A stretch of 64,000 nucleotides of DNA from Centroscyllium fabricii (taxonomy: Eukaryota), in contig JBNRSN020000008.1 of the NCBI GenBank assembly GCA_051313645.2, positions 29,450,001 to 29,514,000 on the forward strand, written 5' to 3'. Below the pieces are notes generated by a model. The model worked only from the letters and a program-made list of their open reading frames with translations. It was not told where the DNA came from and made no database searches. Positions within the stretch are counted from its first letter, which is position 1. Each line of letters starts with the position of its first letter. Made by a program: the position numbers and the translations under genes. Positions 1-64,000 of this stretch are shown in pieces.

Positions 1-137
1 TGAATTGGTGTCCAATCCAAGTTGCTTTGCAATTTAGCAGAGTAGCCATTACTGCTTATTAGGGACTTTTATTTTTCTATCTTCTGAGGAGGGATATTTA
101 ACTATTGAAAATCTACAGTGTGTCATTCCTATCGCTC

Positions 138-822
138 ACTTAGCCGTTCAACTGGAGTACTGCGTCCAGTTCTGGTCACCACACTTTAGGAAGGATGTGA
201 AGGCCCTTGAGAGGGTGCAGAGGAGATTTATCAGTATGGTTCCGGAGATGGTGGATCTTAGCTACAAGGACAGGTTGCAGAAGCTAAAATAACAACAGAA
301 AATGCTGATAGGGTCCAGAGCCCGAAACGTCAACTCAATTTCTCTCTCCACGGATGCGGCCTGCCCTGCTGAGTTTTTCCAGCATTTTATGTTGTTATTT
401 CAGATTTCCAGCATCCACAGTATTTTGCTATTATATGGAGAAGCTGAATTTGTTTTCATTGGAGCAAAGAAGGTTGCAGGGTGATTTAATAGAGGTGTAC
501 AAGATTATGATGGGTTTGAATAGGCTAGACGGGGAAAGGCTGTTCCCACTAGTTGATGGTACAAGGACTAGGAGACACAGATTGAAGGTTTTGGGCAGGA
601 GATACAGGGGGGGCGTGAGGAAAAACTTTTTATGCAGCGAGTGGTGAGGGCCTGGAAGTGGTGGAAGTGGAGACACTCAATGTTGTCAAGGGGAGACTGG
701 ATAGGCACTTGAGGGAAATAAACTTGCAGGGTTACGGAGAATGGGACTGACTGGATTGCTCTACAGAGAGCCGGCACGGACTCAATGGGCCAAATGTCCT
801 CTTTCTGTGCCGTTATGACTCA
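138..822 (+). mobile_element. CR1 LINE 3' fragment, interrupted by a Penelope pLTR remnant (about 286-434)
   Basis: LEYCVQFWSP and RRLQGDLIEVYKIM-type CR1 ORF2 C-terminal motifs plus 3' UTR; the insert matches the Penelope terminal sequence at 56270-56378. Confidence 0.8.
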
Positions 823-823
823 T

Positions 824-1423
824 TGGGGGGGAGAATTGGGTTGAGTCCCCTATGGGGCGCTAAATTCACCGGGGGCTACTTTTAGCGCCCCAGCGATGTT
901 AGCGCCCCCCCGCGGCCAAAATTCACAGGTAGCGCCTCTTGGAGCGATGCGAGCGAATGTCAAATTTAAGCAAAGGAGCCCAGCACTCAAGAGTAGTACT
1001 GGGCTCACGGAGCACGGCAGTCACTCCGCGGGGGCGGGCGGGGGGGGTGCTGCTCAGGGGGCTGTGGATGGCAATGGGGAGCAGGTGCTGGCAGGCGGCT
1101 AGCAACAAAAATTGGCCGCCCGGCACCTCCCCTTTCATTTATGCTGCCCCAGGCGCAGGTAGGCCCCCCGCACCCGCGGCCCTGTCTGACATAGCATCCG
1201 GCGGTACGTCAGGGAGCACTACCGAAGATCGTGGCCGGGGCTCGAGTGGGATATTGCACACCGCGATGACGTGATCTATGGCAGCTAACCGCCACCGCTA
1301 ACCTCCTGCTGAATTTCACAGGAGGTGTTGGCGGCGCTGCGCCCAAGCGCTAATTGCTTTGCAGCACGTTAGTACCCTCTTAGGGTGCTAGCAGGAGGTG
1401 AAAATCAACCGAATTTTTAGGCC
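824..1423. mobile_element. Non-autonomous DNA transposon (Harbinger-like MITE)
   Basis: GGGGGGAGAATT ... GAATTTTTAGGCC imperfect termini and GC-rich interior; related to elements at 5582 and 52224. Confidence 0.5.
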
Positions 1424-2291
1424 TATGGCTCTTTGAGCTGCATTTTTTCAATGTAGAGCTTTTGGAAGCAGGACTCCCACTTGTCAGGATTTAGGCCCAC
1501 CTCCATCAAAGTGTGGCCAACCCACGCTATTTTCCCTTGATTGACCATGTTAAGCTCGCCCAGTGGGCTTAGCAGGCCAATTAAGGGAAAGCCGGTTACA
1601 GGTGATGTCAGCGAGTGCCGTTTCATCTATCAAGAGCTTTTGACAGATGAATTGTCATTGTTTGAAAGCTTTGTGAAGCTGTCAAACACTGACAATCTGT
1701 CTTCTAAGTTGAGTCTTTACTCACGACTCAATTAGAAATCCTTGCTGGCCAGAAAGCAGAAGGCTGTAGCTTTTGACAGTTCAGCGGCCTTTTTGCTTTC
1801 TTTGCCGGTGAGCTGAGGGACTCCCGAGACCTGAAGGGAGGAAACCTGAAGGAAGAAGTAAAGGTAAGTAAAACTTAATAAAACACTTTACACTCACCCC
1901 ACACACTTACCTCTGCACACATGCACTCACCACTCACCTGCACACCGGGCATTTCGACCCCTCCGACCCCCACAGACCGATGGCCCACCTCGCTGACCCT
2001 GGCGAGGTTCGGCGCCCACACATCAGGGCTGAAAATAGGGATTCTCCAAAAAACTGCCTGTTAACTATCTGTTAACAAGTAGTTAATTGGCACTAATCCC
2101 CTTCCCACCTCAGGGAGGCGGCTCCCAGCGTGGGCAGTTACCCGCCTCCTGGGAAGATGGCACAGAGGCGGGTTGGGGGTGGGAGGGGTTCCCGCCTTGT
2201 TCTCGTAAAATGTTTGTTGCAACACCTTCCGAAGTTGAGAAAAACCAGGCAAGAGCACGTGCAATAACCAGTAAATCCATGTACAGTAACA

Positions 2292-4091
2292 AGGGGGGCA
2301 ATTTTCTCACTGGAGGTGAGATGGAGGCGGGTTTCGGTTTGGGTGGGTTTGAAACCTGCCACCACTGATAGTTTACAAAGATTTGCGATTTTCCCATGAT
2401 TGGCCACTTTATTTCAGAGGTGTGGGATGCCCTTGGTCAATTAGTGTTTTGGGACTGAAACTCGCCTCTGCTGACTTTTCCAGTCTGATTTCATGGCTTC
2501 TTGCTGCCTTTGCTCATTCCACAGGATTTCTGCCTATGCTGCACCACCTGCAACCTATTCTGAGAAACCACTATGTCCAATTCCAAGACAAGGGCCTCCC
2601 CAAGGCTCTAGGATGAGGGGCTGCAAATGTTGTTTGAGGGGGAGACAACTAGCAGGGAGGTGCGCTTCCACTCATCTGGGAGGAAGAGGCTTCCCAAAGA
2701 AACCAAGGCTGTGTGGGTCCAGCTGGCAAGGGATATAACCTCTAGATCTGTGTGCAGATTGGGTGAATGTTTCTGTGTATAGGTGAAATGCCATTGCTGT
2801 TGGAAAGCATTTAAATGATTTGATGCCAAAATGTTGGCATTGTGGCATCTGTTCTTTCACCTTAGGCAATTCCACATTGAAGGCTCTGCCACACTTACAC
2901 TGTCAGGTTGGTGGCCTGAGTGAAAGGAGGCCAGAGAGTCATGTCCATTGTCAATGATGTCTTAGGATGGAGCCAAGGACTTGTTCCAACTTGGGCAACC
3001 CATGCAAATTTGGCCATGATAAGCTCATCCCTTGCATCCCAGGCAGCCATGTGCTCATGTGCTGCTGGTCGATAGACTGGCATTCTGACCTCATCCTCCT
3101 CTTCCTGCTCCTCCTCCTCCAGATCTTCCTCCTTCACAGCCTCCTCCTCCTCCTCCTCCTCATCTGAGGAGGGCTAGAACTGAGCCACTTGCTCATCAGG
3201 AAGCTGCAAGCCATGATGCTGTGCGATGTTGTACAGTGCACAGCAGTCCACGATCGTTCTGGAGACCCTCTATGGTGTATACTGCAGGACTCCACCTGAT
3301 CGGTCAAGGCAACAGAAGTGCATCTTCAACAACCCAATAGTTTGATCGATGATGGACCTGGTCGAAGTGTGGCTGGCGTTGTAGCGCTCTTCAGCCTCGT
3401 TAGTTGGCCTCCTGATCAGCGTCATTAGCCAATTCTTCAGGGGATAGCCTTTGTCACCAAGGAGCCATCCGTAAGTTGGTTTAGCGGATTGAAAAGCGAA
3501 GGAACACGAGAGTGCCACAGGATGAAAGGGTCATGGCAACTATCACAGAACTTGACACAAACATGCAAGAACTCCTTCTTGTGGTTACATACCAGCTGTA
3601 TGTTGAGGGAGTGAAAGCCCTTTTGGATGACAAAGATAGCTGGGTTGTGATGGGGTGCCCTAAGGGCCACATCTGTGCAGTCTATGATGCCCTGCACCAT
3701 TGGCATGCCTGTCATATTTGCAAAGCCAACCGAATGGGCGGTTATACTTGCTTGATCCCTTGAGAACTAGATGTAATTTTGGGCCTTAGCGAAAAGGGCA
3801 TCGGTAACCTGCGTGATGCAACTGTGGGCGGCCGACTGGGAGATGCCGCTGATGTCTGCTGATGATTCCTGGAAGGAGCCTGAGGCAAACAAGTTGAGTG
3901 CTGTGGTGACTTTGACAGCCACCAGTAAGGGGTGTCCACCCGTTCCTCTGGGCACCAGGTCCTGCTGCAGCAGTCTGCAGATCTCTCAGATAACCTCTCA
4001 CAAAAGTCTCAGCCTCCTTAGGCACAGCTGCTCACTCATGTTGAGGTAGCTCATCCTTTGTCTGTAAACCCTCTGCCAGAAAATTCCAGCC
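2292..4091 (-). mobile_element. Degraded PIF/Harbinger DNA transposon
   Basis: Imperfect TIRs GGGGGCAATTTTCT / AGAAAATTCCAGCC enclose transposase remnants. Confidence 0.65.
2990..4070 (-). pseudogene. Frameshifted Harbinger (HARBI1-like, DDE_Tnp_4) transposase
   Basis: Fragments [56 protein letters not shown]...[10 protein letters not shown] across several frames, ending in an acidic C-terminal tract. Confidence 0.9.
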
Positions 4092-4244
4092 TATACTTTT
4101 TGCAATATTCTTGCACTCTATTCATAACCACATATTAGTGCAGTTATTGTTAAAATACTTCACTGGCATAGCATTAATACAGCTTGATGGGAGCCTCATC
4201 CACCATTTTATAGAAAGAGTTTTTTTCTGATCTTATGACAAATT

Positions 4245-5489
4245 TGAAACTTATTGGATTTTTGAGGAGATGACTAAAGTAGTGGACAGGGGAATCTCTA
4301 TGGATGTTACTTATATGGGCTTCCAGAAGGCATTTGATAAAGTCCCACATCAGAAACTGTAATTAAGGTAGAAGCCATCGGAAATGAGGGCACATTATTG
4401 ACCTGGTTAGGAAATTGGCTGAGCGTCAGGAGACAGAGAGTGGGGATAATGGGTCGGTACTCTGATTGGCAGGAGGTGACTAGTGGTGTCCCGCAGGGAT
4501 CTGTGTTGGGGCCTCAACTCTTCACTGTATTTATTAATGACTTAGATGACACCACAGAAAGTCATATATCCAAATTTGCCGATGTCACAAAGATAGGTGG
4601 CATTGTAGGCAGTGCAGATGAAAGCATAACATTACAAAGGCATATTGATAGATTAAGTGAATGGACAAAACTGTGGCAAATGGATTTCAATGTAAGCAAA
4701 TGTGAGGTCATCCACTTTGGACTTAACAAAGATAGATCAGAGCACTTTCTGAATGGAAAAAAGCTCAAAACAGTGGAGGTCCAAAGGAACTTGGGGGTCC
4801 AGGTGCACAGATTATTAGAACATCATGAACAAGTACAGAAAATAATCCAAAAGGCTAAAGGAATGCTGGCCTTTATATCTAGAGGACTAGAATACACGGG
4901 GGTAGAAGTTATGCTGCAGCTGTACAAAGCCCTGGTTAGACCACACCTGGAGCACTGGGAGCAGTTCTGGGCACCACACCTTAGGAAGGATATACTGGCC
5001 TTGAAGGGAGCGCAGCGTGGGTTTACAAGAATGTACTTGGACTTCAAGGGTTAAGATACGAGGAGAGATTATACAAATTAGGGTTGTATTCGGTAGAATT
5101 TAGAAGGTTAAGGGGTGATCTGATTGAAGTTTTCAAGGTATTAAGGGGAACAGATAGGGTAGATAGAGAGAAACCATTTCTGCTGGTTGGGGATTCTAGG
5201 ACTAGGAGGCAGAGTCTAAAAATTAGAGCCAGACCTTTCAGGAGTGAAATTGGGAAACACTCCTCCACACAAAGGCTGGTAGAAGTTTGGAACTCTCTTC
5301 TGCAAATGGCAATTGGTGATAGATCAGTTGTTAATTTTAAATCTGAGATTGATAGACTTTTGTTAACCATCGGTATTAAGGGATAGAGACCAAAGGCAGG
5401 TATATGGAGTTAGGTCGCAGATCAGCCATGATCTCATTGAATTGCGGAGCAGGCTCGAGGGGCTGAATGGCCGACTCCTGCTCCTATGT
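4245..5489 (+). mobile_element. CR1 LINE 3' portion (RT pseudogene plus 3' UTR)
   Basis: VTSGVPQGSVLGPQLF, SKFADVTK, LYKALVRPHLE, RRLRGDLIEVFK motifs; shark CR1 tail. Confidence 0.92.
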
Positions 5490-5581
5490 GAAGGGTACAA
5501 TGGCAGTTCAATATCTTGCAGTTGCAGCCCCAGCTCCAGTTTCCAGCAGCATCCAACATTCCTCACTCTCAACATATTCAC

Positions 5582-6722
5582 TGGGGGAAACATTCAGTTG
5601 GTTTGCGCCTCCCAGTAGTGTCTTACGAGGGCGCTACTGGGGCGCAAAGCAACTAGTGCCCGTGTGCGGCGATGTTTGCGGCGCTCACGAAATTCACTAG
5701 ACATTTTACGGCGGCGCTAAAAACCACCGCCACCATCTCCTGCGCCGGCAGATTGTGACGTCAGTCGAGTGTGCAGCGCCCCGGTAGCTCCCCGGACCAG
5801 ATATTGAGTGGCGCCCCCTGCCTTACCGCCTGCCGCTAGCAATGACAGGTTGAGAGGAACATTCTGCAGTCAGAAAGGGACTTGAGGAGCGCTATTTAAA
5901 GGGGACCACTTCCTGCCTTTTTTTTGTTGGTGACATTTTTGCACCATGCCTTCTGAGAGAGAGAGACTTCTGGAGAGATTCAATGCTGTGTGAAGGAGTT
6001 TTGGGTGCTGAGCAGCACTTTGCAGGTTCATTTTGATTTGCCCTGTCTTGTATCGATTTAGAAGAGACTGTGGGGGCTGCACTCTCAGCTCTTTCCCTGG
6101 GTCTCTCCATAGTTCTTTCCAGCAGATTTGATGTACAGGTCTCTCCAGGCCGAGATTTAAGGCTGCAATGAGCAGGATGTGGATGGTGAGCAAGATCAAC
6201 CCTCCCCTTTAAGAATTGGATGGTGCCCATGTGTCTGTGTGTGGTGAACCATTTAGTGTGGTTCACACTGTGTTATTATTGTATATAGTTTGTGCTAATA
6301 AATCTGTTCCTTTCTGTAAGGACCTGGACCAGCTGACCCCGCCTCCGGGTATGAGTATAAAGGAGGATGCTCCGCCCACCTGACTCTCATTCCGGGCGGA
6401 CTCATCGCGGACCAGGTCTAGTTCTTAGCTAATAAAAGCCTTCAATTACTTTTCACCAAAGACTGGCGTGATTGATTTGCGCATCACTGTGTTCCATTGC
6501 TGACTGACATCACACGAGCTTCGCCAGCGCTCTGAGGTAACGCCTCACTCCTTGCCTTTGCGCCTTATGACAGTTGTGAAGCACCTAAATTAGCGCTCCA
6601 ATCACCTCCAGGGGTGTTAAAAGACAAGTTTGCCGTCGGGGACAATAATTAGCACCAGACGCTAAACTTTGCGCACGGCCGATAATTGCGCCCCAAACAG
6701 GGCAATACTCAATTTTCCACCC
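5582..6722. mobile_element. Harbinger-like MITE hosting a solo LTR
   Basis: Termini GGGGGAAACATTCAGTT / ATACTCAATTTTCCACCC; long homology to 52224-52875. Confidence 0.7.
6240..6486 (+). mobile_element. Solo LTR (short Gypsy type, TGTGGT... start)
   Basis: TG...CA ends, 5-bp TSD CTGTG on both sides, TATAAA and AATAAA inside. Confidence 0.85.
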
Positions 6723-7593
6723 ATTGTTTCCAGCTTTCAGTTGATTTTGGGATACCCCATTAACTGGTACAAATGAACCATCTCTCAGGATACTTGTTCT
6801 TTAATAATACTAATTTGAACAGGCTAAGTGACAGAGAATGCTTGGATACAGTTTTGGAACACAGACGTTTGTGTTCTGAATGTGTGCGTGGGGTATTACA
6901 CATGGATAATTTGCAAACACTCACTTTGACAAAGATCAAATGTTCTCTCATGTTTTATCAACCACATTGATCATTTCCAAATTCAGCATTTCTGCCACTC
7001 TGCAGTTATTAAATAACCATCCCCCACCCACTCCTTCCCCACACACATCAATCAGTCAAAAGTCCCAGATTAGAGCAGGAACCCATCCCTTGGGAAATGA
7101 CTAGCGTGAATCTAAATCCAACGGCAAGTTACTGCACAGCCTCACTTTCACTCTTTAACTGCATGACATCATTTCTAAATGTGGACACTGGATTAAAAAT
7201 AGGTTTGTGCCAAAACTTCAGAGTGACTACGCGCTGACTGAAACAATTTATCGTTTCTCAGTCACCGACTTCTCGTGCAGGAGCATGGTACTTTCTGCAA
7301 TACATCAAGGACCACACCATAACTCAATAATGTTGGAAGGCAAGCAAGAAAAGAGTGTGATACAAGACATGACTACACTAGTCATTCAGCAGAATCAAAA
7401 TAGGCACTTCGAAACACTTTCTCTCCCATTAGGCAACCAACTTGTCAAATTACTAGCCTAATTCAGTCCTGAAATAAAAAACGACAAGTTGTTAACGAGG
7501 ATATTTCTGTGCTCAACAATTTCTTGAGTTCATGTCGCACTGCTTGCTTAGCAATGCTGTGAATGCTGGGCACTGCACCGCATAAAAGATATA

Positions 7594-7990
7594 TGGGTTG
7601 AGCACCATTATACCGGCACGGGTGGGACTTGGCCCACACCGGTAGAGTGAAAAAAACAGTAGAATGAAGCTGGCCAGTGCGCGCGCACCATTCAAAATGG
7701 CTGCGCGCATGCGCACAACATTGGAAATGGCCGGCGAATGACCTTCATGAGTCTCAGCTGCGGTTTCTGCCTCCTGATGATGGCCTGCAGGCTGCTCTGG
7801 GGAACCGCGCGCTTCACCATGGCGGGCGCTCGGGACCCGCACATTCAAAACGCGGCGCGAGCCGCCACGCCCTGAGGTCACAGAAGGCCCGGCTCGTCCA
7901 GCGGCCGTTTTGAATGATCAGCGCATGCGCTCGCCATTCGGCGGCGCATGCGCAGATCATTCGCTGAAGCATCGATCGCCTTAATACCTA
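7594..7990. mobile_element. Deleted copy of the Tc1/mariner-type MITE seen at 41331-42010
   Basis: Shares GCACCATT.., AGAATGAAG.TGG and CATTCAAAATGG..GCGCGCATGCGCACAACATTGG with the 41331 element; TA-flanked. Confidence 0.7.
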
Positions 7991-8455
7991 TAATTCAGAA
8001 CAAGACACTTTTGCACTGATTATTTTCATGATTTCATTGCAAACTATACTGAATGGGTATGAGCATTATTTCTGTGAAGCACAAAATTAGAGATTTTCAT
8101 GGTTTTAGATCCAATGAAAGCATTCTGCCTAAACTTGGTAAAATTAGGAGGAAGTTGGTTTTCATATAAGAATATTTAATTTTGCTGAAATGACAGTGCC
8201 AGGAAAAACACAACCAAATGATGATCTGATAAGAAAACATGATTGGCATTGGCAACTGAAGGATTAAAGGTTATTCGCTGAATAGAACGATACAGCGATA
8301 CTGTGGGCCAGGACTGCGGCAGATACAAAGGGAAATAAAACCATGAGGAGTTCAGTAACGGCAGAAGCAGAGGGCCTCTCCCAACAGAATGTCCGTTATC
8401 CAACACGCAAACGTCTCCAGTCAGCAACTAAGTAAAGAAACATGACCAAACCCAA

Positions 8456-9110
8456 GTGTATCTTAACGACTTTCAGGCTTGGGCTGATCCATGGCAGGTA
8501 ACATTCACGCCACAGAAGTGCCAGGCAATGACTAAGTCCAACAAGCGAGAGTCTAACCACCGCCCCTTCACATTCAACGGCATTACCATCGCCGAATCCC
8601 CCACCATCAACAACCTGGGGGTCACCATTGACCAGAAACTTAACGAGACCAGCCACATAAATACTGTGGCAACAAGAGCGGGTCAGTGGCTGGGTATTCT
8701 GTGGCGAATGTCTCACGTCCTGAATCCCCAAACCTTGTAGATGGTACACACTGGTACACACTGTTCAAGTTCAAGTTCAATTTTATTGTCACATGCCCAA
8801 ACAAAAAAACAGGACAGTGAAATGCATATTGCTTTCCGAACGCGCCATACAACAACCGCGCAACAAGAACATTAAGGTGTACAGCACGCACGGAACCCGC
8901 AAGATGTCAGCCATTCTCCGGCGCCATCATCGTGGGTCCCGCTTATGCTCCGGCCTCTAGTTCAATGTTAATCCTTTTCCATTCCATCACACTACAATAC
9001 GCCTCTGAATCCAAAGTTTAAATTTAAATTTAAAATTAAAGGCACAAGTAAGGAGTGTGATTGAATACTCTCCACTTGCCTGGATGAGTGCAGCTCCAAC
9101 AACACTCAAG
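8456..9110 (+). mobile_element. LINE (second CR1-group family) 3' region, left part; continues at 23318-23775
   Basis: WQVTFTPQKCQAM, GVTIDQKLN, EYSPLAWMSAAPTTLKK; resumes as LDTIQDKAARLIG after the nested insertions. Confidence 0.85.
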
Positions 9111-9111
9111 A

Positions 9112-9365
9112 AGCACAGAAACACAGAAGATAGGAGCAAGAGTAGGCCATTCGGCCCTTCGAGCCTGCTCCGCCATTTTGATGAGATCATGGCTGATCAT
9201 CCAAACACAGCACCCCCCTCCTACCCTCTCCCCATATCCCCAGACACCCCCAACTCTGAGAACTATATCTCTCCCACATACTCATGGGCAATTTTTAGTA
9301 TCTCCAATTCACCTAACCTGCCTGTCTTTGGGTGATGGGAAGAAACCGGAGTACCCAGAGGAAAC
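9112..9365 (-). mobile_element. V-SINE (3' half), split by the LTR element; 5' half at 23226-23317
   Basis: CR1-derived tail plus V-domain GGAGTACCCAGAGGAAAC|CTACACGAACACGGGG rejoined across the TSD. Confidence 0.8.
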
Positions 9366-11125
9366 TGTAAGGTCGCAATATTCCAAGTCAAAAACGGATT
9401 CACAAAGACCAGAAACGAAGGGATGGAGTAAACATGTTTATTTTATTGAACAATAGCAGAAAGGACAGGCTGCGGCCTGATCAGAGAAAAAGGGGCCTCC
9501 AAGATGGCCGCCGGACCACATGACATATCGGCCAGTATCAAAACGAAACTAAAACCCAATTCGGAAAAAGCCCGCGAAAAAGCCTAGACATGGAGGCGCT
9601 GAAAGCCAGTAAGTAAGTAACCAGCCCCTCAGAAACCGCTTAGCCCCACAAAGAAATGCACCCAGTTAAATAAGCCCCCGATAAAGCTGCAAATATTGAA
9701 ATTACTGGCCCGTTTAGCCAGACACAAGATTTACACAGCAAGCCCGCATTAAAGCGATTTGCACCCTTACAAAACAATGGGAGCTCTAACAGAGAGGTTA
9801 GGGTGCCATCAAACCATTACCAGCAGGCTTGGCTGGACAAAGGAATGCAGTAACCGTTTTTCTAAACACAATACCTGCCTAATGGGAAAGACATTAGCTT
9901 CATAGTATAACTGGCAGGACATTCTACAATTCTCTCCTCTTCTTCTGTGGGCTCTCTGGAGAGGGCTCTCTTCACATCTCTGACTCTCTGGAAGAGGGGG
10001 TCTCTCAAATATCTCGCAGCGTTGAAATCTCTCTTGGGAAAGAGCTCTTGGAGAAGGCTCTTGGAGGCGACCTCTTGAAGCGGTGAGGTCTCTGAATAGA
10101 ACTTTTGAGCTTTAGCAGTAACTTTGGGTGGGCTCTCCGTCTCGAAGACTCCAGTTCAGCTTTCTGGGTGCAGGTTCTGGCAGGACGGTCGAGTTGGGTC
10201 AGGGCAGCATCGCATCGGAAGACCATTGTTGGTGAGGTAGTCGGTGGTTGGGCCCGTATAAAGAAGCGAAGCAAGGCACTGGAGACTGGCATCCGAAGCA
10301 GGGGCCAAAGTGAGTGAGTTAGAAAAGACTTGTTACAGTTGGCTCGAGAGAAACTATCATTCGAAGAGTGGGGAAAGCAAGTAGGCTAGCAGCCCGTTAC
10401 AGTTCGGCTTGAGAGGGCAGGATCGGCATACCCCAGGGTTCGGTTCAGCCAGGGAGACGGTGCGGTTGGTGCGAGGAGGTAGAGCAGCCTCGAGGAACCC
10501 GTCCGGGACCACCCCGAGCAGGAGCGGCCACCGCCCAGAGGGAGAAGACAACAAGTGGACTCCCGAATCTTCCACAGCCACGTGACGACCGACGCTGCAG
10601 CCGAAGAGACGAAGGACTTCGTAGCAGACCCCGAGTATTACCGAGTGGTGAGCATGTGCCCCGATCCTACACACCTGGACATAGCTAGGCAATAGAGGGA
10701 AGGGTGGTTTATTTGGGGTGTATTTGTAGAGTCATTGCCCCGATTTACGATGTGCCGTGCGTTCCCCATCCTATAAGTTACTTGTGTATGTTCATATATA
10801 TATCTATTTGGGAAACAATTGTTTGTGTATCATACTGTGTTGGTCCGATGAAATACAATCTAACTGCTGTACATATACCTTGCGTTGTAATAAAATCATC
10901 CAACTTTGCAACTTTTATTCGAGTCCAAGTCTGAGTCCAATCGGTATCCATCTCGTCTCTCTCTCTCTTTTCCTGCACCTAAGTCCAGCGTCTAGAACCG
11001 TAAGGGTGAGCGATTCGAACCGCTCGCGGGGGAGGAGGTTATTGCGCGAGGCCTAGCGGACTGCTAGCGCAAGGCAGTAACGGACCCCAAGTCGTAAATA
11101 AAACATACGGTGCACGCTCCTTACA
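9366..11125 (+). repeat. 5' LTR (1760 bp)
   Basis: Near-identical to 18578-18901 plus 21770-23221; TGTAAGG/CCTTACA inverted termini; candidate TATA about 9906 and AATAAA about 10889. Confidence 0.95.
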
Positions 11126-11127
11126 GA

Positions 11128-13050
11128 ATGGCGACCGCGGCAGGACGTTGGCAGCAGGAGAGAGATATATTGGACTCAGCCTTGAATAAAAGGAGCGTAA
11201 TGGAGGAAAGGATCGCTGATTATGTGTTCAGTAAAGTGAACTTAACAAAGCAGTGGATTGGGGACCTGTTGGCAGACAAACGTCCACTGGATGCAGCTAT
11301 CCATTGGACGGGTAGCAAGGGGCATAAGAAAGCAGTAGAAAAAGCAGTATGGCTCATGTGCTATAAAAAGCAGGTCCAGCTTTCGGACCAGGTGATTGCG
11401 GCGCAGACCGCGCAGATCAAGGGGTTAGTCCTAGAAGTGGAGGAAAAGGTCTCAGGGGGGCAGCGGTTAATCACCGCGCTAGAGGCTCTGAATAATGAGC
11501 GCCAGGTGAAGACCAACCGCCATGAGGCTAGGGTCGAGCTCCTAGAAAGACAAGTAGTGGAGGCCATGTCAAGTGAAGGGAAGCTCAGGGAAAGGTGCGT
11601 CCGCCTAAGTGGCCAATTGAAGGCACAGGAGGAGGATTTACTGGAGATGAGGGCAGCGTACAAAATGTCCCTCGAGACCAAATATGAGGACGCTGATCAT
11701 AGCGCCTGCCTTAAGGAGATTCAGGACCTTAGGGAGGCCCTGAACAGGTCAAATGGCCTGGTGTGCCTCATCGACCCATCGGTGGGCGAGGTACAAGTAG
11801 CTCAGGGACCCCCGAAGCCAAAGCTAAGGAGGAGGGCGCCGGAGGCACCAGCCCCCGCGCTCCCCGCGCGATCACCCCACTATACGCAAGCATGGGAGAA
11901 AGGGGACAGAGAGGAGGTGGCGGCGAAGGTTCCCAGAATGGGGGATCCAGACCCGGCACCCATGTGTCCGGTTCGAGAGATGAGGCGGGGTCCCGACACT
12001 GCGGCTGGGGATCCCGGGCCCATCTTGAATGAGGTCATAGTGCCCCATAGCTCGCAACAAATAAGGAGCATGATAGGGCATTTCAGGAAGCTGTCCGCAG
12101 CAGGCGATCCGTCCCTGCATTTTAGAGAGGTCGAACAGGCCGCAGCGGTAAACGGCTGTGACGAAGGGGAGCAAGCCAGGATGTTGCTTTACTCCTTAGA
12201 TAGCTCTATCCTTCAGTGTCTCTCCGACGAGAGCAAGAGGGGGGATAAGGGCTATGACGACCTACGGGACGAGGTCTTAGAAGTGCTGGGAATGGACGAT
12301 GAAGGTCCGTTTGTAAGGCTGGGTAGGACCGTGCAGATGGAGGGAGAACCCCCACGGGTTTTCGCCGGGAGGCTGTGGCCTGTGTATCAGCGCAGCTGCC
12401 CAGATGTACCTGCACGGGCTGTATTGCGCGATGCCGGGAGAGCCCAATGGCTCCGGTGTATCGTTGCCAACAGCCTACCCGCCGTTAGAGAGCAGGCTAA
12501 GGTGTGGTTTGACCCCACCGATGCTCAAACCACAGAGGAGACGGTCCTCAACCGACTCACGGTTGGGTACAAAAATACGAGAAGTTCGGTGATGCACTGC
12601 GATAAGGGGAAGGTGTATGCGACTAACGCAGACGCCCCAGCGCAGAGAGAGTGGTATCAGGAGGGGGGCAACCCGGGGCAGTCTACATGTCATAGATGCG
12701 GGAAGGCAGGCCACTGGCGCAGAGACTGTAGAGCCCCGTGGAGGGAGGTCAAGGAAAGAGCTCCCGCAGCCCCAGCCCGAGCACCCACTCCCACAGGAGG
12801 TGCCGGCGCTACTCTAAGTCCCGAAACAATTGAGTCCATGCTGGGAGCCATGAAGTTTTATATGACTTCCCAGGGGAAGGTAGCCCCAACCCGAGCACCC
12901 GCTCCCACAGGAGGTGCCGGGGCGACTTTAAGTCCCGAAACGATAGAGTCCACGCTGGGGGCCATGAAGTTATATATGGCTTCCCAGGGGAAGGCAGCGG
13001 TGGCCACAGGTTCCGCAGGCACCGCAGCCCCTTACGTGGAAACCCAATGA
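11128..13050 (+). CDS. gag: Gag polyprotein (coiled-coil N-terminus, capsid-like region, CCHC zinc knuckle)
   Basis: Uninterrupted 640-codon ORF from ATG 11128; CHRCGKAGHWRRDC knuckle; duplicated C-terminal APTGGAGATLSPETIES..LGAMK motif. Confidence 0.88.
   Translation: MATAAGRWQQERDILDSALNKRSVMEERIADYVFSKVNLTKQWIGDLLADKRPLDAAIHWTGSKGHKKAVEKAVWLMCYKKQVQLSDQVIAAQTAQIKGLVLEVEEKVSGGQRLITALEALNNERQVKTNRHEARVELLERQVVEAMSSEGKLRERCVRLSGQLKAQEEDLLEMRAAYKMSLETKYEDADHSACLKEIQDLREALNRSNGLVCLIDPSVGEVQVAQGPPKPKLRRRAPEAPAPALPARSPHYTQAWEKGDREEVAAKVPRMGDPDPAPMCPVREMRRGPDTAAGDPGPILNEVIVPHSSQQIRSMIGHFRKLSAAGDPSLHFREVEQAAAVNGCDEGEQARMLLYSLDSSILQCLSDESKRGDKGYDDLRDEVLEVLGMDDEGPFVRLGRTVQMEGEPPRVFAGRLWPVYQRSCPDVPARAVLRDAGRAQWLRCIVANSLPAVREQAKVWFDPTDAQTTEETVLNRLTVGYKNTRSSVMHCDKGKVYATNADAPAQREWYQEGGNPGQSTCHRCGKAGHWRRDCRAPWREVKERAPAAPARAPTPTGGAGATLSPETIESMLGAMKFYMTSQGKVAPTRAPAPTGGAGATLSPETIESTLGAMKLYMASQGKAAVATGSAGTAAPYVETQ
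11129..11146 (+). promoter_or_regulatory. Primer-binding site, tRNA-Arg(TCG)
   Basis: TGGCGACCGCGGCAGGAC is the complement of the vertebrate tRNA-Arg(TCG) 3' end (...GTCCTGCCGCGGTCG-CCA, from recall), 3 nt after the LTR. Confidence 0.85.
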
Positions 13051-16000
13051 CTAAGACCCGCGCTGCCCATTTACCTGTGTCCGCTCCGTTATGATGCATG
13101 GAGGAGACCTCTGGTGGAAATGGAGGTGGAGAGACAGGAGGGGAATTATCTGTTGGATACGGGGGCCTCATGCACCGTGATCCACACAGAGAAGCCGTTT
13201 AATTCCCCAATGTACACCGGAGTCCCTTTTGCATTAGCAGGGTTTACGGGCAAGGAACAGGGGGGCGCGCGCTCTAGGCCACTTTCCATTCAGTTAGGAG
13301 CGCTCCACACCACTTGGGAGTGCATCCTACTGAAATGGGAAGAAGGAGGTGGCAGAGGTATAGTAGGAGCAGATTTTCTGGGAGCACACGGGATCATGAT
13401 CGACCTAAGGAACCACTGTTTATGGGCAGCCGAAAGTGGAAGAGGTGAAGTTGTGGTCATAGGGGAGGAAGAAGAGAAGGGGACCCTATGCACCATGAAG
13501 CCGTCCGGAGGTTACGACCTCGAAAGTTTGTCCAAGGGGGTTCCGGCCGACATGCAGGCGGCCGTAACGTGGAATATAAACGCCTTTGCGATCCACAAGC
13601 ACGATTGCGGGAGGGTCTTAGGGTTTGAGGTTAGCGTACAGGGGGATCCCATGTCCCGACCCCAGAAACAGTATAACTTCCCTAAAGAAGCTGAGCCCGA
13701 TCTGGAGACAGCGATGTCTTCACTGGTGCAGCAGGGCGTGTTGAGGCCGATAGCCACCCATGTGAACTCTTCGTTGTGGCCAGTAAGGAAGCCGGACAAC
13801 TCATGGAGAGCCATGGTGGATTATCGGGTCCTCAACAGTAACATCACCGCCTGCGCGCCCACGGTGGCAGCAGTTGCCGACCTGATCGGGAGTATTCCCG
13901 CTTCCGCCACGGTGTTTACGGTGTTGGATATCTCCAACGGGTTTTGGTCCATCCCGCTGCGGAGGGAGGATCAGTACAAGTTTGCCTTTACGTTTAAAGG
14001 GCAGCAGTACACGTGGAATTGTTTGCCGCAAGGCTTCCACAACAGCCCCAGTATTTTCAACCAGTGTATGGCAGGGAGTTTAAAGGAGTTTAGCCAGCCC
14101 AATCAAATAGTGCAGTACGTGGACGACTTACTTCTGTTCACGGACACGAGGGATGAGCACTTGCCACTGCTAGGCGAGCTGCTGGAATTACTGGCTAGGA
14201 AGGGTTTTAAAATAAACCCGAAGAAGGCACGGATTGGCCAGACAGAAGTAAAGTTTCTGGGTCTGACCATCCGCGCGGGGGAAAGGGCCATAGATAAGGC
14301 CAGGAGGGAGTCGGTACAGGAGCTACCGATCCCGACCACCGTAAAGGGTGAGGTCCTTTTTGGGATTGACCGGGTATTGCAGAGACTTCATTGAGGACTA
14401 TGCAGCCACAGCAGCTCCGCTGCTCCGACTCTTACATAAGGGAGTTGGGTGGTCATGGGATGAGGGTTGCCAGGCGGCGTTTGAAAAGTTGAAGAGGGAC
14501 TTGCAAACCGCGCCAGCCCTGGGGGCCATAGAGGGGGGGAAGGAGTTTTCCTTGGAGGTAGCAGCCGGCGAGGACAGCTTGAGCGCGGTGCTGCTCCAAG
14601 AGCGGCACGGCAAGCTGCGACCGGTGGTGTATTCCTCAAGGGTACTCACGGAGGTGGAGAGGGGGTTCTCCAACTGCGAACGGCATCTTTTAGCCACGCA
14701 TTGGGCCGTGAAGAGATCATTAATCTTCACGGGAACCTCTCCCATTACTCTCCTCACCCACCACACACCCACCAGGATGCTCCTGAATGGGAGGATAAAG
14801 GATGGGACCGTGAGCAGCGCGAGAATTGCGCGCTGGACTCTTCTTTTGTCCCAAATGGATTTAAAGGTGGAGGGGTTGTGCGAGCCTAAGCTCGCAGCAA
14901 ATTTGATGTACCCCGGAACAACCCATCGGTGTTCCGTGGAGGGGGTATGGGAGGTGAACATAGGTCTGCGAGCCGGGATACATCCCACGGGCCGCGAGAT
15001 CTATGTTGATGGTTCCAGCACGGTGGTGGCTGGCGAACAACTCGCGGGCTGCGGGATTTTTGACCCTACGGCAGACATTGCCCTGGCGGTTAAGCTTCCC
15101 CGCACCATGAGCGCGCAGCAGGCCGAGCTGTCGGCGGTGGCGTACGTGGTAACCCACCCCGAGACCTTCCCAACCCCGTACACAATTTGTTCAGATAGCA
15201 TGTTTACGTGCAACTCGTGCACGGAGTATCTGGCCATATGGTCACGTCGCGGGTACACTTCCGCGGACGGGCGACCATTAACGGTAAAGCCCTTGTTGGA
15301 GAAGATCCTAGCAGCAGTAGGGGAAGAAGGGGAGATCTTCATCCACAAGGTGAAGGCTCACTCTTCCACGGAACCACGTGGGGGAGGCAATCAGCGGGCG
15401 GATGCGCTGGCCAAGGAGGGTGCTCGTGAAGGCACTTTCTGGGACCCCTACAGGTCCGGACCCGTGGCAGCGATCCGGGATAAGGAGGGGAACCGCCCCA
15501 GGGTTCCCCTGCCTTTGGATCTCAAAACGGTCCAAAACCAGGATCCCGTTTTAAAAGCTGTCCTCAAAGCTATTAGTGAGGACAAGCAGGTAGAGGGCCC
15601 ATACAATAGGGCGACCCTCTCCGTTAAGGAAGGAATGTTGTTCAGAGAGGAACAGTGGGTTGTGCCGCAGCAGCACAGGAGGGAATTTCTCCAATTGGCC
15701 CACGAGGGTCCAGGAGCAGGGCACCCCGGGCCAGAGGTTACGTGGCAACGGGTGGAGCAGGCAGGATGGTGGCCGGGACTCAGGGAAGATGCCCGCGAGT
15801 TCTGCGCCAGCTGCTTGGTGTGCGCTGCGAACAACCCAGACCCCCAAAGGAGGAAAGCGCAGTTGGGGCACGTCAGGAGGGTGGAGGGACCGTGGCAGTC
15901 GATACAAGTCGACTATATAGGGCCCCTACCCACCGCCCAGGGAGGCTATAAATATTGTCTCGTCCTGGTGGACGTGTTCTCCAAATGGGTAGAAGCTTTC

Positions 16001-17704
16001 CCCTGTAGGACGGCTACGGCCTTAGGTACTGCCAGGATTTTGGTCCGGGAGGTGTTCTCACGGTGGGGACTTCCCCGTTTTGTGGAGTCCGACCAGGGGA
16101 GTCACTTCACCGGCCAAGTCATGCAGAACACCCTCATGCTCCTAGGCATTGAAGGGAAATGGCACGTAGCGCACAACCCCCAGTCGTCAGGGATTGTGGA
16201 ACGCATGAACCGTACACTTAAGGAACGGTTGAGGAAAGAGGCGATGGGCTCGCCCCAGAAATGGGCGGAGATCCTGCCTTTAATCCTCATGGGGATCAGG
16301 GCCAGCCAGTCGAAAAGTACGGGATATTCCCCGCACGAGCTAATGACTGGAAGGGCCATGCATACCCCCACTCATGTACTAGCTCCGGTGCTCATGGAAG
16401 GCCAGCTCGAAGAGGTAAAGAAGGACAGGTTTGCCCAAAATCTGTTCGAGCACCTAAAGCGAGTACATGAGCAGGCAGCAGGGAACATGGGCAGACAGCA
16501 TCAGGGGAACAAGCTGTTGCTAGAGCCCCGAAGAACGCAAGAATGGGAAGTGGGAGACCTGGTCATGGTGAGGAACTATGCCCGGGTAGGGAGTTTAGAG
16601 CCACTGTACATGGGGCCCTACAGCATTGTAGATAAGGCAAGCCCCATGGTTTATGCGGTAAAGGTGCCCCGGCGCACAAAGTGGTTTCATATTAACCAGT
16701 GTAAAAGGTATAAGTCGGGCACGCAGGGGTCGACCACAGGGGCAAGCCCTGTGAGTAGGAACGCCCAGCCAAGTGCAGGACCACAGGTCGCGCAGGCAGG
16801 TAAAGTAGCCTGCGTGAAAGGAGAGGCCCCGATGGAGGAGAGGAGGGTCTCTCGTGCTGTGTGGGATTCAGATGGGGAGGAGCTGGACCAACACGACCAG
16901 GTGTTGGATCCGATGGACCTACACGACCAGGTGTTGGACCCGATTGGCCAACCCGACCAAGGGTTGGACCTGATTGACCTACGCGACCCAGTGCTAGAGT
17001 CAATCACAGGGGAGGAGGAGGGGTCGGAGGACGGGGGTTCCGTTCTCGACTCGAATGCCGAAGAGGTAGGGATAGCGGGCGGAGACTCACCACCTGAGGA
17101 GATAGGTGAGGTGAGGTCAGAAGCCACAAGAGATCCCAGTCCCGGGGAAGCGAAGCTGAAGGAGGGAGGGTCGGTGCTGGCAGCTGTGAAGGAGTCACAG
17201 GCTGCAGCACGATCCGGCCCGGCCTTCAGTTCGTCGATGAGGCGAGAGGAGGGAACGTCGATGCTGACAGATGTGACGGGGTCACAGGCTGCAGCACGGC
17301 CTGGCCCGGTCCTCAGGTCGTCGGCCCAGGGGGCTCTCTGTCCCAGGGAAGCGAAGCTGGAGGAAGAGGGGTTGGTGCTGGCAGCTGTGAGGGAGTCACA
17401 GGCTGCAGCACAACCTGGCTCGGTCCTCAGTTCGTCGGCCCAGGGGGCAGTACCTAAAGGCACCCTCCGTCGATCGGAAAGGGTACCCCAGCACAGGAAA
17501 GCTTGGCCAGAACCGTCATATGCCCTCAGGTACCGGAACAGTACAGCGGGAAAAAGCCCCCGCAAAAGGACAATTATCTACCCCCGACAAGCAGCACCAG
17601 GCTGCGGAGAATCAAAAGCAGCGACAGGCTGCGGGGAACCAAAGGGAAGGGTCAGCAATGCACCGCCACGGGGAGCGGCCCGCTACGACCCTGACAGGGA
17701 ATAG
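13051..17704 (+). pseudogene. pol: Pro-Pol: protease, RT, degenerate RNase H (tether), RNase H, integrase; one frameshift near 14348
   Basis: LLDTGAS; LPQGFHNSP, YVDD; tether FSLEVAAG..LSAVLLQ..RPVVYSSR; RNase H IYVDGS, SAQQAEL, CSDS, KVKAHS, GNQRADALAK; IN HHCC, VDYIG/SDQG/IVERMN, GPY. In frame with gag across a single TGA. Confidence 0.92.
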
Positions 17705-18565
17705 GTAGGCCGCCCGGGAGAGGCGGCACTGTATATAATGAGAAATAAGTTTTGGTAGTGTTAAGGGAGTAGCCCGAATTAAGTTCTGAATTTTGTTACT
17801 GGTGTGACGTTTAGCATAAAGGTGAAGGGGAGTGTTTAGGTAATATGGGATCTGTCCAGGAGGTGTGCACATCTCATCACAGCCAGGCGCTCTTGGGAGG
17901 CCGGCAACCCCTTTGTTTAATTACAGAACCCAGAGAGGCGGGGATTCTGATGACGCTTGCGGTCATCAGAGATGGACTGGCCTGTCGGGGCCACACCGGG
18001 GAGTAAGGAGCAGATGCCCAGGACGGCTGGGAACGGACCCAATGGAGCATCCCAGCACGTCAGAATCTGCTTGTGGAGAGACTTGGTTTTCTGTGCCCCG
18101 GATTGAGACCATCGCACCTAGGACCAGCGCCATCATCGGTAGAAGGACTTTGTTTCATTGAGGGATAGGAAGATCCCAGCGAGCCGATGGTGGTGCCTGC
18201 GGAAGACCGCCAGAACGCTGTAAAGACTTTGGGACAAATGGGGGGATTGATGAGGGGATATATGTGTGTGTTTTATATTTTTCGGATGGTTGTGTGATGC
18301 CTCTTTCAAATAATAAACGATATGAACAGGTGGAGACGAAGGCATCGGCCTGGCAGACGTGGAAGGAACCAGGAGGTGTAAGGAATGGTTGTGTAAATAT
18401 ACGTTGCCCAGGGTAAAGGCAATGCGAGGGTGATCAAAGGGAATGGGAACCGCATGGGTCATGGGGCAAGAGTTAACTTAGGTAACCAGGAGAGTTGAGG
18501 TGTGGAGAATCGGGAATCTTGCTCAACCTTTATTAATTGATTCGCTAAGCGGGGTTATGCTAATC

Positions 18566-18577
18566 AACAGGAGGGAC
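18566..18577 (+). promoter_or_regulatory. Polypurine tract
   Basis: AACAGGAGGGAC immediately before the 3' LTR TGT at 18578. Confidence 0.7.
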
Positions 18578-18901
18578 TGTAAGGTCGCAATATTCCAAGT
18601 CAAAAACGGATTCACAAAGACCAGAAACGAAGGGATGGAGTAAACATGTTTCTTTTATTGAACAATAGCAGAAAGGACAGGCTGCAGCCTGATCAGAGAA
18701 AAAGGGGCCTCCAAGATGGCCGCCGGACCACATGACATATCGGCCAGTATCAAAACGAAACTAAAACCCAATTCGGAAAAAGCCCGCAAAAAAGCCTAGA
18801 CATGGAGGCGCTGAAAGCCAGTAAGTAAGTAACCAGCCCCTCAGAAACCGCTTAGCCCCACAAAGAAATGCACCCAGTTAAATAAGCACCCGATAAAGCT
18901 G

Positions 18902-21765
18902 TGTAACCTGGGTCTGAAACCCAGAGTCAGGGAGAATCTCCCTAAAGGGTTAAAAGTCTAGGGATCCAGTGGTCTGAGGTCAGGTGACCTCTTCGGTGCC
19001 AGTTTGTCTGGAAGTTCAGATCACATGGGGTGGTTGTCCAGGTGCGAGTATGGACAATGTTTCAGACAGGCTGGGCTGCCATGGAAACCAGCACTCGGCT
19101 CCGGCCAGTCTGTGTGATTGCTTTGCGATAGGCTGGCTAAAAGTGGGGTGAGTTACTGGAGGGTGGAGCCAGGACAGGATAAAAGGCTGGACACGCCTAG
19201 AGACAGGATTATTAAGATTGAGCTGGAGAGAAGATTGAGCTGGAGATAAGATAGAGCGCAGGAAGCAAGAAGGACAGAGGCAGATCCAAGAGCCGTCGTT
19301 GTCTCCCTTGAGATGAGGAGACTGTAGTGTACGGTCCTCATTGTCAAGCCCTATTCGGACAGTCGTAAGTAATAACTTCTGAGAAAAGGGCTTGGGGAAC
19401 AAGGTGTAAGGGTGCTAAAGTGGATGCCTTGCCATTGTAAATTGCTGATTGAAATGTGTTCTGTAAGGGTGCTAAAGCGAGTGCCTTGCCATTGTAAATT
19501 GCTGATTGAAATGTGTTCTGGAAGGGTGCTAGAGCGAGTGCCTTGCCATTGTAAAGTTCTGATTGAAGTGTGTTCTTGGGAGTGGTTGTGAGCTGAATGA
19601 ATGTGTAAATGATTTGTTGTATGACATTAATGCTGCTTTCTATTTGTGTATGCAGTTGCTAGTTGTTTAACACTGTTTGTATTTAAACTCTATCTCCCAT
19701 CCCTGTTATTAAAGTTTGTAAATATAAATTTTGTCTCTGATTCATCTCTCTCAAGTTAAAGGGGTTACATTTGGGTGGAGGTCACAGAGTTCTACACGTG
19801 GGGTACGTTAAGAACCTACGGGGTAATTGGTATTAACCTACCCGAACCCCATTCTCAGTAAAGGAGAAGGGGGGGGGCCAATCGTAAAAAGGGTTACATT
19901 TGGGGGCTCGTTTCCGGGATACTGTGACTTCCAGTTTCATACACTAGTGGAGTGAACCCACTGTTGCCGAGAGAGAGATGGACGTGAGCACGGTTACTTT
20001 GTGGTGTAGTCATGAGGACATGACTAGGTTTGGTAAGGGGGGAGTGTAACCTGGGTCTGAAACCCAGAGTCAGGGAGAATCTCCCTAAAGGGTTAAAAGT
20101 CTAGGGATCCAGTGGTCTGAGGTCAGGTGACCTCTTCGGTGCCAGTTTGTCTGGAAGTTCAGATCACATGGGGTGGTTGTCCAGGTGCGAGTATGGACAA
20201 TGTTTCAGACAGGCTGGGCTGCCATGGAAACCAGCACTCGGCTCCGGCCAGTCTGTGTGATTGCTCTGCGATAGGCTGGCTAAAAGTGGGGTGAGTTACT
20301 GGAGGGTGGAGCCAGGACAGGATAAAAGGCTGGACACGCCTAGAGACAGGATTATTAAGATTGAGCTGGAGAGAAGATTGAGCTGGAGATAAGATAGAGC
20401 GCAGGAGGAAGAGAGAAGATTGAGCAGGAGGTTAGATTGAGAAGATCCGGGGAAGATCCAGAAGGAGGTTAGATTGAGAAGATCCGGGAAAGATCCAGAG
20501 AAGCCATAAGAGAGGCAGTTCCAAGAGCCGTCGTTGTTTCCCTTGGGATGAGTAGGCTGTAGTGTACGGTACTCATTGCCAAGCCCTGTTCGGACAGTCG
20601 TGAGTGGCGGCTACTGAGAGAAGGGCTTGGGGAAGACGAGGTTGCAGGAAGCAGAGGGTGGAGAAGTGTGTTTGATGCCCACTGCTGGAAGATGCTGGAG
20701 GCTTTCGTGTTAAAAGGACTGAGAGACAGTCCCAAGAGCCGTCGTTGTTTCCCTTGAGATGAGTAGGCTGTAGTGTACGGTACTCATTGCCAAGCCCTGT
20801 TCGGACAGTCGTGAGTGGCGGCTACTGAGAGAAGGGCTTGGGGAAGACGAGGTTGCAGGAAACAGAGGGTGGAGAAGTGTGTTTGATGCCCATTGCTGGA
20901 AGAGGCTGGAGGCTTTCGTGTTAAAAGGACTGAGAGACAGTTCCAAGAGCCGTCGTTGTTTCTCTTGAGATGAGTAGGCTGTAGTGTACGGTACTCATTG
21001 TCAAGCCCTATTCGGACAGTCGTGAGTGGCGGCTACTGAGAGAAGGGCTTGGGGAAGACGAGGTTGCAGGAAGCAGAGGGTGGAGAGCTGTGTGCGACGC
21101 CCACTGCTGGAAGATGCTGGAAGCTTTCGTGTTAAAAGGACAGAGGCAGATCCAAGAGCCGTCGTTGTCTCCCTTGAGATGAGGAGACTGTAGTGTACGG
21201 TCCTCATTGTCAAGCCCTATTCGGACAGTCGTAAGTAATAACTTCTGAGAAAAGGGCTTGGGGAACAAGGTGTAAGGGTGCTAAAGTGGATGCCTTGCCA
21301 TTGTAAATTGCTGATTGAAATGTGTTCTGTAAGGGTGCTAAAGCGAGTGCCTTGCCATTGTAAATTGCTGATTGAAATGTGTTCTGGAAGGGTGCTAGAG
21401 CGAGTGCCTTGCCATTGTAAAGTTCTAATTGAAGTGTGTTCTTGGGAGTGGTTGTGAGCTGAATGAATGTGTAAATGATTTGTTGTATGACATTAATGCT
21501 GCTTTCTATTTGTGTATGCAGTTGCTAGTTGTTTAACACTGTTTGTATTTAAACTCTATCTCCCATCCCTGTTATTAAAGTTTGTAAATATAAATTTTGT
21601 CTCTGATTCATCTCTCTCAAGTTAAAGGGGTTACATTTGGGTGGAGGTCACAGAGTTCTACACGTGGGGTACGTTAAGAACCTACGGGGTAATTGGTATT
21701 AACCTACCCGAACCCCATTCTCAGTAAAGGAGAAGGGGGGGGGGGCAATCGTAAAAAGGGTTACA
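18902..21765 (+). mobile_element. Non-autonomous LTR element (TRIM-like): LTR 18902-19898, 146-bp internal segment, LTR 20045-21765
   Basis: TGTAACC...GGTTACA LTRs; 4-bp TSD GCTG; tRNA-Pro-like PBS TGGGGGCTCGT(TT)CCGGGAT at 19901-19920; PPT AAGGGGGGAG at 20035-20044. Confidence 0.93.
20521..21270 (+). repeat. ~211-bp tandem repeat (3 full units plus a partial) inside the nested 3' LTR
   Basis: CCAAGAGCCGTCGTTGT recurs at 20521, 20732, 20943, 21152; followed by three copies of a ~57-bp repeat present in both LTRs. Confidence 0.92.
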
Positions 21766-23317
21766 GCTGCAAATATTGAAATTACTGGCCCGTTTAGCCA
21801 GACACAAGATTTACACAGCAAGCCCGCATTAAAGCGATTTGCACCCTTACAAAACAATGGGAGCTCTAACAGAGAGGTTAGGGTGCCATCAAACCATTAC
21901 CAGCAGGCTTGGCTGGACAAAGGAATGCAGTAACCGTTTTTCTAAACACAATACCTGCCTAATGGGAAAGACATTAGCTTCATAGTATAACTGGCAGGAC
22001 ATTCTACAATTCTCTCCTCTTCTTCTGTGGGCTCTCTGGAGAGGGCTCTCTTCACATCTCTGACTCTCTGGAAGAGGGGGTCTCTCGAATATCTCGCAGC
22101 GTTGAAATCTCTCTTGGGAAAGAGCTCTTGGAGAAGGCTCTTGGAAGCGACCTCTTGAAGCGGTGAGGTCTCTGAATAGAACTTTTGAGCTTTAGCAGTA
22201 ACTTTGGGTGGGCTCTCCGTCTCGAAGACTCCAGTTCAGCTTTCTGGGTGCAGGGCAAGCAGGGTGCAGGTTCTGGCAGGACGGTCGAGTTGGGTCAGGG
22301 CAGCATCGCATCGGAAGACCATTGTTGGTGAGGTAGTCGGTGGTTGGGCCCGTATAAAGAAGCGAAGCAAGGCACTGGAGACTGGCATCCGAAGCAGGGG
22401 CCAAAGTGAGTGAGTTAGAAAAGACTTGTTACAGTTGGCTCGAGAGAAACTATCATTCGAAGAGTGGGGAAAGCAAGTAGGCTAGCAGCCCGTTACAGTT
22501 CGGCTTGAGAGGGCAGGATCGGCATACCCCAGGGTCCGGTTCAGCCAGGGAGACGGTGCAGTTGGTGCGAGGAGGTAGAGCAGCCTCGAGGAACCCGTCC
22601 GGGACCAGCCCGAGCAGGAGCGGCCACCGCCCAGAGGGAGAAGACAACAAGTGGACTCCCGAATCTTCCACAGCCACGTGACGACCGACGCTGCAGCCGA
22701 AGAGACGAAGGACTTCGTAGCAGACCCCGAGTATTACCGAGTGGTGAGCATGTGCCCCAATCCTACACACCTGGACATAGCTAGGCAATAGAGGGAAGGG
22801 TGGTTTATTTGGGGTGTATTTGTAGAGTCATTGCCCCGATTTACGATGTGCCGTGCGTTCCCCATCCTATAAGTTACTTGTGTATGTTCATATATATATC
22901 TATTTGGGAAACAATTGTTTGTGTATCATACTGTGTTGGTCCGATGAAATACAATCTAACTGCTGTACATATACCTTGCGTTGTAATAAAATCATCCAAA
23001 TTTGCAACTTTTATTCGAGTCCAAGTCTGAGTCCAATCGGTATCCATCTCGTCTCTCTCTCTCTTTTCCTGCACCTAAGTCCAGCATCTAGAACCGTAAG
23101 GGTGAGCGATTCGAACCGCTCGCGGGGGAGGAGGTTATTGCGCGAGGCCTAGCGGACTGCTAGCGCAAGGCAGTAACGGACCCCAAGTCGTAAATAAAAC
23201 ATACGGCGCACGCTCCTTACAAAACCTACACGAACACGGGGCGAACATGCGAACTCCATGCAGAGATTCCTGGGCCAAGCAGGATTTGAACCCAGGAGCT
23301 CCTTATTGCAAGGCAGC

Positions 23318-23775
23318 TCGACACCATCCAGGACAAAGCAGCCCGTTTGATTGGCACCCCATCCACCACCTTATACATTCACTCCCTCCACCACCAGCGC
23401 ACCGTGGCTGCAGTGTGTACCATCTACAAGATGCACTGCAGCAACTCGCCAAGGCTTCTTCGGGACACCTCCCAAACCCGCGACCTCTGCCACCTAGAAG
23501 GACAAGGGCAGCAGGTGCATGGTAACACCAGCACCTTTAAGTTCCCCTCCAAATCAGACACCATCCTGATTTAGAAGTATATCAGCGATCCTTCATCGTC
23601 GCTGGGTCAAAATCCTGGAACTCCCTCCCCTACAGCACTGTGGGAGCATCTTCACCACACAGACTGCAGCGGTTCAAGAAAGTGGTTCAGCACCACCTTC
23701 TCAAGGGCAATTAGGGATGGGCAATAAATGCTGGCCCTGCCAGTGGCACCCACCTCCCATAAATGAATACAAAAA
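23318..23775 (+). mobile_element. LINE 3' end (continuation of 8456-9110)
   Basis: HSLHHQRTVAAVCTIYKMHC motif and ...GGGATGGGCAATAAATGCTGG...ATGAATA tail. Confidence 0.85.
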
Positions 23776-23861
23776 ATGAAATGTAGCTACCGTAGATCTG
23801 CATTGAAAAGTAGATTGTTCTAGTAGGATCTGCACACTTAATGGAATGCCATTTTATTCAT

Positions 23862-24138
23862 GATGTGGAGGTGCTGGTGTTGGACTGGGGTGGACAAATG
23901 CAAGAAGTCACACAACACCAGGTTATAGTCCAACAGTTTTATTTTAAATCACAAGCTTTCGGAGCTTCTGCCCCTTCGTCAGGTGAAAGAGAAGCTGACT
24001 TAAAGAACGCACATATGGGAGAATATATGCGTTCTTTAAGCCAGCTTCTCTTTCACCTAACGAAGGGGCAGAAGCTCCGAAAGCTTGTGATTTTAAAAAA
24101 AACTGTTGGACTATAACCTGGTGTTGTGTGACTTCTTG
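23862..24138. mobile_element. Miniature fold-back Penelope insertion (inverted pLTR ends only)
   Basis: Near-perfect inverted repeat centred about 24020; 12-bp TSD CATTTTATTCAT; hammerhead motif in each arm. Confidence 0.88.
23949..23986 (-). ncRNA. Minimal type I hammerhead ribozyme (Penelope pLTR)
   Basis: Minus strand: TCAC-CTGACGA-AGGGGCAGAAGCTCC-GAAA-GC-TT-GTGA (stem I TCAC/GTGA, palindromic AGCT stem III). The mirror copy at 24053-24090 has a CTAACGA mutation. Confidence 0.75.
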
Positions 24139-24486
24139 CATTTTATTCATAGTTGTTTTGAATTTGAATTGTTTGTATTTCTGCATTTGTCGTTATTAGA
24201 CTAAGCCAGCGTCTAACAGCTTTGAACTAGCCAAGCAGAGACAGGGAAGCAGACAACAGCCAAGTCGGCTCATACTATACTAGCTCTCCACTGTGTTTTG
24301 CATGCCGAAACTGAATAAGCCTTTGCGACCTGCTATTGCACTTCTTTGTTGTGTGAATAAAGCTGTTTGAAGCTTTTACTCAAGCATCATTTTTGTGCAT
24401 AACCATTGAATGCTACAGCTGGATGAACTGCTGAGATTGAAGTCAGGCATGCCTTGTTGTGTTAGGATAGCTTTCCCTTTTATAAA

Positions 24487-24735
24487 GCCAAAGATGTGCG
24501 GGTTAGGTTGATTGGCCAGGATAAATTAACCCTTAGTGTTAGGGGGATTGAATATGTGGGGTTACAGGGATAGGGTGGGATATGTGTCAGTGCAGGCTCG
24601 ATAGGGATCGAGGGATATGGGGAGAGGGTAGGGGCGGGGTACTGGGTTTGGATGATCAGCCATGATCTCATTGAATGGCGGAGCAGGCTCGAAGGGCCGA
24701 ATGGCCTACTCCTGCTCCTATCTTCTATGTTTCTA
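24487..24735 (+). mobile_element. 5'-truncated shark V-SINE (HE1-like)
   Basis: Matches the 3' half of the full copy at 58672; CR1-derived tail ending CTATGTTTCTAT. Confidence 0.88.
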
Positions 24736-24789
24736 TATACTTGAGGCTTTATCCACTGCCTGGTGATGTAGTGGGCTAGATAATTAATG

Positions 24790-25564
24790 CAAGAAGTCAC
24801 ACAACACCTGGTTATAGTCCAACAGTTTTATTTTAAATCACAAGCTTTCGAAGCGCTGCTCCTTCGTCAGGTGAAGTGAAGTTGATTCAAAGACAGCACA
24901 TATGCTAGGGAGAGAGAAATCCGATCACTCCCACATCTCGCCTTAGCAAATAGACAGACAGAAGTGCCAGGCAGGAGTGTTCCCTCCCAGTCGGGGAACA
25001 CTTCAGCAGTCAAGGACATTCAGCCTCCGATCTTCGGGTAAGCATTCTCCAAGGCGGCCTTCGAGACACACGACAACGCAAAATCGTCGAGCAGAGGCTG
25101 ATAGCCAAATTCCGCACCCATGAGGACGGCCCCAACCGTGATATCGGCTTCATATCACGCTATATGTGACCCTGCCTGACGCAGAGTCATCCAGACCAGA
25201 GACATCTTTGTCTTGTAAGGAAATTCTTTTTTTTTTAATAATTCTGTGTGTTTTCGCACAGACAAGAGGACTGCAGCATTTGACCCCTTGTGACTGTGCC
25301 TCATTAATCTCAGACTGATATGTTAAAATATGTTAATGCACCTTTGTCTGCTCTGTCTGTCTATTTGCTGAGGCGAGATGTGGGAGAGATCGGATTTCTC
25401 TCTCCCTTGCATATGTGCTGTCTTTGAATCAACGTCACTTCACCTGACGAAGGAGCAGTGCTTCGAAAGCTCGTGATTTAAAATAGAACTGTTGGACTAT
25501 AACCAGGTGTTGTGTGACTTCTTGCATTTGTCCACCCCAGTCCAACACCGGCACCTCCACATCA
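24790..25564 (+). mobile_element. Penelope-like element 3' end with inverted partial pLTR; GIY-YIG C-terminal fragment
   Basis: ARQECSLPVGEHFSSQGHSASDLRVSILQGG...KIVEQRLIAKFRTHEDG; inverted arms; 13-bp TSD TAGATAATTAATG; hammerheads at 24838-24874 (-) and 25440-25476 (+). Confidence 0.9.
25440..25476 (+). ncRNA. Minimal type I hammerhead ribozyme
   Basis: TCAC-CTGACGA-AGGAGCAGTGCTTC-GAAA-GC-TC-GTGA; intact core, CUC cleavage triplet. Confidence 0.78.
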
Positions 25565-26229
25565 TAGATAATTAATGGCTGCATATAGCGACACCACTAC
25601 CCCTGGCCAGAATGGAGATGGTTGGGTGACTCACTTATCAATCCACACCTGGAGACCGCACTGCTGTCAGTGACTGGAATTGATTTAATGCACATAATTT
25701 GTATTATGTAACTATCCTCCACTCAGTACATTTTGCTGGAGGAATAATCCAGCAAAGTTGCTGCAGTTTCCTTCATGAGTTCTATTTGCTGCAGTTCTTG
25801 GAGACTCTTTTTAAATAGACTCTATAAATAAACATTGTTTGCTTTGCTGTTTGCTGAGTAAATAAACTCTGTTTGCTGTAAAATAAACTTGTTTCCTTTA
25901 AGTCCTGCCACAAGTCCCACCGCACTGCCAACTCATTGGCTGAAACAGTGGTGTCAATAGACATTCCAATTATTAACACACTGCGCCAGAATGGTAGGAT
26001 ATCTGCAAACAGCTACCTCTATGTATAGAGGTCTTGATCTAGTCTATTTTGTTAGGGAAGGTGGAGAGCAAGGCTGGGTGTGAACCTACAGGAATTAGAG
26101 GAAACCCAGCGGTGAGTCAAGCTAGGGTGCTCGAGGTACATTTTGTGCCTTCCGGCAGTCAGTTACAGAATACCTAGGAGCCAGGGAATGATGCAGGATA
26201 CCGGGTGGAAGGGAAAGATAAAAATGTAT

Positions 26230-26785
26230 ACATAGAAACATAGAAACATAGAAGATGGGAGCAGGAGTCAGCCATTCGGCCCCTCGAGCCTGCTCCGCCA
26301 TTCAATGAGATCATGGCTGATCATCCAAACTCAGTGCCCTATCCCTACCTTCTCCCCATATGCCTTGGTCCCTCTAGCCTTAAGAACTACATCCAGCTCC
26401 TTCTTGCATATATATTAAATGAATTGGCCTCCACCGCCTTCTGTGGCAGAGAATTACACAGGTTCACCACTCTCTGGGTGAAGAAATTCCTCCTCATCTC
26501 TGTCCCAAATGAGTTACCCCTTATCCTTAGACTATGACCCCTGGTTCTGGACTCGCCAATCATCGGGAACATTCTTCCTGCATCAACTTTGTCCAGACCA
26601 GTTAGAATTTTATACGTTTCAATGAGATCCCCTCTCAATCTTCTAAACACCAGAGAGTACAAACCCAGTCTACCCAGTCTCTCCTCATACGTCATTCCTG
26701 CCATCCCAGGTATCAGCCTGGTTAATCTTCTCTGCACTCCCTCCATGGCAAGAACGTCCTTCCTTAGATAAGGAGACCAAAATTA
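26230..26785 (-). mobile_element. CR1 LINE 3' end
   Basis: EGVQRRLTRLIPGM...RRLRGDLIETYKIL; (CATAGAAA)n tail. Confidence 0.9.
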
Positions 26786-26797
26786 TATATAACACAG

Positions 26798-27172
26798 CAG
26801 CGATCCCCAACCGCCGGTCCGCGGCCCGGTACCGGGCCGTGGAACAGTTTTACCGGTCCGCAGCCGCAGAAGGAATGTTCCCCGCCCGCACCCGAGCACC
26901 CCCCGCCGGTCCGCGAAACCCCCCCGCCAGCACCCCCCCCGCGGTCCGTCAAAAAGCCCTCGCCAGGACCCCCCCCGGTCAGTGCAAAAAACTCCGCCAG
27001 CACTCCCCCACCCCCCCCCCCCCCCCGGTCCGTGAAAAAAACTCCGCCAGCACCCCCCACCGCCCCCCGGTCCGTGAAAAAAACTCCACCAGCACCCCCC
27101 CCCCACACCAGTCCGTGAAAAAATTGACTAGCTGAAAATGGTCCGCAGTCCAAAAAAGGTTGGGGACCCCTG
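26798..27172. mobile_element. hAT-family MITE with internal C-rich ~40-bp tandem repeats
   Basis: TIRs CAGCGATCCCCAACC / GGTTGGGGACCCCTG; 8-bp TSD TAA(C/T)ACAG. Confidence 0.88.
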
Positions 27173-27553
27173 TAATACAGCACATCAATTCAATTAGAAT
27201 TGTCACTTTTACGTGAATCAAAATGTCTAACGATTTTGAGTAATTGTTACAGCGCAATTGATATGTTTTCCTGATCAATTTTCTATCATCATGATATTCT
27301 TCAACTCAATCTCCTGCAATTGAGATTCGATTTAAGGCAATCGTTTTGCATCGTCTGTAAAAGTTCCCTGTTTCTTAGGGTAGTGCTGTAGGACATGACG
27401 CTGCAGTGCCAAACAGAAGTGATGCCTTCTGACTGAAGCTAGTTTCTCAGTAGGCGTCTCTTCAACTTGGCAACGAGAAGAAAGAGAAAAAGCGCAGTCT
27501 GACTTTTGAACCTTAATTCTCCAAAATAATTAGATTTGTAATTTGTGGCTTAC

Positions 27554-27754
27554 CCAGTGTGTTTAAAAGGCGTGACTTCTTGCAGTGGTAGGTCACCTTC
27601 TGCTCACAGTAGTCCATGCTGTTAATCATGGCTCGAAGCTGTTCCATGCTGGCACTGTAGTTAAACTGCACGAGATGGGGTTTTTCGGCAGTGGAGCCTC
27701 GCACTTTGGTTAGCTCGGTGTTGTTGTGCTGGATAACAGTCCATGTTTTATCTT
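27554..27754 (-). CDS. CNTNAP5: CNTNAP-like 201-bp coding exon (fibrinogen-like domain)
   Basis: aaacag|AAGATAAA...ACACTGG|gtaagc; [66 protein letters not shown]; from recall this is closest to CNTNAP5 (QHNNTELT motif). Confidence 0.93.
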
Positions 27755-27829
27755 CTGTTTTTTATTTAAGAAAGAAAATACAAAACATTAAAGGCCTATG
27801 AATATTATGGTAGTGGCATGTAGAAAGTG

Positions 27830-28712
27830 TGATTGATCTGTCCTGAAATCTGGAACCGGTACTTCCGCTCCCCACCACTGCAATTTGGTTTTCCTGCAAC
27901 TAACATTTGTGGGGGGGGATTTTCGCAAAGGTGTGGGAAGCTGGCGGGTTTTGAGCGTGTCCGTTTTCTGACAGGAATGTTTGAGGGCCAGGGAACCACA
28001 CGCAATTTTGAATTAATTGGCCAATTAATTGCCTGCGTGTGGGAAGCTCCTGCCAATACACAATTTCCAGTTGGAAAGCAATGGACTGCAGATGACAGCT
28101 CGAGGTTTGATTGGCAGTTCTAGGGACTGTGTGTTGTTAGTTTCTATGGAAACATTCCATTGTGACATCACAATGGAGTGCAACCAATCTCAAAGCCCAA
28201 GTGGGTTAAGTGACAGGTCTAAGGACACACTGCAAAGCTTCCACAGTGAGGGGCCGTCTCTCTATGAAGCATTGCAGCATCTGTCAAGGTAAGTCTTTTC
28301 AGTGTTTCCTCCACAGCTGGTATACAACCAAGGGAGTCACTTACACCTCCAGGGTGTTGAAGGCCTGGAAGGCATTCTGCTGCAGTTCCTTCAATGCCTT
28401 GAAGGTGAAAGTGACCAAGCCGACTGAGATCCCATTAGCTTACACCGGCGGGGTTTCAGGATGGCGGGGAATGGGTGGGAAGGGCTTAAAAATTGCGACG
28501 GGCCCTTAAAATGGGATTACCCATGTCAATTCAGGGCCCCTAATTACCTCAATGATCAACCCCGCTGGTGTCAGGTGGGAAAGATTCGGGTCGGCTGGAC
28601 ACGCCGCCAGAAAACCGCAAAGCGGCAGGGATTCGCCGGGAGGGGTCGGGACCCCTCCCCGTTTTTAGGATTTTAGGCACCGCCCTCACGGCACGATGAA
28701 ACCCACCCCCAC
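27830..28712. mobile_element. Degraded non-autonomous DNA transposon (Harbinger-like)
   Basis: Shares TTCAATGCCTTGAAGGTGAAAGT and GGGCCCTTAAAAT blocks with 36375-37200 and, inverted, 33176-33988. Confidence 0.55.
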
Positions 28713-29064
28713 CCCCGTATCTTGAAGAGGCACTATACGTTCATATATTTCAGGATTTTTTGACCACACTAAGGATTTGGAAAATATTTACATTCAAAGC
28801 TTGGGTTTTTAAAGCAAGTTGGATTCACACAAGTTTAACAGAGAGAAAATAAAGCACTGAGTAGCACTAGAAGTAATTAAAATTGCAATAGGCTAGGCCT
28901 TGGAGTTGTTTCCCCACTGACTGAAAACAGGAATATAAAATTGTTGCAAAAGAAAATATCCCCGAGATCTTTAGGGTCCAGGCCAAGTCTTTGGCCTGAG
29001 GCAGTGTGGGAAGCTGTGGGAGTACCATCTGTGATTTGCTGGCACTTAAAATTAATAGCAAATC

Positions 29065-29447
29065 ATAAGAACATAAGAAGTAGGAGCAGGAGTAGGCCAT
29101 TCAGGCCCTCGGGCCTGCTCCGCCATTCAATAGGATCATGGCTGATCCGAACTTAGACTCACATCCACTTCCCTGCCCGCTCCCCGTAACCCCTTATTCC
29201 CCTATCAGTTAGGAAACTGTCTATCTCTGTTTTAAATTTAGTTAATGTTGCAGCTTCCACAGTTCTCTGAGGGAGCAAATTCCACAGATTTACCACCCTC
29301 TGAGTGAAGAAATTTCTCCTCATCTCAGTTTTGAAAGGGCAGCCCCTTATTCTAAGATTACGCTCCCCAGTTCTAGTCTCACCCATCAGTGGAAACATCC
29401 TCACCGCATCTACCCGAGCAAGCCCCCTCACAATCTTATATGTTTCA
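29065..29447 (-). mobile_element. CR1 LINE 3' end
   Basis: RRNFFTQRVVNLWN motif; CATAAGAACATAAGAA tail. Confidence 0.88.
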
Positions 29448-29550
29448 TGGACTATATATCCCTAAATAGCCTGTGATTTGCTTCTTGGGAGTGTGGCCCC
29501 TTGTTTGGAGTATGGGATCAACCGTAAAAAAGATGAATCAATGATAATGA

Positions 29551-30925
29551 TGTGGAGGTGCCGGTGTTGGACTGTGGTGGACAAATGTAAGAAGTCACAC
29601 AACACCAGGTTATAGTCCAACAGCTTTATTTGAAATCACAAGCTTTTGGAGCATTGCTCCTTCATCAGGTGTACTAGAGATGCATACAGACACAGCATAT
29701 ATAGTCGGAGAACAATGTAACATTTCCAATTGCCCTACATCACACCTCGGCAGAGAGACATTCATAGCAATCAAAGGTGTGAATGGTATTCAAACAGGTC
29801 AGTCAGGCAGGCACCATCCGAAGAACAATGAAGTGGAGTCACAAAGGGTCAAATGTTGCACAGTCTGGGGTCTGTGTGAGAACCAACATAGAACAATTTT
29901 TTTTAACGTTTTTTCTTGCTGGAAATCGCAGCCGGTACAGCCACATCTGTGTAGTGAGAACAAGCCAAAGACGACTCGAATCTGGATGACTCTACATCAG
30001 GTGGGGTTACATGTAGCGTGACATAAAGCCAAGATCCCGGTTGAGGCCGTGCTCATGAGTGTGGAACTTGGCTATCAGTTTCTGCTCGACGATTTTGCGT
30101 TGTCGTGTGTCTTGAAGGCCACCTTGGAGAATGCTTACCCGAAGATCGGAGGCTGAATGTCCATGACTGCGGAAGTGTTCCCCGACTGGTAGACAACCTT
30201 GTCTACCTCATACGTCGCAGGAAAGGATGCCCTGCAGCATGGTACATCGGCGAGACCATGCAGACACTATGACAATGGATGAACGGACACCACACAACAA
30301 TTGCCAGGCAGGAGTGTTCCCTCCCAGTCGGGGGACACTTCAGCAGTCATGGACATTCAGCCTCCGATCTTCGGGTAAGCATTCTCCAAGGCAGCCTTCG
30401 AGACACACGACAACGCAAAATCGTCGAGCAGAAACTGATAGCCAAGTTCTGCACTCATGAGCACGGCCTCAACCGAGATCTTGGCTTCATGTCACGCTAC
30501 ATGTAACCCCACCTGATGGAGAGTCATCCAGACTCGAGTCGTCTTTGGCTTGTCCTCACTACACAGATGCGGTTGTACTGGCTGCAATTTCCAGCAAGAA
30601 AAATCTTTAAAAAAAATTGTTCTGTGTTGGTTCTCACACAGACCCCAGACTGTGCAACATTTGACCCTTTGTAACTCCACTACATTGCTCTTGGGATGGT
30701 GCCTGCCTGACTGATCTGTTTAAACACCATTCACACCTTTGATCGCTATGAATGTCTCTCTGCTGAGGTGTGATGAAGGGCAGTTGGAAAGATTACATTG
30801 TTCTCCGACTATATATGCTGTGTCTTTATGCATCTCTATTACACCTGATGTAGGAGCAACGCTCCGAAAGCTTGTGATTTCAAATAAAACTGTTGGACTA
30901 TAACCTGGTGTTGTGTGACTTCTTA
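29551..30925. mobile_element. Large fold-back Penelope insertion (~630-bp inverted arms with GIY-YIG fragment)
   Basis: Arms are reverse complements; 12-bp TSD CAATGATAATGA; both hammerhead cores carry point mutations. Confidence 0.92.
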
Positions 30926-31359
30926 CAATGATAATGAAGATTTCACGGCCATATCGGCTCTCTATCTTGTGTGTGACCAGTGTGCCTTGATCTCAGACTT
31001 GGATCTCTACTCGCTTTCAGATTGTTACTCTGCCAGAGGATGCTATTTTTGCATTCAAATTGCATGACTGTGGAACTAAATGGGTACGTTTGACACCCAA
31101 TAACTAACAGAAGGTTCAAGGTGCTTTTTTGACTGATGTACTGATGGCAATTCTGTTTATAACACTTGAAGCTCAGGCTCCTCTGAGGCACAATTGCTGA
31201 ATTATAACCTGTTTGTGTTGTGCACTGAAACACTTTGGGAAATGTACTATGAGAGAAAACATTAATTTCACTCATGACCCATGCTAGCAAGGTCTAACAG
31301 ATTCCTGGAAATCATCAGGCCATTTCCCCACTAAAAAAACCCACAAAATGCACTGTTGT

Positions 31360-31737
31360 CTCACAGCACTGGAGACCCGGGTTCAAATCCAGCCTCGGGT
31401 ACTATCTGTGTGGAGTTTGCACATTCTCACCGTGTCTGTGTGAGTTTCCTCCGGGTGCTCCGGTTTCCTCCCACAGTCCAAAGATGTGTGGGTTAGGTTG
31501 ATTGGCCAGGATAAATTGACCCTTAGTGTTAGGGGGATTGAATATGTGGGGTTACGGGGAAAGGGTGGGATATGTGTCGGTGCAGGCTCGACAGGGATCG
31601 AGGGGTATGGGGACAAGGCAGGGACAGGGTACTGGGTTTGGATGATCAGCCATGATCTCATTGAATGGCGGAGCAGGCTCGAAGGGCCGAATGGCCTACT
31701 CCTGCTCCTATCTTCTATGTTTCTATGTTTCTATGTT
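31360..31737 (+). mobile_element. Shark V-SINE (HE1-like)
   Basis: B box GGTTCAAATCC, V-domain and CR1 tail. Confidence 0.9.
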
Positions 31738-31986
31738 TTGCAATTTATGCAGGTTTCTACAGGTTCTCTAAAGATGAATTGTTTTGTATGCATTCAATGT
31801 CCTTTCAGGAAGGAAATCTGCCTTCCTTCCCTGGTCTGACCTATATGTGACTCCAGTTCCAACCAATGTGGTTGACTCTTAACTGCCATCTGAAATGGCC
31901 ACATTCCCAGGGCAACTGGACTGCTGACCTTGTCAGTGACTTCCACATCCCGAGAATGAATAAAAGAAAAAAAAAACTCTGCACAT

Positions 31987-32188
31987 TGTAGGAGTCGATG
32001 GAAATAAACAGACTGCGAGACTTTCACAGCAGCAAAAGAAAACGCGTGTTACTTTATTAACTCCCCACATGGACTGAGGGACTAGGCCTCATCACAGGGC
32101 TGATGATGTCATCGCCCATCGATGACTCTTAAAGGGACCCTGCCCCGATAACCCAACCAAGATCCGTACATGACGTGGAGCGATAACA
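31987..32188 (-). mobile_element. Solo LTR
   Basis: TGT...ACA ends, 4-bp TSD ACAT, AATAAA on the minus strand. Confidence 0.7.
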
Positions 32189-32699
32189 ACATTGGCTATA
32201 CATAGTGAATTGTGTTACTGTCCCTATGTGGTCTCCACAACATGATGTTTTTGGCAAATCTCACTGTGGTCAGATGAAATAACCAGGTTCAATGTTTGCA
32301 TTACAGTTCCTTTTTTTCATGTGATCCTGAGGTTAGAAACCTTTCCTTAGCCATTATATTTTAAAGTTTGGAATTCTTTGTGCGCATTGAAATGAGAGAT
32401 GTCAGAACCAGTAAAAAGTACATTTTCCCACTTTTTGGCACCCAGTATCAAAATCAAGCACTCCCACATACAACGCACGCCAGGTGTAGGACAGAGCTCT
32501 TGTCACCGTCTAAATAATGTGCCTCATCTCAGAAGAGGAAGTCCCCGCTCCCAGCTGCAGCAGTGTAATAGTCCCATTTCTTAAACTAATCTACATTAGG
32601 GTCCATTGTGTGCCGTGAACTCATGCTGAATATTAACCAGACAGCAAACTGCCCAGAACTCAATGGGGGGAAGAATTCAGTTGTTTGCGCCACTTGGAA

Positions 32700-34077
32700 A
32701 AAGAGCCGTTTATCCCAACTCCTTGCTTCCTGTCTGCCAACCAGTTCTCTGTCCAAGTCAATATCTTACCCCCAATCCCATGTGCCTTAACTTTACATGC
32801 TAATCTCTTATGCGGGACCTTATTGAACACCTTTTGAAAGTCCAAATACACCACGTCCACTGGTTCTCCCTTATCTATTTTACCAGTTACATCCTCAAAA
32901 AATTCCAGTAGATTAGTCAAGCACGATTTACCTTTTGTAAATCCATGTTGACTTTGTCCGATCCGGTCACTGTTTACCAAGTGCTCTGCTGTTACATCTT
33001 TTATAATGGACTCAAGCATTTTCCTCTCTACCGATGTCAGGCTTACCGGTCTGTAATTCCCCATTTTGTCTCTACCACCTTTTTTGAACAGTAGGGTAAC
33101 ATTAGCTACCCTCCAATCCATGGGTACTGCTCCAGAGTCTATCGCATTTTGGAAGATGACCAGCAATGCACCCACTGGGGGGAATTTTCATGTCCCCGTG
33201 AGGTGGGGTTTGGGCGGCCCGGCTGGCAAAATAGTGGAACCGGCAGATCCCGCCCCTCCCCGCCGCTTTCTCATTTTCCCGCCTCCAGATTCCCCGCCCC
33301 AAAACCTTCCCGCCGCCGACCGGCGGTGATCGGTTGTCACCTTGTTAAGGGCCCTTAATTGGCATCTTTAATGCCATTTTAAGGGCCCTCAGCCATTTTG
33401 CCGTGTTTTCCGCCCTAACCCCGCCACCTTAAACCTTGCTGGGTGAAACCCAGCGGGAGCACAGCATTGCTTATAACTTTTGCACTATAACCTGGTGTTG
33501 TGTGAGTTCCTTAATTTATTACTTTCTCCTTTAAGGTCTGAAGGACATGCTGCCAAATGCTTGGCATGCCTCCAGCACCTTAGAGGAGATAGTAACTCCG
33601 TTCTGCCTTCAGTATCAGCTCTGACCAGAAACTGAGCAATCTCAGTTCTCACCATGTTCTCACAGCCGCTGCGAGCTGTGAGCGATTCAGAGCCCCCCCG
33701 CCCACCTGTCAGTCACCAGCACTTGGCCTTTCCCATTGGCTCCACTCCACTTTGATGTCACAGTGGAGTGTTGCCATGGGAACTGACAACAACCAGTGCT
33801 GGAAATGTGAATCAAAGTGCTCGCCGCTCCACTCGATTCACCTAATTACCTCCCGCTGCCGCCGATGGGGATTTAACAACCTCATTAACCTAAAATTGCG
33901 TGGGCTTCCCAGCTGTTTGGGCGGGTGGGACCGGAAGCCGCCCAGACCAATTCCCGCCAGGTTCCTGCCCTTCCGGAAAAATTCCCCACACTATTTCTAG
34001 GGCCACTTCCTTAAGTACCCTAGCATGTAGATTATCAGGCCCTGGGAAGTTATCGGCCTTCAATCCAGTCAATTTCT
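32700..34077 (-). mobile_element. CR1 LINE internal RT fragment, split by a MITE (33176-33988) and bracketed by MITE ends
   Basis: PGPDNLHARVLKE | NYRPVSLTS, QHGFTKGKSCLTNLLEFF, YLDFQKVFNKVPH. Confidence 0.85.
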
Positions 34078-34600
34078 TAAAACATTGCGCATGGCCGATA
34101 ATGGCGCCTCAAACAGGGTGATACTGAATTTTTCCCCCAATATCCTTAAAATATTTTGAGCTGGTAGAGGTAGAGGTGTTTTCTTTTTATTGGACTGTAC
34201 TAGGTTTAACCTCACATCCCACAGATGGGAGTGCAGAGCCGTCAATTTAGTGTGCCATCTAGACTTTAAAAGCTAAAGGCGTCCAGAAATTGTAAAGGAA
34301 TTTTTATTTTAATATTTTTCAATAATATCGAAAGGCAGAAGTATATATTTTTTGCAAATGATCAAGCAGCTATGATCAAAAGTTTCTATAAGAAACATAT
34401 GCTGGAAAACAGAAATAATAGCAGGAAATTAAAGAAATGCACAACTTGTCACTGAAAGAAAAGGATAGGTGAATAGGGGGCTATTCTGTAAACTACACTC
34501 CCAGTGGGTTTGAGAATTGGTGCTACAATGTCAGAGCACAATCTCCAATCATGCTTCCTGTGAGCAAACCTCCCCGCTGGGAATACAGTATTACCCCTGA

Positions 34601-34860
34601 TGAAGAGGTTTAGAGGGGATTTGAGGAAGAACATTTTCACCCAGAGGGTGGTTGGAGTCTGGAACTCGCTGCCTGAAAGGGTGGTGGAGGCAGGAACCTT
34701 CACAACATTCAAGAGCCATTTGAATGAGCACTTGAGATGCCATAACATATAAGGCTACGGACCAAGTGCTGGAAAATGGGATTAGAATAGAAACGGTTTG
34801 ATGGCCAGCGTGTACACGATGGGCCGAAGGGTCTCTTTCTGTGCTGTATAACTCTATGAC
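34601..34860 (+). mobile_element. CR1 LINE 3' tail fragment
   Basis: TTTTCACCCAGAGGGTGG...CTGTGCTGTATAACTCTATG, same tail as 36170-36372. Confidence 0.8.
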
Positions 34861-35039
34861 TAAGAATCACTCTCCTCCCCACACACCCCTCCCACCCCCC
34901 TCAGAACATAAGTCGCTATCTTTCTCCCTCAGATTCTGACTGACTTGTTGTGCATGTCTGCCATTTTGTGTTTATGTCCTAAACGCCAACTCCCGTAAAA
35001 CTTGCAAGGAGAGATTAGAAAAAAAAATAGAACTGCTCA

Positions 35040-35390
<351 letters not shown>

Positions 35391-35449
35391 TCATGAACCA
35401 TCAATAATTCTTATCATTAAATTACATTTGGAAGAAGAAATAATCCTAG

Positions 35450-36372
35450 GATTTTGGGACGACTAACAAGGCAAGGGAATACACAATGAATGGTTGGACC
35501 CTCGGAAAGACAGAGGATCAGAGGGACCTTGGTGTGCATGTGCAATGGTCCCTGAAGGCAGCAGGACAGGTCAATAAGGTGGTTAAAAACGCATATGGGA
35601 TACTTGCCTTCATTAGCCGAGGCATAGAATATAAGAGCAGGGAGGTTATGATGGAGCTGTACAAAACACTGGTAAGGCCACAGCTGGAGTACTGTGTGCA
35701 GTTCTGGTCGCCACACTATTGGAAGGATGTGATTGCTTTGGAGAGGGTGCAGAGGAGATTCACCAGGATGTTACCTGGGCTGGAACGCTTCAACTATGAA
35801 GAGAGATCGGACAGGCTGGGGTTGTTTTCCTTATTTATGCCGAGGGCTGTTGGAGGACAGAATGCTTTGCCACATCCAGTGGCTGAGGCAGTGACCATTG
35901 TTTCTTGGATAAATATTTGAAGCAGAGAAAGCCACAAGCTGTGGGGAGAGTGGAGGGCCATGGAATTTGTTTTCGATTGTTCACCCTCTGGGTGAAAAAG
36001 CTTTTCCTCAAAGCCCCTCTAAACCTCCTGCCCCTTACCTTGAAACTATGCTCACTGGTTATTGGCAGTGCTACTAAGGGGAAAAGTTCCTTTCTATCTA
36101 TCCTATCTATGCCGCTCATAATTTTGTATACCTCAATCAGGTCCCCCCTCAGCCTTCTCTGCTCCAAGCAATCTGGAGCTCACTGCCTGAAAGGGTGGTA
36201 GAGGCAGGAACCCTCACAAATTTCAAGAAGCATTTAGATGAGCACTTGAAATGCCATTGCATACAAGGCTACGGACCAAGTGCTTGAAAATGGGATTAGA
36301 ATAGACAGGGCTTAATGGCCGGTGTGGGCACAATGGGCCGAAGGTCTCTTTCTGTGCTGTATAACTCTATGG
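35450..36372 (+). mobile_element. CR1 LINE 3' portion with internal inversion (35980-36167) and templated insert
   Basis: LYKTLVRPQLEYCVQFWSP on +, RRLRGDLIEVYKIM on -, tail resumes on + at about 36170. Confidence 0.88.
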
Positions 36373-37199
36373 ATTCAATTTTCCTCAAGGTGTGGGGAAT
36401 TGGTGGGTTCTCCGCTGATCACTTTTTCTTCCCACTTTCTGAAGGGTGTGGGAGCCCCATGCAGTTTTGGCTCAATTGGCCAATTAAATCCCTGCATGTG
36501 GGAAGCCCCTGCCAATTGATTGATTTTAGATGGAAAGCCAGTGGGGTTCCCACTGTGTAACCAGCAGAGCCCATGATTGACAGCTTTAACTAGTCTTATC
36601 TGTTTCTTTCTGTTGTTTCAGTGGATTGTGATGTCATAATCCACTGTCAACAGAATCTAACCGCAAGTCGATGATTGACAGCTCTAAGTGGTTTGTTACA
36701 CTGGCAGGCTCCTGACAGCTAGGGAATGCCTATCTCTCAATCACTAGAAAGCAGCTTGAAGGTATGTTTTTGAAAGTTTGTTTCTCACTAATCTTGGGCA
36801 CCCTAGGGCACCCTAGGGAGACCTCCAGCATGCTGGAGGCCAGGAAGCCATTCTGCTACAGGTGCTTCAATGCCTTGAAGGTGAAAGTCAGCAAATCGAA
36901 TGTTTCCCCACTAGGTGTCACCGGCGAGGATTCCAGCTGGTGGGTTTTGCATGGGAAAAGGCTGAAAATTGCAAGGGGCCCTTAAAATAGCATTATACAT
37001 GGCAATTATGGGCCGCTAATAAGCCTAACGACCATCCCCGCCGACGCCGGGCGGGACTGAAGCGGGCCGATCGGACCTGCTGGCCTGAAACTGACAAACT
37101 GGCGGGAAACCGGCAGGAGGGGTCGCGACCCTTTGATTTTGCGATTTTCCCTCCCGGGCCCCCGAAAAAGCCGCCTGTCGGCTCCAGGAAAATTGACTC

Positions 37200-37570
37200 T
37201 ATGCCCTCTAAGATGTGATTTAATAGAGGTTTTATTTATAAGAAGACTTTTGATAGAGTTCATCGGGAGAGATTTTCTCTGGTTTAGAAGTCAGTGGCGA
37301 GAAGTCATCAATTTAAAATGATTAGCAAGCGAGTAAGAAGAGAATTTAGGAACAATTTATTTATGCAGAGGGCTGTTGGAGGACGGAATGCGTTGCCACG
37401 TCCAGTGGCTGAGGCAGGGACCATTGTTTCTTGGATAAATATTTGAAGCAGAGGAACACACAAGCCACAGGGAGAGCGGAGGGCCATGGGATTAGTTTTC
37501 GATTGTTTGAGCAAAGAGCCAGCACAGGCAGGCTGGGATGAATGGCCTTCTGTGTTAAAAACATCTATGG
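37200..37570 (+). mobile_element. Old diverged CR1 3' fragment
   Basis: CTAAGATGTGATTTAATAGAGGT... degenerate RGDLIEV motif and 3' UTR. Confidence 0.6.
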
Positions 37571-38806
37571 TTCTCAGAACCTAACATTTAGTCTTGAAAA
37601 TGAAGTTGTCTTTGCTCCGACAAGCAAAGAATGGATATTCAATGTTAATATGTAACTGAGGCAACGGAATCCTTTGTTTGGAATAAGAAAGTGTCATGAA
37701 TGGAACCAATTGTCCTTGTCCTTTTCCTAGAGGGTGATGTAGGGAACTCGATAGACCAGATAGATTGATAAGGGTATATCTTCCCGCTAAATTAATAAAC
37801 AGTTAGGGAAGAGTTATCCAAGAAACAATGGCTCATGATCAGCCATGATTTAATTGAATGGCGGAGCAGGCTCGAGGGGCCGAATGGCCTACTCCCACTC
37901 CTATCTTCTATCTTTCTATGTAAAGATGTGCCAAATCAGTGTCAGACATCTCTGTTCTGAGCGGTAGGGGTGGTGGGGCAGATTGGGGGGTTGGTTTGGA
38001 GGGGGTAATGAAGGGAAAAGTGATTTATTGTTCTTGCACTCCATCTAGTACCTGGTTCAATAGGGCAGAGATCAGAAAACGTAGCCTGTGGCTGAGAGAA
38101 CATAAAGGAATTCACATCTTCGCACAAAACATGGAACAACCACAAATAACATAGATGAAAAAAGGTAAGTGAATTAAACCATGACAAGATTAGAAGGCAC
38201 AGGTTTGAAATGATCAGCCTCAAGACAAACTGGAGACCATGTGGGAGAGAGAGTACACAGTTGATCTTCTATTGATTAACTCCTTCACAAAGGAACTGGA
38301 TATTTATCTGGTTGGGAACAGAATCAGTGTTTTTTGGCATTGATATAAATTAAGAGCATCAAATAGTCGATGGCATTTTTCTTCTGCGTGTGGAGGAAGG
38401 CAGGAATGAAAAGATTCTCTGCAGAGAGCTGTAGGCCAATACTTAATAATGGAGAGGTGATGATGGATGAATATTCTGGAGGTTTGTTTGATTTCCTTCA
38501 GCGAGCAGGGAATATTTAAACACAACGTTCCCTCGGAGGATTTAATAGGTCACGCAGAGTTCATGATAGGGTTAATTGTAGACATGGTGAGCTAAGTTGC
38601 CTTGTCTCATTCAAGCCTCCTTACATTTGTAGAAAGTTATACAGTGGTGGGTTGAACATTGACACCATCACAAATGCTTATAGAAGCAAATAATTTTAAA
38701 CTAAGTACAAAAACATAGTGGTTGCCCGAGTAAGATGTTTCGACTTGGCAGTATTCTGCTATAAAAATCCAATACTTATAAGAAAAAAGTGTTTCACATG
38801 GCGTTA

Positions 38807-38944
<138 letters not shown>

Positions 38945-38990
38945 TCACTACACAAATGTATCTCAACAACAACAACTTGCCTTTACACAA

Positions 38991-39840
38991 TGGGCCAGAA
39001 ATTCCGATGCCTAAAGCAGATGCCCACGGCGATGCCCACAAAAAATGCCCACGGATCCGAGATGCCCACGGATCCGAAACTTCCGATGCTGAGGGAGAAG
39101 GGCCCTCAGCATGATGCCCAGGAATGAGTTGCACCCAAAACTTCCGATTCAAAAAGGGTCAAAAAGGGTCATTTTTTTCAGTGATTCTGTGGGCAACGGA
39201 GCCCACAGATGCACTTGAAAAAAGCTTGAGTAACTCGTTGGTGAGGTAGAGAGAAACGTTCTTAAGCATGGTAAGTTAATTTTTTAACTTTAATTTAATT
39301 TTTTTTACAGTTTTTGGGAGTAGTGTGGCCAGATCGGTAACGTTCAATTTTTAAGTTAAAGTTTTTTAAAAAATTTAACAAATCCGATTTTAAGTTAATT
39401 TACCTGGTTGAAATCGCTAATTTTTAAAGTTAAATTTCTGAAATTTCTAACTCTCTAGCTAATTTAAAATTTTTAAAAATCTACGGGGAAAAAATGGCTT
39501 CTCTTACCTGCCGTTTCTTCCTCTGCGAAGCTGCTGTGCCCCCGCGCTGCTCCCTGCGAGTTTGTTGTGCAGCTCCGCACTTACCTGCTCTCACAAAGGT
39601 CCGACTCGGGATCTGTTCATTTAAATTAGGGATCTGGGGGGCGTTTTTTATTTAAATTTGGGATCTGTGGGCGGGGCTTACACTTCGCACGTAACGTGGC
39701 TGGACTGCCACGTTGCGAACGAAGGGGGCGGAGCCAATCGGAAGTTTTGAGGAAAAAAAACCTCAGATGTTGCTGGGCTTCGTTAGTGCTCCGCATGGTC
39801 CTAGTTGCACACCAACCGGCAAACCCGAATTTCTGGCCCA
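38991..39840. mobile_element. Harbinger-like MITE inserted in an L2-type LINE 3' end (38964-40050, minus)
   Basis: TIRs TGGGCCAGAAATTC / GAATTTCTGGCCCA; flanks rejoin into an L2 tail (CAACAACAACTTGC...TTTAGGGAGGGAATTCCAGA). Confidence 0.75.
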
Positions 39841-41330
39841 ATGCCTTTTAACGTAGTAAAACGTGCCAAGGTGCTTCACATGAGCGTTCTCAGACTAAAG
39901 CTTGACAACGAGCCACACTATTAGGACTAGTGACCAAAAGCTTGGTCAAAGAGGTACGTTTTAAGGAGCGTCTCAAAGGAGGAGAGAGAGGTAGAGAGGC
40001 AAGGAGAGGTTTAGGGAGGGAATTCCAGAACTTAGGGCCTGGGTAGCTGAAAGGTAGGGGTAACAACAGTGGAGCCATCTCAACCAAACCTGAGTAGAAT
40101 TCATGCACAGTAAAGCAAGCTCGTATCGAGGCTGCTTTCAAATAAAGTTGAAGGAATCTCTGATCTGATCGAGTGTCATTAACGTTTTAAGGGGAGTGGT
40201 AACCTAAAGTAAATTACCTAAGCCTAAACTCGTTTGACACCACGGGGCTTATTTTGCATTGTTAGGTAATGGGATGGGCGGCGGGTGTGGCGGTTTCCAT
40301 CAGAGCAGCGAGAGAGCCGAACAATCTTGGTGGTGGGGCCTCATTAGCACGTGACGGGTTGTCAACTTTCAAAAGTTCAGTAGCCAAGTGGGCGGGGGGG
40401 TGGGCGGGGGGGGGGCAGGAAATTAGCCATTTATTTTCCTGAGGAGGCTGACAGCACATACCTGGTGGGGCAATCATGGGGTGGGGCGGAGGGTGGGGTC
40501 AAGGGGGTGCAATCCTGGGGAGCCGCACAGGAACCAGCAGCAAAATATTTTTGTTGGGCCAGGAAGAGCACTCTTGCTCGTCTTGGCTCCCCACAATAAT
40601 GAGAGAGAAAAAAATTGGCTGTTTTTGGAGCGGCCTGCTGCGATCCATTTAAGGACAACGGGGTTAGGCTGCTCCATGACTGGAACCAATGGGCGCACCC
40701 CAATTTAAATAAAGCTGGAAGTACTTGACACATCGGCTGGGCCTCCTGCGAGATCCTGACGGGCTGCGAATCGCACCGAGTTTCACGCCGCCGCTACCTC
40801 AGTCTCCACATGGTGAACAGCAGATGAAAATCGTCCCCTGTATAAAAGCCAATGTCAGGGAGGGGGGGGCAACTGTGGAGGTAACACATGTAAGTCTGAT
40901 CTTGCTGGCAGAGGCCACTGGATAACTGTCTGCGCTGGGAAGCGTGGGCAATTCTCCCCCTCCTAGCCCGGGGCACTGAGGATAATCGTAACATCCAACG
41001 TACGCTCCCGCTGACATCCAGCTATCTTAGCACAAATGGCGCATTGATCCTGGGACCTTCCTAGTCCATGTGGCTCTGATACTCACAGACTTATATCAGC
41101 CGAGTGACAGGGTAAGTTTTTCAACCTCTCCCCTCTTTTTGTGCTCTGGCCTCCTTACTGGGTTCCTACTTCTCAAGATGAGACATCCTAAGCACGGACA
41201 TACTGCACCAAAGCCTTGGAAAAATCACCTGCATGGTATCTGCGATGGCTAAGGCGATTCGAAATAGAGCTTGAGAACAAGTCCAAAATAAAATGAATTT
41301 AGCTCATCTCCTCCCTGTGGTAACCATATA

Positions 41331-42010
41331 CAGATTGTGCACCATTAATCCGCCACGGGCGGGACCAGGCCCGTGCCGGGAAACTGAAAAAACCGGGAGA
41401 ATGAAGTTGGACACTGCACATGCGCACCATTCAAAATGGCCGCGCGCATGCGCACAACATTGGGATTGGCTGGCGCGCGCATGCGCAGATCAACCAATAA
41501 TGGCTGCCGCAAAGTTTTTTGAGGGGCTCAGGCTTGTGTGGCGTTCCGTTTGCCTTTTAGGGCTGTCGGGCAGCAGTGAAAGGCCGGTCTTGCAGGGGGG
41601 GAAGGAGGGTTGTGCGGGCGCGGGTCGGGCCCAGTAGGTCCGCCTTCCCTCTCCATCGCCTTTCGGGTTGCTGCTGCCGCCGAGCCGGACTCAGGCTGAC
41701 AGCTGTTGCCTAGTGACTGCCCGCCTCAGTCACGGGGCTCAGCTGTCGAGAAAATAACCGGCGGCCGTATTGAATTATCTGCGCATGCGCTACCCGTCCG
41801 GCGACGCATGCGCAGATCATTCAAAACACCCGGCAGCCATTTTGAATGATCTGCGCATGCGCTCTTCGTTCAGCGGCGCATGCGCAGATCATTCGCCGAA
41901 GCCGCGATGGCGGCTGCCATCTTGCGCATTCGCAGTGCAGTCGGGGCAATTTGCGCCGGCAGGCTGAAGCTGCCGGCTTTTCGGGACACGGATTTTCGGT
42001 GCACAACCTG
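41331..42010. mobile_element. Tc1/mariner-type MITE inside the 5' LTR
   Basis: TIRs CAGATTGTGCACC / GGTGCACAACCTG; TA duplication relative to the intact LTR at 50267. Confidence 0.85.
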
Positions 42011-42037
42011 TATATGTATTAATTACCACTGTAATAT

Positions 42038-42294
42038 TGTAGCGTAGTCGCTAGCTCAATTAAAAGGCGACTCGTAAGTACCGAAATACAAGGCTTTTAA
42101 TTGATAAAGAATGGAGCTAGTCTCCTAACAAGTTCACATACAAGAATGAAGGGGCTGGGTCTGGCCACACCTTATATCGGTGTCCCCACCTGGGGAGGAG
42201 TCGAGGGTGTGGCTGACCTGGCTCCCAGCAGTACAATGGCACTTATACAAAGGTAGCCATATAAGGCAATGGTAACCATATAAGGGTTACCACA
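42038..42294 (-). mobile_element. Solo LTR of a related Gypsy family, inverted inside the 5' LTR
   Basis: Reverse complement begins TGTGGTAACC and ends CTACA; 5-bp TSD AATAT; shares CCAGGTCAGCCACACC..CTCCTCCCCAGGT block with the host LTR. Confidence 0.88.
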
Positions 42295-42559
42295 AATATT
42301 GGTGCCAATATTGCCACTGTACATAGTAAGATGTTGCGACACTGTCATGGGGCCAGGTCAGCCACACCTCTAACTCCTCCCCCAGGTGAGGCCCTTTATA
42401 GGTGAGGACTGACCGCACCAGTTCATTCTGTACCTGTTGTTCGTTCGGAGTATAGCTCCTAAGTAAGTCAATAAAAGCCTGTAGTTAAGATCACTACTCG
42501 TCTTTGGCTTTATTGAGTTAATTGACGATACGTCAATTTTATTGACTTAAAAATTCGAA

Positions 42560-45500
42560 ATGGAGAGCGGTGCGGTAAAACCAGAGAAGCTGGACATCAG
42601 TCCACAGGACCCAGCCGCCGCCACTACCTTCGAACACTGGTTCGGTCTCCTGGAGGCCTACATGGACGCCGCCAAGGCTACAACCGACGGGAACAAGCTA
42701 CAGGTTCTCCGGTCCAAGATCTCCAGCAGAGTATTCTCCCTCATCCGGGACGCCAAAACGTACCCAGTGGCAGTGGAGAAACTGCGAAAATGCTACGAGC
42801 GCCCGGTCCACTCTGTCTACGCCAGACATGTGCTCGCGACCAGACCACAACTACTGGGTGAGTCGAATGAACAGTTCGAGCAGGCACACCAAGCCCTGGT
42901 ACGGGTCTGTGGCTGCCAACCACGGACAGCAGAGGAGGAGGCGAATCTCCTCGTCCGTGATGCCTACGTAACAGGGCTAAGGTGCGTTGAGGCCCACCAG
43001 CGGCTGCTAGAGAAAGACTGTTTAACCCTAGAGGAGGCGATCTCCATCTCGAACTCGGTGGAAGGTGCACGCAACAAGCTACAGGCGTACAGCGGCACAA
43101 ACCCACAGGTCTACGACGCGTGGGCTGCACCACAACGGGCCCAGGGCTGGGCAGCACCACAACGGGCCGAGACCCCCACGATGGCAGCGACAGCCGCAAA
43201 GACACAGGCGGAAAGAAAGTGCTACTTCTGCGGCCAGGGATTACATCCACGGGCGAGATGCCCAGCGAAGACCGCGACCTGCGAGAGGTGCTCCAAGAAA
43301 GGACACTATGCAAAGGCCTGCAGATCAGCCCCGGCGCCCAACTCCAGGTACAACAGCGCAGCCTGCGAAAGCTCCGCCAGGCCTCAGGTAAGCTGCAATT
43401 GCAGCGCGATCCAGCTTGAGAAAAAGCGCACCCATCTCCCACCCTGATGCGGGAAAGGCCGGCTGCACCCACGGCACGCCAAGCTCAGCCACGGCCGGAC
43501 AGGCGCGACCCCCCAACGCCAGCAGCACGCCCAGTGCGGCCCGCTGTGTGCGAATCACGGGCACCGCCAACCCAGCCACCGCGGTGCGCTGCGTGCGAAC
43601 CACGGGCACCGCCAACCCAGGAACCGCGGCCCACTGCGTGCGAACCACGGGTGCCGCCAGCGCGCTCACAGTGGTCAGCCATGTGCGAACCACGGGCGCC
43701 GCCATCTTGCCTCCAACGGCCCACCATGTGCGACCCCTCGGCGCCGCCATCTTGTCTCCAGCGGCCCGCCATGTGCGAACCACGGGCGCCGCCATCTTGT
43801 GTTCAGCCCCAACCAGCAGGGGGCCCACACACACAAACACACACTTCAGCCTCAGCCATACCAAACGTCGACCAGGCTAGGCCGCACACCCTATCGAACT
43901 CGATTATGCCGATTAAAGTTAACCGCCATACTACCAATTGCCTGTTCGACACTGGAAGCACAGAGAGCTTCATCCACCCTGATACAGCGCGGTGCTATGG
44001 ACTGCAGATCCTGCCCACAAGCTACCAAGTCTCCCTTGCTTCACAGTCCCACACCGCGGATGTCACCGGCTACTGCTCCGTCACGCTCACAGTCAAGGGT
44101 TGCGTGTTCCGTAACTTCAGGTTGTACATCCTCAAGCAACTGTGCGCCCCAACCTTACTGGGACTGGATTTCCAGTGCCACCTCAAGAGCGTGACAATGG
44201 AGTTCGGCGGGACCCCGCCCCCCCTCATCGTCAGTAGCCGGGACAGTCCCTTCCCAAAGCGGAGCCCGGCCTGCGGCCTCTCCACCCTGAAAATCGACCC
44301 CCCCTCAATGTTCGCCAATCTCGACCCCAACTGCAAACCTATTGCTACCAAGAGTAGGCGGTACAGTGTGGGGGATCGGACATTTATCAGGTCGGAAGTC
44401 GGGCGTATGCTGAAGGAGGGGATAATTGAAGCCAGCACCAGCCCCTGGCGGGCCCAAGTTGTAGTGGTGAAGACTGGCGAGAAACAGCGGCTGGTGATCG
44501 ATTACAGCCAGAATATTAACCGCTGCACCGGGCTCGATGCCTACCCCCTCCCCCGCATCTCGGACATGGTCAACCAGATCGCCCAATATAAGGTGTTCTC
44601 CACAATCGACCTTAAGTCGGCGTATCACCAACTCCCGATCCGGAAAGCCGACCGCCCGTACACTGCCTTCGAGGCGAACGGTCGGCTCTACCACTTCCTC
44701 CGGGTCCCTTTCGGCGTGACCAACGGAGTGTCAGTGTTCCAACGGGAGATGGACCGCATGGTTGACCAGAACGGGTTGCGGGCCACCTTCCCCTACCTGG
44801 ACAACGTGACTATCTGCGGCCATGACCAGCAGGACCACGATGCCAATCTGGCCAAATTCCTTGACACGGCGGAACGGCTGGATCTAACGTATAACAAGGA
44901 CAAATGTGTCTTTAATACAGATCGGCTCGCCATCCTCGGATACGTGGTGGAGAATGAGGTCCTCGGCCCCGACCCACAGCGTATGCGCCCATTGCAGGAA
45001 CTGACCCTTTCTCACAACCCCAAAGCCTTGAGGAGATGCCTTGGATTTTTCTCCTATTACGCACAATGGGTCCCACAGTTCGTGGACAAGGCTAGACCAC
45101 TCCTCAAGGCTGCCGCCTTCCCCCCCTCGGTAAAAGCCCAAACGCCATTCGCCCGGATAAAGGAAGACATCATCAAGGCGACCATGCACGCCGTTGATGA
45201 ATCCATCCCTTTCCAGGTGGAGAGTGACGCTTCGGACTTTGCCCTTGCCGCCACCCTGAATCAGGCAGGCAGGCCCGTAGCGTTTTTCTCCCGCACCTTA
45301 CAGGGACCTGAAATTCGGCACTCTGCAGTGGAAAAGGAGGCCCAGGCCATCATGGAGGCCATGCGCTATTGGCGTCATTACCTGGCCGGTAAGCGTTTTA
45401 CCCTACTCACCGACCAACGGTCGGTTGCGTTTATGTTTAATAATAAACAAAAGGGTAAGATCAAGAATGATAAGATCCTGCGGTGGCGGATCGAGCTCTC

Positions 45501-45674
45501 GACTTACGAGTACGACATTCTTTACCGACCAGGCAAACTCAATGAACCCCCGGACGCACTGTCCAGGGGAACGTGCGCCGGTGCCCAGCTAGACCGGCTG
45601 AAGGACCTCCACGATCGCTTCTGTCACCCGGGTGTCACCAGACTCGCCCACTTCGTTAGATCCCGTAGCCTCCC
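42560..45674 (+). pseudogene. Gypsy gag-pol copy A (frameshift near 43415; truncated in the integrase zinc finger by the middle LTR)
   Basis: Two Cys/His knuckles (CYFCGQGLHPRARC, CERCSKKGHYAKAC), LFDTGS, RVPFG, YLDN, RNase H ESDAS/EKE/LTD. Confidence 0.92.
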
Positions 45675-45976
45675 TGTGGTAACCGTATTGTACATAGCTT
45701 TACCACTGTAATATTGTCGCCAATATTGGCTGTATATGTTACACTGTTGGCAACACTGTCATGGAGCCAGGTCAGCCACACCTCTAACTCCTCCCCCAGG
45801 TGAGGCCCTTTATAGGTGAGGACTGACCGGGCTCCCTCATTCTGTTCTGGATGTTCGTTCGGAGTGTAGCTCCAAAGTTAGTTAATAAAAGCCTGTAGTT
45901 TAAGGTCACTACTCGTCGAAGTCTTTTATTAAGAGAATTGACGATACGTCAATTTTATTAACTAAGAAAATTTTAA

Positions 45977-48900
45977 ATGGAGCGCGGTGCGGTAAAGCCA
46001 GAGAAGCTGGACACCAGAACACAGGACCCAGCCGCTGCCACCATGTTCGAACACTGGTTCGGTCTCCTGGAGGCCTATATGGACGCCGCCAAGGCTACAA
46101 CCGACGGGAACAAACTGCAAGTTCTCCGGTCTAGGATCTCCAGCCGAGTATTCTCCCTCATCCGAGATGCCAAAACCTACCCAGCGGCAGTGGAAAAACT
46201 GCGGAAATGCTACGAGCGCCCGGTCCACTCGGTCTACGCCAGACATGTGCTCGCGACCAGACCACAACTACCGGGTGAGCCAAATGAACAATTTGAACAA
46301 GCACTCCAAGCCCTGGTACGGGTCTGTGGCTGCCAAGCACGGACAGCAGAGGAAGAGGCGAATCTCCTCATCCGTGATGCCTACGTAACAGGCCTGAGGT
46401 GCGTTGAAGCCCGCCAGCGGCTGCTTGAGAAAGACTCTTTGACCTTAGAGGAGGCGATCTCTATATCAAACTCTGTAGAAGGGGCACGCAACAAGCTGCA
46501 GGCGTACAGCGGCACAAACCCGCAGGTCTACGACGCGTGGGCCGCGCCACAACGGGCCAAGGCCTGGGCAGCACCACAACGGGTCGAGACCCCCACGATG
46601 GCTGCGACAGCCGCAAAGGCAGACAAACGGTGCTACTTCTGCGGTCAGGGACTGCATCCACGAGCGAGATGCCCAGCGAGGACCGCGACCTGTGAGAGGT
46701 GCTCCAAAAAGGGACACTACGCGAAGGCCTGCAGATCAGCACCAGCAGCGCCCAACTCCAGGTACAACAGCGCAGCCTGTGAAAGCTCCGCCAGACCTCA
46801 GGTAAGCTGCAATAGCAGCGCGATCCAGCAACAGTCCGGGGGTAGAAGAAAAGCGCCCCCATCTCCCACTCTGATGCGGCAAAGGCCGGCTGCACCCACG
46901 GCACGCCAAGCTCAGCCACAGCCAGCCATGCGCGATCCCCCAACGCCAGAAGCACACCCAGCGCAGCCCGCTGCGTGCGAATCACGGGCACCGCCAACCC
47001 AGCCACCGCGGCTCGCTGCGTGCGAACCACGGGCACCGCCAACCCAGCCACCGTGGCACGCTGCGTGCGAACCACGGGCGACGCCAGCGCGCTCACAGCG
47101 GTCAGCCGCGTGCGAACCACGGGCGTCGCCATCTTGTCTCCAGCGGCCCACCATGTGCGACCCCTCGGCGCCGCCATCTTGTCTCCAGCGGCCCGCCATG
47201 TGCAACCCCTCGGCGCCACCACCTTGTCTCCAGCGCCCCGCCATGGGCGAACCACGGGCGCCGCCATCTTGTGTACAGCCCCAACCAGCAGGGGGCCCCC
47301 ACACACAAAGGCACACTTCGGCCTCAGCCATATCTAAAGTTGACCAGGCTAGGCCACACAACCTATCGAACTCGATCATGCCGATCAAAATCAACGGCCA
47401 CGTTACTAATTGCCTGTTCGACACTGGAAGCACAGAGAGCTTCATCCACCCTGATACAGCGCAGCGCTACGGACTGCAGATCCTGCCCACGCGCTACCAA
47501 GTCTCCCTTGCTTCACAGTCCCACACCGCGGACGTCACCGGCTAATGCTCCGTCACGCTCACAGTCAAGAGTTGTGTGTACCGTAACTTTAAGTTGTACA
47601 CCCTCAAGCAGTTGTGTGCCCCAGCCTTACTAGATCTGGATTTCCAGTGCCAACTCAAGAGCGTGACAATGGAGTTCAGCAGGACCTTGCCCCCCCTCAC
47701 CGTCAGTAGCCGGGACAGTCCCTTCCCAAAGCGGAGCCCGGCCTGCGGCCTCTCCACCCTGAAATTCGACCCCCCCTCACTGTTCGCCAACCTCGACCCC
47801 AACTGCAAGCCTATTGCAACTAAGAGTCGGCGGTACAGTGTGGGGGATCGCACGTTTATCAGGTCGGAGGTCGGGCGTATGCTGAAGGAGGGGATAATTG
47901 AAGCCAGCACCAGCCCCTGGCGGGCCCAGGTAGTAGTGGTGAAGACTGGCGAGAAACAGCGGCTGGTTATTGACTACAGCCAGACTATTAACCGCTACAC
48001 CGGGCTCGATGCCTACCCCCTCCCCCGCATCTCGGACATGGTCAACCAGATCGCCCAATATAAGGTGTTCTCCATGATCGACCTTAAGTCGGTGTATCAC
48101 CAACTCCCGATCCGGAAAGCCGACCTCCCGTACACCGCCTTCGAGGCGAACGGTCGGCTCTACCACTTCCTCCGGGTCCCCTTCGGCGTGACCAACGGAG
48201 TGTCGGTATTCCAGCGGGAGATGGACCGCATGGTTGACCAGAACGGGTTGCGGGCCACCTTCCCTTACCTGGACAACGTGACCATCTGCGGCCATGACCA
48301 GCAGGACCACAATGCCAATCTGGCCAAATTCCTTGACACGGCGGAAAAGCTGGACCTTACGTATAACAAAGACAAATGTGTCTTTAATACAGACCGGCTC
48401 GCCATCCTCGGATACGTGGTGGAGAATGGGGTCCTCGGCCCCGACCCACAGCGTATGCGCCCCCTACAAGAACTGCCCCTTCCTCGCAACCCCAATGCCT
48501 TGAGGAGATGCCTAGGATTTTTCTCCTATTATGCACAATGGGTCCCACAGTTCGCGGACAAGGCTAGACCACTCCTCAAGGCTGCCGTCTTCCCCCTCTC
48601 GGTAGAAGCCCAAACGGCATTCGCCCGGATAAAGGAAGACATTATCAAGGCGACCATGCACGCCGTTGATGAATCTATCACCTTCCAGGTGGAGAGTGAT
48701 GCTTCGGACATTGCCCTTGCCGCCACCCTGAATCAGGCAGGCAGGCCCGTAGCGTTTTTCTCCCGCACCTTACAGGGACCCGAAATTCGCCACTCTGCAG
48801 TGGAAAAGGAGGCCCAGGCCATCGTGGAGGCCGTGCGCTACTGGCGTCATTACCTGGCCGGTAAGTGTTTTACCCTTCTCACCGACCAACCGTCGGTGGC

Positions 48901-50209
48901 GTTTATGTTTAATAATAAACAGACGGGTAAGATCAAGAATGATAAGATCCTGCGGTGGCGGATCGAGCTCTCGACTTACGAGTATGACATTCTTTACCGA
49001 CCAGGTAAACTCAATGAACCCCCGGACGCACTGTCCAGGGGAACGTGCGCCAGTGCCCAGCTAGACCGGCTGAAGGATCTCCACGATCGCCTCTGTCACC
49101 CGGGTGTCACCAGGCTCGCCCACTTCATTAGATCCAGTAGCCTCCCCTACTCCATCACGGAGATCAAGGCTATGACCCGAGAGTGCCCTGTTTGCGCCGA
49201 GTGCAAACCCCAATTTTTCCGGCCAGACACGGTGCACCTCATTAAGGCCACCCGCCCCTTTGAACGTCTAAGCGTGGACTTCAAAGGCCCTCTCCCCACC
49301 ACCGACCGCATGTCATACTTCCTCACGGTCGTAGATGAGTTCTCCCGCTTCCCGTTCGCCTTCCCCTGCTCAGATATGATGAGCGCAACAGTGATAAAAC
49401 ACTTCACCACGCTGTTCGCCATTTTCGGTCTCCCCAGCTACATCCTTAGCGACCGGGGGTCATCGTTCATGAGCGATGAACTGCGTCAGTTTCTGCTCCA
49501 GAAAGGGGTTGCCTCGAGCAGAACGACCAGTTATAACCCCCGGGGGAACGGCCAGGTAGAAAGGGAGAATGGGATCATCTGGAAGGCGGTCACCCTGGCC
49601 CTGAAGTCCAGAGGCCTTCCAGTGTCCCATTGGCAGGCAGTCCTCCCCGATGCGCTGCACTCGATACGCTCTCTGCTATGTATGGCCACCAACGCCACCC
49701 CTCATGATTTAATGTTTTCCTTTCCCAGGAAGTCGACTTCGGGGACAGCTCTTCCACCGTGGCTCACGACGCCGGGGCCGGTCTTCCTTAGAAAACACAT
49801 CCGCGGCCACAAGACCGACCCCCTGGTAGACAAGGTGCAGCTCCTGCACGCCAACCCACAGTACGCATACGTGCAGTTCCCGGACGGGCGCGAGGACACC
49901 GTCTCCTTCAGGGACCTAGCGCCCGCCGGGAGCACCACAGCAGAGCCACTGTTCGGGCAGCAGCCCGCCCAGCCACGATATTTCGAACACCCCCTGCACC
50001 TACAGTGGCTACCAAGGTATCCAGAGCCCCAGCCATGGCCAGCCCAAGACCACCATTCGGATGGCTCGGATCAACCACTACCACCAGCATCTGAAGTTTC
50101 GGCACCAGCGCCGCTGTCACCACCACCGGACCCGAGCGGGACGGACCACACGGAACTTCTGCCAGAGCCCCGGTGTCCTCCAGACAGACGCGAGCGCCGG
50201 ACAAGTTGA
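45977..50209 (+). pseudogene. Gypsy single-ORF gag-pol copy B, complete except one premature TAA (47543-47545; TAC in copy A)
   Basis: ORFs 45977 and 47576 are in the same frame; gag-PR-RT(YLDN)-RH-IN (HDRLCH..CPVC; VDFKG/SDRG/QVERENG). Confidence 0.93.
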
Positions 50210-50542
50210 TAATGAACTGCTCTGTCCATTCACCCCGCCGGACTTAAATTTTCAAGAAGGGGTGAATATGGTAACCATATATATGTATTAATTTCCACTG
50301 TAATATTGGTGCCAATATTGCCACTGTACATAGTAAGATGTTGCGACACTGTCGTGGGGCCAGGTCAGCCACACCTCTAACTGCTCCCCCAGGTGAGGCC
50401 CTTTATAGATGAGGACTGACCGGACCCGTTCATTCTGTACCTGTTGTTCGTTCGGAGTATAGCTCCTAAGTAAGTCAATAAAAGCCTGTAGTTAAGGTCA
50501 CTGCTCGTCTTTGGCTTTATTGAGTTAATTGACGATACGTCA

Positions 50543-50832
50543 CTCCCAAACCCGCATCCTCTACCACCTAGAGGGACAAGGGCAGCAGGCGTATGGTAAC
50601 ACCACCATCTCCAAGCTTCCCTCCAAACCACGCACCATCCTGACTCGTTGTGCCTTCATCGTCGCTGGGTCAAAATCCTGGAACTCCCTCCCTAACAGCA
50701 CTGTGGGAGTACCTTCACCACACGGACTGCAGCGGTTCAAAAAGGCGGCTCAGCACCACCTTCTCGAGGGCAACTAGGGATGGGCAATAAATGCTGGCTT
50801 TGCCAGCGATGCCCACATTCCATGAATGAATA
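50543..50832 (+). mobile_element. LINE 3' tail (target of the Gypsy insertion)
   Basis: Same tail as 23468-23775. Confidence 0.82.
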
Positions 50833-51546
50833 CATTTTTAAAAATTTGATAGGGGTACTTCAGCATTTTAATTTGGTGTAAAATGTCATTCTGAATGCCA
50901 GATGTAAATATTGGTGCTGAGTTTAAGTTGCTTTTAATTCTGCTATGGGCTCAGATAATAGTGAGTAATTCTTAGGTTGGGATCTATTTCAATTGGACTG
51001 AGCCAGGCCCAGTTCACAGGCATGGATTTGAATTTTTTTCCGAACAGTGTTAAGTTGCACTCAGCCCAGTGCAGGTTTATTTTTCTTCTGGTCATGCCCT
51101 ACAGTTCCCAAGCTTTGAAAGCAAAGGAACATAACAAACCATGAAACATGTCGAAACAGACAATGCTGGCAATTCACAGCAAGCTACCCAGCACCGGAAA
51201 GAGAAAGACAAGTTGATGTTTCACTGTGGCCCTTTATTCGAACTAAATAGGCTAGTTAGCCTTATGCATCGCCGTCTATGCTGAGAAATGTGTTGGCATG
51301 TGCAGTTATGCTGTTTTGTTTGTCCAGTGCAATGAAGTATTTTATAGATTACGTGCTTTGATTCAGAATTAAAGCAGAAATGCCTAATTATCAGAGAAAT
51401 GGCACTTGTTAATAAAGACTGTTTATCAATTTGGAACTGCTGGTGTGTAATCATTCATGAAATACCATTACATACAAGTCAAGGAGTTTTTATTACATTA
51501 TATTTGACAGATTTTTTTTTCACTTGATAGTGCTGCTATATAGACC

Positions 51547-51806
51547 AGTCCAAAGATGTGCGGGTTAGGTTGATTGGCCAGGATAAATTGACCCTTAGTG
51601 TTGGGGGGATTGAATATGTGGGGTTACGGGGATAGGGTGGGATATGTGTCGATGCAGGCTCGATAGGGATTGAGGGATATGGGGAGAGGGCAGGGACAGG
51701 GTACTGGGTTTGGATGATCAGCCCTGATCTCATTGAATGGCAGAGCAGGCTCGAAGGGCCGAATGGCCTACTCCTGCTCCTATCTTCTATGTTTCTATGT
51801 TTCTAT
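51547..51806 (+). mobile_element. 5'-truncated V-SINE
   Basis: Matches the 3' half of the 58672 copy. Confidence 0.88.
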
Positions 51807-52223
51807 ATTAAGGAGGACAACAGCCGCCGCAAAATAGTGTACTGAATCCAAGGGGCACTCCTTTTGCAAAAGCCTGCTTCATTACATTGACCCGGATTTT
51901 ACGAGGCCAGTGTGCACACACGTTATAAGCGCCCCGCGAGTTGCTGGTCTCCGCACGCGCTGCGCCATAACCCGGAACTTGCGATCTGTCAAGTTTCTCC
52001 TTGACAGATCGCACCCATCCGCTGTAAATTCACTTTCGCTGGCGCAGGGTTGGGCTATTTGTCCGACTGCTGCCCAGCAAATACCTGCCAAACCCTTACC
52101 CCTGCTAAAAGCCTGATTTTACCAACATAAGGGTTAAAATAAATGTTAAAATAAAATGTTTAATATTACTTAAACATTCACTTACATTTAAAATTAGTTG
52201 AGGTCAATTTTGTCCCGGTTAAA

Positions 52224-54374
52224 AGGGGGAAAAATTCAGTTGTTTGCACCTCGCACCGGCACCTTGAAAGGGCACTAATGGGGCGCAAAGCAACTGGTGC
52301 CCGGGCACGGCGAGGTTTGCGGCGCTCGCAAAATTAACTAGACATTTTGCGGCGGAGCTAAACACTGCCGCCATGATCTCCTGCACCGGCAGATGATGAT
52401 GTCAGTCGAGTGTGCGACACCCTGGTCGTACACTGGACCGGATATTGAGTGGCGCCCCTGCCTTACTGCCTGTCGCTAACAACGATAGGTTGAGGGGAGC
52501 GTTTTGCAGTCAGAAAGGGACTGGGGCAGCGCTATTTAAAGGTGACTGCTTCCTGCCTTTTTTTTTGTTGGTGACAGTTTTGCACCACGCATTCTGAGAG
52601 AGTGAGAGAGAGAGAGAGACGAGATTCAACGCTGTGTGAAGGAGTTTTGGGTACTGAGCAGCACTTTGCAGGTTCATTTTGATTTGCCCTTCCTGGCTTC
52701 ACCAGCGCTCTGAGGTAGCGGCTCGCTCCTCGGCCTTTGCGCCTTAAAACAGGTGTGAAGCGCCTGATTTAGCGCTCCAATCACCTCCAGGGCAATAAAA
52801 GCCAAGTTTGCCGTCAGAGGCGATAATTAGCACCAGGCGCTAAACTTTGCACACGGCTGAGAATGGCGCCCCCAATTTTTTTTTTAATTCATTGATGGGA
52901 TGTGGGCGTCGCTGGCTGGCTAGGCCTGCATTTAGTGCCCATCCCTAATTGCCCTCGAGAAGATGGTGGTGAGCCACCATCTTGAACTGCTGCAGTCCAT
53001 ATGGTGTAGGTACACCCACAATGTTGTTAGGAAGGGAGTTCCAGGATTTTGGCCCAGTGACAGTGAAGGAGCAGCGATACAGGTCCAAGTCAGGATGGTG
53101 TGTGGCTTGGAGGGGAACTTGTAGGTGGTGCTGTTCCCATGCGTCTGCTGCCCTTGTCCTTCTAAGTGGTAGAGGTCGCGGGTTTGGAAGGTGCTGTTGA
53201 AGGAGCTTTGGCGAGTTGCTGCAGTGCATCTTGTAGATGGTACACACTGCAGCCACAGTGCACCGGTGGTGGAGGGAGTGAATGTTGAAGGTGGTGGATG
53301 GAGTGCCAATCAAGCAGCCTGCTTTTTCCTGAATGGTGTCAAGCTTCTTGAGTGTTGTTGGAGCTGCACTCATCCAGGCAAGTGGAGCGTATTCCATCAC
53401 ACTCCTGACTTGTGCCTTGTAGATGGTGGAAAGGCTTTGGGGAGTCAGGAGGTGAGACACTCGCCGTAGAATTCCCAGCCTCTGGCCTGTTCTTGTAGCC
53501 ACAGTATTTATATGCCTCACAGCACTGGAGAGCCTCACAGCACTGGAGAGCCTCACAGCACTGGAGACCCGGGTTCAAATCCTGCCTCGGGAACTATCTG
53601 TGTGGAGTTTGCACATTCTCCCCGTGTCTGCGTGGGTTTCCTCCGGGTGCTCCGGTTTCCTCCCACAGTCCAAAAATGTGCGGGTTAGGTTGATTGGCCA
53701 GGATAAATTGACCCTTAGTGTTAGGGGGATTAAATATGTGGCGTTACGGGGATAGGTTGGGATATGTGTCGATGCAGGCTCGATAGGGATCGAGTGATAT
53801 GGGGAGAGGGCAGGGGTGGGCTGCTGGGTTTGGATGATCAGCCATGATCTCATTGAATGGCGGAGCAGGCTCGAAGGGCCGAGTGGCCTACTCCTGCTCC
53901 TATCTTCTATGTTTCTATGTTTCTATGGCTGGTCCAGTTCAGTTTCCGATCAATGGTAACCCCCAGGATGTTGATAGTGGGCGATTCAGCGATGATAATG
54001 CCATTGAATGTCAAGGGGAGATGGTTAGAGTCTCGCTTGTTGGAGATGGTAATTGCCTGGCACTTGTGTGGTGCGAATGTTACTTGCCACTGGTCAGCCC
54101 AAGTCTGAATGTTGTCCAGGTCTTGCTGCATATGGACACGGACTGCGTCAGTATCTGACGAGTCTCAAATGGTGCTGAACAGTGTGCAATCATCAGCAAA
54201 CATCCCCACTTCTGACCTTATGATGGAGGGAAGGTCATTGATGAAACAGCTGAAGATGGTTGGGCCTAGGACACTACCCTGAGGACCTCCTGCAGTGATG
54301 TCCTGTGGTTGAGATGAATGACCTCCAACAACCACAGCCAACTTCCTTATGGGACAATACTGAATTTTTCCCCC
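52224..54374. mobile_element. Harbinger-like MITE (52224-52875 plus 54349-54374) split by a minus-strand LINE (52876-54348) that holds a V-SINE (53514-53926)
   Basis: TIRs GGGGGAAAAATTCAGTT / TACTGAATTTTTCCCC; LINE PQGSVLGP, GMFADDCT; SINE head has three copies of GCCTCACAGCACTGGAGA. Confidence 0.8.
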
Positions 54375-55125
54375 AAACTGTTTAAATTTATTTTTCAAAA
54401 AATTAAATTTTTATTTTAAATGTTTCTTTAAAGAGTATTTTAATGTATTTTGAACCTGTGGTGATTTATTTTTATTTCAGTGTTGTTAAATTGTAATTTC
54501 TAGGTGATTGCTATATTGCCTATGGCGATTCCATACGTAAATGGAAGCCCAGAAGCATCATAGGAATGCCATGTTGTCATTGGTTGGCCTGGCCCACGTG
54601 ATCCCAGGGACACTTGCAAACCGCTTGCACCCCAGGATACCTGGGCCTTTACGCAGGCGTACGCCTGCAGGCTCAGGACCGCAAGAGTCCGAAGATCCGG
54701 AGGAGTCTTCTTGCGGTTCGGAGGCATGCATGGGCAGCAATACTCCGACGGCAATTTCCAGGGCATTATTTATAAATGAATGCAAATTCATTCCTGTTTA
54801 TTTTTCTGGAAAATTCTAATAGCAGTGGCTCGGAACACTGGTGAATAATGGATGTCATGTTAAGCTCAGTTGAGTAAGAAGAAAATTATAACTTACTTAA
54901 TCTACACAATAACCCTTAAAGTCATGTCTTGCCAGCATTTAAGATATTCAAAAGGTTTACTTTTAGAGGAACTGGAGTAGACCATTCAGCCCCTCGAGCC
55001 TGTTCCGGCATTCAATCAGATCATGGCTCATCAGTACCTCAACTCCATTTACCCACCTTATAACTTGCTACACTTATCCAACTAAAACCTATCCGTCTCA
55101 GTCTGGAAAGCTACAACTGTCCCAG

Positions 55126-55396
55126 TGTTTTGTTTTGTATTTGTGGGTTCCAAGACTACACATATATGAAGGAGAATGTTGTTTAATCTAAAGTACATAT
55201 AAGTAACTTGCAGCTTTAACACGAGGCTTTTACACAGGCTGTACAGAGTCTCCATCTTAGAGATCCAACTTAAACTGAAACCTAAATGAACTTACACAGC
55301 ACTGGCTTCTTGTCACATGACCTCTGCTGTCCAGGCATGGATAATCAAACAGGCAACCATGATCCTTTTGCTAGCAAGGCATAGATAATCCTTACA
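55126..55396 (-). mobile_element. Solo LTR inserted in a CR1 tail (54965-55490, minus)
   Basis: TGT...TTACA ends with 5-bp TSD CCCAG. Confidence 0.78.
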
Positions 55397-55769
55397 CCCA
55401 GCATTCACAATCTTTTGGGGAGAGAGTTCCAGATTTCCACTACCCTTTTCATGAAAATATGCTTCCTGATTTCACTCTTAAATGGCCTGGCTGTAGGAAT
55501 CTAAGTATTCCTAGCTGAAGAAACAGAGCCCACACACAAAGGAACAGTAACAAACAGGTCTTTACACTATCAAGTCGACGATCACACTGGTGAAACAAGC
55601 CCACGCCCAATGTGATGACGTCACCGCGTGTCATCACGTGGGTCCGCGTTTCCCGTGCTCTTAAAGGGGCCATGCCCCTTGCATAAGTATGTTACAAATA
55701 CAGTTACAGAGAATTATATACATGGAAGTTATGTACAGCTATACACAGTGGAATGTATATATATAAATG

Positions 55770-56378
55770 TGATTGGGGCCGAGGATATGATCTGAAATTG
55801 TTGAACTCTATGTTTAGTCCAGAGGGCTGTAGAGTGCCTAAGCGAAAGGTGAGGTGCTGTTCCTCAAGTTTACGCTGAGCCTCCGCGGAACAATGCAATA
55901 AGCCACAGACAGTGAGGTCTGTAAGGGAGTGGAGTGGAGAATTAAAATGACAGGCCACCATTTCAGATCATAACCTCGGCCCCTTTTACATTTATTTATA
56001 TATATATATTTTCTCTCTTTTTTCAATCCACACTTTCGTCTGGGCTTTTTTCTTTTTTCTTCTCTCTGCCAGAGCCGTTCACACTTCATCCAGAGCCATC
56101 CTTGAATTTCTCTTAATTTCTCTCAATGTCTCTTGATCTCTCCACCTTCTACCCTGTCACTGACCTTCCGTTTGTTCTTTCAGCCCTTCCCCCTTTCCCC
56201 AGCCCCTAGTTGCTTTCAAATCGATTCCCCTCTCCTGTTTTCTCCAGTTCTGACGAAAGGTCATCGACCTGAAACGTTAACTCTGTTTCTCTCTCCACCA
56301 ATGTTGCCTGACCTGCTGATTTTTTCTCGCGTTTTCTGTTGTTATTTCGGATTTCCAGCATCCGCAGAATTTTGCTAT
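55770..56378. mobile_element. Second Penelope-like family: GIY-YIG C-terminus (minus) plus inverted pLTR (plus)
   Basis: VACHFNSPLHSLTDL...RKLEEQHLTFRLGTLQPSGLNIEFNNFR; ATTTCAGATCAT..CCTCGGCCCC present in both orientations. Confidence 0.85.
56246..56282 (+). ncRNA. Minimal type I hammerhead ribozyme
   Basis: AGTT-CTGACGA-A-AGGTC-ATC-GACCT-GAAA-CG-TT-AACT: stem I AGTT/AACT, 5-bp stem II, palindromic ACGT stem III. Degenerate copy at 59442-59478 (-). Confidence 0.8.
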
Positions 56379-56625
56379 TGTGGCGGCACGCCCACTGGGA
56401 CACCGAATCCGCCACGGGAACTCCGCGGAGCAGAGCCCCGCTCATCCGGGTGACGCAACGACGTCACCACATCTGCCTACGCGATGACATCACCAACGGC
56501 GGGCAGTTTAAATATGCTTGTTGCGAGTGGTTCACTCTCTTTCCTGTTTAACTCTTATGCATTAAACTAGTGTTTTCTTTAGCTCTCTGGCTCACGTGTG
56601 GTTCCTAGGCCTGGCTGGCGCTACA
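56379..56625 (+). mobile_element. Solo LTR
   Basis: TGTGGCG...CGCTACA inverted ends, 4-bp TSD CTAT, TTTAAATA and ATTAAA signals. Confidence 0.8.
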
Positions 56626-56659
56626 CTATTGTGTATCTTCACATATCTGTTGTATGAGT

Positions 56660-56927
56660 TGATACCTTATCAATAACCTTGAAGACGAGAAGATATGTGG
56701 TGAATAAAAGGCTTTTATTCGCTAAGACATAAGCATGCCCATGCTAGTCGACTGCCCCCGGAATGATTGGGGGGAGGGAGACAGTCACCTTTATACCTGG
56801 GTCCGGGGAGGAGGAGCCACAGGCGGAGTCAGCACGGGCATGCCCAGACAAGCTATACATGGGGAACTATGTACATAGATTTAGATTCATACACGGGTAC
56901 ATATATATATTACAGTGGTTTACCACA
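56660..56927 (-). mobile_element. Solo LTR (TGTGGT... short Gypsy type)
   Basis: Reverse complement TGTGGTAAACC...AATAAAAGCC...TCA; 5-bp TSD TGAGT. Confidence 0.85.
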
Positions 56928-58109
56928 TGAGTTTAGTGAACTTTTCGCATTTGAACACACCTATGTCTACAATGCACTGTCTGACAGATTATTACAGCCA
57001 TTTATCACCATTTGCGTGAAGACGTTTCTTCTAGCTGTTCACTCAATGAATTGCTTTGTGTATTCACTGTTGTTATGTAGGCGACTGTGATAAGAATGTT
57101 GTCCAAGGCAATGACCCACAGAGCAGCAGTGGGATGAAAGGTATATTTCTGGTGATGTTGATTCAGGTTGGGCAGGACACCAGAAGAGATGCCTGCTCTT
57201 CCTCAAATAGTACTGTAGGATCATTAGCATCTAACTGAACCACTGGAACCAGCAGATATCTCTTTCAAAATACAGGAAACTCTCGATTTACCGGCACCTA
57301 AATAACTGGAAATTTCTGTTAACCGGCAAAATCCAGGAGTAGGTTCAGGTAAGTTTTACTTCATATTAGTGGCCGTTCCTGGATCTGTGGCTATGTAACC
57401 GGGGTTCCTGCACCTGTTGCTAAGCAACAGGGATGCCTGGTCTTGTGGCCAGGGTTGCTGCACATGTTGCTAAGCAACAGGGATGCCTGAATTTGTTGTT
57501 GTGTACGGGAGTCTTGTAGTTTTTAATGATACCTTTCTCTAATCCGGACTTTTTGATAAACCAGCACCACACCAGTCCCGTCGGTGCCGGATACAAAAGA
57601 GTTTCCTGTACTTGGTGGGCGGCCACCTTCACTTAGCCAAGCGGGCCTTCAGCTTGAGCCCGAGCCTGCCTGCATGCACTTGCACAGCGGGAGTCGCCTG
57701 GACAATGAGCCAGGGTGGGGTGTGGAAGGACCCTGGGCAGACATGTCTGCCTCACTTCCTATTCCCTCAGCTGCTAAAGGGGTCAGCTCCACATTGAGCC
57801 AAAGGGAGAGCTTTTAATCGCACCCTGCTGCCTCCCTCCTGCCCTCAAGAACAGCTGGAAGCATGAACGTTTTTTGCATTCCAGGCCAGAATTACTCCCT
57901 CACCCCTCCTCGATTCTGCCAACTGAATTTTTGCCCAGCGACATCCTGTGGGCGCTGACATTGTGTGTCAGCTGTGGCTCAGTGGGTAGCACTCTCACCT
58001 CAGAGTCAGAAGGTTGTGGCTTGCAGTCCCACTCCAGGGACATGAGCACAAAAATCTAGGCTGACACTCCAGTGCAGTACTGAGGGAGTGCTGCACTGTC
58101 GGACGGTGA

Positions 58110-58525
58110 CATAGAAACATAGAAACATAGAAACATAGAAACTAGGAGCAGGAGTAGGCCATTTGGCCCTTCGAGCCTGCTCCGCCATTCAATGAGATCA
58201 TGGCTGATCATCCAAACCCAGTACCCCGCCCCTGCCCTCTCCCCATATCCGTCGATCCCTATCGAGCCTGCACTGACACACATCCCACCCTATCCCCGTA
58301 ATTCCACATATTCAATCGCCCTAACACTAAGGGTCAATTTATCCTGGCCAATCAACCTAACCCGCACATCTTTGGACTGTGGGAGGAAACCGGAGCACCC
58401 GGAAGAAACCCACGCAGACACGGGGAGAATGTGCAAACTCCACACAGATAGTACCCGAGGCTGGATTTGAACCCAGGTCTCCAGTGCTGTGAGGCAACAA
58501 TGCTAACCACTATGCCACTGTGCCG
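58110..58525 (-). mobile_element. Full-length shark V-SINE (HE1-like)
   Basis: tRNA-derived head with A/B boxes, V-domain and CR1 tail (CTATGTTT)n. Confidence 0.92.
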
Positions 58526-58671
58526 CCTGTTACATCTGCCCTCTCATGTGGATGTAAATGATCTCCTGGCACTATTTCGAAGAAGAACAGTGGACTTATC
58601 CCTGGTGGCCTGGCTAATATTTATCCCTCAATCGATAAAAAAAGAAAAGATTATCTGGTCATTATCACATT

Positions 58672-59073
58672 GGGCAGCACGGTGGCATAGTGGTTAGCAC
58701 TGTTGCCTCACAGCACTGGAGACCCGGGTTCAAATCCAGCCTCGGGTACTATCTGTGTGGAGTTTGCACATTCTCCCCGTGTCTGCGTGGGTTTCCTCCG
58801 GGTGCTCGGGTTTCCTCCCACAGTCCAAAGATGTGCGGGGTTAGGTTGATTGGCCAGGATAAATTGACCCTTAGTGTTCGGGGGATTGAATGTGTGGGGT
58901 TGCGGGGATTGGGTGGGATGTGTGTCGGTGCAGGCTCGGTGGGGATCGGGGGATGTGGGGAGAAGGCAGGGACAGGGTGCTGGGTTTGGATGATCAGCCG
59001 TGATCTCATTGAATGGTGGAGCAGGCTCGAAGGGCCGAATGGCCGACTCCTGCTCCTATCTTCTATGTTTCTA
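58672..59073 (+). mobile_element. Full-length shark V-SINE (HE1-like)
   Basis: GGGCAGCACGGTGGCATAGTGG (A box), GGTTCAAATCC (B box), V-domain GTGTGGAGTTTGCACATTCTCCCCGTG, CR1 tail. Confidence 0.92.
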
Positions 59074-59507
59074 TATTGCTGTTTGCGGGAGCTTGCTGTG
59101 CGCAAATTGGCTGCCGTGTTTTCTACATTACAACAGTGACTACATTTCAAAAGTACTCCTTCATTGGCTTTAATGCACTTTGGGATGTCCTGAGGATGTG
59201 AAAGGTGCTATAGAAATGTAGGTTTGCTTCTTTACTTCATCACTGCATTTCTCAGTACCGCTCTGAAGTGTCAGCCTTATGTGCTCTCGGCCTGGATTAG
59301 ACATTGAGCGTTCAACCGTCTGAAAATAAATCATGAGGCACCATTTATCATTCGGATAACTCTAGATACTGTATGTGCTTTTAAAATAAATGTTGTGAAC
59401 CTGAAGCATAATAGACGATCATTTTGTGGAGAGAGGAACAGAGTTGTCGTTTCAGGTCAATGACCCTTCGTCAGAACTGGAAAAAGTTAGAGATGGAACA
59501 GGTTTTA

Positions 59508-60227
59508 TGCCCTAGTTTCACTGGAGGCTACGAATTCCCGAATCGTGCCGATTTTTAAATTTGGCCGATTCGTGGGTCATTCTTGCAATTCGTAGTGGAT
59601 TCGTAGTGGATTCGTAGTGGAATCGTAGAGTTCGCGGTAGTTCGCGGGAGTTCTTTTACTTTTAAGGAAAGTTTTTGTTTGTCAAAAAATTTCGTAGGAG
59701 GGTTCACGAATTTTCAATTCGTGATAGATTCGTAAACAATTCGTGACCCATTATTACCGTTCGTGACCCTTTCTTACCGTTCGTAACTGATTCGTAGTGG
59801 ATTCGTGGTGCATTCTTGACTATTCTTGGGCATTCTTGATTTTTTCAAAATCAAGAATGCACCACGAATGCACCACGAATGCACCACGATTGTCCACGAA
59901 TGTCCACGAATGCACTACGAATGCAATTCGTAGATAATTCGTAGCTAATTCGTAGAATTCGTAACTAATTCGTGGAGTTCGTAGTGGATTCTTAATTAAT
60001 TCTTGCAATTCGTGGTGGATTCGTGAGTGATTCGTACCTCATTCGTAAAATAATTCGTGATAGATTCGTAACCTTGTCCAGAATCGCCAAGAATTCACCA
60101 AGAATCGCCAAGATTCAACCAAGTTATTTTTCGCATTTCATGCAGAATCACCAAGAATCGCCAAGATTTCGATTCTGGACGATTCTTGGGATACTTGGCA
60201 TACTTAGCCTCCAGTGAAACTAGGGCA
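59508..60227. mobile_element. Harbinger-type MITE built of ATTCGT/ACGAAT short repeats, inserted in a Penelope pLTR
   Basis: Perfect TIR TGCCCTAGTTTCACTGGAGGCTA / TAGCCTCCAGTGAAACTAGGGCA, flanked by TTA and TAA. Confidence 0.88.
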
Positions 60228-60462
60228 TAAAGCAAGTGCAGGGGCAGGGAGGGAGGAGGGGAGGAAAGAACAAAAGGGAAGGTCCGTGATAGGGTAGAAG
60301 GCAGGAGAGATTAAATGACAAAAGGGATGATAGTCCAAAGCAAAAGGAGATGGTAACGGGACAAGTAAAGAAATAAAAGGTAAGTCAAGAAGAGGTGTAA
60401 ATGGGAATAGCAGAATCATCAACAGCTGCGTCCGAAAAAATAGGGTCAGAGGGGAAAACTAT

Positions 60463-61218
60463 TGGCCCAGAAATTGCAGTGGGGCCTTTCATGCGGGTGC
60501 AGAGCTGCTTAACGCACTTTAATTGCCCATATTCACTTTTGATTTTTTGCACAGAGAAATTCCCGTCACCCCTGCCTGTCAGAGCTCCGTGCGAGTTCTG
60601 AAGGGCGTAATTACTGCGAAGTGGCTTTTCAGACCAGCGGATTGGCAGGGAGCCAATCAGTGGAAGGAATTCTCCGTTCAAAACTTCCACAGAGAAATCT
60701 GTGCGAGTTTTGAATGGAGAGATTCTCAAAAGACACTTAAACACAAAAATAAAATTTTACAAACACCACATTTTTTAAACATTACCCCAACTAACAAAAA
60801 TAATCTATTTTAAAGAAAAAATAAAAATTTGCAGATTTTTTTTTTAACTTCAAACAGGTCTAAAAAAATACTTACCTGTCTTTAAAGTTATCAACAATTA
60901 AAAACCTGAAAAATCAACAATTAAAATCAATAAAATATAAACTTACCAGATGAAAACGGGTGTTAACGACTGCTTTTTTCCACCGTTGATTTCTCTTCTC
61001 TTGGTCCGCTGAAAAATCAAAAAAAAACATCGGGATGTCTAGGCGGTCCTGTAGTGCGATGCTCCCTGCGATGGACCTTGCAGGGAGCAGTGACCCCCCA
61101 GCTGGGCGGCACAGGAAGTCCTGAAACGTGCGCACCAGCTCCTTCCTGTGGGTTTAAGCTCTGGTGCGCCCGCACCAGAGCTTAAACCCGATATGCGATA
61201 ACGGGAATTTCTGGGCCA
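60463..61218. mobile_element. Harbinger-like MITE
   Basis: TIRs TGGCCCAGAAATT / AATTTCTGGGCCA, related to 38991-39840. Confidence 0.72.
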
Positions 61219-61799
61219 TTATTTGGTTCTGATCTATAAATTAATAATAGGGATTTGTAATACATTCAAATATCCAGCAGGTGGTGCTTTTTGGGACATT
61301 ATTCTACGCAAAGAAAAAGCGATTTACGAAGCTTCCTTTATTTCTTCAGTTCACCGGGATTCCGAGCTTAGTTGCTTTGTAATTACTATTTGCCAAATAA
61401 AGAAATGCGGATCCCTCCCTCAATATAGATAAACTGCTTATTAATTAAGTTCTAACAACATTCATTGAAAATTTCATTTGAACAGTAATTTATTTTTCTT
61501 ATAGATTTCCCCAGGCTGCATTGTGACTGCATTTCCAGCTCACCAATACTTCCCAGCTGTGCCTCGAGACCCTTTCTAAGTCATCTTCAGCAGTGGTTTT
61601 CCACTTGCTCAGTACAAGTTGGGCCTGTTTTTACAAGGGAAACCAGCACAGCTTATAAGGGTGAACAATTCTGCCTTGATTTGTGCCTTTAAAAGCCCCG
61701 TTATTTTTTTTGACAGCCATTTATACTATAAGTAGTATAAATAACGACTATAACTAAAGGAAGACCCAGGAATCAAGCGCTGGTTACTATCAGCAGTAA

Positions 61800-62899
61800 C
61801 ATAGAAACATAGAAACATAGAAGGTAGGAGCAGGAGTAGGCCATTCGGCCCTTCGAGCCTGCTCTGCCATTTAACGAGATCATGGCTGATCTTACAAGTT
61901 CAGTACCCCGTCCCTGCCTTCTCCCCATATCCCTTAATCCCTTTAGCCTGAAGAAATATATCCAGTTCCCTCTTGAATATATTCAATGAACCGTCCTCCA
62001 CCGCCCTCTGTGGCAAAGAATTCCACAGGTTCACCACTCTCTGTGTGAAGAATTTCCTCCTCATCTCAGTCCCAAATGGCTTACCCCTTATCCTTAGACT
62101 ATGCCCCCTGGTTCTGGACTCCCCGCCATCGGAAACATCCTTTCTGCATCTAACCTGTCCAGACCTGACAGAATTTTATAAGTCTCAATGAGATCCCCTC
62201 TTAATCTTCTAAACTCCAGCGAGTATAAGCCCAGACTACACAATCTCTCCTCATAAGTCATTCCTGCCATCCCAGGTAACAGCCTGGTGAATCGTCGCTG
62301 CATTCCCTCCATGGCAAGAACGTCCTTCCTCAGATGAGGCGACCAAAACTGCACACAATACTCAAGGTGCGGCCTCACCAAGGCCCTGTACAGCTGCAGC
62401 AAGACATCCCTATTCCTATACTCAAACCCTCTTGATAGAAAGGCCAACATACCATTTGCCTTTTTAACCGCCTGCTGCACCTGCATGCTCACCTTCAGTG
62501 ACTGGTGCACAAGAACACCCAGATCTCTTTGCATTTCCCCATCTCCCAATCTATTGCCGTTCAAATAATAATCTGCCTTTCTGTTTTTGCTACCAAAGTG
62601 GATAACCTCACATTTATCCACATTATAGTGCATTTGCCATGTATTCGCCCAATCCCCCAATCTGTCCAAATCGTACTGGAGCTTCCTGACATCCTCCTCA
62701 GAGCATACTCCCCCTCCTAGCTTAGTGTCGTCTGCGAATTTGGAGATGTTACATCCAATTCCCTCATCCAGGTCATTAATATATATTGTGAACAGCTGGG
62801 GTCCCAGTACAGACCCCTGCGGTACCCCACTAGTCACTGCCCGCCAATCAGAAAACGACCCGTTTATCCCAACTCCCTGTTTTCTATCTGCCAACCAGT
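61800..62899 (-). mobile_element. CR1 LINE 3' 1.1 kb (young, RT nearly open)
   Basis: VTSGVPQGSVLGPQLFTIYINDLD, SKFADDTKL, LEYCVQFWSP; tail shared with the V-SINEs. Confidence 0.94.
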
Positions 62900-63596
62900 A
62901 ATGATCTGTTGTATCGTACACAGTCTGCCATACGTGCACTTGTTCAGCCATTGCTGCCCCTTGCCTTTAGTGCTCCTAGCAGAGTTACAAAGCACGGCAC
63001 ATGACGTTAATGCTCAGCGCAGAACTATTGTTCAAATAGATTTTTAAAATGTCCTTCGGTGCAGTTTAAAAAAAAACCAATTCATCTTGATTAAAATTGC
63101 ATTTGGTCCTGTTGCTTCACCGACTTCAAATCAGACGTTGACAATCGCTTGGGATCTGTCTGATGAATAATATTCTTCTCATAATCCTCCTGCAAATCCT
63201 TTCTATTCACAGAATGTCTCTTATCCCTTTGCTATTGCTTTGTCTCTATTATGTGAGCTCTGTTCCTGTTTCATTCTTCTGTTTCCGGACAGAGAAGCTT
63301 CTGTGCTTCAGAACGTACATTGCCCTTGATATTCCTTGTCATGCAATGCTGCATTTCACAAGAATATTCAACTTTCACCTCATCAGGAGCAGAAAAGATC
63401 TTTAAATTCTCGTCATATAACCATGAAATAATGAGGTGCACTTATATTCTTATCTTTCAAGTGTAAGCTCACATAGAATGAAACGGAATCATCGAACGAT
63501 ACAGCCCAGAAGGAGGCCATTTGCCCAACTAGCCTGTATATAGCCAGGTATTTGTTGTATGGCACATACTTCATTGTACTTGTGATGTGGAGAAGC

Positions 63597-64000
63597 CCCA
63601 GCTTTTGTCGTGACACTACAGACTTCTTACAAAAACTCAGCACCCACGGACCAGTCGAACCAGGAACACTCCTTGCCACGACGGACATCTCGGCACTCTA
63701 CACCAGTATCCCCCACGATGACGGCATCGCTGCGACAGCTTCAGTACTCAACACCAACGACAGCCAATCTCCAGACATCATCCTACAACTCATCCGCTTC
63801 ATCCTTGACCACAATGTTTTCACCTTTGACAACAATTTTTTTACCCAAACACACGGAACAGCCATGGGGACCAAATTCGCACCCCAATATGCCAACATCT
63901 TCATGCACAAGTTCGAGCAAGACTTCTTCGCTACACAGTACCTCCAACTAACGCTATACACCAGATACATCGACGACATTTTCCTCCTGTGGACCCACGG
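63597..64000 (+). mobile_element. Penelope-like reverse transcriptase fragment running off the window
   Basis: RDTTDFLQKL...DISALYTSIPH...QTHGTAMGTKFAPQYANIFM...YTRYIDDIFLLWTHG. Confidence 0.92.

Follow-up and report, generated by a model that had tools for sequence, protein, structure and literature searches.

Organisation of the element

The window, i.e. the whole 64,000-nucleotide stretch of Centroscyllium fabricii DNA analysed here, contains an LTR element with gag and pol on the forward strand. Its features are as follows (coordinates, strand, description):

9362-9365 and 23222-23225: 4-bp target-site duplication AAAC
9366..11125, +: 5' LTR, 1,760 bp, TG...CA
11128..13050, +: gag, 640 codons, with a TGA stop in frame with pol
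11129..11146, +: primer-binding site (PBS), complementary to the 3' end of host tRNA-Arg(TCG)
13048..13056, +: gag-pol junction TGA CTA AGA, unchanged across siblings (20/20)
13051..14394, +: pol, first open frame, encoding protease and reverse transcriptase (RT; LPQG, YVDD); in this copy the frame breaks close to its 3' end
14456..14854, +: tether, a Gypsy-type RNase H fold whose catalytic acids are missing (Pfam, alignment)
14996..15424, +: second RNase H, catalytically complete (Pfam, alignment)
15662..16711, +: integrase (HHCC, DDE core, GPY/SH3; Pfam)
16721..17704, +: pol tail, ~330 aa after integrase, acidic low-complexity then basic C-terminal stretch
17705..18565, +: non-coding 3' region at the site expected for env, with no env ORF and no similarity to SnRV env
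18566..18576, +: polypurine tract (PPT), from sequence
18578..23221, +: 3' LTR, split by an insertion (18578-18901 and 21766-23221)
18902..21765, +: nested, unrelated miniature LTR element, with two LTRs and a 146-bp non-coding core carrying a PBS and a PPT

The two LTRs differ by 13 substitutions over 1,758 sites and one 16-bp indel (K2P 0.0074), and the 3' copy is interrupted by the nested element, a 2,864-bp insertion with a 4-bp duplication, GCTG. This nested element, the pol frameshift, the pol tail and the in-frame gag TGA-CTA pol junction were all absent from the initial annotation.

The 22-mer complementary to the PBS has 78 genomic matches; ARAGORN, run on four of these loci, recognised tRNA-Arg(tcg) in one and an unassigned tRNA in another. 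The gag ATG is composed of one spacer base and the first two PBS bases, and a skate homologue (P0193), 60% identical to Gag, is modelled from the same Met. The predicted start at this PBS-made ATG points to a leaderless, unusual design, for which we found no earlier description in the open literature. Two host tRNA-Arg(TCG) variants give rise to two Gag N-termini, MATAAG and MATTKG (17 PBS-variant loci were taken, with the junction unreadable in three), the latter being also present in the skate protein. Gag displays a predicted N-terminal coiled-coil region and one CCHC knuckle; a single-sequence fold of its capsid region (pLDDT 44) was set aside. The UGA-CUA context acts in stop-codon readthrough, and the gag-pol junction likely corresponds to a putative site of this kind.

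Pol domains

In the window copy, pol is split by a frameshift into two open frames (13051-14394 and 14345-17704). Pfam places RT first, then the Gypsy-type RNase H fold (PF17917/PF17919); a separate RNase H follows (PF00075, E 1.4e-19), and integrase comes last, with its zinc finger, its core and the SH3/GPY region. Aligned with Gypsy rows, the tether displays EVAAG for TDAS, ERH for ERE and THH for TDH, its catalytic acids thus being missing, and the second RNase H retains D-E-D-D plus the His. Pfam and alignment therefore bear out the domain series read in the initial annotation, namely RT, a degenerate Gypsy-like RNase H, a second complete RNase H and an integrase with GPY. The pol tail has no Pfam match and is kept in frame across copies (five of six indel classes in frame, dN/dS ~0.5). 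An antisense frame at 16687-17577, also without a Pfam match, is probably a by-product of this low-complexity tail.

An ordinary Gypsy element at 42269-50542 in the window has the single-RNase H pattern. The combination that characterises Ty3/Gypsy (Metaviridae), a single catalytic RNase H with an RT in the Gypsy clade, is not found in the element studied here.

Env is missing across the family

The ~870 bp between the pol stop (17704) and the PPT carry stops in all three forward frames, in agreement with the initial annotation, which had seen no env-sized ORF there. The region is non-coding, since most indels found across 33 copies shift the frame (8 of 44 classes keep it). Env between integrase and the 3' LTR is missing in 19 of 20 siblings picked by RNase H (RH) and in 17 of 20 picked by PBS; the two sets share one copy, leaving 35 distinct readable copies. 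The seven ORFs found in the four interrupted or truncated copies encode LINE or gag domains, or nothing, and no env; neither did siblings contain an ORF for a fusion-glycoprotein-like env. As all 35 readable siblings lack env, its absence is not a one-off deletion, and the simple deletion derivative that the initial annotation had named as a refuting outcome is not supported. The count of 0/35 is still compatible with an enveloped parent among up to ~8% of copies. With no env in any readable copy, the window element is an env-less ERV rather than an infectious member of Retroviridae.

Genome-wide searches with PF00523 and SnRV env gave no matches but are uninformative, the first pass having been strict and insensitive and run with no positive control, and no env remnant that would prove loss was found in the family. 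A 1,777-bp contig from another organism extends from the end of integrase almost to the PPT, which leaves no space for env. In two sequencing runs that may come from the window's own species (8,577 and 3,732 contigs over the 3' region), the share continuing into unlike sequence rounds to 0.

Copy number, age and selection

Exact 24-mer counts in the assembly amount to at least 8,626 for gag, 7,026 for RT and 23,201 for the LTR (U5). From these counts and typical lengths, we estimate that the family occupies about 100 Mb, ~1.4% of the 7.2-Gb assembly, a share that is relevant to the large size of some shark genomes. LTR-LTR distances, the dating proposed in the initial annotation, range from 0 to 0.0075 (K2P) in 15 of 16 pairs; the pairing left out L067, whose LTR start could not be located, and three PBS-picked copies without a 3' LTR in view. 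The suggestion of recent activity therefore holds, with 15/16 pairs within 0.75%.

Among the best 150 RH matches, 57 lie within open frames of at least 1,530 aa. Judged from the dN/dS of shared variants (gag 0.12, RT 0.04, tether 0.0, RNase H 0.06, integrase 0.05), gag-pol is under strong purifying selection. Internally deleted copies with shared breakpoints also occur: five of 20 lack RT and the integrase core, and two of 20 lack the integrase core.

Phylogenetic placement

We extracted 158 RT domains and built three free RT trees from 94, 43 and 35 rows, in which the element falls on the canonical-retrovirus side with supports of 99/93, 100/94 and 96/86, respectively. The tether tree also places it with canonical retroviruses (97/92). 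On RT, the AU test rejects a union with lokiretroviruses (p=0.016), does not reject a position outside all canonical retroviruses (p=0.085) and gives p=0.166 for direct sisterhood with SnRV (row P0009, identified through the published SnRV RT). The element clusters with SnRV in the 94-row tree (85/93), the 43- and 35-row trees giving a polytomy, and belongs in the tether and RT-to-IN trees to a deep basal grade outside the cluster formed by SnRV and class I. The integrase tree has a base without resolution and a long-branch warning. The position near the retrovirus/retrotransposon boundary proposed in the initial annotation thus stands as far as the retrovirus side is concerned and fails for a grouping with lokiretroviruses or Odin; what remains of it is the deep grade and the RT p value of 0.085. 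The element lies outside the foamy clade in all free RT trees, although the AU test gives p=0.085. Its Gag has a CCHC knuckle and its pol follows in frame, neither of which is known from foamy viruses.

The best named Pol matches are coelacanth and frog proteins (42-43%), and SnRV ranks eighth among 1.84 billion representatives. SnRV and the window element have in common RT motifs, one knuckle, a coiled-coil-like Gag N-terminus and an in-frame gag-pol stop, TAG in SnRV and TGA here in the same arrangement; their PBSs are alike at 13 of 18 bases. However, SnRV carries env and accessory ORFs, and ~230 bases separate its PBS from the gag ATG; the window element has neither env nor such a leader, its LTRs measure 1.7-1.9 kb, its tether is better preserved, and the two are only 37% identical over protease-RT. 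The nearest tree rows, P0006 and P0026, resemble by eye an_ro_ERV1 and ca_mi_ERV1, which sit in the clade Huo block (PMC6001957); by this comparison the nearest relatives are ERVs of clade Huo (snakehead-related, class III). CmiERV lineage I counts among these SnRV-related ERVs as well.

In the little skate, the 138-residue RT fragment of le_er_ERV4 (Xu et al, 2018; PMC6001957, S2 Data) is identical by eye to the window RT at 118 positions (~85%). On this RT comparison, le_er_ERV4 is the same family or its sister, and the lineage is already sampled in print. It was published only as a ~0.8 kb partial sequence with no structure, env status or copy number given, and its label is absent from the text of the tree figure (PMC6001957). 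Whether the element belongs to an already described family, a point raised by the initial annotation, is thus answered half in the affirmative: le_er_ERV4 is in print and the neighbours are listed under clade Huo. We found no earlier account of the family's structure or expansion in the open literature; an annotation in Repbase/Dfam is possible.

Origin of the env-less state

We consider it probable that the element is an env-less ERV family of thousands of young copies, carrying LTRs, gag and a pol with tether plus RNase H. Its likely ancestor is an enveloped snakehead-related (class III) retrovirus, and its present spread likely takes place inside germ-line cells by reverse transcription and reintegration. 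It likely belongs among true retroviruses, near the snakehead-fish virus, and is not a missing link between transposons and retroviruses. The missing env is likely best read as a secondary loss similar to that of ERV-L: MuERV-L offers a precedent for an env-less ERV, with env in no copy, intact gag-pol and episodic intracellular amplification (PMC5930517). ERV-L-like rows form a separate supported branch in the three RT trees and thus represent an independent case. An env-less SnRV-like element is also known from frog (PMC4131045). Against the derivation from an SnRV-related virus, the SnRV clade is weak (85/93) and contradicted by the tether and RT-to-IN trees.

These same trees, with their basal grade, are in line with a primitively env-less lineage that split off ahead of the enveloped canonical retroviruses and would be Odin's counterpart in vertebrates. 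The RT AU test leaves room for such a place (p=0.085), and the bit scores (tether, 115 against a Loki protein and 43 against SnRV; integrase, 213 and 128), the absence of any env trace and the env-less contig from another organism also speak for it. However, foamy viruses branch below the element in all three free RT trees, its RT carries the retroviral LPQG motif, and the RT-to-IN tree has a long-branch warning and mixes domains known as shuffled (PMC7947760). Moreover, elephant-shark lineage I, which clusters with SnRV, is defined by a downstream env (PMC4422223), so that the surrounding grade includes enveloped members, and several independent env gains would be required. We regard such a lineage as improbable; the branch is deep and poorly resolved, and primitive env-lessness is unlikely. 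In its fullest form, to which we give only a slight chance, the shark/ray branch would never have had env. Together with its slowly evolving relatives in coelacanth, frog and eel, the family would make up the first grade to branch off among canonical retroviruses, one whose tether is the least degraded, and with Gag starting in the PBS each replication round would copy host tRNA sequence into the first Gag residues. If true, the family would stand between Gypsy elements and retroviruses as a living, massively active intermediate in a vertebrate. In any case, the grade that holds the family, deep and slow in its evolution, is under-used for rooting the retrovirus tree.

Alternatively, the family could be a defective passenger that a rare enveloped master residing in this genome mobilises and spreads from cell to cell. 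Trans-mobilisation does occur in the family, as the internally deleted copies with shared breakpoints indicate (5/20 and 2/20), but none of the 35 copies has env, gag and pol of the env-less copies are under strong purifying selection, and the two sequencing runs, possibly from the window's own species, give a share that rounds to 0. We regard this reading, too, as improbable.

A lokiretrovirus after env loss, or a vertebrate Odin element, appears very improbable: the dual RNase H and, for Odin, the absence of env are shared (PMC9040795, PMC7947760), and database neighbours are labelled NYNRIN-like, the Loki integrase being CGIN1-related, but Loki rows form their own clade (100/100), the union is rejected and the window RT lacks the PFGY and SRWP motifs that Loki and Odin RTs carry. 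Loki rows were labelled by published motifs and no Odin row was in the trees, so that an Odin-type RT, sister to Loki, is judged absent here from the rejected union and the missing motifs. Lokiretroviruses further differ by a fusion-protein-like env and were found in none of three chondrichthyan genomes; Odin elements occur in sea anemones at 1-6 copies, with RT clade and motifs unlike those of the window element.

Proposed replication

With secondary env loss as the preferred reading, the family would be a large, still-young case of a retrovirus that has adopted the life of a retrotransposon in cartilaginous fish, separately from mammalian ERV-L, with thousands of near-identical copies in which env loss, LTR promoter turnover and primer switching can be measured. 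We propose that the LTR transcript is translated from the ATG at the PBS, that Gag terminates at the TGA with occasional readthrough yielding Gag-Pol, and that reverse transcription starts from host tRNA-Arg(TCG) as primer. Cleavage would fall to the second RNase H, the first serving only as a spacer; the pol tail, acidic and then basic, may assist entry into the nucleus, and integrase would insert the DNA with a 4-bp duplication. Sub-families with internal deletions but a retained gag would borrow Pol in trans. The window copy, being frameshifted in pol, is itself unable to supply its own Pol.

An env-less family with a retrovirus-type pol

The copy in the window is a complete LTR element whose pol carries a tether (a first RNase H fold of Gypsy type) ahead of a second RNase H.

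Features of the window copy
9366-23221: complete LTR element, with a 4-bp target-site duplication
5' LTR: 1,760 bp, then three spacer bases and an 18-base primer-binding site (PBS)
gag: 640 codons, with one CCHC knuckle and a TGA end in frame with pol
pol: protease, RT, tether (Gypsy-type RNase H fold that lacks catalytic acids), second complete RNase H, integrase, tail of ~330 aa
Non-coding stretch: ~870 bases, directly before the polypurine tract (PPT)

In this copy, a frameshift splits pol into the open frames 13051-14394 and 14345-17704, and a miniature LTR element, not related to this one, interrupts the 3' LTR. The LTR pair differs by 13 substitutions over 1,758 sites (K2P 0.0074), dating the insertion to ~1.7 My at the mammalian rate versus 17 My if the rate is ten times lower, as Han 2015 (PMC4422223) assumed for sharks.

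Sibling copies, in which the initial annotation had proposed to look for an env, carry none in either of two sets of 20, one picked from the top RNase H matches and the other solely by the LTR-PBS junction, with one copy common to both. In the RNase H-picked set, 19/20 stay colinear as far as the 3' LTR, one being truncated. In the junction-picked set, other insertions interrupt three copies and the whole interior is visible in 17, of which 10 are full-length (7.37-7.46 kb), two are without the integrase core and five are without RT and the integrase core, with shared breakpoints. A contig of another organism covers the stretch from the end of integrase almost to the PPT in 1,777 bp. The family is well supported as an ERV without env that behaves like a retrotransposon.

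Two amplified deletion sub-families, in which gag is still open, are represented by loci L056, L057, L063, L064, L066, L073 and L075; they join the leftover pol pieces in frame (frames of 556 aa and 1,225-1,235 aa), and 27/150 top RNase H matches lie within frames of 1,220-1,236 aa.

Scale, age and selection

Exact matches in the genome number 5,205 for the LTR-PBS junction, 7,026 for RT, 8,626 for gag and 23,201 for U5 (reversed-sequence controls, 0), counts that are lower bounds and that duplicated haplotigs might inflate. The recent activity proposed in the initial annotation is borne out by LTR-LTR distances, as 15/16 pairs differ by at most 0.75% and four are identical, several being compared over 500-660 bases only. 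Between sub-families, U3 identity is 74-99% and that of the interior ~94-98%. In public sequencing data, 20 runs carry the pol stretch in whole or in part, and these cover 11 studies and eight coded organisms. Head-to-tail tandem copies ~9.06 kb apart, with LTRs apparently shared, were seen at G000:C1:34914061-34932208 and at L057.

Among variants shared by at least two copies, synonymous changes predominate in gag and in every pol domain, the tether included (21 synonymous, 0 non-synonymous). As judged from these substitution patterns, this shows that copies without env replicate in their own right and still require the tether as a structure.

Phylogenetic placement

A search covering 1.84 billion representatives supplied relatives for the trees. 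The best named Pol matches (42-43%) are coelacanth and frog proteins. Those labelled P0002 (coelacanth), P0003-P0005 and P0007 (frog) are annotated as NYNRIN-like or Gypsy integrase-like, yet are full retroviral Pol proteins and members of the element's deep grade. Snakehead retrovirus (SnRV), feline foamy virus and four lokiretrovirus (Loki) proteins were labelled by motifs of a published alignment; the ERV-L-like, epsilon-like and gamma-like row labels are our own assignment by motifs, in part those of that alignment.

In all three RT trees (95, 44 and 36 rows, the last under a mixture model), the element groups with canonical retroviruses, above foamy viruses, with starred support, and Loki are separate. 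Union with Loki was rejected when forced on RT (AU test, p=0.016), and the PFGY and SRWP motifs common to Loki and Odin retrotransposon RTs (PMC7947760, PMC9040795) are absent from the element RT. A place with Loki and Odin at the retrovirus boundary is not supported. Inside the non-foamy group, the element belongs to a poorly resolved set that also holds SnRV and coelacanth, frog and fish-like elements. Less tidily, the tether and RT-to-integrase trees both place the element's set outside a supported cluster of SnRV and class I viruses, with a long-branch warning on the RT-to-integrase tree. AU tests on RT rejected neither a position outside all canonical retroviruses (p=0.085) nor one with foamy viruses (p=0.085) or with SnRV alone (p=0.166). 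Secondary env loss within the snakehead-related class III grade is the most likely origin of the family.

Earlier sampling

Skates are the source of the closest named sequences, so the host is taken to be a cartilaginous fish. The lineage is already sampled, as a fragment only: le_er_ERV4, an RT fragment listed from little skate by Xu et al. 2018 (PMC6001957), is identical to the window RT at 118/138 residues in a by-eye comparison. The clade Huo block with SnRV in the same paper includes look-alikes of the element's nearest tree rows. Han 2015 (PMC4422223), where a downstream env was required for inclusion, recovered a lineage from a chimaera that clusters with SnRV; Grau et al. (PMC4131045) describe, from a frog transcriptome, a complete SnRV-like element without env; and in a genome screen (PMC11089739) clade III makes up most chondrichthyan ERV RTs. 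Most anamniote ERVs that have a gamma-type env and a high copy number retain that env (bioRxiv 2021.11.23.469661), so env loss is not needed for high copy number. In the literature searched, we found no earlier description of the full structure and expansion of the family. The chimaera lineage clustering with SnRV is likely ca_mi_ERV1.

Gag start, gag-pol junction and pol tail

The PBS matches host tRNA-Arg(TCG). In 16/20 copies, gag can be read without a break from an ATG that joins the final spacer base to the first two bases of the PBS and is flanked by A at -3 and G at +4; this ATG is retained in 14/14 readable PBS-variant loci. One variant PBS fits a second tRNA-Arg(TCG) gene and shifts the predicted Gag N-terminus to that of the modelled skate Gag protein. 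The 17 codons after the PBS hold six synonymous and six non-synonymous shared variants (dN/dS ~0.2, from small numbers). We infer that gag would start at the PBS-formed ATG, a second ATG 24 codons on being an alternative start. In yeast Ty1, the PBS lies inside gag, whereas SnRV, unlike the element, has a leader of ~230 bases between PBS and gag. Plentiful tRNA-Arg(TCG) primer genes may favour the family. The 3' end of tRNA-Arg(TCG) has 78 matches, the majority of which lie in tandem arrays at G000:C811:22.7-25.1 Mb (~1.9-kb spacing) and C922:4.0-7.9 Mb.

The gag-pol junction is identical in 20/20 copies, and SnRV has an in-frame TAG at the position where the element has TGA, which makes stop-codon readthrough likely here. 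The pol tail keeps its frame, since 5/6 indel classes are in frame versus 8/44 in the 3' region; from its acidic-then-basic make-up, one might guess at a role in nuclear entry.

Other elements in the window

At 18902-21765 lies a TRIM-like miniature LTR element, with two LTRs of 997 and 1,721 bp; leaving aside an expanded 211-bp tandem array, these are 99.5% alike. Its 146-bp core holds a PBS and a PPT and keeps its length in 6/6 checked loci, and the genome contains 162 exact LTR-PBS junctions. This PBS, by our own assignment, resembles tRNA-Pro. An ordinary Gypsy-type element with a single RNase H (42269-50542) displays a partly duplicated three-LTR layout and 45-bp repeats in gag. LINE-type repeats that end in an 8-bp tandem unit are numerous and occur in many places over 5418-62966, with one RT frame at 62094-62966.
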